A stretch of 64,000 nucleotides of DNA from Rhodosorus marinus CCMP1338 (GCA_029953675.1 JAMWBK010000003.1:806001-870000), one strand, 5' to 3'; counted from the stretch's first letter, positions 1 through 64,000 are shown. Numbers and translations: made by a program. Notes: a model not told the origin generated them from the sequence alone.

Positions 1-634
1 AATGAATTTAAACGTTTCTCTTACAAACACGTGTCCAGAGATATTTTTTTTCCGGGGGGTAATGGGGGAACAACGAGCGCGTGGTGCGTTTTTACTATTG
101 TTCACGTGCTGAGTGTCATGAGAGGCATATCTTACGGGGAATACGTAAATATAAGACAGATAGTTTCTTAATTTGTTCGGACAATGTATTACGGTACGCA
201 GGGGGTCAATGTAGAAGCAAAAAAGAGGTTCCTAAGATTGAATAAAAGTTGAAATACAGATATACTTATGGTATATTCATATTTTGCAAAGGGTGGGTAG
301 ACTATTGATCAAATCGCAGATTTCTATATTTTGGATTAATGAGCCTTTGATTTCGAGACAACACCTAGTACGGATCGTAAAAACCATGCCCTACAATCAG
401 CTACCGCCCTTGAAGCCGATTGTCGTTGAGAGCCTGCAGGTCCCTTTCGAGCTGGAGCGGATTAAGAGCGCCCGGCCAGCTTTGAATTCCATCTCTCCCT
501 ACTCCTGAGTCATGGGCTTACGAGGAGGATGTCCAGGAATGCAATATTTCCACACACACACCCGCAGCAAACCTGGAAGGACTTGGAGGTTGACGAATCG
601 GGCTCTCCCAGCTGGTGGGATACCGTTAATGCGA

Positions 635-1930
635 TCATAACGAAAACGCTGACATCCTTGAAAAGCGTCGAAGCGAGGGTGAACATTGAGTCTCGTACTC
701 CCCAAGCGCTTCCGGAAGGAGCCCTTCCAGCGTCGTGATTCGCCTATCGTCGGCGGGATGAGTGCTCAGGTACTCTGGAATCTGTGGGGGAAGCGCAAGA
801 CCAAGTCAGACGTATGAAGCATGCTGTACAGCCCACAGCTGCATGAGTAGAAAGCAACGCCTTGCCTTCATCGGATTTTGTTTCGCGTATTCTCCGAGCT
901 TGGTGAAAATTGCTGGACTTCCACGTGGATCATAGCAAGCTTTCGTCATTAGTCGCAAACCAATATAGTCCGCCTCCATCTCGTTCCTTCTCGAAGATGG
1001 AAGTACTACGAACAGGTTCACCAGAATATCATTGAGTATGTAGGTATCCAGGACGAACGCCATCAGCAATCGAACCGGAATTAATATGAACATTTTGGAA
1101 ACTTGCTCCGCGCTATGTCGTGCCACGGCGTGACCAACTCTGGAGCAAATGGGACAGGCAATGATTTGTTAAGTATGTTTCGCATGCATCAACCTGAATC
1201 TTAGGACTGCGCTAAGCCTACTCATGTGCCAGTACGGCCGCGAGCTCATCATCGGTATCTACAAGGTCCAGCATGCCGGTGAAAACACCGATCTTCCCTC
1301 CAGGCAGGCAAAATGCATTCGGCTAAGGTGAACGCGAAAGAACTATTCAGTATCGAAAGAACAGAAGTTCCAGCTAGTTCTTCTCCGGTTCAACGTACTT
1401 CAGCTCTCTCGAAAACGACAAACTCCCAGTCATAGTCCTCTTGCTCTGAGACGCTGGCAATTCTTCTACCTATTCTCTCCACGCGCCTTGACGGGGGGCT
1501 AGCTTGGCTCAAGATATGCCCCGTAAACTGATTCTTCAGCTGATTGAACTGGGATTCGCCTAACTTGAGTTCATCTTCCCTCCTCATGTCAATCATTCGA
1601 CGTCGATTCTGCGTGCACCGATGAGGGAGGAGCTCGTCTCAGCGTTTCTCCACTGAACAATAGTGCTTTCCGTAGTTGCTAGAGCCCTGCTACGAACCGT
1701 GTAAGGGACATTTTCCAAGTGACCTCGATAGTAGCTGTAACATCCAGCAGCAGTCACACCCTGTTCATCAACGAGAAAATAAAGATGAGCAGACAGTCTA
1801 GCGAGTCAAGGTCTCCAGAAGATGAAGAGCTCACCAGCAGAACTTGGTTTCGAGGTTTCCGAAACGAGTACACGAAATCAACCAATCGCTGAGTGCGGCT
1901 TCGGTGCGTCTTGAAGTGTCGGTAGCCCAT
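635..1930 (-). CDS. OMA1: Peptidase M48 (OMA1-like) zinc metalloprotease, multi-exon; 5' end uncertain (may extend to about 2600)
   Basis: Manual splicing gives HLENVPYT|NRRRMIDM, WEFVVFERAEV|PNAFCLPGGKIGVFTGML, AVLAHE|VGHAVARH (HEXXH split by an intron), SRRNEMEADYIGLRLM..ACYDP and |IPEYLSTHP; stop TGA at 635-637. Confidence 0.85.
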
Positions 1931-2129
1931 CCTTCAATCTCGACCGAGATTAGTTGACCGCGAGAGCGTCGAGTTGTTGCCCTGCGCACCACAAAGCCGC
2001 TGAACTGGTAGCCCCTGTCACGGTCAACGGAGAACGATACTGGTGAAATCTGATCATCTATGATATAAGAGGAAAGCCAAGGACAAAGTCTCGTTAGTAG
2101 GCTACCATCCCCGACTATTGTAAACCCAA

Positions 2130-2175
2130 CGGCACGAGAGTTTCATGTCGAATGGGACATGAAACTCTCGTGCCG
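2130..2175. repeat. Perfect 20-bp inverted repeat with 6-nt loop
   Basis: cggcacgagagtttcatgtc (2130-2149) - gaatgg - gacatgaaactctcgtgccg (2156-2175). Confidence 0.95.
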
Positions 2176-3820
2176 CCATGCCACTCAATGCCAGCAACGG
2201 AAAAGGCGATGTTGTTTTCCGCTTTCGAAACGATTGCTGCAGAGGGTTGGGGATGAGACAGCTGGGGTAGGAAACTACAGTAGTTGAAGGTAGTTTAGCT
2301 TCTACTTCTGGACGAACGTAAAAAAGGACAGAGGGTTTGGGGCCTTGTCTGCGAAGGGGTTTGCTTTGACAGAATTGCCCCTAAGGCTGGACTTGCAAGC
2401 GCGAACAAGTACGAAATAGAGAACATCAGTTTGAACAAGTTTTCTGAAGCTCGTGGATAACCGGAATGAACGCGATTGAGATGCATTCCTTGAAAGCTCT
2501 GGCAAGAATATACCAGAATAGGAGATAGCTGGTGGACTTCCTCTGCACCCACATGAAACAAAGAGTTTGTGCCAAATCAATGGCCTTCAACGTGGCACGA
2601 CTAGTAGTAAACACTGCCACTACGATTTTGATGGATTAAGACGTCCTGAAGTGACCCCGGTCTGGAAGTGACAAGGATAGCTTTCGAATATGAGAGCGGG
2701 ACGTCGCGCGTTGCAAGTTGGCAACCTGGTATTCTTGAGACCGGAGAGAGTAGGCAAGGCGGCCAATCTCTGTCCTTTGAACGTGTTCAGGATGGTAGGG
2801 TTCCATGCAGTAGCCTAGGACGGAATGGAATGCTCCTTCAGGCTGCTAGGCATCCAGAATAAGTTCAGAACAAAGCTACTCCTTCCAAATCTATACCACC
2901 TACACCCCTCTCCAATATTGCGACCCATTCCATCCACGTGGTCCACCAGACCGTCGATCAAAAATATCTCCCACACGTCCTAACGGCTACTTCAGCGCGA
3001 AACGAATCTTTCCGCCTCCCCAAAAAATCCATCTCCTCATCCAATACCAACCCAGATCCGCCGCCAACACTCCTGCTCGCGATATTGTTTGCGCTTTCGG
3101 GAACAGATAATCTTATTGGATAATAAAGTATCCAGAAAAGCCTCTCTATCAAAATCTTAATCTTTACAGAGAAATCAAAGTATCCTCTTTTTTGGGGGAA
3201 ACAGAGTTTTATCCATAAACATGATTGAAATCAGTCATTTCTTTTGGGGCTACTTTTTTATGATCAATATGTGTATTCTAGGTGCCCCAGTGCACTAAAA
3301 CTTTTTGGGGAGATATTTATCCTGTCTTGTATTTGCATTGCTTTGTTGATGAGTCGGCTGGGACGGTGGCGACAATCAACAGAGCTTACAGCGGAAGGAA
3401 GAAGCGGGAATCATGATACTGTGAAGCGGTTTCCCAGCGGGAAATGCACAAGGGGATATTTAATTTTCACGGAGAATGGTTGGAATCTCATCGTTTTTTC
3501 CTTTTAATTCGACTTTGTTCTTGTACGTGCAGGGCTATACAATGCAAACAACGCTTAGTTCCTATTCACAAAACAGTCCTCGAAATACAGACGCGTCTCT
3601 CAATTTCGTTGTCGCTTTTATACGCAACCGCGCTTTTCACTCATGGTTTCATACATACATAACTCACGTACAATTATCCCGACGGCTTCCCAGGCAGAAT
3701 ACACAACTATTACCATTCACATTTCACAGTGCTAAGTCCATCCGAACGCCCAAATAACTGACTAGTTCTTCCCACCTGCAAGCCACTGCGAGCTCCGGTT
3801 CTCATGTAGCCAACCTCTCT

Positions 3821-4309
3821 CTAGGCAACATCTTCCTCAATCTTGCAAAACCCGTTCTTGTACGATTCCAACCTCTCTACAAGTTCAGGAAACCTCTTCG
3901 GGCCACACGAGAAGTCGTCAATCTTCTCTCCCTCGTAATAAAGATGGAAGGTGGGCATGGCCTTAATTCCCAAACTACGGCACAGCTCCCGGTTCGTCGA
4001 AAAGTTCATCTGGTTGAAAGATACTTCAGGATACTGCGGTGTGACGGCTTCCAACAGGCGTCCAGCTTTTTCACATGCCCGGCACCACGGAGCATAAAAC
4101 TTTACAAGCACAACGTCGTCGCTGTCATTTACAATATTCGAGTAGTCCTGTGCGGTCTTCATCTCCATCACATTCCCTGAGCTCTCCCTCCCGACTTTGT
4201 CCGCCGCAGGTGCAGTAGCAACCATGCTTACCGTAGCCCGCCTGCTACACTTGGCCCCACTCCGGGACGCCGCTCCAAGACCAACTCCAGAACCCCCAAC
4301 AAACGCCAT
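3821..4309 (-). CDS. Plastid-targeted atypical thioredoxin (ACHT/Lilium-type-like), intronless
   Basis: MAFV- Ser/Arg-rich transit peptide from ATG 4309; VLVKFYAPWCRAC active site; LCRSLGIKAMPTFHLY..FSCG C-terminal motif. Confidence 0.85.
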   Translation of the reverse strand: MAFVGGSGVGLGAASRSGAKCSRRATVSMVATAPAADKVGRESSGNVMEMKTAQDYSNIVNDSDDVVLVKFYAPWCRACEKAGRLLEAVTPQYPEVSFNQMNFSTNRELCRSLGIKAMPTFHLYYEGEKIDDFSCGPKRFPELVERLESYKNGFCKIEEDVA

Positions 4310-6449
4310 TTCTTTCTCTACACACCAAACTCTACAATCAGCCAAACAATGAATCTAAACGTTCAATTGCTCCTTTCCCTCTCCAAAACTTTCCAACACC
4401 GTTATTCTTATATCGCTACGCAGCTTACCGCCTCCCCCTCCACCTCCAAGCGCGACTGTAAAAATTCACTGCTTGCCTTTATACACCTTGCGCCTTTCGC
4501 TCAACAACTTCCAAAATAAAAGCAAGCCCAGACAGCAATATATTAATCAACACGTGTCCATAAGCTGAAAAAAAGGGTTTCTCATCGGCGCCATGCGATT
4601 AATCAATCAGAACAAACACGGACAAAGTAGATTGGTTGAAGTCCGACTGAATACGTTCCTTTTAATCCAATTATAAGTGAGTTCGTTTTTTCAACGGATT
4701 TTATTCGCTTCAGTATGTGTAATCATATCAAATCAAAATGCAGAAACTCGGTACACATTGAAAAAGAAACGACAAGAAGGGAAAACAAGTTGAGACGTCG
4801 AAAAAGAAAAGAAAAAGAGTACGGTGCGGCTGATTTTTTGTCTTTGTCAGGGCGGGGGTGGGAGACAACTTCATTTTTACCCCCCCCCCTTTGCTGAACG
4901 TTCTGGAAGTTTGCAATGTAAGGGGTTGAATTCATTCCTATGAGGGGTGGAGAAAATTTTATTTAGCAGAGATAGACCCTGGTATACTAAAAAACCGGAG
5001 CTTCACGTAGGTAGTTTCTTCTTCTGGCGGCAGAGGCGAGCTGTGATTTCGTCAACATTCCAAGGGGAACCGGGGGGGGGGGTTGGTGTACAAGTTTTAC
5101 TGCCAATAGGATGAGGAAATGAGGTGCTTCCCGATTCGCCCCAGTTTTTCAAAGGGAAACGACATCTCGTCGAGAATGATTGAAAGATAACAATCGTCCA
5201 ACCATTTTCTAATACTGCGTCCTCATTTACCCAATCAGCATGAATTATGGCAATGGCTATTCCAATTGAGATATGAATGTGAAACGACCCTCACTGGCCG
5301 GCCAAATTGATTTTGTAGCAATTCAAAAAAGAACAAAATGCAGCGCTTGGACGTTCGCCATTTCCGGCCGAGATCGGGTCACTAATCAAGAGAAAGCCCT
5401 GGGCAGAGGCGTTTTTTTTTGTCGCAGTTCTTGGAATTCTTGACTTAGTGGCGCTCAGTCGCACGTTTAGCCACTTAATCGTTGGAGTGCTGCTGTTGCT
5501 TCTACACCCCTTTTCGCAATCTTGTTTCGTTTTTCCTTTTTCTCTCAAAGTTTTTCTCCCTCTGGGCGACTAGATCCCGGTTTGGTTGAGAAAGAGCAGG
5601 GGATTGCCTGCTAGCTCATTCTCATGTTTTGTTTTCTTTTAAGAACGACTTACGCCCCCCGCCAAAGCCCTTCAAAAATCCAAAATCCATCTGAAAGCTT
5701 GCTTCGTCCGATGAAGCCCCCTGAATTGGGGTTTTCACTGGTGGACAAATTCGTCTCAAATTCAAATAGTTCCCAAATAAGGTCAATAACCCAAATCTAT
5801 CTTCCTACCGCCTTACTTCTTCGTACGAACGCGCTTCTAGTCGTCGTTTACTTAAGAGGCTACAAGCTTGTGAGGAGGCTGGCTGGCCAAACCAAGGGAA
5901 TGGGCCTCCTTCCTCCTTGGACCCATCTCGTATCGAGCAGTCGTGGCTACTGAGTTTGGGAAAGTCCCTGAGCACCAACCGTGAGCATTGTACTGTACGC
6001 GGAACGGTGCCCCAAGATACGAGCAGCGCTGGCGTTGCTGGGCATGGAGGACGTTGGCTCAGGGTGGTGCGTGTTGGTCTTTCTGCGTTCGTGAGAGGAT
6101 TCCCGCTGCTTCTTGTACTGAAGTCAGGTTCCTTTCTTGGCCCGGAAACACGAGCTTGCCAACAACACTTAGTTCTCGGAGTCGGAGTCCACGGGATTCT
6201 CCCCTTCTGAATTCCGCCTGTTTCTCTGAAGGAAGAAGTTGAGGGAGAAATCGACCTCCATCTCTTCCTTGAAAACCTTCGCGAACCCTACCCCGAACTC
6301 CTCATCGGTATTCTCTATCCCGGAGTCAACCCCACCCCCAATTCATGGATTGGCATGGCGGCCTATTTTGAGGCCCTCCATAACTCTACCTCCGCTCTAC
6401 AGTATACTATATACCCCAGATATACTATCTAGCTAGGCTATCCTGCCGG

Positions 6450-7565
6450 TCCTTCCAACTATGCGAAGGACGCAATATCACCGTCCAACACTGGGAAACC
6501 GACCTCTGCCTCCAGGATCTTTAGGCCACTGGCGATCCGTCAATCATCACCAGCAATCCTGAAGTGCTTTTCCTGGTTTCTTCGCTGCTCGCCCAGCTTG
6601 CATCCGAATATCCAGTTACTCGCTATGTGATCCCTTCTTTTTCAGCTTCCTCTCAAAACATTTTGTATCTAGATCCGATCTCGAAAAACCTCCTAATCGC
6701 AATATTTTTCCTTTGGTTCAATATCCGCCGCGCTTCTTCGAAATTTCCGAGTCGATAATTAGCCATTTTCCGCTCGATCTGCGGACTGCGAAACATATGT
6801 CAGGTCGCGTCCTGGTGCTCAGACAGAGGAGGGATCCAGTTAGCTCCTGAAAGGGGGAAGAGGTCACTTCCATTGATTTTTCCCGAAGATTGGGTTCAAT
6901 GGACATAGGAGTGGGTAAGGGGCGGCACCCCTTCAAACCAAAAGTGTTCACTAACTTCCGGATATAGTCCTCCGGCGACAGGTGAATCTCACGTCTTTCT
7001 CTGTCGTGTGTGATTCTGACTCCCAGACAATCCCTCGCCGCTCCTAGGTGCTTTGTGTCGTAGAACTTCGACAACGTTGTCTTCGCCTCAGCTACTGCAG
7101 GGCGCCCGCCAGATGATTAACATGTCATCGACATAGACTGCGATAAGACAGTCTCCTCTGCGGTATACGCAGCTTTCGGTACACGCGGGCAGTAAACCCT
7201 TCCTTCTCAAGGTCTTGTCGGAGTTTGTTGTGCCACTCACGCCCTGCCTGTTTCAATCCATGCAGGGTTTTCTTGAGCCGGCAGACGTAGTCGGCCTTGC
7301 CGGGCTCCTCCAACCCTTTCGGTTGCTGTATGTAGAGCTCGTCCTGCAGATCGGCGTTCAGGCACGCCGTCTTCACGTCTGCTTGTTCTACTTCCAGATC
7401 CTCCCTTGCAGCTATGGTTAGCAGCATTCGGACACCGGACAAGCCTACCGTGGGAGCAAAGACTTCCTCGTAGTCCACACCTGGACGTTGCGCGAATCCT
7501 CGAGCGACGAGTCGTGGCTTGAAACGCTGTACTGACCCGTTGCTGTTCTTCTTGACTTTCAGGAT
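6450..7565 (-). mobile_element. Degenerate Ty1/copia reverse transcriptase-RNase H fragment
   Basis: RFKPRLVARGFAQRPGVDYEEVFAPT, QADVKTA, RLKKTLHGLKQAGREW, AVYVDDMLI (about 7117-7140), TRTRPDICFAV, GYSDASWA..TRKSTSG; broken by frameshifts and stops. Confidence 0.9.
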
Positions 7566-7569
7566 CAGT

Positions 7570-7708
7570 CTGCAGATCGGCGTTCATGTACGCCGTCTTC
7601 ACGTCAGCTTGCTCCACTTCCAGGTCCTCCCTTGTAGCTATGGTTAGCAGCATGCGGACACTGGAAGTGGAGCGACCTGACGTGAAGACGGCGTACCTGA
7701 ATGCCGAC
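7570..7708. repeat. Duplicated and folded-back RT segment
   Basis: 7570-7661 is a diverged direct copy of 7344-7435; 7661-7708 is an inverted copy of 7576-7623. Confidence 0.85.
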
Positions 7709-7709
7709 A

Positions 7710-7900
7710 TGCTTGTTGCAGAATTCGCAGTACTCCTCTTTTTCCTCCAATGTCTTCCGGAGTACTCGCCGTTTTTCCTCGTCAGAGAGTGGTACTCCGG
7801 TGATTTCTCGGATTTCCGAGAATTCGGACTCGAGCCAGTTGATGAGGGCTCGCGGTGATTCTGACGTATGAAGCTTCCGTCTATATAACCGGGCCCAGAT
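7710..7900 (-). mobile_element. Possible retrotransposon gag fragment truncated at a Cys knuckle
   Basis: Frame ending ...EEKEEYCEFCNKH, cut at the fold-back junction; CxxCxxH resembles the start of a zinc knuckle. Confidence 0.35.
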
Positions 7901-8134
7901 GCTGTCAGCCGCTGAGAAGCCTGAGAAAGCTGAGAAAGCGAGAAAACGGATGCCGTGGGATGGCACAGACGTTTGGGTCATCCAGGGGCGTGGTATTTCG
8001 CTGCGGTAGGTAGCTGCCGAATGAAGGCTAAGGGGCGGGTGCGATCAGTCAACTACTTCTAACATGGTCTCATCGCTTGGTGCGAATTGGAGAAAGGAGA
8101 GTCCATAGTGTGAGAGAAGGGACGGGAAGGTGAG

Positions 8135-8470
8135 ATGGTTGTAGGGACGAGGGGGAGTGCCTCGGACGCGGACGGCCACCTGAAGGACTTCAAGCTACCC
8201 TCAGTGTTCAGAGGAGAGAAGGAGTCATACCTGTCTTTTAGGCACTGGTGCTTCCAGGTAGAGACTTTTCTCGACTCGAAATCTCTCAGGGAGGTACTAG
8301 ACAATCCTGGAGAGGCCACCGACGCCAAGAGATATCGTCTCTCGGCGGTATTCTCGCGGGTGCTGGAGGGACCAGCACAGGATACAGCGCTATCCTCGTC
8401 CAAGGAGGGAGCCCCACAGAGGTGTGGGCAGCGCTACGCGAGCGATACGACCCCCCCAGACCATGTTAGA
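8135..8470 (+). mobile_element. Retrotransposon gag N-terminal fragment (frameshifted)
   Basis: FKLPSVFRGE..SFRHWCFQVETFLDSKSL, then after a frameshift EVWAALRERYDPP, which resembles a copia gag N-terminus. Confidence 0.55.
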
Positions 8471-8930
8471 ATTATTGACCTCCGCCGTATTTCTCTAAAC
8501 TTCGGTGCCGTCCCCTACTGCTGCGAACAGTAAGCTGCTGCGAACAGTAAGGGACGCCGTTACTGTTGCTCCTCTTTTAACTGCTGGGTTATAGGGGGTG
8601 CCGACTTAGCAACAATCGGATCTCTTCCTGGATTACTCCAGCACATGCGCTTCGTATGGCCCCTTTTTCCACAGTAGTCCCTCATAATGTTGGCATATTT
8701 CGCATTGGGCGTAGCTCCTGGGTTTGGGGTTGGTACGAACGGCCGGATCGGGTACCGCGGCTTATCGCAGGTTGTCGTAGTAGTAAGCTAGATTTCTCAG
8801 TTGAAAACTTCTCGTTAACTCGATGGGGCTGGGTAGCCATCTCAGCGCCTTCAATTTTCAGGGCGAGAGCCTGGGCTCCCTCGAAGGTGGAAATATCCTG
8901 AATATAGACATATTTCCGTGACAAGATCTT
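8470..8930 (-). mobile_element. Possible further gag-like fragment
   Basis: STFEGAQALALKIE resembles the gag TFEEAxxLAxxxE helix; contains stops and a 17-bp tandem duplication (8518-8551). Confidence 0.3.
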
Positions 8931-9432
8931 CTCGCTTCGAGACAGGCTGTCGTGTACAGCTTTTTTTCGTTTTATTGGTTTTTTCGACCTGTGGTTCCAC
9001 GAGCGTGACTCGGACTTGTTAGTGGATCCTTATGCTGAGTTGAGATCTCGGGTTTGTCCTTACCTTCAGTGCTCCATGCCACAAGAAATTTTGCCATGGC
9101 GATGTGGTGCGAGTGAGCGTGGCTGTCGAGATGTACATTACTTTGGTCGGGTTGCGATTAGAAACCCCTGATTTCCCACCGCTTTTTATGACGTAACTTG
9201 CCTTTCAGAAGGTCCTTATTTTTGCACGGGGTTTGGGTTGTGCTCGCCTTTGCTGTGAAGGTGCACGTTGAAACGCAGGGTTCAGTGGAAGACGTGTTGC
9301 CGTCCTAAGAAGACTGAATGCATATTGGCGTTCCTACTTGGTCCCTGCTTGGTTGCCTACCAGGGATTGAGAGATTCACTCTTGGACGCCTAGTTGCCTT
9401 GGTCACAAGTACTCGTGCCTTCGATGACATGC

Positions 9433-10818
9433 AGTGGACTGCAATACCTCAAAGACCTCCGTTCATTAGGGACGTTGGCAGTACATTAGCTTTTGCAATT
9501 CCCGAAGTCATGCTGGATGCCGATACGATGCCTTGACTTTTGTTTTGTGAAAAAATATCCGTAAGGTGTTTAATAGTCAGAATTAGAATTCTATTGTCAA
9601 TAGCGATCTCCGAACAAGCGTGAACACTTAAGAAAGCGTGTATAGTACTGAGAAACTCTCGATCAAGATGTACACAGAGCTCGCTCACACTAGTTATACC
9701 ATAATAATTCGTCCAATTCAGCCCAGCAATTGGACTCTCTCGGACGGCCCGCGTGGACCAAGGGAGGGCGGGGGAACTAACACCGATATATTGAAGGCAC
9801 ACTAACCTACACGGTTAACAAACTAATAGTCGGGTCCACTGTGCATGGGTGCCCATAAATTAATATTACTCTACTCAACTGCGGTGGCTAGCGCGGGGTT
9901 CAGCACTCCATCAGCGAAAAAATCCGTCTCGACCTCGACCTCGGAAAAATCCCGAAATTCTAGATCCTCTTCCGAGGAAGCAAGCGAGGACGCGCATACG
10001 AGGTTGGTCCTGTATACGAGTTCCAAGTTTCAGGTCAGCAAACAGTTCTTCACCCAAACAGGATAAGCGAACAAGTACTTCTTACCCGTCAAGAGAATTG
10101 GTGTTTTCCGGTGTATTTTCTGTATCCAGACTCGCTCCGAAAACGGTTCCAGCCCCCATCTCGGCCAGTAGGTTCAGTACACTCGGCGTCTTGCCGATTG
10201 ACTTGAGCGGCTCAACGATCTCGGGTGTGTCCACCATATCACTAAACCTTGAGTTGTCCTCCACAACCGACAGCTCAAGGCTAGGCACGGAAGATGGCTT
10301 GCTGCTAAGCACCGGACTGGCCCCAATATCAGTTATCGCGGGACTGGCGATATCGGTTATCGTGGGACTTCCGAGCTTCGTGGACTCACGCTCAAGGCGT
10401 TTCAGATACTTCTGATGGTGGGTCCTGACTTGTTTCGCGCTGCGAGTGCCGACGTCTTTCGCAATAGGGCCATAATTCTTCTCCCCATGCTTTGCGCTCG
10501 AAATGAGATACCGTCGATGCTCCTCAGCAGTCCAATATCTAGGCTGCTTCTTCTCGGCTCTGCTAGATACCAACAGCAAGAATAGAAAAGGATGAGGATC
10601 CGTTCACAACTGTAATGCCCACGCATTTGCAAGGCCCATGCAAGTTTGAGATTCGACATCCAACCTACCCCTTGCTTATCGTTTCCTTCACTGGCTGCTT
10701 GCCCTGCATTCTGCCTTTCGCATTCTCCGCGCGGAGCTTCACAATCTTCTTCTTAGCTTTCTTAATTTCCTCTTCCAGGAGCGAGATTCGATTCTGCTGT
10801 TCCACCACGATGGTGTCC
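9433..10818. repeat. 1,386-bp segmental duplication, copy 1
   Basis: Matches 14333-15718 at an offset of exactly 4,900; three substitutions seen (about 9495, 10043, 10741). Confidence 0.95.
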
Positions 10819-10853
10819 TTGTTTGCGCGTGACAGTAATGCAACTCGCAGCAT
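10082..10853 (-). CDS. Coiled-coil + SHAQKYF-class MYB protein, copy 1, chimeric N-terminus, one intron
   Basis: WTAEEHRRYL..GEKNYGPIAKDVGTRSAKQVRTHHQKY; in-frame ATG at 10853 lies in an inverted piece of the 13237-14316 ORF. Confidence 0.6.
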
Positions 10854-11042
10854 GTTGCAGGACAATACAATTCGCAATCAGATCGCGCCCAAAGTAGTCA
10901 GAGTTAGGGACGACGGCAAAGCCCCCTAACTCCATAATACTTAATCCCACCCGGTGCTGACATTCATTCCCTGTGCCGCAGCCATGCATGAGGTGTCCGA
11001 TACCGTGAGGGTACTCCCGCGACCGCAGTGGACCATGGTAGA

Positions 11043-11247
11043 AAACTGCGCCTGCGGTTTGGAAATCGCCTTCTATTGCATCGGCAGCTTGTCACCCCGA
11101 GCGAACATATACTTGTTCGTCCGTAAAGGAATTAATTCAACCATGAATGCATTTGTAAATTCGTAAATAGAAGCGAGGCAAGGAAATTTCGACAACCAAC
11201 CCCAGCTGACCAGGATGGTGTTTTTTTATCACAACTACATTTGTGCT
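11043..11247. repeat. 205-bp direct repeat (module C), copy 1
   Basis: Matches 13030-13234 with about 6 substitutions. Confidence 0.95.
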
Positions 11248-11348
11248 AATTCATTTGCTAGCAGGTAACACTACATTTAATGCACGGTCAAAGGAACGCA
11301 ATGAGAAGACGAACTTAGATCACTAAAGCATGATTTCTGATAGTGTGA

Positions 11349-12122
11349 TTACGTCTGCTTTTTAAGTTTAAAATCTTCCGGCGTGGCCCTAGCTTGCTTG
11401 CGATCGGCGTCGTTCACATCCAGAAAGTATCCATTGAACGTATCGTCTCCGTCTTTGATCGAGTAATTCGACCCGGAGAGTTTATTAAACCCAGCCTTAG
11501 TCCAGACTTTCTCCGCGGTCGGATTGCTTTCGCGGATAACGCCAAGAAGATATGATATATTTCGACATCTAGCTTCTGCACAGGCGATGTCGATTGCAAT
11601 AAGCGGTGAAAACTTTGGGAGTATGTTTTTCTTTGTAATTGGATCAACATCATTTACGATGTAGGATACATACAAACAATCTTGATAAACCTTGTTAAAT
11701 GCCTCGATGATTGCCGCATGTGGCCTCAGCCCTTTGACAGAATTATCAAAGGGCGCACCTGATACCTGTGACCTCTGAAGCACAGAGAGCAACGCACCCG
11801 CAGTAAACTTCTGTACCGTCCGACTGCCTTTCTTTTCGATTTCAACCTTGCCAAAAATCACACTGTTTTTCCTCGACACATAGCTCTTAGTCTCATCACT
11901 CCAAGTTATGATACGATCGACGCCAGTATCTCCTGTCTTTACTCCTTGCGTAGCACGACCTAACGCACCTCGACTTGCCTTGTTGATAAGATCAGCATGA
12001 GCCCTGGACAGGCTGCTAGTGACGACAACCATCCTACAGCTTGCCCTTGTGATGTCCATTTCAGTCTCAGAACCGAAACAGAGGATGTTTGTGACCGGAT
12101 CAGTACGCGAAGAACCGGCCAT
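11349..12122 (-). CDS. Intronless orphan ORF, 257 aa, C-terminal GNAT acetyltransferase-like motif
   Basis: ATG-initiated open frame; CLYVSYIV...ACAEARCRNISYLLGVIRESNPTAEKVWTKAGF matches the GNAT motif-B pattern; TATATAA about 98 nt upstream. Confidence 0.5.
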   Translation of the reverse strand: MAGSSRTDPVTNILCFGSETEMDITRASCRMVVVTSSLSRAHADLINKASRGALGRATQGVKTGDTGVDRIITWSDETKSYVSRKNSVIFGKVEIEKKGSRTVQKFTAGALLSVLQRSQVSGAPFDNSVKGLRPHAAIIEAFNKVYQDCLYVSYIVNDVDPITKKNILPKFSPLIAIDIACAEARCRNISYLLGVIRESNPTAEKVWTKAGFNKLSGSNYSIKDGDDTFNGYFLDVNDADRKQARATPEDFKLKKQT

Positions 12123-12219
12123 TTTGGTTGTTTGAGATTTGTGAAAGCGTGGTTTGTTTGGTTCGGCTGTTGTTGTCTTGATCGTTATTGAAGGCTTACT
12201 TTCAGCGAAAGCGCCGGTC

Positions 12220-12226
12220 TTATATA
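12220..12226 (-). promoter_or_regulatory. Candidate TATA box for ORF 11349-12122
   Basis: TATATAA on the minus strand about 98 nt upstream of the ATG. Confidence 0.35.
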
Positions 12227-12970
12227 CTGTTGCAAGCTATGCCGGAAACGCGCTTCTGGGCTCGCGCAAGTAAACGCTACGACCATAATATTGCGCAACC
12301 TGGCACAGGCGTTAACGTGTTCCTATGCCTATGTGTCAATCGGTAAAGGCGAAGTATCCTCACACGTTTGGCGTTTCTGGGCCGATATGACTAAAAATAT
12401 CAGGTTGAAAAAACCTTGTGTCTCAACAGGCTCGCTTACCCAATGAGACATCGTGTTTCATGGTAAACTGCGTTTGCGGTGGCATGACCACCAATCAACA
12501 ATGAAAGAGTGTTTCACTTGCTGCGCGACGCTCCATCTGCTTTGTTTCGCCGTTTATCATTATCGTTCTAACTACAATCCCCAGAAAGTCAAACAGTCAA
12601 CTTGATCTAGTTTCCTGATCCTTCACAAATGCAATTGATTTACTTGCTTTGCGCGTTGAAAAAAATCCTTAGAAAAATCCAAAAAAAGTAAAAAACCCCA
12701 AAAAGACGGGGACCCTATGACGGCACGTCGCCCAAAACTTCTTTGCCTTGTTCTTGTGCGGATTTACTAACGCACTTATTTTTAAACGCACTTATTTTTG
12801 ATTTCAGACTTTTACGCGTGAATAAACACGTGTTTTCCGGTGAGAAATTGGTGCACGGGTGAAGCCGAGCCGCTGTTGGAGGGCGTTACAAAGAGTGTTA
12901 CCGCGCCGGGGTGTCAAATGTATTGGAGTTAGGGGGCTTTGCCGCCGTCCCTAACTTTGACTACTTTGAC

Positions 12971-13000
12971 CGCGCCGCGCCGCGCCGCGCCGCGCCGCGC
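12971..13000. repeat. (CGCGC)6 microsatellite
   Basis: Six perfect pentamers between a hairpin (module B, 12918-12968) and module C. Confidence 0.95.
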
Positions 13001-13029
13001 TTGGCTGTTGCCATGGTGGCGGTGTCAAG

Positions 13030-13234
13030 AAACCGCGCCTGCGGTTTGGAAATCGCCTTCCATTGCATCGGCAGCTTGTCACCCCGAGCGAACATATACT
13101 TGTTCGTCCGTAAAGGAATTAATTCAACCATGAATGCATTTGTAAATTCGTAAATAGAAGCGAGGCAAGGAAATTTCGACAACCAACCCCAACTAACCAG
13201 GATGGTGTTTTTTTATCACAGCTTCATTTGTGCT
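13030..13234. repeat. 205-bp direct repeat (module C), copy 2
   Basis: Begins 2-3 nt after the stop codon of the 13237-14316 frame on the minus strand. Confidence 0.95.
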
Positions 13235-13236
13235 GG

Positions 13237-14316
13237 CTAACAACAGAGCACATCAAACTTCAAGGAATAGTCACTTCTTGGCAGTTGTCCGTCAAGACCA
13301 TGAAATAAGTTGTTTCCAAACGCTTCAAGAAAGGCTCTCTGGCCCCCTCTGGGTAAGTCCTCTTGTTCGGCCACCTGGATTGCGCTTTGTATGATCTCAC
13401 GCAAAAACTGGGATAAAGCGCCCCCAAGGCTGGCACCCAAAAGAGTGTGCAAAAAGGCTGTCCCATCCCGACCCTGCATTGTCAGCGTTGCTAACACTTG
13501 CGACAGTCCAAAGCCGCAAAAAAAATGCAACAATGTCTTGAACGCGACATCTTTGAACAGATTTTTGGTCTTTGACCACTGTGATGTGTCTTCTGAAATT
13601 GGGAAGGTGTAACGCCTTTTTCCAAGGTAAGCACGGAGAATTGCGTTGATATACTGCGACGTTAGAAACCGCGTGAGACCGAAGAAGAAACTCCCGGTAA
13701 TTCGTCCAACAATAGTCGCGATCTGATTGCGAATTGTATTGTCCTGCAACATGCTGCGAGTTGCATTACTGTCACGCGCAAACAAGGCTGCTCCAAGCAT
13801 ATCGAACATGTTAAACACAAGGCCAAACGAAATGCCGGCTGAGATCAGTGAACCCAATATATTCGAGATTGTTCCCAGCGCCTTGTTCACCTCTTTCTCG
13901 GTTGGTTTGGGTTCTTGGAGAATATTCATTGCTTTCAATAATTCTGAAGGCTGTTTGCGCGTCCTATAAAGTTCATAAGAAGTTCTGCTGCCATCTGCAC
14001 TTGGTTGAAGAACCAACTTGCGTTTGGTTGAATTCTCGTTGCTTCTTGCGGTTTCCGCACTGATTTTCAGACTGTCTTCACCGTGTTTCCATTCAACGAT
14101 GATTTTATTACCTTCGACATTGTATTTGATCTGACCATTGCCGGTGTGTACTCCCCCCTTTTTTACTTGCGTCTCAAGACGTTCGATCTGTTGATCAAAT
14201 TGCTCCGACGACAGGGCAGCGAGGGCTTCGCGGTCTGCTTGGCTTGAACTTCCAACGTGACTTCTAGTATCCGGTTTGCAACAACCGCCAAAAGGCCATA
14301 ATGACGCGTCACGTCT
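13237..14316 (-). CDS. Intronless orphan open frame (360 codons) with hydrophobic Gly-rich segments; start unclear
   Basis: The frame stays open upstream of the tracked 14016 start to a TGA at 14317-14319; hydrophobic stretches such as LGSLISAGISFGLVF and LLHFFCGFGLSQVLATL. Confidence 0.45.
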   Translation of the reverse strand, partial: RRDASLWPFGGCCKPDTRSHVGSSSQADREALAALSSEQFDQQIERLETQVKKGGVHTGNGQIKYNVEGNKIIVEWKHGEDSLKISAETARSNENSTKRKLVLQPSADGSRTSYELYRTRKQPSELLKAMNILQEPKPTEKEVNKALGTISNILGSLISAGISFGLVFNMFDMLGAALFARDSNATRSMLQDNTIRNQIATIVGRITGSFFFGLTRFLTSQYINAILRAYLGKRRYTFPISEDTSQWSKTKNLFKDVAFKTLLHFFCGFGLSQVLATLTMQGRDGTAFLHTLLGASLGGALSQFLREIIQSAIQVAEQEDLPRGGQRAFLEAFGNNLFHGLDGQLPRSDYSLKFDVLCC

Positions 14317-14332
14317 TCAACATTTTCATGAG

Positions 14333-15718
14333 AGTGGACTGCAATACCTCAAAGACCTCCGTTCATTAGGGACGTTGGCAGTACATTAGCTTTTTCAATT
14401 CCCGAAGTCATGCTGGATGCCGATACGATGCCTTGACTTTTGTTTTGTGAAAAAATATCCGTAAGGTGTTTAATAGTCAGAATTAGAATTCTATTGTCAA
14501 TAGCGATCTCCGAACAAGCGTGAACACTTAAGAAAGCGTGTATAGTACTGAGAAACTCTCGATCAAGATGTACACAGAGCTCGCTCACACTAGTTATACC
14601 ATAATAATTCGTCCAATTCAGCCCAGCAATTGGACTCTCTCGGACGGCCCGCGTGGACCAAGGGAGGGCGGGGGAACTAACACCGATATATTGAAGGCAC
14701 ACTAACCTACACGGTTAACAAACTAATAGTCGGGTCCACTGTGCATGGGTGCCCATAAATTAATATTACTCTACTCAACTGCGGTGGCTAGCGCGGGGTT
14801 CAGCACTCCATCAGCGAAAAAATCCGTCTCGACCTCGACCTCGGAAAAATCCCGAAATTCTAGATCCTCTTCCGAGGAAGCAAGCGAGGACGCGCATACG
14901 AGGTTGGTCCTGTATACGAGTTCCAAGTTTCAGGTCAGCAAATAGTTCTTCACCCAAACAGGATAAGCGAACAAGTACTTCTTACCCGTCAAGAGAATTG
15001 GTGTTTTCCGGTGTATTTTCTGTATCCAGACTCGCTCCGAAAACGGTTCCAGCCCCCATCTCGGCCAGTAGGTTCAGTACACTCGGCGTCTTGCCGATTG
15101 ACTTGAGCGGCTCAACGATCTCGGGTGTGTCCACCATATCACTAAACCTTGAGTTGTCCTCCACAACCGACAGCTCAAGGCTAGGCACGGAAGATGGCTT
15201 GCTGCTAAGCACCGGACTGGCCCCAATATCAGTTATCGCGGGACTGGCGATATCGGTTATCGTGGGACTTCCGAGCTTCGTGGACTCACGCTCAAGGCGT
15301 TTCAGATACTTCTGATGGTGGGTCCTGACTTGTTTCGCGCTGCGAGTGCCGACGTCTTTCGCAATAGGGCCATAATTCTTCTCCCCATGCTTTGCGCTCG
15401 AAATGAGATACCGTCGATGCTCCTCAGCAGTCCAATATCTAGGCTGCTTCTTCTCGGCTCTGCTAGATACCAACAGCAAGAATAGAAAAGGATGAGGATC
15501 CGTTCACAACTGTAATGCCCACGCATTTGCAAGGCCCATGCAAGTTTGAGATTCGACATCCAACCTACCCCTTGCTTATCGTTTCCTTCACTGGCTGCTT
15601 GCCCTGCATTCTGCCTTTCGCATTCTCCGCGCGGAGCTTCGCAATCTTCTTCTTAGCTTTCTTAATTTCCTCTTCCAGGAGCGAGATTCGATTCTGCTGT
15701 TCCACCACGATGGTGTCC
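14333..15718. repeat. 1,386-bp segmental duplication, copy 2
   Basis: See copy 1; this copy continues into the native MYB 5' region. Confidence 0.95.
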
Positions 15719-15747
15719 AACATATCTTCATTAACCGCAACGTCCAT
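14982..15747 (-). CDS. Coiled-coil + SHAQKYF-class MYB protein, copy 2 (probably the parental copy), one intron
   Basis: MDVAVNEDML..EQQNRISLLEEEIKKAKKK..ISKG|RAEKKQPRYWTAEEHRR..QVRTHHQKY; GT-AG intron about 15570-15463; the start could lie further upstream. Confidence 0.75.
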
Positions 15748-18700
15748 TCCTAACTCCCCTAGAACTTGAAGAACAACAGCTCTTCTCACCCCTCTCAACT
15801 CGCAGGCAATCGAATCCCCCCTCACACCAAGAGCTCTGAACTCATCAGCAACTGGTTAAAACCCCACCAACTCAATCTGTTGCCGAAGCAGTACACTACG
15901 ACTCCGAGCACCCACCGACAGGACATGAAATACCCCTTCACCTCTTACAACGTCTGCACCTTCACTCTCGCAGAATGTGCTTTCTTACAAAGGCCCTGCA
16001 TAGATTTCTCTAAAAACGAGGTTAGAGGTAATTCTTCTCCAACCTCCCCCCCGCCCCTAAAACGTCCATATCTCAGCTAAGCGTTTCATTTGTCCCATAT
16101 TTCTTCGACTTTTCGTCCTTTCCGCTTCCCCTCTCGTGGCAGGATCAGATTTCTGCTGATTCGTTGTTTCCGCAAATAATACCACCACATCTTAACGGGT
16201 ACGTCAAGAATGCACCTTCTTGACAAACAACAGAATCAACCATATATAGAATTAATGAAATATTTGGAGTCATTTTTGGACCCCGAGGGTTCGTTCTACA
16301 CCCCCACTACGTTCTGTGCCTCAAGATCTACGCTGGGTAGAGAGCTGTTTTTATACAATTTTCTTTTCCCAACGCTTGCACGTACTTCATTGGATAAATA
16401 CTGATTTATCGATCCAATCAAGTTCTGTCTCCAAGAAGCGAGTAAACAGATGTAGGATGTCCCGTATACCCTCCTGGTCCTAAATCAATTTAGGAGAAAA
16501 AGTTTCCCTTTTCCACTAGAATAGACGTTTTTAGTAATTGGGAATAGTAGTTAGGGGGAGGAGTGAGGGGGCCTATTCTCCGTGTGATTTTCTTAGTGAG
16601 CTAAAATACGATTTTCATTAAATTTGAACAGTCAGTGATATTTCTCGAAATATTTTCTCAAACGTTGTCGGAAAGGCTCAGGAGGATTTTGTCTATTTTT
16701 CTTTCCAATTATAGCTTCCCAGGTCTACTGGACAGAAGGAGTTGATAGTTTTTTTTTCTAGATAGTACCTGCGAAACCAATGAAAACGTTGCACCGACTG
16801 TCGCAACGAATGCACCGAGATATTTATACCCCTGGTGAGATTTCTAAAACGAGTTTTAATGAAGAAAAATATAGGTTGTGGAAAACGATCATACGCATGT
16901 AGGACAGAAAATCCAAATTCCCGGTCGTCAGTCAATAGCACCTGACAGCCGTCTTTTAGGCAGCCAGGAGATTTTATCTCCAACCCTCAAAACTAGCCCA
17001 CGTGTTTCTTCAAAAAAAAGTTCAAACAAATAGTAAATGGACTGTCACGAGTTTCGTATATTTTTCCGTCAGTTTTGCGGCTTGCGTTTACGCTTGGGCT
17101 TTCGATTGTAATTCGTTGGCCGAGATAGATGGACACATTATCCAATCAAAAGACATCTCTTTTTGTCCTGTGGCCGACATTTCAGAGACCGAACTATTGT
17201 TTTGTACTAATTTACGAGGAGCAGCTGCTTTCTTTGGGTGAGATACAGGTGTTTTTGTTCGTTTATGTTGGTCTGCCGGGGTTCCAATTGAATGAAAAAT
17301 TCAATGAAAACCCCTCCCTGCACTCGAAATTCGAAGAGGAACAATCAAACCCGAATTTCCCAGGGGTGATCCCATCTCGTTTTTGGACCAATGTACTTTG
17401 TTTGTGGACGACAGATTGCATTCTCTCGTTGAAAAAATCGTTAGTTTATGGACGATAACATCTTAGGTATCTTAGACGCCATTTATTGGCTAGTTTCACG
17501 AGGACTTGGACAGTGGTTTATTCCTCGCAATACATGTTTACCTAAAATATAAGATACGAAGGTACGAACGAAGGGAATGTCTCCCTGGCACAATATCTCA
17601 CTCCATATAGGGGGTTGGTCCGGATGAAAAATGCTGCGGAATGATTCAGAGGAAGCGAAATAGTCTCCAGCGATCAAGTTTCCCACATTTCCCCCGCCTT
17701 CCATTCGGTGGGTGTTCTCAAAGGGAAGGATATTTTTTTTCTCGGGGCCTGGAATTTACCAGCCCGCTCAGCTCTCAACGTGTTACTAGTTGCGGGCTCT
17801 CTATCACTTTTTACGATGAGGGGGTTGGTGCTCTCACCAACTGTTTTTAGCTAGAAATTTTCTTTTGGACTCTGAAATAGAGGTTTTATGACTTGAATTG
17901 GGGTAAAGATAAGCCTGTTGTCTCCGAGGATCAAAGTCTCTTCAATCGCCTTGAAAAAAAAAACAGGCTTGTCGCGGTGGCTACGCGTTGACCGACCCCC
18001 CCCCCCCGAAACAATCGAACTCGATCGAGGTGATCGTTCTCTATTTCTTCGTAAATTAAAGAATCTCGGATTCCCCTTTCGGGTAGTACCGAGCCAATAG
18101 AGACTTGGTACGATTAGACTTACCCTGCTCTCTCTCTGTAGCCAGGTACTGAAGGGCAATTCAGCCAGAAGTTGCTTTTTTGTCCATCCGCTATCTTCCG
18201 TTTCGCGGTGTGTAGGTGATGCTCGTGGCTGGTCCCTTACGCGTGCTTGTGTAGTCAAATACTCTGCCGGCTGCGGCGCACTATAGTCCGAGAAAGATGC
18301 TATTCGCTCTCCTACTCAGAGTAGACCCAATAACCAATGGCCGAGGTGGTATCACACGATCCTGTCTAGGACACGCCTCCTAATCATTGGTTTCCACCCT
18401 CGATTTCACAGCCTCAATACGCAAGAAAACGACGCTCTTATCACATGCGGGATATGTCTCTACCCCCCCTTGCTATCTGCCAAAATCTCCATGATGGATT
18501 TAATGATATTTTAGATTGCATAATCGTCCGGATCCGTGCTTCGCTCCACCCCGCTGCCAGTTTTCTACTCCTTAAAAACCTACCCCCCTCTGCGGGCATA
18601 ACAGGCTAACCGCTATTTTATATATTCTTTGAAAATTGGATACTCTATTTTTTTACGAAGCGTTAGATTGGGACAAGTGTCGCACAAAGCTGTGTAAAAA

Positions 18701-21042
18701 TATAAGAAATAAACGTTCAGCTTTTCCCAACGAATACGCGTTTTTCTTCCCCACGGACGGGTTTTCTATACGGCAATACAATTTCAACCTTTAGAGAATG
18801 AGATCTTACGCATCCCGGAAAGCCCGTTTTATTGTAGATTTTTTGTATTTATTTTCATAATACTTTTCAGAGTTGTTTTTTTGGAAAGTTGAGAGGAGTA
18901 TCCCGTCAGGAAAAAGGGGAGCGTTCAAAATCAGTAGGGTTCTTGTTGTTTTTTTTTGGTTAATGACCTATTTTTTTCTCCGTTTTTATGGGAAAGAGTG
19001 AAAGTTCATTTTGTTTTTGGCAAAAGCCTTTCGTGGAGGAGGTTTGGGCTTGGTTTTTTGGGGGTTTCCTTGTGACCTGAAGGGGGTATGTGTAACAGGT
19101 GTGGCAAATGCACGCAAGGAGGTGTATGTGGACAAAGCAGCTACGGCCACGCATAGAGTCTCCCTTTCCTCTCCTCAGCGTAGGAACAGGCTCTGGGCTG
19201 TTGGAGTGCTTAGTATGCTGAAGGATTTTCTTTTCTCCGTAGAATTTATGCTGGGCTCGGTCGCAGCAGGCCTCGGCGGGGGTTACACTCGTAAAACCCC
19301 CCAGCCGGTGTGGGGACTAGCTGTCAAACAACAACACCACGCAAGCAGCTTGTTACGGAGGACAAAAGTGAGCAGAGGAAATAGATATCGTTGCTGTTCA
19401 GAGAACAAGCCGCTTGATACTAGAACTTTTCCATGTTCCAGTAAGCTGCTTGGCGGCCGTCACTGACAAACCAACCGCTCATATACCCCCCCGCCAAGCA
19501 ACAAGCCCGCGGAACGCTTTTGAATCACTCAGGCCGAAGGAGGAATCGTATGATTTCCAGAAATGAGTTCAGCCGCACTTTAGGCAGGAACGAGACAATC
19601 TAAAGTTGATCGAATCTACCCCAGCTCTGCGAAATATTTGCTCCAGCACTGTTATTCCAATTTTGGTCTTTTCGAGGCCCATACATTTCGCCACTTTTCG
19701 CTTGGGTCGTGACCTCAGGGCGGATCGTATTGGCGGCTAACCTTCCGAACAGACTCCCTATGCAATCAGTCTTCACCGCGAATACTCCGCATCTTCTTCG
19801 ATCCCCTTTAATAGAAGTTTTAATGTTTGATAGTACTCCTCTTGTTCTCCTTCGCGGAGGACCTAATTGATAGAACGGGAGCGAGCAGATTGGAACAAAT
19901 CTTCCATAACGCAGACAATATTAAGGCGACCACGACCATGTTGAGAGTGTGCAAGTCAGAAGCTAGACTTTTCTAGTAGAGTCATGTCCAGTCGCCAATG
20001 AGAAAACTGTTCGTTGAAGAAAGCAGTTTCTCCCATTGAACACCGTAGGGAGCATCCGCACAGTGCCCAATTCAGACGGGACTGACAAGGCAGTTAGTTG
20101 TTGATTGCGAGCTAGACAAGTGCGATTATTAGAGACTATCTACTCCGATGGCAGAAAACTGCAGAAGGCGCAAGTTACGCCCTTCAAACAACGTTCATTC
20201 GCGACAACACCTCCATAGTCTTCGTAATAGTACTAGCTCCATTCCGTGCCAACCACGCTACTCTACCGAAAGTTATCTGATTCGGATTTCCTTTCTTCGA
20301 CTATTCTCTCCGGATAGTCGTACTTTGCTGAAAGTACCCAGTCTTACTTCCTGGACGCTGTGGAGGAGTTCCTGGAGAAGCTGTAAACGTCCTGAGTATC
20401 GCAATGCGTTTCTAGAATGTCAACTCCGCACATCGACAGGGTTGCCGCCAACAGTCCATTTAATAGCCAAGTGAAACGACACTATGATGTTGAAGACACA
20501 ATGCGGTTGAGTAGGTCTGATCAATTTTGAGATGTTTTCGTTTACAGAATATCAATCGATAACTTTTTGACATTTGCGCCTCGGGTCTTTGAATGAGCGC
20601 TCTTCGCGAAAACGAGCGGATTTCATCAGACAGCTGAGCACGTCGGAATCCTCTAGTTTTTCACCTTGCGCCTAGATACCAATGTTTCGGATAGGGTTCC
20701 ACCGCAGTACCCAACTGCCAAGCTGAACCCTCCCGCAATTGCACGGGTAGGGACAAGTTTGTCATTCCGCATACATGCCCAGTGCGAGTGCGAACCGCTA
20801 GTAGGGTTTCTTTTCAAGCAGGCCAACCCAAACCAAAGGTGCCCTCATCCATTAACTTGCTAGGTTCTGCACAGAAAATGAGCAGATACAGGGCACTCGA
20901 ACTCGATATAAGATCTAATGATACGCTGCCTGCTCCTGGTGGTTTGATCGGCTCCGGATCAGCGCATTCGCTTAGTCAAAAACTTTCCGGGTTTTCCAAG
21001 ACTCTTGAAGCGCTGAGCTTGCGAGTCAACGTTGAAATCTCA

Positions 21043-22745
21043 TCACTTTTGCTTTTTCTTGGGTGGTCCTCCGTCACTGTCTTCTTCTTCCTCCTCTCCT
21101 CCAGAATCATCGTCATCCTCTTCGACAACCTCCAAGTCGTCGCCAACCGAGTCAGCCCCGTCCTTGGACTCATCGTCGGAAGCCGCCTTCTTCTTTGCCA
21201 TCGGATCGAAATCTTCGTCCTCGGACTCGTCTTCTTCTTCCATGGGGATAACTTCCCTCCCTGGCTTCTCCTCGGGGCGCTCGTGAGGAACATTCTTATC
21301 GTTCAGAAACTTAAGAATGTGCTTGAACTCTGGTCGGTCAATATTCGAGAACAATAGTTTCTGCCCCTGTACGGTCTGCACCAACAGATCGAAACGACGT
21401 TCCAAGTCCATTCTCTTGAACTTCACAATCTGAACGTCATCGAATCGGACATATGTCGGAGGTTTGTTGACGAAAAAGAAGCTGGATTCTAATAAGAACA
21501 GGTACCCTTCGTTCGGTCCGAGCGATGTGCGTACTGCATGCTGCTCTGCGTGAGAAACAAACGTCTTCGGAGTGTGTAAGGATCTTCCAGAGAGCTGCTT
21601 CATCACTTTCGAAAACACCCTCCAGGAATCGCCTTCCTCCTGCTTGTTCAGTTTTCCATTGTATTTCTTCTGTAGCTCCTCGTCGGAGAGGTTTATGGAT
21701 ACACTGGTACTCTGTTCCGTCTTGAACTGGAACACAATGTGCGGATAGTGAGTATTGCCCTGTCGAATTGGCGGATCGATGGACGCTACGAAAGCGATGT
21801 GCACTTCGTCCGGTTTCGGCAGCAGGAAGAGCCTCGATACGGAGGAATATAGGACCTTGAAGTCGTAGGACTTGCCGTGCATTTTGAAGTAGTTCTGGAA
21901 CAAGTCAACGTCATAGCGTCCACCTTGAAACGAAGAGTAAAGCAGAAGGAAGAGTTAGGAACTAATTGGCGACATGACATGTCATAGAATGTGCACTTCG
22001 TACGAGGTACAATAACCGGAACTTCCTTGAAGGTTGCCAGGGAGTCTCCAGCAAACGAGGAAGTGTCAGAACGTAGTCGGATCTTCTCATACGCTCGTGA
22101 TGCCTCTTCGCTGTCTTTGACTCGGAACCTCATCTCCACGAGGCACTCATCGTGCGGGTTGGCGGTGTCATCCACGTGAAACTCTAGAGCCAGCTCCTCT
22201 GATCCATTTAAGTTGACCTGAGCCACGTCGCCGAGGGTTAGATCGAGAACGTCCTTATCATCGCTCCTGAAATTCAGACTCCCGCCCTTAACGTCAACCT
22301 TCCCCCAATTCCAACCATTTGACGCTTGCTTAGCCCGAATCAAGCCAGCGCCGTCGGCTAGCAAGTTCGATTTCCTGATACTATCATCTACCCTGTCAAA
22401 ATCCTTTTCTCTGAAACCTTCGAAACGGACCGAAAGGCCCCCTTTAAGTACGCACTTCAACTGCTGAGCCCTGGATCCGTGAAACCATTCTATCCGAACC
22501 AGTTCGGTCTTCTCTACCGTCTCCTGCCTCGAACCTTCTCTAGCCTAGAGAACCAAGATATTAGAACCGCGTAGACAAAATGCACATCAGTCCAAATTCA
22601 ATGGAAGAAGAAGAACTGTCAAGTAGAGCAGACGCTCACTTACATTCCAAGACAGTTTTGCACGCTCGATCTTCAACGTCCCAGACCCAGAATACTGACC
22701 AGCAAGGAACACGTTCCCAAACTGACTCAAAACCTCGCCAGACAT
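21043..22745 (-). CDS. SSRP1: FACT complex subunit SSRP1/POB3, 2 introns, acidic tail, no HMG box seen
   Basis: GWNWG, ELALEFH, EMRF, VPR|GRYDVDLF, HGKSYDFKVLYSSVSRLFLLPK, DPPIRQGNTHYP, GYLFLLESSFFFVNKPP, FSNIDR. Confidence 0.95.
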
Positions 22746-23201
22746 GCCTTTTGCTACCACACCACCACCTCCTCCAAACTAACCCTCCGAATCAAGGAAA
22801 TCTAGAAGCAACACCCCCCCTTCGCACAAACCTCCCAGATCGCCTCCACACAAACCCCACAGGCCTCCCCTCCCCCCTCGAAGACTGCATACAGACCGAA
22901 TCTTACGACGCGTCAGTTCATAAGCATCTGCTTTACAAGAAAGCCATCCCAATCTTCATATAGAGACAGGGAGAAAAGAAATTTCCTATTCACGGCAAAC
23001 AGGAAATCCTCCCTCCCCCCCCAATGTGAAGAATGTGAAAAAAATCCTCTCACCCCATAAATCAATCAAAGTTTCAATTATTGATTGATCAGACGTATTG
23101 ATTGACTAAATGTATTGATTGTGAAGTCCAATTTCAAGGTTTTATCAACCACTCTTCTTAACTTAATGAGTCCTGGTTGTTGAAGAGGTCTCAGTAAACA
23201 A

Positions 23202-23663
23202 GTGTACCTACGACCCTCCGGTCGAGCCCGAGAATGGACTGGTCCGTTTGTCTGCGAGGGACGCATGGAAGAAGGGATAAGGGTATTCTTACAAGACTGT
23301 ACTTCAACCTTCAGTTTGTCGTCCATCAAGCGGTTCGAATCCCCTAAGGACGTCCCAATGTGGGCAAGCCGCCGCGTCAGTCACTACCGTTATGAAACAG
23401 CACAGATCCTGGGTTCGAAGAGGCGCAACGACAGGATGTTAGCAATCTGCTACAACGAGGAGTTTTTCAACAGATCACGAAAAGAGGGAAATTCCGGGGA
23501 ATCGGGCGATACTGCCCCTCCGATTTATCCTCTTACGTTGAAGAACGGGCTAACACCAATTCTATTGGATCCTACAACAGATCCAAGAAAGTCCGTGCAT
23601 AGGTTTCGAACACCAACGGACTTGGTATTAGCTCCTTCGGTGCCACCGAGTCGTTACTGGTAA
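23202..23663 (+). pseudogene. Possible Ty3/gypsy integrase C-terminal (GPY/F + chromodomain) remnant
   Basis: WTGPFV and RYETAQILGSKRR resemble the GPY/F motif and a chromodomain start; weak. Confidence 0.25.
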
Positions 23664-24139
23664 GGGTCAATCGCAGGAAATCAGCCGTGCTACGTCACTA
23701 CATCCTACTCTCACCCTCTGGGTTTTCAACAATATATTGATTGAATATATTGGTATATTTTGATTGAATGGATGGATTGATATATAGATTGACGAGACGC
23801 GTCCCCGTATAGATTGATTAATGGATTGATATATGGATTGTTTTCGTTATGAGCGTGTAGGAAGTTCGCTGTGAACGGAATTTTGGTCTGTTTCTGGTAG
23901 AGCGGATGATGGATGTATCGATGATCCGTTTATTCTTGTATCCATGTGGGATCGATTTGATAGATGATGGATATATTTTGTTGGGGTTGGGAGGGGGGTC
24001 TACAGGGGTTGTTGCGAACTTGTATTTAGAATTTGGCATTCTTTTGTGAGGGGAGGGGGGGGGGGAACTGTTTTCTTCGTTTGGGAGGAGGGACGAACGA
24101 ATTTTGTCTTTTTTGGTGAATTTGAAGGATTGATGAGTT

Positions 24140-25038
24140 ATGTTTCAAATATCTGGACGACAATTGGCGAGGTCGAGGGGACGCATTGGTCTGCTTGGGT
24201 TGAGGCGTGGTCTATCGAGTGGACCTGAAGGAGCGAGTAGGGGATCTGGGACTCCCGAAGCGAGAACAAGATGGAGATCTCCAACGACGTGGTTGTCGTT
24301 GGCTGCTACTAGTGGTGTTGCCAGTTGTTTGTTGTATTACTATTCTGTTCAGTATGAAGAGAGAAAAGAAGCCGTATCGGGGAAGAGATCTTACGGGACT
24401 GCTTCTATTGGGGGTCCCTTTACACTCGTGGACACAAGCGGGAAGAGCGTAACGGACAAGGACTATTTGGGAAAGTTCATGCTGATTTACTTCGGGTTCA
24501 CTTTCTGCCCCGATATTTGTCCGGATGAGCTGGAGAAGATCTCAGAAGCCTTGGATTTGCTGTCAGAACCGGATCAGGAGAGAATAGTCCCAATCATGAT
24601 CTCGGTTGATCCTTATCGAGATACCCCCGAGCGTGTGAAAGAGTACCTGAAGGATTTCCATCCGCGTTTCGAAGGGTGAGTGCAAAAACAGTTCACTTTT
24701 TGCCAAATATCTGTCTTGGTATCAGTCGACACGCATCTCACAGACGCTGAGTTACTTCACACAGGCTCACTGGCGATGAAGACGAAATTGAACAAGTTGC
24801 GAAGGAATATCGCGTGTATTTTAGCAAGGCCGATGTGACTGAAGTCGGAGATGACTACCTAATGGACCATTCCATCATAACTTATCTGATAGGCCCTGAT
24901 GGAAATTTCATAGAGTTTTTCGGCAAATCGACTACACCGAAAGATATTAGCGTAAGGATCAAATCGCAGATAAGGAAACATGAGTACGATGTACTAGGTA
25001 GCATGATGCAAACCAACAAACAGGCTACTGCACAGTAG
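24140..25038 (+). CDS. SCO1: SCO1/SenC mitochondrial copper chaperone, 1 intron (about 24676-24764)
   Basis: Arg-rich presequence, TM segment, IGGPFTLVD, YFGFTFCPDICPDEL (CxxxC), ISVDPYRD, FEG|LTG, YLMDHSIITYL. Confidence 0.95.
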
Positions 25039-25104
25039 GCAGTAGGCCGTTTTGTACGTGCAGATAGGAAGTTGTGTATGTCAATGTTATGAGTTGAACA
25101 GTTA

Positions 25105-25607
25105 CTAAAGCTTAAATTGCTTTTTCGAGTTGTACTTTAACTTTCCGGAGCTTGAGCTAGCCGCAACGGGCTTCACGATAGCTGTAGCATCTCCAGCTTT
25201 GCTTGCCTTTTCCAATAGCGATCGCTCTATTCTCTGGTTGATGGCAGTGGTAAGTTTCTGTGGAAGGCGGAGTAAGTGCAACGAGTGGTCAACCGCGTAT
25301 ACAATGCGCGTGCAAAGGGTTGTCGAGGAAGCACCGATAAAATACGAGACAGTTACCTTGTTCTTGTTAAACGCAGTCGAAAGCGACTGCTTCTTCGGGT
25401 TCTTCGCGGGTTCTACGTGCACACAGACCAAAAAACAAGTCAGTTGTGCGATCAACTACACGCAGACAGCCCCTCGACCTCAGAAACTGCGGGTTTCTCC
25501 AGAGCTGATAAACACTTACTTCCAATTCTTGCACGGTTCTTCTTCTTTTCCTGGTTCCAACTCAGCTTCTTTTTCTGAACAGCCTTGAGGTTCGACTTCT
25601 GTACCAT
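25105..25607 (-). CDS. Small basic UPF0390 / Leydig-cell-tumour-10-kDa-like protein, 2 introns
   Basis: Spliced MVQKSNLKAVQKKK..RIG|KPAKNPKK..NKNK|KLTTAINQRIERSLLEKAS..IVKP; canonical GT-AG sites keep the frame; family assigned from recalled consensus. Confidence 0.6.
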
Positions 25608-27085
25608 CTCGTATATATAGCAGCCCAGTACTCGCGCTTCTTCTTCTTCTTGGTGACCTGTTCTTAGAACAACTCTGGAATGACAACCTTCTCGGTATGC
25701 TCCAGTCGGTGAGAACACAAACAATTATCAAAATCGGTCTGGCAGGGTGCAGACGAGTTTCTGGAGGAGTACAGGAGGTGCCCCGCCGTCTCGACGTAAC
25801 CAGAGCGACAGGTTTTTCGGGGAGCGGAAGAGTGCTAGGTACTTGCTACTGAGTCTTGAATCTTCGGGACCTGTACAACAGCTGAAGCTCCTGACTTAAG
25901 GCATTGGTACTAAGCAAACGATCATAGAGCCCTGATGTCGACGCCGTACAACTGCGAGCTGTCGTAAGAGCTGAATTTTAGCAAACGATACTCAAAAGTA
26001 TGCTAGTTTAAGGCTAAGTCTGCTAACGGGTTTCGCAGATTCCGCACTCTTACCACAAAAAAGTTTCTAAATGAATAAAAAATCCTGCCAAGAGCGCAGG
26101 GATTGCGAGCGTACTGAAAGTATTTAATTTTACTGAAAATAGAAACCCTGAATAAATGTAATAGGAAAAATAAATAAAGTAATAATGAATATTATTACCA
26201 TTACTCTTCATTCAGAGGTTTAAATCTTCTAGTTCTATAACTATGTCCTATAATTAGAACACGATAAATGCTGCGCTGGAAAACGGGTAACGCGGAACAG
26301 ATTCCATTTCTTGTACAAACTGAACCCCCCAGAACTTAAGGTGCTTTAGCAAGCCAAACTAATGTTTTTAAAATAAAAACAACCTTTTATCAGTAGACCG
26401 AAAAAGGTCAGACGGGGTGAAGAAAAAAAACTCCAATCATCGCGATGCAGAGGTGACACTTTGAAATATCATAAATCCAACTAGTCCAAGAAATTCCGGG
26501 GGCTACACTCTTAGTGTCATCCGTGGTTGGCACAATATCGTTTATTACTGTAATAGTGCGTAATTATTTTTTTATTAAGTGATAATTAAAACTATAAAAC
26601 GATGATTTATATGGTTTTTATATATAGAGAATGAAGCAGCACCCGTGTGGCCCGATTGCAAAATGGATTTTTTTGTGTGCGTGCATTTAAAGGATTTTTG
26701 CGGGAAACGCGCAAATAGCTTGCTGGATGGCTGGGAAGGTGAGGGAGAGGGGGTAAGTTGAGGGAAGGGGCGGGATGTGAAGGGTGGGAGCACTTGACAG
26801 GGTGTATAAGAGACAGGTTTAGGTTCTTAGCGGACGGGTTGAAAGAAAGCAAGGATTTATGGGAAAGGGGGGTCTGATTTTTTTGGTAGTGGTAGATATC
26901 TGCGTAGAAAGGTTGTCGTGTGGTGTGGTGTTTTTTTTTTGGGGGGGGTTTGGTTGGGTAGGAGGTGACGGCCAGTAGTCTAAAGGGCAGATCGACTGTG
27001 GCTGGAGACGGTGGTTAACTTTGTATGAGCGCTTGGATATTTGTCGCAGATTCTCAAATCCTTTAGAGGAGATTGCTAGTAAAGG

Positions 27086-28233
27086 ATGGAGAAGAAGGCA
27101 CCGGTGAGCCCATCGCGGACTAAGAATTGGATTTATGTTAACGGATTGTGTTTTGTTTGTAATATCTGATGTATTGGATTCTGCGATTTCCTTTTGTTAG
27201 GTGTTTGATATTGACGATGATGAAGAGCTTTCGCATGGAGAGCACATGTTGGCAGGCGCCATGGCTGGAGTATTGGAGCATGCCATAATGCATCCAGTGG
27301 ATACCGTGAAGACTCGCATGCAGGTGTATTCGGGTCTGTTGAAGAGTGAGAACCAGAGCGCGTTTCGTGCAGCAAGATCGATCGTGGAGAAAGAAGGAGT
27401 GGTGAGGCTATGGCGAGGACTGCCTGCAGTTCTGGTCAGCGCAGGGCCCGCACATGCGGTACACTTTGCTGCTTTTGAGCAGTTTAAACAGGAATTGAGG
27501 AAGGTTATGGGTCATCAAAATCCGCTCGCTACGGGAGCAGCTGGGGGGTTGGCAACGATGATTTCTGAGGGAATTATGGTACCGTTGGACGTCGTTAAGC
27601 AGCGACAACAAATATCTTCCAAGAAGCACGCAAGAACGATATCTGAGAGTGTAAGATATATTTACAGAGAGCATGGACTCGGGGCGTTTTATGCTGGCTA
27701 TCGGACATCACTCTTGATGGCAATCCCGTTCACGACTGTACAGTATTCTGTGTACGAGTTTGCCAAGGGTGTCATCCTGAGACGGAAAGGAATAGGGGAA
27801 CAAGATTTTTCGGCTGGGAGTCATTGCTTAGCAGGAGCTGTTGCCGGAGGAACGGCGTCAGCGGTAACAACTCCTCTGGATGTTGTTAAGACGCGATTAC
27901 AAACCCAAGGTGAAGTAGGTGCTAGGAGATATAGGGATTTACGTCACGCCATGAAGACGATCTACTTAGAGGAGGGTATTCGGGGGCTCTTCCGAGGTGT
28001 ACAGCCACGCGTTTTATTTTTCACGGTACGCCTATCTCCCGTTTAGACCGTCTTCCCCTTCGCTTTCGATAATAAGTCGGCTAGGCTGCTCACCAACGTC
28101 CTTTATTTTTCTTTACGATGGATAGCCGGCGGCCGCGATCTGCTGGACGACGTATGAGCTCTCGAAACATACGCTTGGACTCTACAGCGAAGTGGTGCAC
28201 ACGGAAGATACTATATCTGCGCCCCACACCTGA
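27086..28233 (+). CDS. Mitochondrial carrier, mitoferrin (MRS3/4)-type, 2 introns
   Basis: Three PxD(T/V)VKxRxQ signatures; AGAMAGVLEH, GPAHAVHF, RVLFFT|PAAAICWTTYE. Confidence 0.9.
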
Positions 28234-28673
28234 CGTGAAGCACCGTCGTCCTTCAGGTCGCTGAATTAGTTCTTCCCGAAGAATATTAGCATGTATTTGT
28301 ATTGTTGTCAAGTCTTTGAAATTCCCCTCCCGGGAAGTATTGCTCTCTTGTAAGGAGAGAAGCAAGACGTATGTAAATAACTGACTTCATTGATAAAGAA
28401 GGGGTTATGTATGCCATCGCAGGGAACTGCATTGGCTGTTCGCTGTTGTGATGATTCCCATTGACAGGTGCTTCGCGGGGGAGGGGGAGAGTTCTGGAAA
28501 GACCAAATTTACTCATTCCTGACGTACCTAGCCAACAAAACAGACCAAACCCCATTCCATTCGGAGGAAACGGTCTGAGTACCTTTTTGAGAACGACCGA
28601 GTGACCCTTCCCTCCTTATCCTTGCCTTTATGTGCATTAAAAACGGTCCTATTTTTATTTACATGAACAACGA

Positions 28674-29519
28674 TCATTGCGATTTTGCCTTGTCCCCTTC
28701 GGAGCCAGGGATCGAGTCAGAGTCGCTATGCTCAGCGGCAGCGCTTTGGCTAGGTTCAGTTGAAACGGGCTGGGCTATGCGGAACTTATCAGATTCACTC
28801 CTGTGAACGAGTACGAGGCGTGGAAATTCGATCACAGTTCTACCTTGCACGGATTCTGCGAGAGTTGAATTTACATCCAGAGGCCAGAACGTGCTCCCTT
28901 TCTCGCGCTCAGCCTCCATGAACACCAGCAGAGCTTCCTCCTGCCGAGTTACGTCAGTTGCGGGTTTCTTGTTCATGGCAGCCGCCCGTTCCAGTGCAAG
29001 TTCGATGACGTCGGCGATTGTGCTCGTCTCAGGAACTCTGTCGAGAACGACAAACTCCGCCTGCGAGCCAGTTTGGACTGCAACCACCCGCTCACTTATG
29101 GTCACTTCCAGGCGCCAGAAGATGGTCCCCTTTTCTTTCACGACCGATGTGTTCCTTGCTGAGCGGCTGAAACCGTGAGGCAAGAACAATAGATGGACAC
29201 CGTTGGTGTGCGCCTGCCTCTTGAGCTTCGCTCGAAGTTGTTTAGATCTCCTACTCGGTTTCCCGAAAGCTCCGGACGACTTTTCCTCCCTCGCGCTAGA
29301 GTCAACACCACGGTTAAGCTCTTCAAGCAGGTTGTAGTCACTCATCAGGTCGGTCTCGTCATATTCAGAGCGGTTGATAAACGCCGTCCGGTCCCTCTCC
29401 CCGGAACATCCGCTGTCATCCTTGTGCCTTCTCACACAGACCGCACTGCAAGTGCGAAGGGAACACCTCGGACACCTGTACAACGAAGTTTTCTTCCGAC
29501 ACACTTCACATTCTGGCAT
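28674..29519 (-). CDS. BCD1: Box C/D snoRNP assembly zf-HIT protein (BCD1/ZNHIT6)
   Basis: CEVC..YRCPRCSLRTCSAVCVRRHK..CSGERDRTAFI..SDYNLLEE. Confidence 0.85.
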   Translation of the reverse strand: MPECEVCRKKTSLYRCPRCSLRTCSAVCVRRHKDDSGCSGERDRTAFINRSEYDETDLMSDYNLLEELNRGVDSSAREEKSSGAFGKPSRRSKQLRAKLKRQAHTNGVHLLFLPHGFSRSARNTSVVKEKGTIFWRLEVTISERVVAVQTGSQAEFVVLDRVPETSTIADVIELALERAAAMNKKPATDVTRQEEALLVFMEAEREKGSTFWPLDVNSTLAESVQGRTVIEFPRLVLVHRSESDKFRIAQPVSTEPSQSAAAEHSDSDSIPGSEGDKAKSQ

Positions 29520-29683
29520 GTTCTCACCTCCAACGCCTTCCAAATTCTTGAAAACACGATGGGTCTGTCCACGAACTCATCCTTTATCTCCTTCGCCCAG
29601 GGTCCTGGAACCTAGAAAAATGTCACCCGATCGCTGACCGTGTCCATAGTACTCAGCAGCGAATACTATGCCCTCGTAAACGG

Positions 29684-30148
29684 ATGCTACCGAGACCGCG
29701 CACTGTACTGCAGGGCGTTGGTTCGCGGATTCTTTGCCTTTGCTCTACCGCGAGCACGCCTCCGGAGCTATTGGGTAGAAGATGCAATGATCGGTCTTAC
29801 TGCAAACAGATGAGGAACGTTTTCAACGCACATGAAGGCCGGGAAACGGACGGGATGGGTCACGCAGTTTTGGTGCTTCACAAAGAGGCACTCAGCATGG
29901 GACGGGTGAATCCCTATTTTTTCCGTACTTGGCGAGGATGGGATGTGTTGTTGGCTACTTTTGTGGGTAAGGAGCACGTTGATCTTTCTCTCCCCCTCCC
30001 AACCACCACCGAGACACTTCCGCTGGCCAAGAATTCTTCATCTACAAACGACCTAGGACGAGATCAGCGATCAATTCGCGAAAGGAGAGCAAGTCAGGTT
30101 ACTGCGGCTTCTCAGAGCGGCGAATGGGCGCGGAATGTGCACGGCTGA
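29684..30148 (+). CDS. Hypothetical protein (154 aa), divergent from BCD1
   Basis: ATG-initiated ORF only; no motif recognised. Confidence 0.2.
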   Translation: MLPRPRTVLQGVGSRILCLCSTASTPPELLGRRCNDRSYCKQMRNVFNAHEGRETDGMGHAVLVLHKEALSMGRVNPYFFRTWRGWDVLLATFVGKEHVDLSLPLPTTTETLPLAKNSSSTNDLGRDQRSIRERRASQVTAASQSGEWARNVHG

Positions 30149-33100
30149 AAGGGAAAAGGAAAGGTTTACATGGTTTGATTGTACTGAGCATTGATTATGA
30201 TGCTGGGTAAACAACCATGCTTTGTTTCCACGAATACTCTTCCCGCAGACTCCTTGCCTTCATGGTCGTGGAGCTGTGGCGAAATCGTGTGGCTTTGCGG
30301 CAGTAGTTTTTCGCGCCCATCGGATGAACGCCTGCTTGAGCTCCGGCATGGGGAGGGGGGGACGCCTCAGTACCCAATAAATTCGTTTCCTTCCGGAAGT
30401 ATCCCTTCCCCTGCTTCCTCAGGCAGCAAATTGAGTCTATAGAGTCAAGCTCTATATAATTGAACGCCGAAACAAAACCGCGCCGTTCCTCAATTGTATA
30501 ATCACTACGGATATTCAATATCCAGCAAGCAATCATTAACCAAATGAATTACTAAATAATTAGATACGATCAACCCGTGCAAGCATAAATTATTACAATA
30601 ATTAAGATACGAAGATATATTATCAATGAAAATAAATAAGCATGTAGCTGGATAATCAAGCAGGGATTGGGTGATGACAATCCAATCACAGGGAGAAAAT
30701 GACAACCTCGTTACTTTAGTGCATTGCTATCGTAGTTTTCATTTGCAACAATGCAAATCAGTGGTTTCCGACTTATACCTCAAAATCCTAAATTTTGAAA
30801 TAAATTTAATATGAATCGTTAAAGCATCCATAAATAATTCTAAATCAATATTCAAGTTCGGAGTATGGTCAAATGACAAACAAAAAACAAAGTTGGGAAA
30901 CGCAGAAGATAGTCTGTTGTTTTTTTTGTTTTGTTTTTCCAACTTTTCTCTCGGCAAAAAGTAGGAAGGGGGGCGAAAACCCTTTGCAAAAAAAAAAAAA
31001 GTGTTCCCATTTTTTCGCCAAATAGATGGAAAGAACTTTTTTTGAGGAAATTTCTTCTATATTTGATTACTTCAAGAAAATTGCGGAAAACAAAACAATC
31101 AATACGTTTCTACTGATAATTTTAACTTCTTTTTTGAGTGGTTATTAATATACCACAATTTAATCTTTCACTATTTTTTAGAGGCCCCCGTCCCAACCCG
31201 GCTTTTTCTCATTTCCCCCCAGCACTTCGGACTCGCGCGGAAAAAAAGGGGGAAAATCTAGGAAAATCCCCAACCCCCCCTTTTTTGCTTGGGACAATAG
31301 AATTCGCTCTCTCTGGCGTTCAGGGACAAATTTAAGAAGTCTTCGTTTTCGATGTTGTATCAAATATACTGTATATTTTATCGTTTTGTTGTTATGCTCG
31401 ATGGCCTTGGGTGTTTTTTTTTTTCAATTCTCAGGTTTGGAGATACACATCCGGTCCTCGTCGGTGAATGCTCTGTGGAGCTATGATAGAGGCGAAGACA
31501 GCTGCACTCACCATGCACACCGCGGCTATGGCGCTGCTTGTAGGTAGACAGGGATCGTCCAGAAATTTCGAAAGTGGATCTACGCTTCAGATTTTTCGCA
31601 ACCCTACTTCGCAAAGTTCCTAGCGATTGCAAGATCTTGCGTAGACAGATTTACAGAGGCTCCATTTAGCTAACTACGAGTGATGTGCATCCGACCAGTT
31701 AGACCAGTAACCATTTAAGCGTTGTTGGCGCCCACCTAGGTGCTCTAGAGATCTGCTGGATTCCACTTCGATAATAGTAGCAGGCTCTACCTCCCCAAAA
31801 ACGAAAGACAGGATTTGCACATCTCCTCGTCCATCAAGGGGAACCAACTCGAGACTAAGGTGGTTGGAGATATCTAGGATCTGCCAAAAGCAGTCCTGAC
31901 GTGGATAGAGAACCAGCTCTTACCGCTTCCATCGCTCGCCGGAGGTGCCGCGACTGCACATGACGACGTGGAGCAGCATGCAAGAGCCTAAACACCCTTT
32001 GAGCAACTGGTTATTATACGTTATACTGTACAATCACCTACCCCAAAACGCGTAGAATGCTAGAGTTAGACCCCCAGAGTTCATTAATATATTAGATCAT
32101 GGAACTAACATGATCTAATTCAAAAGCAGTCGATAATCACCAACCCCCCCAGGAACAGATTAGCCAGACTTCCAGATTCTTTACCCTCCCTATCCAACAA
32201 CCCCAAAACCTCCAAAGTACAAAAAAATATACCGAAATACATTGAAATATTGTGTTAATCAAGTTCGGACGTCTTCAAAGGGTATTGGATTTCCATCTCC
32301 GTTCAATTTGTTTTTGAAATTGCCCCCCCCCTACATTGCGGCAATAGGCAGATTTCCTTTAGCTTTCCGAGTTTAGTCATTCTTTTTTTGGCGGGGGATG
32401 ATTTTCCTTCGCAAGTACTTAATTCTAGCCATCAATACTCATTTTTATTTCAATATTTCTATATATCAATCGTTTTTTATACTTCTTGTTCCCTAGAACC
32501 CAAACCTCGAACCCCAAATCCAATGATCTCTAATTTTTTGTTGTTTTTTTCCGTGTCAAGTTTAAGTCTCTAGATGTCACCATTGTAAGAGAGGGGGGGA
32601 CTGAGAGATGAGAAATAAATTGCTTTTCAAGATCCATTTTATTTATTAAACGAAAATTGGGATTCAATGAGATTTGATGCAGAGAGAGGGGGATTTTTCA
32701 AAGTAAGGCATCACGAGGAGAAGAGGGAAGCCCCGGGGGGGTTTGTGGAAAAGGGGGAAGATGAAAATGATCCACATGAGGAACTCATTTTATTTAACAT
32801 TTGCTGGAAAAAATACCGAGTGGAAAAAGAGCGATGAATGGATTTTTTTTTTGGGGGGGAAATTCTGTGAGGATTGGGGACAGAAGTTGCAAGTGCTCTT
32901 GGGGGCGTTTGGTTTTTTTTTTTTGTGGAGAGGTTATGGGTTTAGTGTGGTTTGGCAGAGGGGGTGTGGTGGGGGGTGAGGGGTGGGGGAAGGGAGTTTC
33001 AGGTTTAGGGGATGGAGTAGAGAGAGCGGGGAGGAGGGTGTGAGAGAGGGGGTTGGATTGAGGTCTGCTGGTGGTAGAGTAGGAGGGACTTGGTGGATTC

Positions 33101-33267
33101 GTTTTTGGCGGGGGGAAGAGGTTGGCTTTCGGGGGAGGTTCGGGGAGGTGGGGGGTTTGGATTTGAGAGTCTAGGTTTGGTTTCTTTTTGGCGAGGTTGC
33201 CAAGGGTACTAGAGTCGCGTGATTTTCTGTTTATGGATACTTTACAGAAGTGGTTCTGAATGGAGGG

Positions 33268-36200
33268 ATGAGCGCTCGGGGGGGAACTCTGAGAGATCGG
33301 TTCAAGTCCCTCTGGGGAAAGAAGGACGAAGGGGATGAGGAGGAGGAAGGGGACGAGGAGACAGAGCAAGCGCAGGATTCTTCCGGAAAACAGTCCACCT
33401 CCAATCTTGCTTCAGGGTCAGCACAGGCGAGTGAATCGAAGCCGACTCAGAAAAAGTTAACACCGAAATCTAGTCCGACTGCTGCGGTTAAGCAGCCTGA
33501 GGCTCCTCCACCGAAAGCTATTTCCGTGTCGCCTAGGGACTCTATGGAAAATCAAAGCCAAAACTTGCAGGCACCGTCTATGCCTCCGAGGTCGATGTCT
33601 GCCCTACAACCTACTGCTAAATCCGTTACTAATCAACAGAGGCAGCTCGCAAAACCCGGAGCGCCGGCGGTTACAAAACCAGTGGCGACCAAGCCTACAT
33701 CGAAGCCTACATCGAAGCCTACATCGAAGCCTACATCGAAGCCTACAGCGAAGCCTTTACCAGTGCCAGCGGTGAAACCAGCTACAGCAGTCGGGAAAAC
33801 CTCTCCAGCGACACCCAAATTAGCACCACCGTCCAAACCCGCTTCTGCGCCTGCGGCCAAGACTAGTCCTGCTACTGCGGTCAAACCTGTTCCTGCTACT
33901 GCGGCCAAGCCTGTTCCTGCTACTGCGACCAAGCCTGTTCCTGCTACTGCGGCCAAGCCTGTTCCTGCTACTGCGGCCAAGCCTGTTCCTGCTGCTGCGG
34001 CCAAGCCTGTTCCTGCACCGGCAGCCAAGCCTGTTCCTGCACCGGCAGCCAAGCCTGTTTCTACTCCAGCGACTACTCCTGCTGCACGAGCGGCCAAGCC
34101 TGCATCGGCGCAAGCGATCAAGACAACAGCATCGACGGCCACCAAATCTTCAGTGCCACAGGCGAAAAGTTGTTCGGCGGGGTTGGGTAAATCAACCGGG
34201 TCTCCTGCACCTGCTCCAACAGTTTCATCCGCACGGAAGCTCTCAGTTCCTCACGAGAGGCCTGTGGGGAGAGCATCGGAGCGGCAGATAACAGCGCGGG
34301 AAATGAAAAGCTCGACAAAGGCTGTCTCGAAACCGACCAATGAGCAAACCAAAACACGGGCACCAACGCAAGCGAAGCTCAGCAGCAATACCGAGGCCAG
34401 GAAAGCTGCAGAAGCTCCCAGGGTCCATTGGAATCGTCCTTTCGAGGACAGGGGAGATGCTGACCTGAGCAGTAAGATAGGAGGAGCGAACTTGTCACCC
34501 GTGACTGTGTACAAGAGCAACGGATTTACCCCGCAACAGTTGAGGACTGGTCCGCTAACCTCCATCACTAACATTGATGATACAGCTCTTGCGTTGCGAG
34601 GCGGAGGAGCTGCGGCTACCTATTCTGCGTTCGAGGACGACGACGAGAATGATGAAGAGCTTCTACTGGAAGAGTGGGAGAGGACTGAGTTGGGCCTAGG
34701 GGAGGACATAGTTGACAACCCGGAGGCAGACTTTCCTGAAAGAAATGGATTTGTTCGTGTTTGGGTGAAGGATGATGAAGTTGGATGGGTTAAGGGCTAT
34801 GCGAGTGCAGACGGAACGGTTTTCGATCTATTTGGAAACGAGCGATCAAGGAACACTCACGATGATTCCCACAGAGTTAGCAACGATGACTTCCTGGATC
34901 ATATGGACGCGGTGGAGTTGCAAAATTTACATGAGTCTACAGTGCTGCATCTTGTCCACGAGCGCTTCAAAAAGTTCAAGATTTATACTTCTGTTGGTAA
35001 CGATGTACTGTTGATAGCAGTGAACCCCTGCATGTCTATTCCGGGAGCGTACACAAAGAAGCGGATGCGCAGGACACACACAGCCGGTAACAGCATGACA
35101 GCGCACGTACCACACGTGTTCTCCACGGCTGACGCTGCGTTTAGAGGGATGATGCAGGAAAAACGCCCCCAGAGTATAATTATCTCCGGGGACAGTGGAG
35201 CCGGAAAAACGGAGTCCGCAAAGCTCATTCTACGCTATTTAGCGTATGAGAATCACCTGTCGAAGAGAATCGCCACTGGGAAGAAGGTGCTTTCCACTAC
35301 GATAGAGGACCGAGTTTTGGAGACGAACCCGATTCTCGAGGCCTTTGGCAACGCGAAAACGCACCTCAATCATAACTCGTCTAGATTCGGCAAGTTGTTG
35401 CAGGTTATGTACAGCGATCGCGGCATGATTACCGGTGCCAGAATTCGTCAGTTCCTGCTTGAGAAGAGTAGAGTCACCGGGGCAATTGAGGGCCAGCGAA
35501 ACTTCCACATCTTCTATCAATTGCTACGCGGGGCTTCACCAGGTGAAAGAGAAAAGTACCACCTATTGCCGATGGAAGCGTACCGCTACCTGTCCCGAAC
35601 CGAGTGCTACGACGCGGATGGCATAGACGACCGGGAGGAGTTCTCGACTACAAAGCAAGCCTTTACACGTCTCGGATTCTCAACCGAGGAGATTGAATCT
35701 GTTCTGAGACTTGTTTCCGGAGTCTTGAGGGTTGGTAACTTAGAGTTTGACGCTAATGACAATGACGAGGCAAAAATTAAGAACATGGCAGATCTCGAGT
35801 GCCTGGCGAAGTTGTTCAAAGTGGACACGAAGGACTTGGAAATTGGAATGACGAAGAGAAAGATCTTTGCGGCCGGAGAGGAAATTGAAACATCCTACTC
35901 TCTGAGAGAAGCAGAAACTATGCGCGAAGGTTTGGCAAAAGCCACCTACAAGCATTTGTTCGCATACCTCGTTTCACGGTTGAATGAACAGCTGATGACT
36001 GGTGGAGACTACAAGAAGGGTGACTCTCGTCATGGCCTGTTTGTTTGTCTGCTTGATCAGGCTGGATTTGAAATATTTGAGAACAACAGCTTGGAGCAAT
36101 TGCTTATCAACTTTTCTAACGAGAAAATGCAGGGTCAATTCCATGAGCGAATTTCGTCCGTAGAGAGAATGGCCTACATAGAAGAAGATATCGACTGGAA

Positions 36201-39200
36201 AGAAGGTCTCGATTACGACCCCAAGCAGAACATTGTCCGAGTAGAGGCCCTAGAATCCTCCCCAAACGGAGTTTTGTCGATGATCAACGAGGAGGGAAGG
36301 CTTCTTGGGGGCAGCGAGGACGGCCTTTTGGAAAAGCTAAATACGTTTCCCTTCCGCGAATCTTCGGATGTTCCTATGGTTGAAACTTCCATGATAAGCG
36401 ATAACAGCTTCGTGTTCCACCATTTTGCTGGTAGAGTGAAGTACAATATGGAGGGAATGATCGAGAAGAACAAGGACTTTCTGCACAGAGACCTCGAAGA
36501 AGTGCTCGCGGAGTCTCTATGTCCTATTCTCTCATCCGCGTTTTTGGGGAAGAACCCGTCAGCGAAGAAATCGGGGAGGCGGGGCCAGAGCGAGCTCATG
36601 TCCGCAAGAACTGTGTGGGTAGAGTTCAAGCCGCAGATCAACGAACTTGTGGAAGTCCTGAAGCGGACAACTCCTCGTTACGTACGCTGTTTGAAGCCAA
36701 ACGATGCTCTGGAGCCAAGGTTGTTTGAGGCAGCGAGAATTTTGCAGCAGTTGCAGTATTCCGGAGTCCTGGAGTTCATTGACGTACGCAGAAACGGCCT
36801 ACCGGTTCGTATGCGGTACTCCACGTTCAAAGAACACTTCGCGGTTATCACGGCAAGGGAGCTGAAAAGTCAGCTTCCACGAGATACCTGTGCTGGTGTT
36901 TTAACAGCGGAGGCAGAGTTCGCCAGCGAGTACTACACCTCGGCTGGCCACGGCAGCGACATTTCGGTTAAGTGGGCACTCGGGAAGACAAAGGTGTTCA
37001 TAGCCGACGGTTTGCACAAATGGCTGGAAGACAAGCGTCTGCGAGTAATTCATGACACCATGGTTTTCTGTTTGAGCAAGATTCGTGCGCGAAAAATCAG
37101 AATTGAATACTTGGAAACCAGAAGAAAGATCATCAATTATGAGGTCGCTGCGAAGAGGTTCCTGGCAATGAATCATTTGCGACGAAGTGTGGCTGCTTGC
37201 CAGATCCTTCAGAGAAGCGTTCTTGCGCATGTTGGGAGAAGGTGGTTTGCAGATGTATCAAAATCGTCTCGAGTGCTTGTGTCAGCCTGGAGGAAACATC
37301 AAGCTCGAGAGGAATATGTATTCAATGAACTCTCACAGATGCTTATCAGCATGAAACTGAGAGAGCGAAAGTCGAAATTGACAGCACGTAGGTATCGCGC
37401 AGCGAGGACTCTTCAATCTCTGCAGCGGAAGAGGGTGGTTAGACGGAGAATGGTTGCGTACCAGAAGCTGAGAGCCTTCTTAATTTACGGCGGGGTGGTT
37501 AGGAGACTGACCAACTCGATGCGGGCGTGGAAGGAGAAATATCTAGAGCGGCGAGAACGAGGAGCGATGACTATCCAGCAGGCTGTTCGGAAGAGTAGAG
37601 CCGGCCAGGAGCTTTACCACGCTCGAAAATTCATTCCAGTGCTCTCTCTGTTCAAGACTGTTCTCGCGAGGAAGAGCTATGCTCACGAATGGCGGAGCTG
37701 CGTAATTATCAGTGCCATGTACAAACGAAACGCTTCTCAACGCTCGATTAAGCAGTCAGCGAAAGCTGCGACGGTCTTGACTAGATACAGCAGATCTTTG
37801 ACAGTGAAGAAACAGTCGTCTGCCACCAGTGATGGTGTTCAGAAACTCCAGCGTTCTATTCGAAGCTTCCAGGCCAGAAGAGCGTTGAATACGAAGGCTT
37901 GTTGGACCATTCAACGGGCCTACCGTGGAATAATTGCGAAAAGATCCTTCTCGAGCGAGGTTGGTAGTGTGGGAGTTATATCTCAAGCAGCCCGAGTCCT
38001 ATCCGCCAAAGCACTTAGGGAGATCCTGGTTCGTGTGTCACCGTCGCGGTTTAATTCCGATGAGCACGCGGAAAGTATACACGCGGTTGTGTTCGGGCCA
38101 CCTGCAAGTGGAAAGAGCTCGTTGGTTAACACATTGTTGTGTAGGAGAGCACGTACAGTTGAGTCTCTCGATTTTGATGATCCACTGGATGAGTTGGAAG
38201 GAGAAGACGACTTCGACATCGACGATGATGAGGAGGGCGTGATTGCCACGGTTGGCATACCAGGTGGCAAGTTCCAGTTGAGTGACACGGAGGCAATCAG
38301 CGATTTTACTAGTGCCGCTATGGTCAAGGAGGAACTTGGCGAAAGAGGGTACGACTCGATCTTTATTTTTGTTGATAAGATTAATTCTCCGCGAACCCCA
38401 AGAGAAGCCCTGCGGGCCCTTGCCAAGGCCTTCGGGAAAGGAGTCTGGGAAAGAACCTTGTTCGTTTTCACCAATTGTGATGTTAACGTACCTGGGCTCA
38501 GCTTTGCGAAACTTTTTCAGCGGAAGACAACCCTCTTGAACAAGACGCTCCATGCCTTGAGTAACAGCTCGGTTATGCCAGAATGCTTCGCGATAGACAA
38601 CAGAACGGCTCGATACAAAGCGGAGTGGATTGAATCGCTGCATTCTCTCTATGGCTCCATCGAAGAGTCAAGTCAGAGGCTAAGAAACGAGCGTACGGAG
38701 AGTGCCCTTGTTCTTCAGACAATCTACAGGCAGTTCGCCAGTCATGTGGTCTTCAGAACCACGAAGAAGTCTTTTGAAGATAAACGCGAACAGAGCGTGT
38801 CGCAGGTGTTGTGTACTGCTTGGAGAGTACTCAACGCAGCGCAGATGAAGCAGAATTTGATTTCCAAGGGCGAGAGGCTGCAGTGCTTTTCGCGCATGAT
38901 TATTGGGAAGAAACATGCTGTTCACACCAGCGAGAAGATCGCGAAATTGCTGAACTTCCTACGGGGCGTGTCCGCACGGAGCGGTTTTCTCAAATTGGCC
39001 AATTCTGTGGTCGCGTTGACCACTATGATGAGAAGTCTCGACCCTAGACGTGATTTGCTCGTGACATATAAGCAAGCTACGATAGTTCAAGCCGCATATC
39101 GAAGATCGTCTTCTACGATGCACAGCAAGGTGCTTCGCCTGGCAGCTCCGAACAGATTCGAGACTGGACCCGACAGGCAGTTCATTATTTGCGGGCCTGC

Positions 39201-42200
39201 AGGAGTAGGGAAATCGTCACTGACACATTTGATCCTAGGCGACAACTACGGGTCAGAGGCAAATGAGTTTCTGGATGATGCCGGAGACATAGGGATGGAC
39301 GTGTCGATATTTACCAAAGGTAAACTATCTATGTATGATACTCAAGCACTTGGCGATGTGTCAACCCCCGACTCTCTAAGGAAGGCGCTTGCGTACCCGG
39401 AAAAGCATGCGTCGTCTGTTTTTCTATTCGTTGATCGCTTTGGGTCTCACAGATTGCCGCGAGGCAGTTTGAGAACCTTAAGTCAGGCGCTGGGACCCAG
39501 AATCTGGCGCCAAGCGATCATCGTTTTGACCATCGACGATGAGAAAGATGGAGTGGGCGCCGCTGACAGTGAAGCGCTAATGAAACGGAAGGAACGAGCT
39601 TTTAATGCAGCCATCACATCGATCATGGCGGAGCTTGCAGACGGTGATTCCCTTTGTCATGTTCCCGTTCTCGCGGTTGACTGCAAAGATGGACGGAAGT
39701 CTACCTCGGCAATGGAACGGGTGACGAATCTCATGGATGCTTTGGAATCTGTCTCCGATAATCGAATCCGTAGAGTTCAAAGCGCTCAAGAGGTGGTTTC
39801 CAGGTTGCAGAGGTCGAAAACCGATAGGTATATGCTGTACGAAAAGTTGAAAGCACAGGCGCTTCTATCCGGCATTGCCCGGAGCATGACAGCCAAAGCT
39901 TCGAAGAAGCTGGAACTCGCGAGGACTGAAGCCGCCGCGACTACTCTTCGCGGAGCAGCTCGTCGCGTGCACTACTTGTGCGGGAGGGACTCTGTGAAGA
40001 TGGTCGGGTCGTTGACCAGACGCTCAGCCGCGAAGAGCTGCTACACTCGACAACGCAGATCTGTTCGCACCATCGCCATCGCGCAGAGAATTTTCATGGC
40101 AAGGCGAGAGCGAGATGTGTTCTTACGTGCGTCACCTATGAGATTCAAGGCGACTAGGAAAGCTCGACCGGTTGGGGCGGTCGTATATGGACCTGAAGGA
40201 GTTGGAAAAAGTTCTTTCATAAATCTGGTGCTGGACAAGAACAAGATGCAGGTCCGAGATACGCTTCTCGCAAGTTTGAAGATGGAAAACGAAGGACAGA
40301 ATTCTCCCGTTTTATTTGCCGACGTGGATCCCAACACAGCGTTTCGGATGTATGAAACTTTTCCAGTGGTGGATAGTATTTCCGCCGCTGCGGTTGCAAA
40401 TTCTTTGCGAGACCCGTTGGAGCATCCTCTGACAAGCTTTGTGCTGGTAGATCGGTTCGACAACCACAGGGTGCCGAGGGACGTGATTGCTGCCGCAACA
40501 ACTGCGTTCGGTTGGAGCGTGTGGAAGAGATCGATTATTGTTCTATCCCATGGAGATCTGCTGGAGACTTACAAGAACAAGATCAACGAGGATGTGGACA
40601 TCCTGGACCTAAAGTCAAAGGCCTACAACTCGTGCATCAATGAAGTACTGGAGGAAACAGAGGATGAAGCATCGTCAAAGTTCACCGCAGAGGTACCTGT
40701 AGTGATCGTCGATAACACAGCCACGCGTGAGAACTATGACGTGCTCGAAAGTGTTGCGCACTTCTTGGATCTGCTGAAACTGCATGCCGGGAGCCGAAAC
40801 TATCTGTTCTCATTCCAAGGGCTGCACTCGCAACCAACTACAGCGTTCCAAGCCTCGCCGTCCAAGGGTAGACAAGGAGCTTTTAGGGCTGCAAGGTCTA
40901 TGGAACCTGAAGCTCCTCTTGGGGTTGGGAAAGAGAAGACTCCTGATTCTGAACCTCATAGGACTAGTCCAATGAAAGAAGTGCCGAAAGCCCGGACTGC
41001 GAATTCCAATAGCAGGCTTCGAATTCCACGGTCGAGGAAACGCCGTTCTTACTACGAGACTCTGAACTTGCCGGAGGACGCGAGCGAGGCTCAAATTCGA
41101 TCGGCATATAAGGAAATGGCTAGAATGTTCCATCCCGTAAGTTCTCGCTTTTGATCTATTTTTTGGCTGCAGGTCACAGCATGTTTTCATCCTTTTTGTG
41201 GCCAACTAAGCTGGAGAGAAACTGCGAGACCCGCCTCTCACATGCTTTTCCGCCTGCGGACTGCTGACAGGACCGTAACCGAGACGACATAGAAGCTGCA
41301 GCGACGATGTTCAGAGAAGTGACGGAAGCTTATGAGAGGCTGATAGGAGCGAAAAGTGCAGGCCCTCTTGGTGACGGCGACGCACTTGCTCATCATACTG
41401 AAGGGGAAGTTTACACATCCACGAGAGGTTTTCCTGTGTACATAAAGACTATTCACAGGCGATATTGGACAGCAAGAGAGGGTGAAGAGGTACGAACACT
41501 TCTTGGACACGAGGTGTTTGTCCTCCGAAAAGCTCATATTTTCTTACTCTATCTTGTCGTTCAGCTGAGGGCTTTTTGCAAGGAACGAGATCTTAGCCCG
41601 CTAGAGAGGTTCGAGATTCGGTGGGTGAACCAGGGAGGATTCGTTATCAGGGCCCATGATGAGAGGGTTGTCGTGCTCGCAAGAGAAGGGGATAGGCTGA
41701 TACTCGTACCGCAGGACGAGGCTTTCAGCGACCCGGGCGATGACAAGGTACCTCGGTACATGTTCAAACTACTATTCTTGGAAGACGGCAAGTTCGTTAT
41801 TTCTGCGGCAAACCATAGGTATGCACTCATGTCCAAGCAACGGTTATAGAATGATCACTGACACTATGTGGCGACTCACCTCTGACAGATTTTTGTGTGG
41901 CGAGAGAGGAGGTCGTTTGAGAGCAAATCGAGATTCAGCGAAGGCATGGGAAATGTTCAGCTGGCGTCTTGCACCGAGTGAAAGCGGAGAGGAGTTCTCA
42001 TGGGATCCTTTGGTGGTTAACCTTTCAGCGCATACGAAGAATTTCATCGACGTGAATCCGCACGAGGCGGCAGTCACTTGCAAGTCATCGCATCCGGCAA
42101 CAGCTGAAAGGTAGGTGTTCATGTGCTCAACACGCCAGGGTATGCACTTGCAACGGAACTTGGAGACTAAAGAAGGTTTCTCTCGGTTCTGTAGGTTCGT

Positions 42201-42642
42201 TCTCGAAGCCGTCTATGGACAAATGTTCAGGCTGCGGGGAAGCGATGGGCGTCTGCTGTGTGTGGCATTTGATGGTACACTGGTTATGGCTGATGAGGAA
42301 TCAGAGGACTTTTTGCGTGCGGTGCGCAAGAGTGAATTCTTTGCCGATTTCTTAGACTTTGGTCGGGTCGTACTATCAATTGTGGACGTACATAACAGAT
42401 TGTACGTATCGGTCGAGAACGAAGCTTTGGAGTTGAGAAACAGATGGCGGAAGAATGCCGAGTTGAGACTGCGGGTCTGCTTTGAGGACACGCAGATGAT
42501 GCGCCAAATTGAGTTCTTTTCAGATGATCATCTGCCTTGGGTTGATCAGATGGAAAATGAGGAGGAGGTAAAGGCCAAGCCCAGCATACCGCCTCAAGCG
42601 GAGGTGATGCCGACCAAATTCAGTAGGTATCGGCAGTTCTAG
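33268..42642 (+). CDS. Unconventional myosin (about 3,003 aa): repeat N-terminus, motor, IQ-like repeats, 3 Toc34/AIG1-like GTPase domains, J-domain, fascin-like repeats
   Basis: Motor motifs GDSGAGKTES, NSSRFGK, LDQAGFE, YVRCLKPN, GKTKVF; P-loops GPPASGKSS, GPAGVGKSS, GPEGVGKSS; YYETL..FHP|D; exons 33268-41136, 41271-41489, 41565-41818, 41889-42110, 42195-42642 join in frame (9,012 nt). Confidence 0.9.
33691..34071 (+). repeat. Coding tandem repeats: 12-bp (KPTS) x5 and 24-bp (xKPVPAxA) x8
   Basis: aagcctacatcg units 33691-33750; gccaagcctgttcctgctactgcg-like units 33880-34071. Confidence 0.95.
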
Positions 42643-44258
42643 ATTTGGAATTATTCTTTTTGTCAATAGTTGGAGCTGGTCCTTGGTTGGGGTGCGTTTT
42701 GGGGATGTTGTATGCACTCGATGTAAATAGCGAAACGAATAGCGGGGTTGCTTAACAAGTAAATGGCATACGGGAGTGTTATGCGAAGCGTTCGGCGCAG
42801 CGAGGAAAGGGAAGGCGCCCGACATCCTTCCTATAATAGAGGGAGGTGCGGAACCCACCCACCTACAAGCCCTTCCATAGCAGGACTCCGAAGTACCGCC
42901 CTCTATCCAGAATGACTTGCTTGTGTTGCGACGTCGATAAATTCCGAGGTTGACACCCGCTCACCAAAAGGACGCCGTGCGGGGGTGTGAAGGTGCGACC
43001 TGGCTGACACCTACGTGCAAACAGATCGTACCGTGACAAACATCCGTTTCCGCACCCTGCACGCCACCCAAAACTTATGCTTCCAGCTGTACCCTCAACC
43101 CCCTCCCACCCCCCCCCCCCAAAAAAATCAATTCCTGACATGGTTCATCCCATGCTAACAACCTCACCGAAGAAGAAAACTAAAAAAAGCAGCCGCAAAT
43201 AAAAAATCTCTTCATCGGCCAATGGAGAAAAAAAAAGGGAAAAAATTGGTACTCAACCTTTCCCCTATACACTTTTCTCCCCTCACACTATGACACGCAC
43301 ACAACACATAACAACGTACCCGACTAAATGCCTCACACCGCACCCACACCCCCCGCCCCCGGCGTCAAAAGAAAGACTGGAAAAAAAAGAAGAGAAAACC
43401 CAAATTATTTATCAAATTTCAATACGGCTGACAGTTAAACAACTGTTTCCACGGCCGCTACACTAAAACATTCCGAAAATACAAAATAATATCTATTTCC
43501 ATTCCGTTTCCTTTTTTTTTCTCATCAAAAAATATATATATACAGTATTTTTAGATACAATCTCCAGGCCCTCAAAATAATCACAAAAAACAAAATCTTG
43601 TCTTTTCCATTAATGTCTCTTCCCCCCCGCTCGTTGAACAAAATCGATTCTCTTTTCTGTATGTATGTTGGGGGGGGAAGGTGTTTATTGATGGGGAAAC
43701 AAGTGTTGATTTCATAAGGGGTAACATGTATATAATAAATGGAATTATGTAATATTTCTGTATAATTTGGTTGATGTTGCAGACATATTTGGGGGGTATT
43801 GCTTTATGTTTATGACTTTGAAGGGAATATGTTTAGGGGTGGGGAAGGATGGAATGGATTTTATTGTGGCATGGACGCTTTATTGGGATTGATTCGATTG
43901 GAGATTTTTTTGTGTTTTATTATGGTATTGGGAGTCAGTCGATGCGATCGGATTGCTGAGCTTTTTTTTGCTGAGCTTCTTGCTGAGCTAGCTTTGGGTC
44001 TTTATAAGTGGGATTCAATGGTGAAGAGGAGGTTGAGGATGGTTGGGTTAGAAGTGAATTGGTGGTATCGTCTGTATATAGTAATATGGATGAAGTATTC
44101 TAATGTGTTAGCTGCTTTTGTGGGGGGAAGGGGCGGGGGAGGTGTGTGTGTTTGAAGAAGTCGGGTGTCTGGTTTGGTCGTCGTGACTGTCCGTTTTTTT
44201 CTGGGTTTGGTGTGTGTTTGTTTTTGGGGGTTTGTTGCGGGACTGCGTTGAGGAAAAG

Positions 44259-46503
44259 ATGTTGAAGTCTGTGAGGCTGGTGAGGAGAGTTGGCATTGGC
44301 AGACGATGTATGAGCACTGCTGCTGGTCTCAATGGGGATATGACCTTCCTGGACGGCGTAGATAAGTGAGTCAAAGCGGATTTTTCAGTTCAGCGAGAGA
44401 GAATGTTGAAGCCCCGTATTCGCATGGTTGCTACTGTTGATGTGGATGAGATGGTTTTTGTCTGATGTCTGTTTGTGCTTCGTCGGCCTGCGCGATATTT
44501 TTCTCTAGGTTTTTTGATGATGCAGCCGCGAAGTTGCCAATCGAAAATGGGATACTAGAAACCATCAAATCATGCAACTCAGTTGTGCAGCTCTCGTTTC
44601 CATTGAGGAGAGACGACGGCTCCATTGAAATGATAGAAGCCTACCGAGCTCAGCACTCTCATATAAGGCTCCCGTGCAAGGGAGGGATTCGGTTTGCTGA
44701 TTCAGTGCGTAGACTCGTCCCTCAACCAGTCCGCACTGCCCTCGAGCTTTTTTCAATCCACAAAGATTTTCTCAAACCCCAACCCACGCGTCTTGACAGG
44801 TCTCCCAGGACGAAGTAGAGGCGCTTGCTGCCTTGATGACCTTCAAGTGCGCTGTCGTAGACGTCCCATTCGGAGGGGGAAAAGGTGGAATCAAGTTCAA
44901 CAAACGCGATTATTCAGCACGAGAAGTAGAAAAGTACGAAAGCTCCAAAAACCCTAAAGTCAATGCGCACTGCTCTAATCTCCTAAGCTAACGTCTACTC
45001 CAGCATCACGAGGAGATATACTGTTGAACTCATCAAACGGAACACCATCGGACCCGCAGTCGATGTACCGGCTCCTGACTACGGAACCGGGCCAAAGGAG
45101 ATGGCATGGATTAAAGATACTTATCAACAGATGAAACCTGATGACATCGATGGTATCGGTTGTGTTACTGGTGAGCCTGCTCTTCACGGACTCTTTCATG
45201 GAGTAAACGAAGGAGACTGAAACCCTCTGTTCAATCAAATCGACACGAATCAGGTAAACCCGTTACTCAAGGAGGCATCCGAGGTCGAGAAGGAGCGACT
45301 GGACTTGGTGTATATTTTGGTATCAGAAAGCTCTTTAGCAACGAAGACCTGTTGAAGAAGGTCCACCTGAGCTCTGGTATAAAAGGGAAGACGTTCATCA
45401 TCCAAGGCCTTGGAAATGTCGGGTACTGGGCTGCTAAACATATTCAAGCGAGTGGCGGAAAAGTCGTGGGGATTGCTGAACGTGATGGTGGAGTTGTAAA
45501 TTCCAATGGGTAAGGAAGACAGAAAACCAGTTGTTTGGTATAGAACCCCGAAGTGAAACAGAGAGCAACTGAGCTTTTTACTTCTCGTTTAGGTTGGACG
45601 TGGAGGATATAAGAAGCTACTTTGTAGGGAACAATGGACTGCTGAAGGGGTACACGAAGGGGGAGTTTGTCACAGATTCGGGAGAGTTGCTTCAGAGCGA
45701 ATGCGATGTGCTCGTTCCAGCGGCTTTGGAAGGTAAAGAGGAACGCTCCATGGCCTGTGTGTTAAGAAACTACCAGGTTCAGCAGAACCTGGAACTGACC
45801 AGCTTAATACTTTACAAACGACGTCTGCATGTTTTGGTAGGAGTGATTCGGTCTGATAACGCTAGGAAGATCAAGGCTAAAATCATTGCTGAAGCTGCTA
45901 ACGGGCCGGTCACTTACGAGGCCGATGAATACTTAACCAAGAAGGGTGTGCTGATCCTTCCTGACTTGCTCCTGAACGCTGGCGGTGTCACAGTTTCGTA
46001 CTTCGAATGGGTAAAGAACTTAGGAAGGCTTCGGTAAGCGATTATTCCACGAAACAACGCTTGGTACTCTCATGGCCGAGCTGGCTCTGACCAAAGGTCT
46101 TTCTTCTCGCCAATTCAAGTTTTGGCCGGATGACTAGACGATTTGACGAAGAAGCGATGACGTCGGTATGCGATGTGCTTGAGGATGTCGGCATGAAAGT
46201 CACGGAATCCCACCGAGCGAAGCTGCAGGTAGGAGCAGACGAGGAGAAGCTCGTGGTTTCAGGTCTAGAGGATACAATGGTTAGTTTATGGTTCCCTCCT
46301 GTTTGTGCTAGATAACCTCCAATTTCAACCGGCTTCTTTCTGAACCTTTCTACCTACCGTCGTCCTGACTCCCGAAGATGGACGCAAGCCAGACAATGTA
46401 CAACGTTGCAAAGGAAAACGGCGTTTCTCTCCGTATCGCAGCGTACATGATGGCTGTTAGGCGTATCGCGAGCGATTATGGATACAGCGGCATCTTCCCT
46501 TGA
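44259..46503 (+). CDS. GDH: Mitochondrial glutamate dehydrogenase, 8 introns
   Basis: [37 protein letters not shown]|[43 protein letters not shown]. Confidence 0.95.
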
Positions 46504-46811
46504 TGCGTTCGCAACGCCATAGAGAATGAACTCGACAACAAGAACCATTTGCTTTGGGATATTTCCGCTCTGTTTCACCTACTTCGACCACCTGATAGCT
46601 GCTGGAGATGAACATGAAGGGCGCCTGGTTCTCAACTCTTCCACGCCCGCGGCTGTGAGGTTCCATATCCTGCCGTTGATGACGGACCAACGGGAGAAAA
46701 GCCAGCAACGAACGGGAGGAATACAGCTAACAATTTCTAGTATACACTAAAAACTACACAAAATACATACGTGAAAGTACAGTTACTATTCCGCTTCTGA
46801 GCAAAGTGTTC

Positions 46812-48917
46812 TCACAGGACTCTTTCAAGTCTTGACTGGACTGTCCTGAGCCTGCTCTCAACTGAAGTTGTACAAAGCAGGGGGTAGACAGCATCGTCGT
46901 TCCCCCGAGCGAGAATGTGTGCCAGAGATGCCATCCAGAAAGATAGTTCGTCGTCTTCCGGAGGCAGCTCCCCGATTTCCTCAATGATGCTTCCGAGGAT
47001 CGTACTCCTCCCGAGAGCCGAATTGGAAACCAAAGACCTGCAGGTCTACAGGTTCGCGTGACGGATTTAAAAAAACCGATCCCTTAGCCAAGCGAAGAGA
47101 CATAACGTGTTTCCATTCTGTGCGGGCAAGATACCGATGCACTTCGCTCGATAGACGATCGAATAGCTTCATCTGCAGTAGCCGAGTCCTCATCCTCAAA
47201 GTACTCAATTTTCGCGAGATTGTATCCGTCCCTATTAGATCGCTCCTTAATACGGAACCTAGTCAGTGTCGTAGAGAATGAAACGAAAGATCTGAGCTTT
47301 CCAGGCTCCGTGCAGACGTATGGCCTGAAAGCCACAAGCGCTTCTAGGTGTTTGCGGTGGGCGATTGAATCCAAGAGTATACAAACCTTCGAAGTCCAAC
47401 AGTTTCAACAAACGATCGACCATCCGGAAGCACCTCCTGCTTGCGGATATACAACATAGTTCCCACATCAGAGTACGGCTCTCCCACCGATGAACACATT
47501 CCTGAACCGCGTGTTGAAATGAGCGAACCAAAAGAGTAAAACCCAAACTGTCAAAGCGCTGGTCGCTGGACTACCAGCTTCAGGCCAAAGCTGGTAGTCC
47601 AGCGTCGCGATGGTACAGGTGAGTTTGGAAGGGTCGAGTATCTTACCAAACATTCGAAATCTGCTCTCTAGGCAGCGTCTCATCATCTGATACAAACAGT
47701 CAATGACAAAACGCGGTTTCCATGGGCCGCTACTGCTCAGCTTTGCTGATTCTTGTTGTTTCTGGATAGTTTGACGGGGGGCTTACCAGTCTGTATCGGG
47801 GCTCGAATATGTGAAGGTTGCAGCGAAGTCCCGGCCATGCTATCATGCACACGAAAATGGGAACGAAGCCGTCCTCGGACATGAATTCGTCCATCTCCTT
47901 CTTGGCGTTTGCCTGCCATTCCTCGTACTCTCGAGGTGCCAGCTCCCGAAGCACTTTCTCCAAAATTCTGTTCGTTTTTAGGTTTTTGGGGTTCGCGTGG
48001 ACCCAAGCTGCAAAGTCGTCTAGGGGTTCGCGAGTCAATGGGCATACGGGCGCCGCGGCACATCCGGAGGTTGGGTTGGTTACCTCGAGGGCTCTGGTGA
48101 TACACTCCCTGCAGACGGTGTGGCCGGTGGGGTATGTACAAGGCTCGAAAAACAGTTCGGAGCAGCAAAAACACTCGAAAATGTCCAGTTTGTCCATAGA
48201 AGAGAGGGACTGATCTTCGGGAATGTCATTTACTTCCGATTTGATCCCGCTCAGAATCTCGTGGCTGAAGAGCGGATGGACATCGCTTCCATCCGTCAGC
48301 TGAGTGAGCACCTTCGCTGTCCGCTTGTTCAACGAACCCACCAACGCGACGCTAATGAGGATATCGTGAAGGGCCTGTGCCGAGTTCTCATTCGCCAGCT
48401 CACGTTTCGCCTTGTACATCCATATCTCAGCCAATACAGATCTCTTCTTCACGGTCTCCTTCTCTGGATCCACTGCCGCGCCCTCAGCCAAGCTCTTCAA
48501 AACCTCAAGCTCCGTTTCATAATAATTCCGCACAAGCTCTCTCACAACCACATCCACATACTTGGCTCGTTTCCAGTCCACTCTAGTGAACAAAAAACCC
48601 CACCCTTCCTCCGATCTAACCTCATCATAACACCCTCGACAAGCCGTATAACCTTTACAAGTCGTTACAGGTTCAACCAACAATCCACAACATACAACAC
48701 AATCAAATAGTCTCACATTCTCCTCCTCATCCTTCCCCTCCCCCTTCCCATTCAGCAACACCTTCAACTCCTCCTTCAACCCATCCATCCTCGTCTCCTC
48801 CTTATCCTCCTTCACCCCTTCCACCAATCCAGAGCTCCCCACTACATATACATCCCCACCACTGCTTGATCCTTTCAGCCAACTCCTTACCGTATTTATC
48901 ATCCGGTTCATATTCAT
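46812..48917 (-). CDS. LON N-terminal (PUA-like) domain and RING finger protein (LONRF-like), multi-exon
   Basis: Two RING-like segments, then PIFV..PG..LHIFEPRYRL|MMRRCL, DGRS..EAL..FRI, GYNLAKIEYFED. Confidence 0.85.
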
Positions 48918-48968
48918 CCGATTCCGATATACATTCTCAAAAGAAATCTCTTCATCAGATACAGCTCT

Positions 48969-48971
<3 letters not shown>

Positions 48972-49006
<35 letters not shown>

Positions 49007-49095
49007 ATCTCTCTCTCTATCTTTCCCTCTTGCTATCTGTCTCTCTCTGTCTCTCTCTCCATCTCCTCTATCTCTTTGTGTCTATCTCCCTCGCA
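48972..49095. repeat. (CT)n microsatellite / pyrimidine tract
   Basis: Perfect (TC)n about 48972-49002 decaying into a CT/CTAT-rich tract, upstream of the LONRF start. Confidence 0.95.
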
Positions 49096-49139
49096 CTCTC
49101 CCCCCGTCGATGACGTTACGATGCGAGTTCATCGACCAC

Positions 49140-49800
49140 TACAGAGAAGGAGGACAGTGAGAGCTTCCTGAATGAGGTACTTTACTCACAGGTCACTACT
49201 AGTTCTTCGAACGCCATAGAGAAAGAGGAGAGTTAGGGTCATGAACTGGGCAGGCGGCTAGTGCGCGGGACAAAGATGACCAGGTTTGAACTGGGCTTCA
49301 CCGTTCACCTTAGCAGATTGTAGCGCCATGAGGGATTGACTCTGCGATGCCTGGGTCAAGGACATTATGAGGTTTCACTACTAGCTCATCGAACACCATA
49401 GAGAAAGAGGATAGTGAGACTCTTCTCAACGTGTTGCTCACAGATCAGGACTCTGGCTAAACCTAACACACCAGCGAAGAGGGTAGTTAGGCTCATGAAT
49501 TGGGGAGCAGCTAGTGCCCGAGGGAAAGATGACCAGGTTTGAACCGCACTTCACTCTTCATCTTGGTGAGCGTAGCGCCAAGAAGGATTGACTCTGGCGG
49601 CATGCCTGAGTGACTCAAGCATGGCGAAGAGGATAGTAGGAGCGGTCATGGGGTAAGAGGTTTGTTATCTAGAGGAAAGGATGGCGAGTTTTAGCCGTGG
49701 TTTACTCTTCACCTCAGAGAGAGTAGCGCCAATAGGTCGGGCCTCCGCTATGCCTTAGTCACTGAGGCATAGCGGAGAGGAGAGTGACTCCTCAATGCTG
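49140..49800. repeat. Degenerate ~150-bp tandem array with terminal hairpins
   Basis: Anchors tcatg at 49239, 49493, 49646 and gtagcgcca at 49320, 49572, 49723; perfect 13-bp stem at 49743-49777. Confidence 0.75.
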
Positions 49801-50411
49801 TAAAAGAGTCAGAGTAGTTTCTGCTTTGGTCCCGTCGCATCGAGTTGACCGATGATTTGCTACGGGCGGTCTAAACCTTCCGATTGAGGTCGCTGCTCAC
49901 CAAGCCGAGCGCTTCTACACTATTGCGGTCGATGCAAAGTGAGCAAGAAGTTTCTTCTCTTCCCCAGAGGAATCCCTGCATGCTACGGATGTAGCTTTCG
50001 ACTTTTTCGCGGATACCTCGCGCGGACTAAATGGTAGAAAGTGGACTTCTAGTCGAGGAAGGCCGAGCCGAGGGCTCGAAAACAGAGTACACAGCTGCTG
50101 AATGGACTGCTGATAGTCTGAAGTTGAACAGTTTAGTAACAAAAGAACAGCATAAACTCTGGATAAACATTAATCTCAAAAATTAAACGAATATAACACG
50201 TTCTGATACAAACGCCAATGTCGGCTTCACACTTGACAAAAGAAAGGGTATCTCGGCCCACACACATCACAACCTTCCCGAGTAGAGGATCAAATTCGTA
50301 TAAACACTCTTCCGCAGCTTAAAATCATGTACAAGACATAGCCTCCCATCAAGTTTTCGACAACGGGGCGATCATAGTGGGTCAACGCTAGGCTGCGAGG
50401 CTATTTTCGGA

Positions 50412-51593
50412 CTAGACCAGACAATGCTTTGAACTCCTGAGCTTTCGATCTCTGCGCTGGCTCTCCTCTATTATCTTCTTCTTCTCCTCCGCCCCTGCCA
50501 TGTCTCCTGCTGTCATTGCGATGACATCCCCCCTATGGCGTGAATCGGTTGGAAGCGGGTCGTGGCTGGGTTTGGAAAGAACAAGCTTCCCGTTCAAGGA
50601 ATCCTGAACATTCCAAATGCGCCGCCCGTTGTAGTCCAAACAGCTCAACCAGGATCCTTCGATGATTCCAGCTTCCTCTCCATTCTTCAGAATTTGACCT
50701 CGGAAATAATCACTCGGCAAGTTGCGATTCTTTCCGAACACGATCTCACATGAAAGGCCGTTCATTGCATCCTCCAACTCCATCGCCCCATAAATATCAT
50801 GCCTGTAGACTCCCATCATCACATTGTTGAACAGGTCACGAGGCATACGCACAGTAATAGAACTGCCATCATCAAACTCCACTGTTCGAAGACCTTTGTT
50901 GATAAGCCTCAATTCGTTCACCCCAAACTTTGCAGAGAAACACAAATCTCCGTGCATTTTGAATCCTTCGCCTCTCACCTACGATGGAGCGGGAACAGGA
51001 GCTACGTGATTAGCGCCAAGAATACAATTGTATGCTAGGAAAGGAGTCAAAACAAGCTGCCAAAACACCACGTGAGCACGCACCTGGAACGCTGTTATCG
51101 GTGGGTGATGGCTTGCTTGCTCGATGTACAGTTGGGAGGTTTCACCAACTACTGCCTGATACGTTTCCCCAATGGTAGGATTGAGGGGTTTCCTTGCTCC
51201 AGATGTCAAATGCAAGCCAGCAATATTAACAGCTGCCATTCTCGCTAGTCTTTCCACTGGGTCGCTCGACTTGCCAGCCGCTACTAGGAAATGGTCAGAA
51301 TAAGACAGCGTCTTGGCCAAGTTTTGCAGAACTGTTGTCGGCTCAGAACATTTCGCAGGAAACGTCACGTATAGAAGGTCCTTCCCCCTCAAAACGTTCA
51401 TACCAATCTGCTTAATAATATCAAAAGCCACCCTCCGCTGCGCCGACACAATCGCTTGGCTCTCAGTCATCCCTCCTCGCGCATGCGCCCCAGGATGCCT
51501 GGGGTCCTTATCCGCTACATCCTCCTCCTTCTTCGAGACCACCGCAACGGGCTCTCGACGAAATAACTTCGCAACAAAACTCTTCTCAGTCAT
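50412..51593 (-). CDS. Oxysterol-binding protein (short ORD-only, Osh4/Kes1-like), 1 intron
   Basis: RKPLNPTIGETY, EQASHHPPITAFQ|V (OSBP fingerprint EQxSHHPP), LPTDSRHRGD, KKKIIEESQRRDRKLR. Confidence 0.9.
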
Positions 51594-54528
51594 ACCCCTC
51601 CCCCCTTTTCCCCAACGACCAACCCCGCCAACCCCCCCCAAAACAATACCAAAACCGACCTCTCCTCCCTCTATCTCCTTACAACCAAAAAACGAGAAAT
51701 CCACCCAAAACCAGGCCCTGAATCCCCTGCAAACTCCCTCCTCAACCCTCTCCAGCTGAGAACTCCCAACCTGCTGTCCTCAATATATAATCTCTCCCAC
51801 TCCTCTCTCCCACTCTCCTTCCCCCACCCTCTCTACACACCCTCTCTGCACCCATGTGAAAAACCCAAAAACACAAAGACACAAAATGAATAAAACTCCA
51901 TCGCCAACCAACAAAAAAAAACACCTAAATAAACGATAGAAAAGACAGTCTGTCTTTACGTGACATTGGGTCCAATAAAAATCCACAATTTTCGTAGCAT
52001 TCCATAACGAAACCCCCCCTCCCTTCTCCGCTAAAATCAACCCTTCCTATCGAATATTCCCAAATCACGCGATCAATAAACTGATGCTCTACCCCCCCTT
52101 GTTCTGTAGAATCCGAAAAGCTTGTTTTTCGTTTTTGAAAAAATTAAATACGACCTAAAGATTTTTTGTAGGGAGTTGAGGGTATTTCGAGCGGTGCTGT
52201 TTTTTGGGTTTTGAAAATTCTGTCCCACCCCCGCGTCTCCCCCCCCCCCCACCCCGCTGGAGATGGGGTAGGGGGTGATAGTTGGTGCTCATTTTTATGG
52301 AAGAGCGGTGGGCTGTGGATATAATTTCCCTAATTCATGCGATCTTCAGGGGGGGGTTGTACACAGAATTCTAAAATACGTTTAAATATTGAAGTATTTT
52401 ATTCAGTTCCAATGAATGGTGATAGGCAAACGGAATTTCTTTCTTTTTATCCAGTTTTTCTAGGTTTTGAAATACTGTTTGGTTATTTATTTTCTGAAGT
52501 GGGATGGAGTTGGCGATGTTTAATTCGATGGAGGATTGCACATCCTGGATTTTTTTAATTGTTTAGAAACGAGAGAATTTTTTCCCTGTGGCTGCAAATA
52601 GAAATTCCGGTCCATTAGCCTGACGGGCGACTTTTCTCACGTGGAGTCTGACTGTTGCCAGCGTCTGCCCAAAAAACTCCAGAGATTGTGAAAGAAGATG
52701 AATTCGGGAGGCCAGCGAATTTAACTTTTGGGTGCGAGAATCGCGTCTGCACGGCGCAAGATCCAAGATGATAGATAGGGATATCACAGGGTTTGCTGAC
52801 GAGTACTCCAGGTTGCTGACAGTTTCCTGACTCCAAACCCCCCAACCTCCACGCCCGCAGGTTGAGGAGGCTGGCCCTCGGCCAGCCCCGTCAGCCAGCC
52901 TCCTCAGCCGCTCGCGACAACCGGCATTCCCAAGCCAGTGTGGGGTCGGGGACTCGGACTAAGAATGGTGAATGTTCGAGCACTGATAACCGATGGCGGT
53001 CACACAATGTTTTTATTGCGGGTTGTACTGCCATATGACACGAGATTTTTTGGATTTTGTCCCCCCGGCAAGCGGGCGAGCACTTACCAGAAAACTAGAA
53101 GACCCTGAGAACGCGATCGGTCGGTTGGGCTTGGTAAAAGAACGACTGGGGACAGAATTGCTTTCAGAGATTTAGGCTCCCTGGTAGTCTTCTTGGAGGT
53201 GAACCAAAGGCGGTTCCAGCTTTGGTTGATTCTGGATCAATAACTACAGTCCTCGTCGTCAACGGCTCTACGACAGGGTGTGTCTGACGTTGTCGACACG
53301 GTCGACGTACAACAACGTCTTGGGGAAACTGAGCACTTTGTCGATGCTCACGGTAGTATTAGGGTTGTCCCATCGCTTGGTAAGTAAAAGAAGCACATAA
53401 AAGGATTCGGTAAAAAAAGGGGAAGAGGACGCCAATTTGGAGGAGTCCGTCTCCACCAAATACTTCCTATCAAAATCGCACCTACACCTGTTAAGGTTTG
53501 CATCTCGACGACAGCACGCATTGCAACGGTCACCACCCTGTCACCTTGCTGCCGATCCTTAACGCCTCGGAGACCATCAGCAAAGCACGTAGCCGGGCTT
53601 ACCTTACACACCAGGACACATCTACAGTAGTACAATTAGTACCTAAAGCAACTCTAAATACATCAAAACATGAGAAAACACTCTGATAGTACAGAGCCGA
53701 CCCCTTCAGTAAAATATTTCAAGAAGATACATACTATCTCAGCGCCTCATTGATCGATTCAATATACATAATTTAATTTAATTTTGACTGGTGCGTCCCG
53801 AAACTTCGATTGGTTTTAGAAGGATTTCGATGACAAACTCCCAGTTGTCATAAAATGTCCAATAAAGAACCAAGCACTGAAAAATTGAATAAATAAAAAA
53901 GGGAGCAATAGTGAATAAGAATATTTTTAAAAACCTGTCATATTTGTCAGACAATTTTTTTTGCGAAGATTTTCTTTCCAAGAGCCGTTATGTGTTTCTT
54001 TGTTTATTCAATTTTATTAGTACTATGATGAACTAATATGTCAATTTTCTGTACTATTATTGTATTTTATCGGACCGATGATGATGAACCCTAGAACGGT
54101 GGGGAGGGAGGGGAGAGAGGGAGGGGAGAGAGGGAGGGAGGAAGGTGATGGATAGATGATATATGTTCATGCTTGTTTTGAGAATTTGTGGTTTTAACTT
54201 GTTTTGAATCAGAGGTTTGTCCTTTTTTAGTAAAGAGACCTTTATTTTGGTGGTGGTTTGGCTGTTGAGGATTCGGCTGTGGTTACACCTTTTTTTTTGT
54301 GTGTGTTTTTTGTTTTTTTTGGAGAGTGTACTTGGGATGTTTTTGAGTTTTTTGGGGGAGGATTGGTTGAAGAGCGGCTTGGGGTTGTGAGGACGTTGAG
54401 GTGTTGAGAAGTTTGTGAACGGGGAGGAGGGGGACGAGAAAGAGCTCGGTTGTCTTTTCTGTGGGTGGTTGTTTCCCTGTTCTTTTTTGGGGGAGGGGAG
54501 GGAAGAGGGGGGGGGGTTTGCGGTTGTC

Positions 54529-55013
54529 ATGAATTTGCGAAAGTTGGGCCTCGTTTTGTCGCTAGTGGTTTTGTTTGGGGCAGTTCTTGTTGTGGCTAGC
54601 GAGGTGAGTTTCGGGTTCTTGCAATGACGGACTTGTTGTTTGTTTTGGAGACCTGCTAAGCCTGACAAGATTGTACCACGTTTTGTACATACCAGGAACT
54701 AGAGGGAGTTAGTACAGCTCTTGAAGATGATTCGGAAGTCCAAGCCGAAGAAAAGCCCAAAATCAAACCGAGGGAACATCATTTTGTAGCTTTCTTTGTG
54801 CTCATAATTATTGCCGGGGCAATTTGGAAGCTAACTCAACGAATGAGGGATCAGAACCGACGAGTGAATGCGAGCATCTTCACTGCCATTCCCAGTGCGG
54901 CTTACGAGACGAAGCAAAGCCCCGCTGTTTTCACAGTCGCGGACGAGGACGAGCTGGCGGAGCTCGGCTACGGTAGCGAGGCGGTTCGAGGAAGAGAGTA
55001 CAGGGCTGGCTAG
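54529..55013 (+). CDS. Small type I membrane protein (130 aa), unknown family, 1 intron (54604-54695)
   Basis: 25-aa signal peptide exon, phase-0 GT-AG intron, acidic ectodomain, TM FVAFFVLIIIAGAIW, basic stop-transfer and cytosolic tail. Confidence 0.7.
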
Positions 55014-55215
55014 ATATCGCCGGGAGCGGTTTGAGGAGACTTTGGTAGTGATAGTCAAATCGCGAAATTTGGTTCCAATAGGTTTGTTTCTTGTTTAGTT
55101 TTCTCGTTACTTGTTATTAATATTATATCAACCACGATTGCAACCCAATCGAACTCGACTTCGGAGCGTTGTGGTGTGTTTGCTCGGACGAGGGCGAGTT
55201 TCAGAGCTTGCCCGG

Positions 55216-56083
55216 TTATCGTTTCTTTCCAAAGATCTTAGCCAGAATTTCCTGTTCCGGCTCTTCGTCACTTCCTTCGCGGGCTTCGTCGTTTTCTCTC
55301 CGTGCCACATTTTGTTGAAACTTTCGGACGACCTGCTTTTCAAAGCGGCGCATTTAGTGACTACCGGAAAGGCTGAATAGGAACACGGGGTGCAGGTGGC
55401 TACCCACCTTTACACTCGTCTTGTCTTCAGATTCTGTTCTAGACGCTTTCCTGCTTTCCATTGCTTTTATAGCCTGGGCCTGATCAATTCTATCAAGGAA
55501 CTCATCCCGTTCCTTTCTCGCTTCTGATATGTCATGCCGAAGCCTTATATCGTGCGTGCGACGGTCAGCCGCGGCTTCGTCAGTTAAGTCGGTCCATTTG
55601 AAACCTTTCAAGTACCTGCAATGGATAACTTATGGACTTAGGATTTTTGACTTTGCGTGCAGTCCGGCAACGGCGACACCACTGAAATACTCACCTGATG
55701 GACCACACATCGTCGTGGTAGTAATTACGCTTTCTCCCCCCAACAGCTTTGTTGTTCAACAGCACAGCAGCTCTTCTTGCATCCCTTTTGTCATAAAATT
55801 CGACCCATCCCTCCTTGAAATTCACACGCCGACTGCCCCCGCCACGCAGCCGACTAGACCTCTCCTCTTCAGATTCTGCCCTTAGATACACTCTGTCAAT
55901 TCGCCCCACCTCGCCAAGCAGCGAGCGAATCTTGTTCGGCTTGAAAAAGGGAGGGAGTCGGGACAAGTAGACGATTCCTCTCCTGCTCTGCTCCTTCTTA
56001 AAGCGCTCTACACGCTTCTTCGACAACGGCTTAAGCACAGCACCACCCTTCTCATTATCCGCCCCCTCTCCCTCTTCAACCAT
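55216..56083 (-). CDS. ESF2: Pre-rRNA processing protein ESF2 / ABT1, 2 introns
   Basis: GIVYLSRLPP, GRIDRVYL, FKEGWVEF, LNNKAVGGRKR.YYHDDVWSIR|YLKGFKWTDL. Confidence 0.95.
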
Positions 56084-57148
56084 CCTCACAGTTCAAAGCC
56101 CCTCCCCCCCCCCACCCAACAAAAAACCTCCAAAACCTTGACAGGCCTTTTCAATCGTGTTCTTAAACAGTCTCCCACATAGTCAAAACCATCCCTCTCC
56201 AAAACTTCTCCACAGCTCACATCCATGCCCTTCAACCACATGCCCCCGTTGTAGACACTTCTTTCCAATCACACACACCGTCCCCACCGAATGACCGAAC
56301 CGCATCCCCACCCAAAACCTCCGCCGCAACAATCCAATTAAAAAACAAATGTTAAACAATAAACAAACCAAAAACGAATACTCCGCGCTCCCCGCCGCCA
56401 TCAAAAAACCCCTCATTCTTCTTATTGATAATTTATTCAAATACAACAACAACGCTTCATCTAATTATTATCCAAGTCCAACTCGCATTTATCAGTCAAT
56501 ATATTACGAATCAATACACAGTATATAAACTAAAATGACTGATACACCTTATTAAGAAAAGGAATATCCAGTCAGATTGCACCAGAAAAAAACTGGTATC
56601 ATTCGCGATGTGTTTTTTTTGAAAACAATAAATCTTGCTCTTTTGTGGATGTGGAGATGTGTTGTGGTTTTTTGATGACCTTGATAAGGTTTCTTGTTAT
56701 TTGTTTTGGGGAGATTTTAGTAAGGAAATGCGGAGGTTTTCTTCAGGGTTGTTAGCTCTTTCTCTGTATTGGATCTGGACGTGGTGAGGGAGGATTGTGA
56801 GTGTGCGTGCGTGTTTGTATGTACGTGAGTGTGAGTGGGGAGGGGAAACAAGGGCGGGAGGGGGGGAAGGGGGAAGGGAAGTGGGGGGCTGGTGGTGGGT
56901 AGAAGGGGGAAAGCATAACGGCAAAAATGCTGTATGTCTAATAGATCTTACCTTTTGTATGGAAGGAGATCTGATTTGTTTTGGGTTCGGCGGTTGATGA
57001 ATCGTTGTGGTATTTTTGTTTTGTGTGTGGTTGTGTGTGTGTGGTGGGCGTGGGAAGTTTGTGGCTGCTGGAGGGTTGTTTTGAGGGGAGGGAGGGAGGG
57101 GGTTGATGAAGTGAGAGATTACGAGTCTGAAGATCTGGACTGGTCAGG

Positions 57149-60100
57149 ATGACTCAGGAATATACTCGAGTCACTTTTAAAGTGTCATGTACGACTACGG
57201 ATACGGAGCGGTGCGGGGAATTTCCACAGATCGCAGTGCATGTCTCGCACTTGCTTCGTTGTTTGCTGTACTGGTTGTTATCTAATAGGATCTGTACTCG
57301 TGTTTACGCGCGTCTATGACTCGTATTTTGTTCGTCGTCATTCTGTATGGTGATCGTCAGCGTTGTGATCGCGGGGAGCGATCCAGCGCTGGGTGGATGG
57401 GATCCACTGAGGAGAGGCGTGAAACTGACTGAAAGCAGCGATGGATTGTGGTCAGTTTCTGTTTCTTTGCGTACGGGCAAACGCTATGAGTACAAGTACG
57501 AAAACCAACCTTTGTGGTCTGTCTATACATCGAATGCCGTCCTCACTTTTTGGGCGCCATCGCTTTCCCAGGTACTTTATCGTTGAGAAGGAGGACAGCG
57601 ATACCGCTACTCTATTTTCTAAATCCCCAGGCCCGCAATCCCTGTAAGTATGAACCCTTGCCGCGGGACTTAACTTGGAAGGATTTCCTCGGCAGTTATC
57701 TGAATTTACTGTACCTATTCTTTCAGCCGGGGAGAAACCTTTGATATTAACAGGAAACTCACCACATCTGGACAGGCCATGGAGATTAGCGACGGCGTAT
57801 TCAACAAAAGCGCTGCCGGTAGTGGATACTCCCTATTAGCAATTCTCACTCCTAAAGCGTTGGCGCTGAAAACATGCTCTTGTTCGACAACTTGCCAGGA
57901 GAGAGTCGCATCAAGCTCATTGAAAGGGTCCTTGACCAGGCCGAAAGAGTGTTGATTATTGCACTGTATCGATTGCCGATCATCTCTCAAATCGATTCTG
58001 ACGGTGAGCTGGGTTTTGCGGGCTCTACGAATTTTTGGGGGAGGGCTAATCCATCGCATTTGACAGGGAACTGGAGTTTCGATTGGGATGACGACGCTTT
58101 GTATTCAACATCCGTCGGATTTCGAAAGGGTATCAGCAACAGAAAGGTCCTTTGGGTTGGGATCCTGAACACTAGCTTTGAGGTCTCTGACGATGAAGTT
58201 CCTCTCATACGAAAGGAGCTGTTCGACAAGTATGTTCCACCCATTGCTTGCTTTGCTTGCGGAAAGCTTTCTCATGAAGGAGTTCGCGCTCTGTTTCGGA
58301 TTTGACAGATTCCAATGCTACCCTTTGTTTATCCCGAAAGCAACTCTGACCAAATTTTACCAAGGATTTTGCAAAGGTCTGTATTGTTGTGCCCCCCCGT
58401 TTTCCACATCTGTGTTCACGTCTTAACGCCTGCTGATTGTCCTTTTTCAGGAGTTCTCTGGCCTATTTTCCACACCGTAAACCACGTGAGCGATCAGAAT
58501 GGGCACACGAGCGAGTTTGATGATGGTCTTTGGAAGGTCTACAACGAAGTGAATGAAATTTTCGCTAAGGCGGTGCGATTGCCCTCACATTGGATTCTCG
58601 AATGCCCGCGCCCGGTTTAGGTCTTGCCGGTCCCGATTGTACAAAGAGCTCACTTTGTCCGCCCTTTTCGGTCCGCAGGTAATCAAGCTCTATGAAGTTG
58701 GCGCCATGATCTGGATTCATGACTATCATTTGATGGTCCTCCCTGGCTACCTCCGAAAGCAGCTTTCTGGTGCCCACATTGGCTTCTTCCTGCATATTCC
58801 CTGGCCGTCGTCTGAGGCGTACAGGATACTGCCAATGCGGGAAAAGATCTTGGCCGGCTTGCTTTCGTCGTCGTTGATTGGCTTTAACCTGTTCGATTAC
58901 ACGAGGCATTTTCTTAGCGCCTGTGTGAGGATTCTGAACGTCCAGCAAGAATCGAGCCGAGGGACCATCGGCATCAGCTATGGAGGAAGGCACGTCGTTA
59001 TTCGAGTTAGTCACATCGGAATCCATCCGGAAAGGTTTTCCGAAGCCATATCTACTTCGAGTGTACAAGAGATCGAATCGCGTTTGCGGGAAAAGTACAA
59101 GGGAAAATTCGTGCTCGGTGGTATCGACGACCTAGACTTCATCAAGGGCATCTCGCTCAAACTTGAAGCGTTTGAAACCCTGCTCGAGAGTATCCCGAAG
59201 TACAGGAACGAAGTCGTACTCTATCAGGTTGCGGTGCCGAAAGCGGCGAGGGTACAAGAGAGAATTCGTGATGAAATAAGAAACCGAGTGAAGACCATCA
59301 ATGAGAGATTTGGAACACCTGATCATATACCTGTTGAATACGTCGAGAACGATATCCCCTTTGCTGAACGCGTCGCATTGTACAGGTAAGGGATTCTTGT
59401 TAGCTCATATCTGGTACGAGAATGACCGTTCCAGTCAGTACGCAATACGATTTTGATCATTCGGCAACGCTGTTCCCAATGTAGAGTCACGGACGCCCTC
59501 TTCTTAACCCCGATTCGTGATGGCTTGAACCTGATCCCATACGAGTACTTGATTTCCACGGAAGACAGTGGCAACGGCCAATTGATCCTCAGCGAGTTCA
59601 TTGGTTGTTCAAGAGCACTATCAAGTGCACTGCGCTTGAATCCATGGTCTCCGAAGAAGGTAGGTGTCTAGATGCTGACTTACGAGGAACAATCGCCGGT
59701 GCCGACGACCTAGGAAATAACTATGGTATAACAGTTCTAATTTCAAACTTTCCCACGTTTTGGATACTAGCTTGCGGATTCGATTGACTTTGTCATTCAA
59801 CGAGATCCCCAGGAAGTCAAGGGCAGGCACGTGGCTGACACGAACTACGTCAAGAGCCACACCACGGAGAAGTGGATAGAATCATTCTTAAAAGATCTTG
59901 AGACCGCGAACGAGCCTGTGCAGAACGTGCTTTATTTGGTATGGCCCTGGAGTAACCCGTTGGCTGCTGCAAGTTTAGATAATTGAGAGCTTTCTGAGTG
60001 ATCCATTTTTTGCTGTTTGTAGGGACTTGGGTTGGGCATTGGAAAGCGTCTTGTAGAGTTTGCTGGCTATTCCCGCCTAAGCATTGCGGAGGTTCTGAAA

Positions 60101-61207
60101 TCTTACCGGTCATCGGACCGACGCCTGTTCCTTCTCGATTATGATGGAACGCTCACCAGCACGGCGTCGTCAAGTCGAATGGAGCATGCCTGGGCAAGGC
60201 CACACGACAAGGCAATCGGGTAAGTTTTTTCATCCTCGTTTCGCCCAGTACTTTCTGTGTGCTCCCCTCCCCCGATGTCGTTGCAGGTTTTTTTTTGTTA
60301 AAATTGTCTGGGGCGTGTGTACTAGGAACCTGCAAAGACTGGCGGAGGATCGTCGAAATACGATCTATATTCTAAGTGGGCGCACTACAGAAATCCTGGA
60401 GAGCAATTTTGGGGATTTCCGGGCGATCGGAGTTGCAGCTGAGCACGGGTTTTTCTATCGCGAGCCGTGGGACACGGAGTGGAAGACGCAAAAGGTGAAA
60501 AAACAGATGCAGGGAACTTTTCCAGGTAGATCGTTGTTTTCGATTCTGACCACGCTCACCCGGCTTCTCTTCTTGCAATAGAACGTGGAGTTATTGGATC
60601 GGTCCTGGATTGAATCAGTCCACAAAATCATGCAGTCCTACACTCGACGGACTGACGGGTCATACATAGAAGTCAAATCCGTCGGATTGGTGTGGCACTA
60701 TGCTGACGCGGATCCGGAGTTTGGAATCTGGCAGGCGAAAGAGATGCAGCAGCATTTAAGGGATGTATTGAGAGACACGGAGGTCGAAGTCATTACAGGG
60801 TTTGGCTGGTTGCAGGTCCGATACCGGGCGATCAATAAGGGTACCATGGTATCGCGCATTCTCGGATCGATGCTCCAAGAACCGAGCTTTGTCCTATGTG
60901 TCGGTGATGATCGAACGGACGAAGACATGTTCAGTTATCTTGGTACGAGACCTGCGGGAACCCCCCTTGGACAATCGAACTACGTACTTACTGTTTGTTT
61001 TTGCTTCTTTGGTTTGCTCCTACAGATGGCCATCTAGAACCAACCAAATCTACAGTCTTCACCTGCACGGTTGGCATTCAGCCCTCTCGTGCTCGATATT
61101 ATCTTCGTCACAGTGACGAAGTTGTCAACTTGCTCGGATCGTTAACAACAAACGAACTACGATCCTCTGTGAGCTCTCCCGAGGACGTCAAGACAGCGAT
61201 CCTCTAG
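57149..61207 (+). CDS. TPS: CBM20 - class II trehalose-phosphate synthase - phosphatase fusion (candidate floridoside-phosphate synthase), many introns
   Basis: CBM20-like VTFKV..VVIAGSDPALGGWD..WSVSVSL..YEYK; GT20 WIHDYHL, FFLHIPWPSSE, DDLDFIKG, DGLNLIPYEY; HAD DYDGTL and GDDRTDEDMF. Confidence 0.92.
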
Positions 61208-62900
61208 TTTTGCTTTCGTTCCCGTTTAGCAAACAACTTAGTAGGCACCAGCATTTTTGGAGTGGTGTTCTGAGGACATCCACCGAATAAATATCTCTAA
61301 GAAACACGACTGGCACTGACTTCCGAACTGGACTGGACGCTAAGCCTGCGTTTAGCTCGACGATGTTGAGCCTTTGAACGCGCGAATGTTTCGCGCAGTT
61401 TGCCTGGAGCTGCTTTGGCAGCCAAGCAGCTTCTCCGATCTTCGCAGTTACCATTGACAACTTTTTGGAAACCTGGCTTGCTGGACCTCGGCCAAGACTG
61501 CATCTTTAGTTCGAAGGCTTGTCCAGACTTTCAAAATCTACAGCATGCCGTGCTAGGGGCACCGGGAGCGGAGGAAGTTCTAAGTGGAGTGTCATGCACT
61601 TCCAACCCGTCCTGGAGTCAGCCCCATTGCCCGGCTTGCCCTGCGAGATAACTGCCAACCACGCCTCTGCTATGCACTGAGTAGTTGCCGGTGAGCATCG
61701 GTGCTTCTAAGTAGTAATCTCTGTGAACCTATGGGAATAGAAGTCCTTCGAATTCCTCAATAGCTGGCATCGATCGCGTGATATGCCCTTTGAGAACATC
61801 GCCCGCTATCAACCCCGTACAGAGCGCCGGCATCCGCGCGGAGGTCCCAGGAGCTTTTCTAAGGGCTGTTGTACCAATGAGCTTTCGATTTCATCCCAAT
61901 AGAGACGCAAGAATAGCTCCACGAATGATATGATTTCAGCTTTCGACCGCATCGTCAGCTAGCTCAAGAACGATCTCCAGTGCATCAGGGAAGAGACGGA
62001 AACCAAAATCAAAGATAACTATCGTCCAAATTAAGAAAATATCTTCTAAATATATTCTCTAGAATTATAAAAACAAGACTATATCCATAATTAATAAAAA
62101 CAACGCAAAACGTTAGAATATGCCATCCTTGTTTTAGAGCACTTCGAGCCCGTCGTGGTTAAGCAAATGTGCCAAGGGGGTTGCTAAGGAGCGCCATCGG
62201 ATGGCACAAAGCTGTGAGTTCGTGGTCAGTGGAGAGAGGGAGAAAGAGAGAGAGAGATAAGAACTCTTTCCTATAGTTCTCATAGTCTATTTCATTTCGG
62301 TTTTTTCTATAATTCAAGAAGAAGACACACTTCGGATCATAGGGACGCGCGAAGTGGAGGAGAGAGGAGTTGAGTTGAGTATATAAACGGTAGAAGGTTA
62401 GGAGAGGGAGAGAGAGTGCGGGTAGTGAGCAGAGATGGGCTTCCTTTCCTTTTGATTAGCCTTCCTATGGTCCTAGTTTTGCGGATCACGAGACGAAGTG
62501 GAAATCCGTTTAGTGACAGAGGTGTGGTGTACCTTTGCTGTTGATTGAGAGCTAAGCTAGCTTTGAGAGCCTGATCTGGAATGACAGAGAAGCTTTCTGT
62601 CCTTTCATTGTAGGAAGAAGAAGTTGGTTTTAGGGACCGTCACGGATTGTATAGTGAATCAGATAGAGAGGTGTTGGATATCTGTTTGGAGCATGGAGGA
62701 AAGTCGGAAGTAGGAATCCCATATGTGTCTATGCGGTTCTGTGTAATTTTTTTTTGGTGGTTTCGATTTGTAGAGAATGGAAGCATGGAGACGAAAGTGA
62801 TGTGATCCGTGAAGACGTAAATGTAACGGACAGCAAACCCTAGTGAGAAGAGTGTGATCTTTTTAGGGGCGTTTTGGGAAGGATCTGCTCGCAGTCAACG

Positions 62901-63921
62901 ATGGATGCAGACGTCGGTGACTATGTGGTCTGTTCAAGTCCAGAGTATATGGGAACGACTGGAAGGATTGTGCATATTGAGCGGGGCGGATCTGATCCAT
63001 GTATGAAGCTGAAATGGTATTGGGGGTTTTATGAGATCCTTAGGAATATTGATATGACGGGGAAGCCACCTATTGAGATTGGTGAACTGTACGCGACTAC
63101 AACAGAGTAAGTCCTAAGCACTACTACGCATCATTCTTCAAAAAAAAATTCGTGCGGTAAGTGAGAACGGACTTGCCGTTGGAGCTGGGCTAGATCCTAA
63201 ACTATGTTTTTGTTGAACCTCATTTAGAAAGAAACTGCCCGCGAACGTAACGATGCGGAAGATTAGGATAACTTCGAAGGATGTTTTTGACACGCTTCCT
63301 CAGGCAGGAAAGGGAACACAAGTTTTCTTTTGCCGCTTCGTTTGCAGTCTATCAGATAAGTAAGCAGTGGAAGCTTAATCTCGGAATCTCTTAGCTGGAG
63401 CTGCTTCTGATGACAGAATCGCTGCTTTGTTTTTAGGAAACTGACGGAGGCGAAAGAGGAGGACCTGGATTTTGAGCCCAGCCCCAGGAAGAGGAAAGCC
63501 GAGGATGTCGACGACACAGACGATCGTGTTCAGTGAGTACCAATCCAACGAAAGCTTGCACATCCTCCTACAGGAAAAAGCCTCCACACCCGCTTCTGAT
63601 TCGAGTTTACTTGCTTCGCTTTTGCAGAAAATCCGTCAACAAGATCAGGGAAGCAATGATTCCGGACTTCAACAAATGCAACATCGAGGACAAGAGGTTC
63701 GTGATGGATGCTTTGAAAACATACGCGAAATCTATGGTAAGAATAGACAGGAGACTTGTCCGATCTCCTTTGAAAATTGTTTCTGCTTTCAGCGCTGGTG
63801 CGTTCTAGGAACCCCAAAGACGGTCTCCACCGCCCTGACATCTGCTTCTAATTTGATGTTTAGAAAACCTTCCTCGACGACAACAAGAAGGCTGAGAACA
63901 AAATCACGAGGGTACTATTGA
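62901..63921 (+). CDS. BAH-domain-containing protein, multi-exon; ends uncertain
   Basis: VGDYVV..GRIVHI..MKLKWYW..ELYAT|..KIRI..FFCRF matches a BAH pattern, followed by an acidic/basic NLS-like exon (PRKRK). Confidence 0.5.
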
Positions 63922-64000
63922 CAACTTTTATAAGGTCACTGCCTCCTGCCAGTAAGAACCCGAAGATTAGACTCCGAAAACCCGCCACAACCGCGGAGGA

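What the first reader, a model, noticed from the sequence alone, without database searches (positions are those of the whole stretch)
33268..42642. Myosin fused to three Toc34/AIG1-like GTPase domains, a J-domain and fascin-like repeats
Seen: one spliced frame of about 3,003 aa joins a myosin motor (about 34880-37030), IQ-like helices, three P-loop domains (from about 38080, 39180, 40180), a J-domain (41050-41345) and beta-trefoil-like repeats. Established, from recalled consensus: Toc34-family plastid import receptors carry FGKGIWxKAIVALTH and IPVVLIEN. Here the domains read AFGKGVWERTLFVFTN, ALGPRIWRQAIIVLTI and AFGWSVWKRSIIVLSH..VPVVIVDN. Inference: a single-chain machine linking actin motility, organelle- or preprotein-binding GTPase modules, Hsp70 recruitment and actin cross-linking, for example for plastid positioning or precursor delivery to the TOC complex. 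I know of no described myosin class with this architecture, but cannot search to confirm.
Basis: partly seen in the sequence, partly recalled or inferred. Interest (0 to 1): 0.95.

Follow-up and report, generated by a model that had tools for sequence, protein, structure and literature searches.

The report
Red-algal myosin with Toc34-like GTPase tail
One 3,003-residue gene of the red alga Rhodosorus marinus really does join a myosin motor to three Toc34-like GTPase domains, a J-domain and two fascin-like beta-trefoils. It belongs to a red-alga-specific myosin family first noted in Galdieria in 2007, whose tail was never properly described and whose function is still unknown.

Summary
Five GT..AG exons (33268-42642, + strand) encode exactly 3,003 aa. 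Exon 1 alone is a 7.9-kb open frame running from the motor to the first half of the J-domain.

A 9.5-kb transcript contig from a close relative (88% identity) covers the motor through to the stop codon. A second, polyadenylated contig confirms all four introns.

Domains found:
- Myosin_head, E 7e-184.
- Three P-loop GTPase domains. Their nearest solved relatives, by sequence profile (E 5e-17) and by predicted fold, are Toc34/Toc33.
- A J-domain with HPD (58 bits).
- Two beta-trefoils whose best fold match is fascin.

All tail domains are under purifying selection (dN/dS 0.02-0.26).

The window is Rhodosorus marinus (GCA_029953675.1). Orthologues with the same domain order exist in Compsopogon (two G domains) and Galdieria (one), and a fragment exists in Purpureofilum. 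The architecture is therefore not undescribed: Odronitz and Kollmar (2007) listed the Galdieria orphan myosin as "IQ + AAA + DnaJ". The Toc34-type identity of that "AAA" domain and the trefoils appear to be unreported.

The G domains form their own divergent clade. They are not Toc34 members, and in Rhodosorus they lack the DxxG glycine. The plastid/TOC function remains inference.

The parts
33268..41136 (+). Exon 1 (aa 1-2623): N-terminal extension, motor, neck, G1, G2, G3 and the first half of the J-domain
   Evidence: It is part of the 2,634-codon ORF 33250-41154. The donor is CATCCC|gtaagt. It is 88% identical to transcript contig L003 over 2,604 aa.
41137..41270 (+). Intron 1 (134 nt, GT..AG); splits the HPD motif of the J-domain between P and D
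   Evidence: It is spliced in L001. The homologous 134-nt intron is retained in L003.
41271..41489 (+). Exon 2: second half of the J-domain and the start of trefoil A
41490..41564 (+). Intron 2 (75 nt, in frame, GT..AG)
   Evidence: It is absent from both transcript contigs. L001 shows a 25-aa gap against the unspliced model, and L003 reads GAAGAG|CTGAGG.
41565..41818 (+). Exon 3
41819..41888 (+). Intron 3 (70 nt, GT..AG)
41889..42110 (+). Exon 4
42111..42194 (+). Intron 4 (84 nt, GT..AG)
42195..42642 (+). Exon 5 with the stop codon TAG (42640-42642)
   Evidence: L001 and L003 have the same stop codon and a homologous 3' UTR, and L001 ends in a polyA run.
33268..34737 (+). N-terminal low-complexity extension (aa 1-490), rich in Pro, Ala, Lys and Thr. 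It holds 12-nt repeats (33691-33756, KPTS x5.5) and 24-nt repeats (33851-34059, AAKPVPAT x8.7)
   Evidence: This is the least constrained part of the protein, dN/dS 0.36.
34906..37002 (+). Myosin motor domain (aa 547-1245). P-loop GDSGAGKT at 641, switch I NHNSSRFGK at 701, switch II DQAGFE at 930
   Evidence: Pfam Myosin_head E 7.1e-184, covering 3-678 of 679 profile positions. The motifs were located. dN/dS is 0.086. Identity is 42% to the Compsopogon orthologue and 38% to the Galdieria orthologue, and at most about 38% to any named myosin.
37003..38028 (+). Neck (aa 1246-1587): basic helical region (R 16%, K 8%, E 4%) with 3 strict IQ-like motifs
   Evidence: Pfam IQ was not detected here but is detected in the Galdieria phlegrea orthologue.
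38029..38667 (+). GTPase domain G1 (aa 1588-1800): SPSRF lead-in, P-loop GPPASGKSS, DTEA, VDKINSPR, FGKGVWERTLFVFTNCD, FAIDN
   Evidence: Pfam AIG1 25.6 bits (cut-off 27). TIGR00991 (Toc34) is the top NCBIfam hit, E 7.6e-7. dN/dS is 0.11.
38668..39138 (+). Basic, IQ-like linker between G1 and G2
   Evidence: (internal repeat HSP). dN/dS is 0.33-0.66.
39139..39777 (+). GTPase domain G2 (aa 1958-2170): APNRF, GPAGVGKSS, DTQA, VDRFGSHR, LGPRIWRQAIIVLTIDD, LAVDC
   Evidence: TIGR00991 E 9e-5 and TIGR00993 (Toc86/159) E 2e-4. dN/dS is 0.19-0.26.
39778..40119 (+). Basic linker between G2 and G3
40120..40821 (+). GTPase domain G3 (aa 2285-2518): SPMRF, GPEGVGKSS, ETFP, VDRFDNHR, FGWSVWKRSIIVLSHGD, VPVVIVDN
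   Evidence: TIGR00991 E 1.2e-9. The AF2 model has pLDDT 76 and pTM 0.80. Foldseek PDB ranks 1-13 are Toc34/Toc33, E 1e-9 to 5e-8. dN/dS is 0.08-0.11.
41047..41342 (+). J-domain (aa 2594-2647) with HPD, interrupted by intron 1
   Evidence: Pfam DnaJ 57.9 bits (cut-off 27.8) on the spliced protein. dN/dS is 0-0.06.
41427..41994 (+). Beta-trefoil A (aa 2676-2816), spanning introns 2 and 3
   Evidence: Pfam Fascin 25.6 bits and DUF7910 30 bits. The AF2 model is all-beta and confident. Fascin-1 is the top Foldseek match, E 1.7e-12. dN/dS is 0.02-0.055.
42007..42483 (+). Beta-trefoil B (aa 2821-2951), spanning intron 4
   Evidence: dN/dS is 0.04-0.055.
42484..42639 (+). C-terminal tail (aa 2952-3003), predicted with low confidence; ends ...PTKFSRYRQF, which is conserved in Purpureofilum

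Best explanation
SHOWN. This is one real, expressed, selectively maintained gene of the red alga Rhodosorus marinus. It is the Rhodosorus member of a red-alga-specific myosin family (Galdieria, Compsopogon, Purpureofilum, Rhodosorus). The shared plan is: N-terminal extension, motor with intact ATPase motifs, long basic IQ-like neck, one to three AIG1/Toc-type GTPase domains each preceded by a basic helical linker, a J-domain with HPD, and two tandem fascin-like beta-trefoils. No transmembrane segment was found, and a crude scan found no heptad coiled coil.

INFERRED mechanism.
- The motor moves on actin.
- The G domains work as Toc34-type modules that pair across the nucleotide pocket. The arginine equivalent to Toc34 R133 / Toc33 R130 is invariant in all of them.
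- That pairing would either join heavy chains, standing in for the missing coiled coil, or dock the tail on another G protein of the same type.
- The J-domain switches on a cytosolic Hsp70 at that site.
- The highly constrained trefoil pair supplies a second binding surface for actin or for a cargo ligand.

I take the most likely cargo to be an organelle surface. The plastid envelope, through its TOC receptor GTPases, is the single most likely target because of the Toc34-type interface.

My confidence by layer: anatomy and family assignment about 0.95; G domains acting as pairing or docking modules plus Hsp70 recruitment about 0.4; plastid/TOC as the specific target about 0.2-0.25.
For: Gene and transcript. 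The ORF is continuous and the introns are canonical. Two independent transcript contigs from close relatives were found, one spanning motor to stop. The Compsopogon orthologue sits on a single 8.3-kb transcript contig.

Selection. dN/dS is 0.086 for the motor, 0.08-0.26 for the G domains, at most 0.06 for the J-domain and 0.02-0.055 for the trefoils. Linkers are at 0.27-0.66.

Family. An exhaustive profile search of 1.84 billion representatives returned only four proteins with the characteristic tail domains (P0001, P0122, P0123, P0128). The three with a named source are red algal: P0122 and P0123 combine myosin, G domains and a J-domain, and P0128 is a J-domain plus trefoil fragment. P0001 is an unnamed transcript fragment 89-91% identical to the window. 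Motor identity is 38-46% within the group, against at most about 38% to any other myosin.

G-domain type. Pfam AIG1 scores 42 bits on the whole protein and 50.6 bits in Compsopogon. The PDB profile search gives Toc34 at 4.9e-17, Toc33 at 2e-14, Toc120/90 at 1.4e-7, GIMAP7 at 9e-5 and septins at 4e-4 or weaker. The fold search gives Toc34/Toc33 first and GIMAPs next. The VDRLDxxR motif is shared with true algal Toc34s, and its Arg is invariant in 13 of 13 aligned sequences.

Other domains. J-domain with HPD. Trefoils. No TM and no coiled coil by a crude scan.

Precedent for a cytoskeletal G protein docking on TOC GTPases by the G interface: Chlamydomonas septin SEP1 with TOC90/TOC120 (bioRxiv 10.64898/2026.03.28.715002).
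Against: - There are no functional, localisation or binding data for any family member.
- All three Rhodosorus G domains have lost the glycine of the DTPG (DxxG) box, reading DTEA, DTQA and ETFP. Compsopogon-b (DTLG) and Galdieria (DTVG) keep it. GTP-dependent switching may therefore be impaired here.
- Against the Toc34 model the myosin G domains score lower (21-46 bits) than generic AIG1-like proteins (55-80 bits) and far lower than true algal Toc34 (286-296 bits). In a crude NJ tree they form a clade of their own. The Toc34 affinity is therefore a resemblance, not a nested position.
- Cyanidioschyzon, Porphyridium purpureum and Chondrus are reported to have no myosin at all yet import plastid proteins (PMC5583752, PMC3942036). 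The protein therefore cannot be a general requirement for import.
- Only two trefoils are present, against four in fascin. Lectins with tandem trefoils match almost as well.
- IQ motifs are weak.
Confidence: 0.5

Rival explanations
1. General-purpose or cytokinetic myosin with no TOC link. As the only (Galdieria) or one of very few myosins of these algae, it does the generic actin work, such as contractile ring function or organelle inheritance. The G domains merely oligomerise the heavy chains in a septin-like way, in place of a coiled coil. The trefoil pair is a second, ATP-insensitive actin-binding site, so that the motor can slide or bundle filaments.
For: - Galdieria is reported to have a single myosin gene (PMC5583752).
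- No coiled coil and no TM were found in a crude scan.
- AIG1/Toc GTPases are relatives of septins and share the arginine finger.
- The trefoils are the most constrained part (dN/dS 0.02-0.055), and fascin is their best fold match.
Against: - It does not explain the J-domain.
- Two trefoils are not known to reproduce the actin-binding sites of fascin.
- The G domains resemble Toc34 much more than septins in sequence (4.9e-17 against 4e-4 or weaker).
Confidence: 0.3
2. The G domains are pseudo-GTPases. They keep the fold and perhaps bind nucleotide constitutively, but they no longer switch. They serve as rigid spacers or fixed interaction surfaces in the tail. This reading can co-exist with either functional reading above.
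For: - The DxxG glycine is lost in all three Rhodosorus domains, and Asp is replaced by Glu in G3.
- Scores against the AIG1 and Toc34 models are low.
Against: - The P-loop GxxxxGKSS, the (T/S)xxD box and the arginine finger are kept in all copies.
- Selection is purifying, dN/dS 0.08-0.26.
- The Galdieria domain and the Compsopogon-b domain keep DTxG.
Confidence: 0.25
3. Annotation artefact: neighbouring myosin, GTPase and DnaJ genes read through as one frame.
For: None beyond the unusual length and domain mix.
Against: - There is a 7.9-kb stop-free frame from before the motor to the J-domain.
- L003 covers motor to stop in one contig.
- The same domain order occurs in Compsopogon and Galdieria.
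- Inter-domain linkers are also under purifying selection, dN/dS below 1.
Confidence: 0.02
4. AIG1/GIMAP-type stress or immunity GTPase function attached to a motor.
For: Pfam files the G domains under AIG1. GIMAPs are the second-best fold matches.
Against: - Toc34/Toc33 beat the GIMAPs in both sequence and fold searches.
- The Toc-type VDRLDxxR motif is present.
- There is no sign of the rapid evolution typical of immune genes.
Confidence: 0.05

Closest known systems
Galdieria sulphuraria orphan myosin (Odronitz and Kollmar 2007, PMC2375034), represented here by the G. phlegrea protein P0123
   Same: - Same order: motor, IQ neck, P-loop NTPase domain, DnaJ.
- The G domain hits the Rhodosorus profile at E 1.8e-24.
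- The motor is 38% identical.
- The C-terminal trefoil region aligns at 26% identity with shared invariant residues.
   Different: - One G domain, against three here.
- It has clear Pfam IQ motifs.
- It keeps the DTVG box.
- The published description calls the P-loop domain 'AAA' and does not mention Toc34/AIG1 similarity or the trefoils.
Compsopogon caeruleus protein A0A6T6BUX0 (MMETSP0312; UniRef name 'Calmodulin')
   Same: It has Myosin_head, AIG1 (50.6 bits), a second G domain, DnaJ and a trefoil region on one 8.3-kb transcript contig. The motor is 42% identical.
   Different: It has two G domains. In a crude NJ tree, Cc_Ga groups with Rhodosorus G1/G2 and Cc_Gb with G3. It is not described in any paper found in the library.
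Toc34/Toc33 chloroplast import receptor GTPases (PDB 1h65, 3bb1, 3bb3, 7vcf_G)
   Same: - Best solved match by sequence profile and by fold.
- Shared features: P-loop GxGGVGKSS, the VDRLDxYR arginine-finger motif, FGxxIWxxxIVxLTH and PVVxIEN-like strands.
   Different: - 16-18% identity.
- Scores are far below the TIGR00991 cut-off.
- No C-terminal membrane anchor.
- The DTPG glycine is lost in Rhodosorus.
- The domains are internal to a motor protein.
- They form a separate clade in a crude tree.
AIG1/GIMAP (IAN) GTPases
   Same: Same Pfam family, PF04548. They are the second-best fold matches.
   Different: The sequence profile match is much weaker (GIMAP7 at 9e-5). They have no VDRLD motif.
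Fascin
   Same: The Pfam Fascin hit is above its cut-off. The leaf motif DGK.x.SaaN.rYL...G.L.A.r..a..WE.F.W is shared. Fascin-1 is the best Foldseek match across both trefoils.
   Different: - Two trefoils, against four.
- 15-17% identity.
- TM-score about 0.37.
- Tandem-trefoil lectins also match.
- Actin binding is untested.
Plant class VIII myosins (closest named motors)
   Same: About 35-36% identity across the motor.
   Different: The tails are unrelated. The red-algal motors are closer to each other (38-46%) than to any named class.
Chlamydomonas septin SEP1 on the chloroplast envelope (bioRxiv 10.64898/2026.03.28.715002)
   Same: It works like the proposed mechanism: a cytoskeletal protein with a septin/Toc-type G domain binds TOC159-family G domains through the G interface.
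   Different: It is a septin filament former, not a motor, and has no J-domain. The interaction was shown experimentally there and is only hypothesised here.

Membership tests
Myosin superfamily | Motor domain matching Pfam Myosin_head above the gathering score, nearly full length | tested here: met
   613 bits against a cut-off of 33.3, covering profile positions 3-678 of 679.
Myosin superfamily | Intact P-loop, switch I and switch II | tested here: met
   GDSGAGKT at 641, NHNSSRFGK at 701 and DQAGFE at 930.
Myosin superfamily | Actin-activated ATPase and motility | not testable with these tools
   Needs biochemistry.
Red-algal (Galdieria-type) orphan myosin | Domain order: motor, IQ-type neck, P-loop NTPase domain(s), DnaJ | tested here: met
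   compared with the description in PMC2375034.
Red-algal (Galdieria-type) orphan myosin | Homology to the Galdieria and Compsopogon proteins in motor, G domain and C-terminus | tested here: met
   G-domain profile hits at E 1.8e-24 (Galdieria) and 2.9e-84 (Compsopogon). Motors are 38% and 42% identical. C-termini are 26% and 33% identical. No maximum-likelihood tree was made.
AIG1/Toc ('paraseptin') GTPases, Pfam PF04548 | Score at or above the Pfam gathering score | tested here: inconclusive
   The whole protein scores 42 bits against a cut-off of 27. Single domains score 25.6, 14.7 and 18.3 bits. Compsopogon Ga scores 50.6 bits.
AIG1/Toc ('paraseptin') GTPases, Pfam PF04548 | G-domain fold of the Toc34/GIMAP type | tested here: met
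   AF2 model of G3 has pTM 0.80. Foldseek gives Toc34/Toc33 and then GIMAP1/2/5/7, all at probability 1.00. Only G3 was modelled.
AIG1/Toc ('paraseptin') GTPases, Pfam PF04548 | G1 P-loop GxxxxGK[ST] | tested here: met
   GPPASGKSS, GPAGVGKSS and GPEGVGKSS.
AIG1/Toc ('paraseptin') GTPases, Pfam PF04548 | G3 box DxxG (DTPG) | tested here: not met
   The window has DTEA, DTQA and ETFP. The box is kept as DTLG in Compsopogon-b and DTVG in Galdieria.
Toc34/Toc33 receptors proper | Score at or above the TIGR00991 cut-off (421 bits). True algal Toc34s used as yardsticks score 286-296 bits | tested here: not met
   21.6-37.7 bits for the window's domains.
Toc34/Toc33 receptors proper | C-terminal transmembrane anchor in the plastid outer envelope | tested here: not met
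   No hydrophobic segment was found; the maximum 19-residue Kyte-Doolittle mean is 1.26. The G domains are internal.
Toc34/Toc33 receptors proper | Arginine finger of the dimer interface (psToc34 R133 / atToc33 R130) in the VDRLDxYR motif | tested here: met
   The Arg is invariant in all 13 aligned sequences. The motifs read VDKINSPR, VDRFGSHR and VDRFDNHR.
Toc34/Toc33 receptors proper | Binding of transit peptides and TOC partners | not testable with these tools
   Needs experiments.
J-domain proteins (Hsp40 co-chaperones) | DnaJ domain above the Pfam cut-off, with the HPD tripeptide | tested here: met
   57.9 bits against a cut-off of 27.8. The motif reads FHPDRN, with HP|D split by intron 1.
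Fascin | Pfam Fascin domain above the cut-off | tested here: met
   25.6 bits against 23.1, which is marginal and covers one leaf only. The profile hits fascin at 1e-6.
Fascin | Four tandem beta-trefoils forming the actin-bundling sites | tested here: not met
   The AF2 model shows two trefoils, aa 2676-2816 and 2821-2951.

The most novel reading that the evidence does not exclude
The tail is a soluble, motor-borne counterpart of the TOC receptors. Its Toc34-type G domains would heterodimerise with Toc34 on the red-algal plastid envelope in a nucleotide-dependent way, while the J-domain loads Hsp70. One polypeptide would then physically couple actin-based force to the plastid import and division apparatus, for plastid positioning or inheritance, or for delivery of chaperoned precursors. 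This would be the first direct link between a motor and a translocon.
Probability: 0.15. Interest if true: 0.9.

Novelty: new member of a known kind. Interest (0 to 1): 0.55.

Why it matters
Red algae have a very reduced set of cytoskeletal motors. Several species are reported to have no myosin at all, and Galdieria is reported to have one. This family may therefore be the main or only actin motor in the lineages that keep it, yet nothing is known about what it does.

Its tail combines three modules never studied together on a motor: Toc34-type dimerising GTPases, an Hsp70-recruiting J-domain and fascin-like trefoils. All are conserved across at least three red-algal classes and are under selection as strong as on the motor.

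Recognising the old 'AAA' domain as a Toc34-type G domain gives concrete, testable hypotheses:
- GTP-gated dimerisation of a myosin.
- Docking on TOC GTPases.

It also adds a new, cytosolic branch to the septin/Toc/AIG1 GTPase group, which bears on how the TOC receptors arose.

Tried and rejected
1. The protein search with the whole tail found only one relative, because the word filter limits reach.
2. The third protein search, with the six-domain G profile, was swamped by Der/EngA P-loop matches. It did not even return the known orthologues and gave no usable names.
3. Naming the best single-domain hits through cluster look-up gave almost no organism names, so no labelled phylogeny could be built. 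Only a crude NJ tree without support values was made.
4. A scan of metagenome contigs with the trefoil profile found no relatives.
5. Rfam and tRNA scans of the window found nothing.
7. L003 never appeared in the script folder. I re-entered it from the printed sequence.
8. The fusion-artefact reading was rejected (see the rival explanations).
9. I considered whether P0002 (46% motor identity) is a truncated orthologue. Its contig shows no G domain downstream. Instead it shows an IQ-like stretch and a TM-like segment in another frame, so it is a different myosin.
10. Coiled coil and TM were checked only with crude home-made scans. No proper predictor was available.

Full report
WHAT IS THERE

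The region holds one long gene on the + strand. An uninterrupted ORF of 2,634 codons runs from 33250 to 41154. Reading on from its end, four short GT..AG introns (41137-41270, 41490-41564, 41819-41888, 42111-42194) join five exons. Intron 1 cuts the J-domain between the P and the D of its HPD motif. Pfam therefore sees only half a J-domain on the raw ORF (28.6 bits) and a full one on the spliced protein (57.9 bits).

TRANSCRIPT EVIDENCE

The tail query found one relative in the 5.8-billion protein set. This was P0001, encoded on a 3,683-nt polyadenylated contig of a JGI sample (L001). It is 89-91% identical, lacks all four introns, including the in-frame 75-nt one, and ends at the same stop codon.

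A member of the same 90% cluster lies on a 9,522-nt contig of another sample (L003). That contig begins at residue 4 and runs through the N-terminal extension, motor, neck, three G domains, J-domain and trefoils into the 3' UTR. It is 88% identical over the 2,604 aa of exon 1. The homologous intron 1 is retained and introns 2-4 are removed.

Motor and tail are therefore on one RNA in a close relative. Both contigs are de novo assemblies, so long-read cDNA would still be the clean proof.

ORGANISM

A neighbouring single-exon gene (BCD1/zf-HIT, 28674-29519, - strand) is found by exact look-up on NCBI assembly GCA_029953675.1, contig JAMWBK010000003.1. [quoted passage not shown] The rest of the window carries ordinary nuclear genes: SSRP1, a mitochondrial carrier, a U-box protein, an oxysterol-binding protein and a trehalose-phosphate synthase.

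DOMAINS

Motor. Pfam Myosin_head scores E 7e-184 over nearly the full profile. The P-loop, switch I and switch II are intact. The closest named myosins (plant class VIII and others) are only about 35-38% identical.

Neck. It is 340 aa long and very basic. It has only 3 strict IQ-type matches and no Pfam IQ hit. Similar basic helical stretches separate G1, G2 and G3. BLAST shows that the unit 'basic helices + G domain' is an internal repeat.

G domains. Each starts with an (S/A)PxRF lead-in and has an intact P-loop. The three are 26-28% identical to one another.
- Pfam AIG1 passes its cut-off on the whole protein (42 bits) but not on single domains (25.6, 14.7 and 18.3 bits).
- For each of the three, and for the three G domains of the Compsopogon and Galdieria orthologues, the best NCBIfam family is TIGR00991 (Toc34). 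TIGR00993 (Toc86/159) usually comes second.
- A profile of these six domains hits pea Toc34 at E 4.9e-17 over the whole G domain. It hits Chlamydomonas Toc34 at 3.5e-15, Arabidopsis Toc33 at 2e-14 and Toc120/90 at 1.4e-7. GIMAP7 scores 9e-5 and septins 4e-4 or weaker.
- An AlphaFold2 model of G3 (pLDDT 76, pTM 0.80) has Toc34/Toc33 chains as its 13 best PDB matches. GIMAPs come next.

C-terminus. The last 350 aa fold, in the model, into two all-beta domains (pLDDT mostly 80-92). Their best matches are fascin-1 (E 1.7e-12), followed by tandem-trefoil lectins. The sequence profile also finds fascin and a trefoil carbohydrate-binding module through one leaf motif.

HOW FAR 'Toc34-LIKE' GOES

It is not diagnostic of Toc34.

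What the myosin domains share specifically with true algal Toc34s is the VDRLDx(Y/H)R motif. The true Toc34s used here are P0154 and P0160, which score 296 and 286 bits on TIGR00991. The Arg of that motif is the dimer-interface 'arginine finger' (Toc33 R130; named as such). It is invariant in all 13 aligned sequences.

Against a closer relationship:
- The myosin domains score lower on the Toc34 model (21-46 bits) than generic AIG1-like proteins do (55-80 bits).
- They form their own clade in a crude NJ tree.
- They have no membrane anchor.
- In Rhodosorus all three have lost the glycine of the DTPG box (DTEA, DTQA, ETFP). Compsopogon-b and Galdieria keep DTLG and DTVG.

I therefore describe them as a divergent, myosin-borne branch of the AIG1/Toc GTPases, with Toc34 as the nearest characterised relative. 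They are not Toc34 family members.

FAMILY AND PRIOR KNOWLEDGE

An exhaustive profile search of 1.84 billion representatives gave, above the generic AIG1 background, only four proteins:
- P0001.
- P0122 (2,266 aa).
- P0123 (2,039 aa).
- The fragment P0128.

Pfam shows P0122 as Myosin_head + AIG1 (50.6 bits) + a second G domain + DnaJ. P0123 is Myosin_head + IQ + P-loop + DnaJ. P0128 is DnaJ + Fascin/DUF7910. Their sources are Compsopogon caeruleus, Galdieria phlegrea and Purpureofilum apyrenoidigerum, all red algae from three classes. The C-terminal trefoil region aligns in all of them, at 64%, 33% and 26% identity. The motors are 42% and 38% identical.

[quoted passage not shown] They report none in Cyanidioschyzon, Porphyridium purpureum or Chondrus.

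The family was noticed, as an orphan, but I found no paper in the library that identifies its P-loop domain as Toc34/AIG1-type or mentions the trefoils.

The crude tree suggests one ancestral G domain. It was duplicated before Compsopogon and Rhodosorus split (Cc_Gb with Rm_G3), and the upstream copy was duplicated again in the Rhodosorus line.

SELECTION

Codon alignments of the window with L003 and L001 give these dN/dS values:
- Motor: 0.086.
- G1: 0.11.
- G2: 0.19-0.26.
- G3: 0.08-0.11.
- J-domain: 0-0.06.
- Trefoils: 0.02-0.055.
- Linkers: 0.27-0.66.
- N-terminal extension: 0.36.

The tail domains are thus functional. The trefoils are the most constrained part of the whole protein.

MECHANISM (INFERENCE)

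The motor should be active. I found no coiled coil and no membrane anchor, though only by crude scans. Heavy-chain pairing or cargo attachment must therefore come from the tail domains.

Toc34-type GTPases pair across the nucleotide pocket using the conserved arginine (established knowledge of Toc33/34, restated). The simplest reading is that the G domains are nucleotide-dependent pairing modules. They could pair with each other, or with a resident G protein of the same type on a cargo.

The J-domain with HPD would activate an Hsp70 at that place. The trefoils offer a further binding surface, either actin, as in fascin, or a glycan or other ligand, as in lectins.

The plastid envelope with its TOC GTPases is the most attractive cargo. 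A 2026 preprint shows that a cytoskeletal G protein, septin SEP1, binds TOC159-family G domains in Chlamydomonas. Nothing here tests this, however, and several myosin-free red algae import plastid proteins normally.

The main rival is a general or cytokinetic role. In that reading the G domains only oligomerise the motor and the trefoils give a second actin site. A pseudo-GTPase reading is compatible with either.

VERDICT

This is a new (Rhodosorus) member of a known but barely characterised red-algal orphan myosin family, with a triplicated G domain. It is interesting mainly because the Toc34-type nature of the tail gives the family its first testable functional hypotheses.

Noticed in passing
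window 28674-29519 (-), 27201-28046 (+), 21043-21903 (-), 47730-48917 (-), 50979-51704 (-), 58553-59389 (+): The neighbouring genes are ordinary nuclear genes: BCD1/zf-HIT, a mitochondrial carrier, SSRP1 (FACT), a weak U-box protein, an oxysterol-binding protein fragment and a GT20 trehalose-phosphate synthase. The BCD1 protein gave the exact match that identified the assembly as GCA_029953675.1, Rhodosorus marinus.
   Followed up: partly
window 41136/41271: Intron 1 splits the catalytic HPD tripeptide of the J-domain (H-P | D). The homologous intron is retained in transcript contig L003 of the relative, where it would truncate the protein after the half J-domain. This could be an unspliced pre-mRNA or a regulated isoform lacking the J-domain and trefoils.
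   Followed up: no
window 33691-33756 and 33851-34059: These are coding tandem repeats, 12 nt x5.5 (KPTS) and 24 nt x8.7 (AAKPVPAT), in the Pro/Ala/Lys-rich N-terminal extension. Repeat number differs in the relative L003.
   Followed up: partly
L002 95-3370 and 3370-3947: The best motor match (P0002, 46% identity, from another JGI sample) is a different, short myosin of 1,091 aa. Beyond its stop, another frame reads an IQ-like stretch and a hydrophobic, TM-like segment (IILVGSAIAVTIIGTVI). This may be a frameshifted tail-anchored myosin. Its organism is unknown.
   Followed up: partly
P0122 (Compsopogon caeruleus, UniRef A0A6T6BUX0): The 2,266-aa orthologue is named 'Calmodulin' in UniRef. 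This is a misnomer for a myosin with AIG1 and DnaJ domains.
   Followed up: no
window 48972-49100: A TC dinucleotide run of about 65 copies lies just upstream (on the - strand) of the U-box ORF.
   Followed up: no
window 32388-33250: The stretch upstream of the start codon is G-rich on the + strand and gives long spurious ORFs on both strands (for example 32794-33369, -, Pro-rich). I treated these as non-coding promoter or 5' UTR sequence, not as genes.
   Followed up: no
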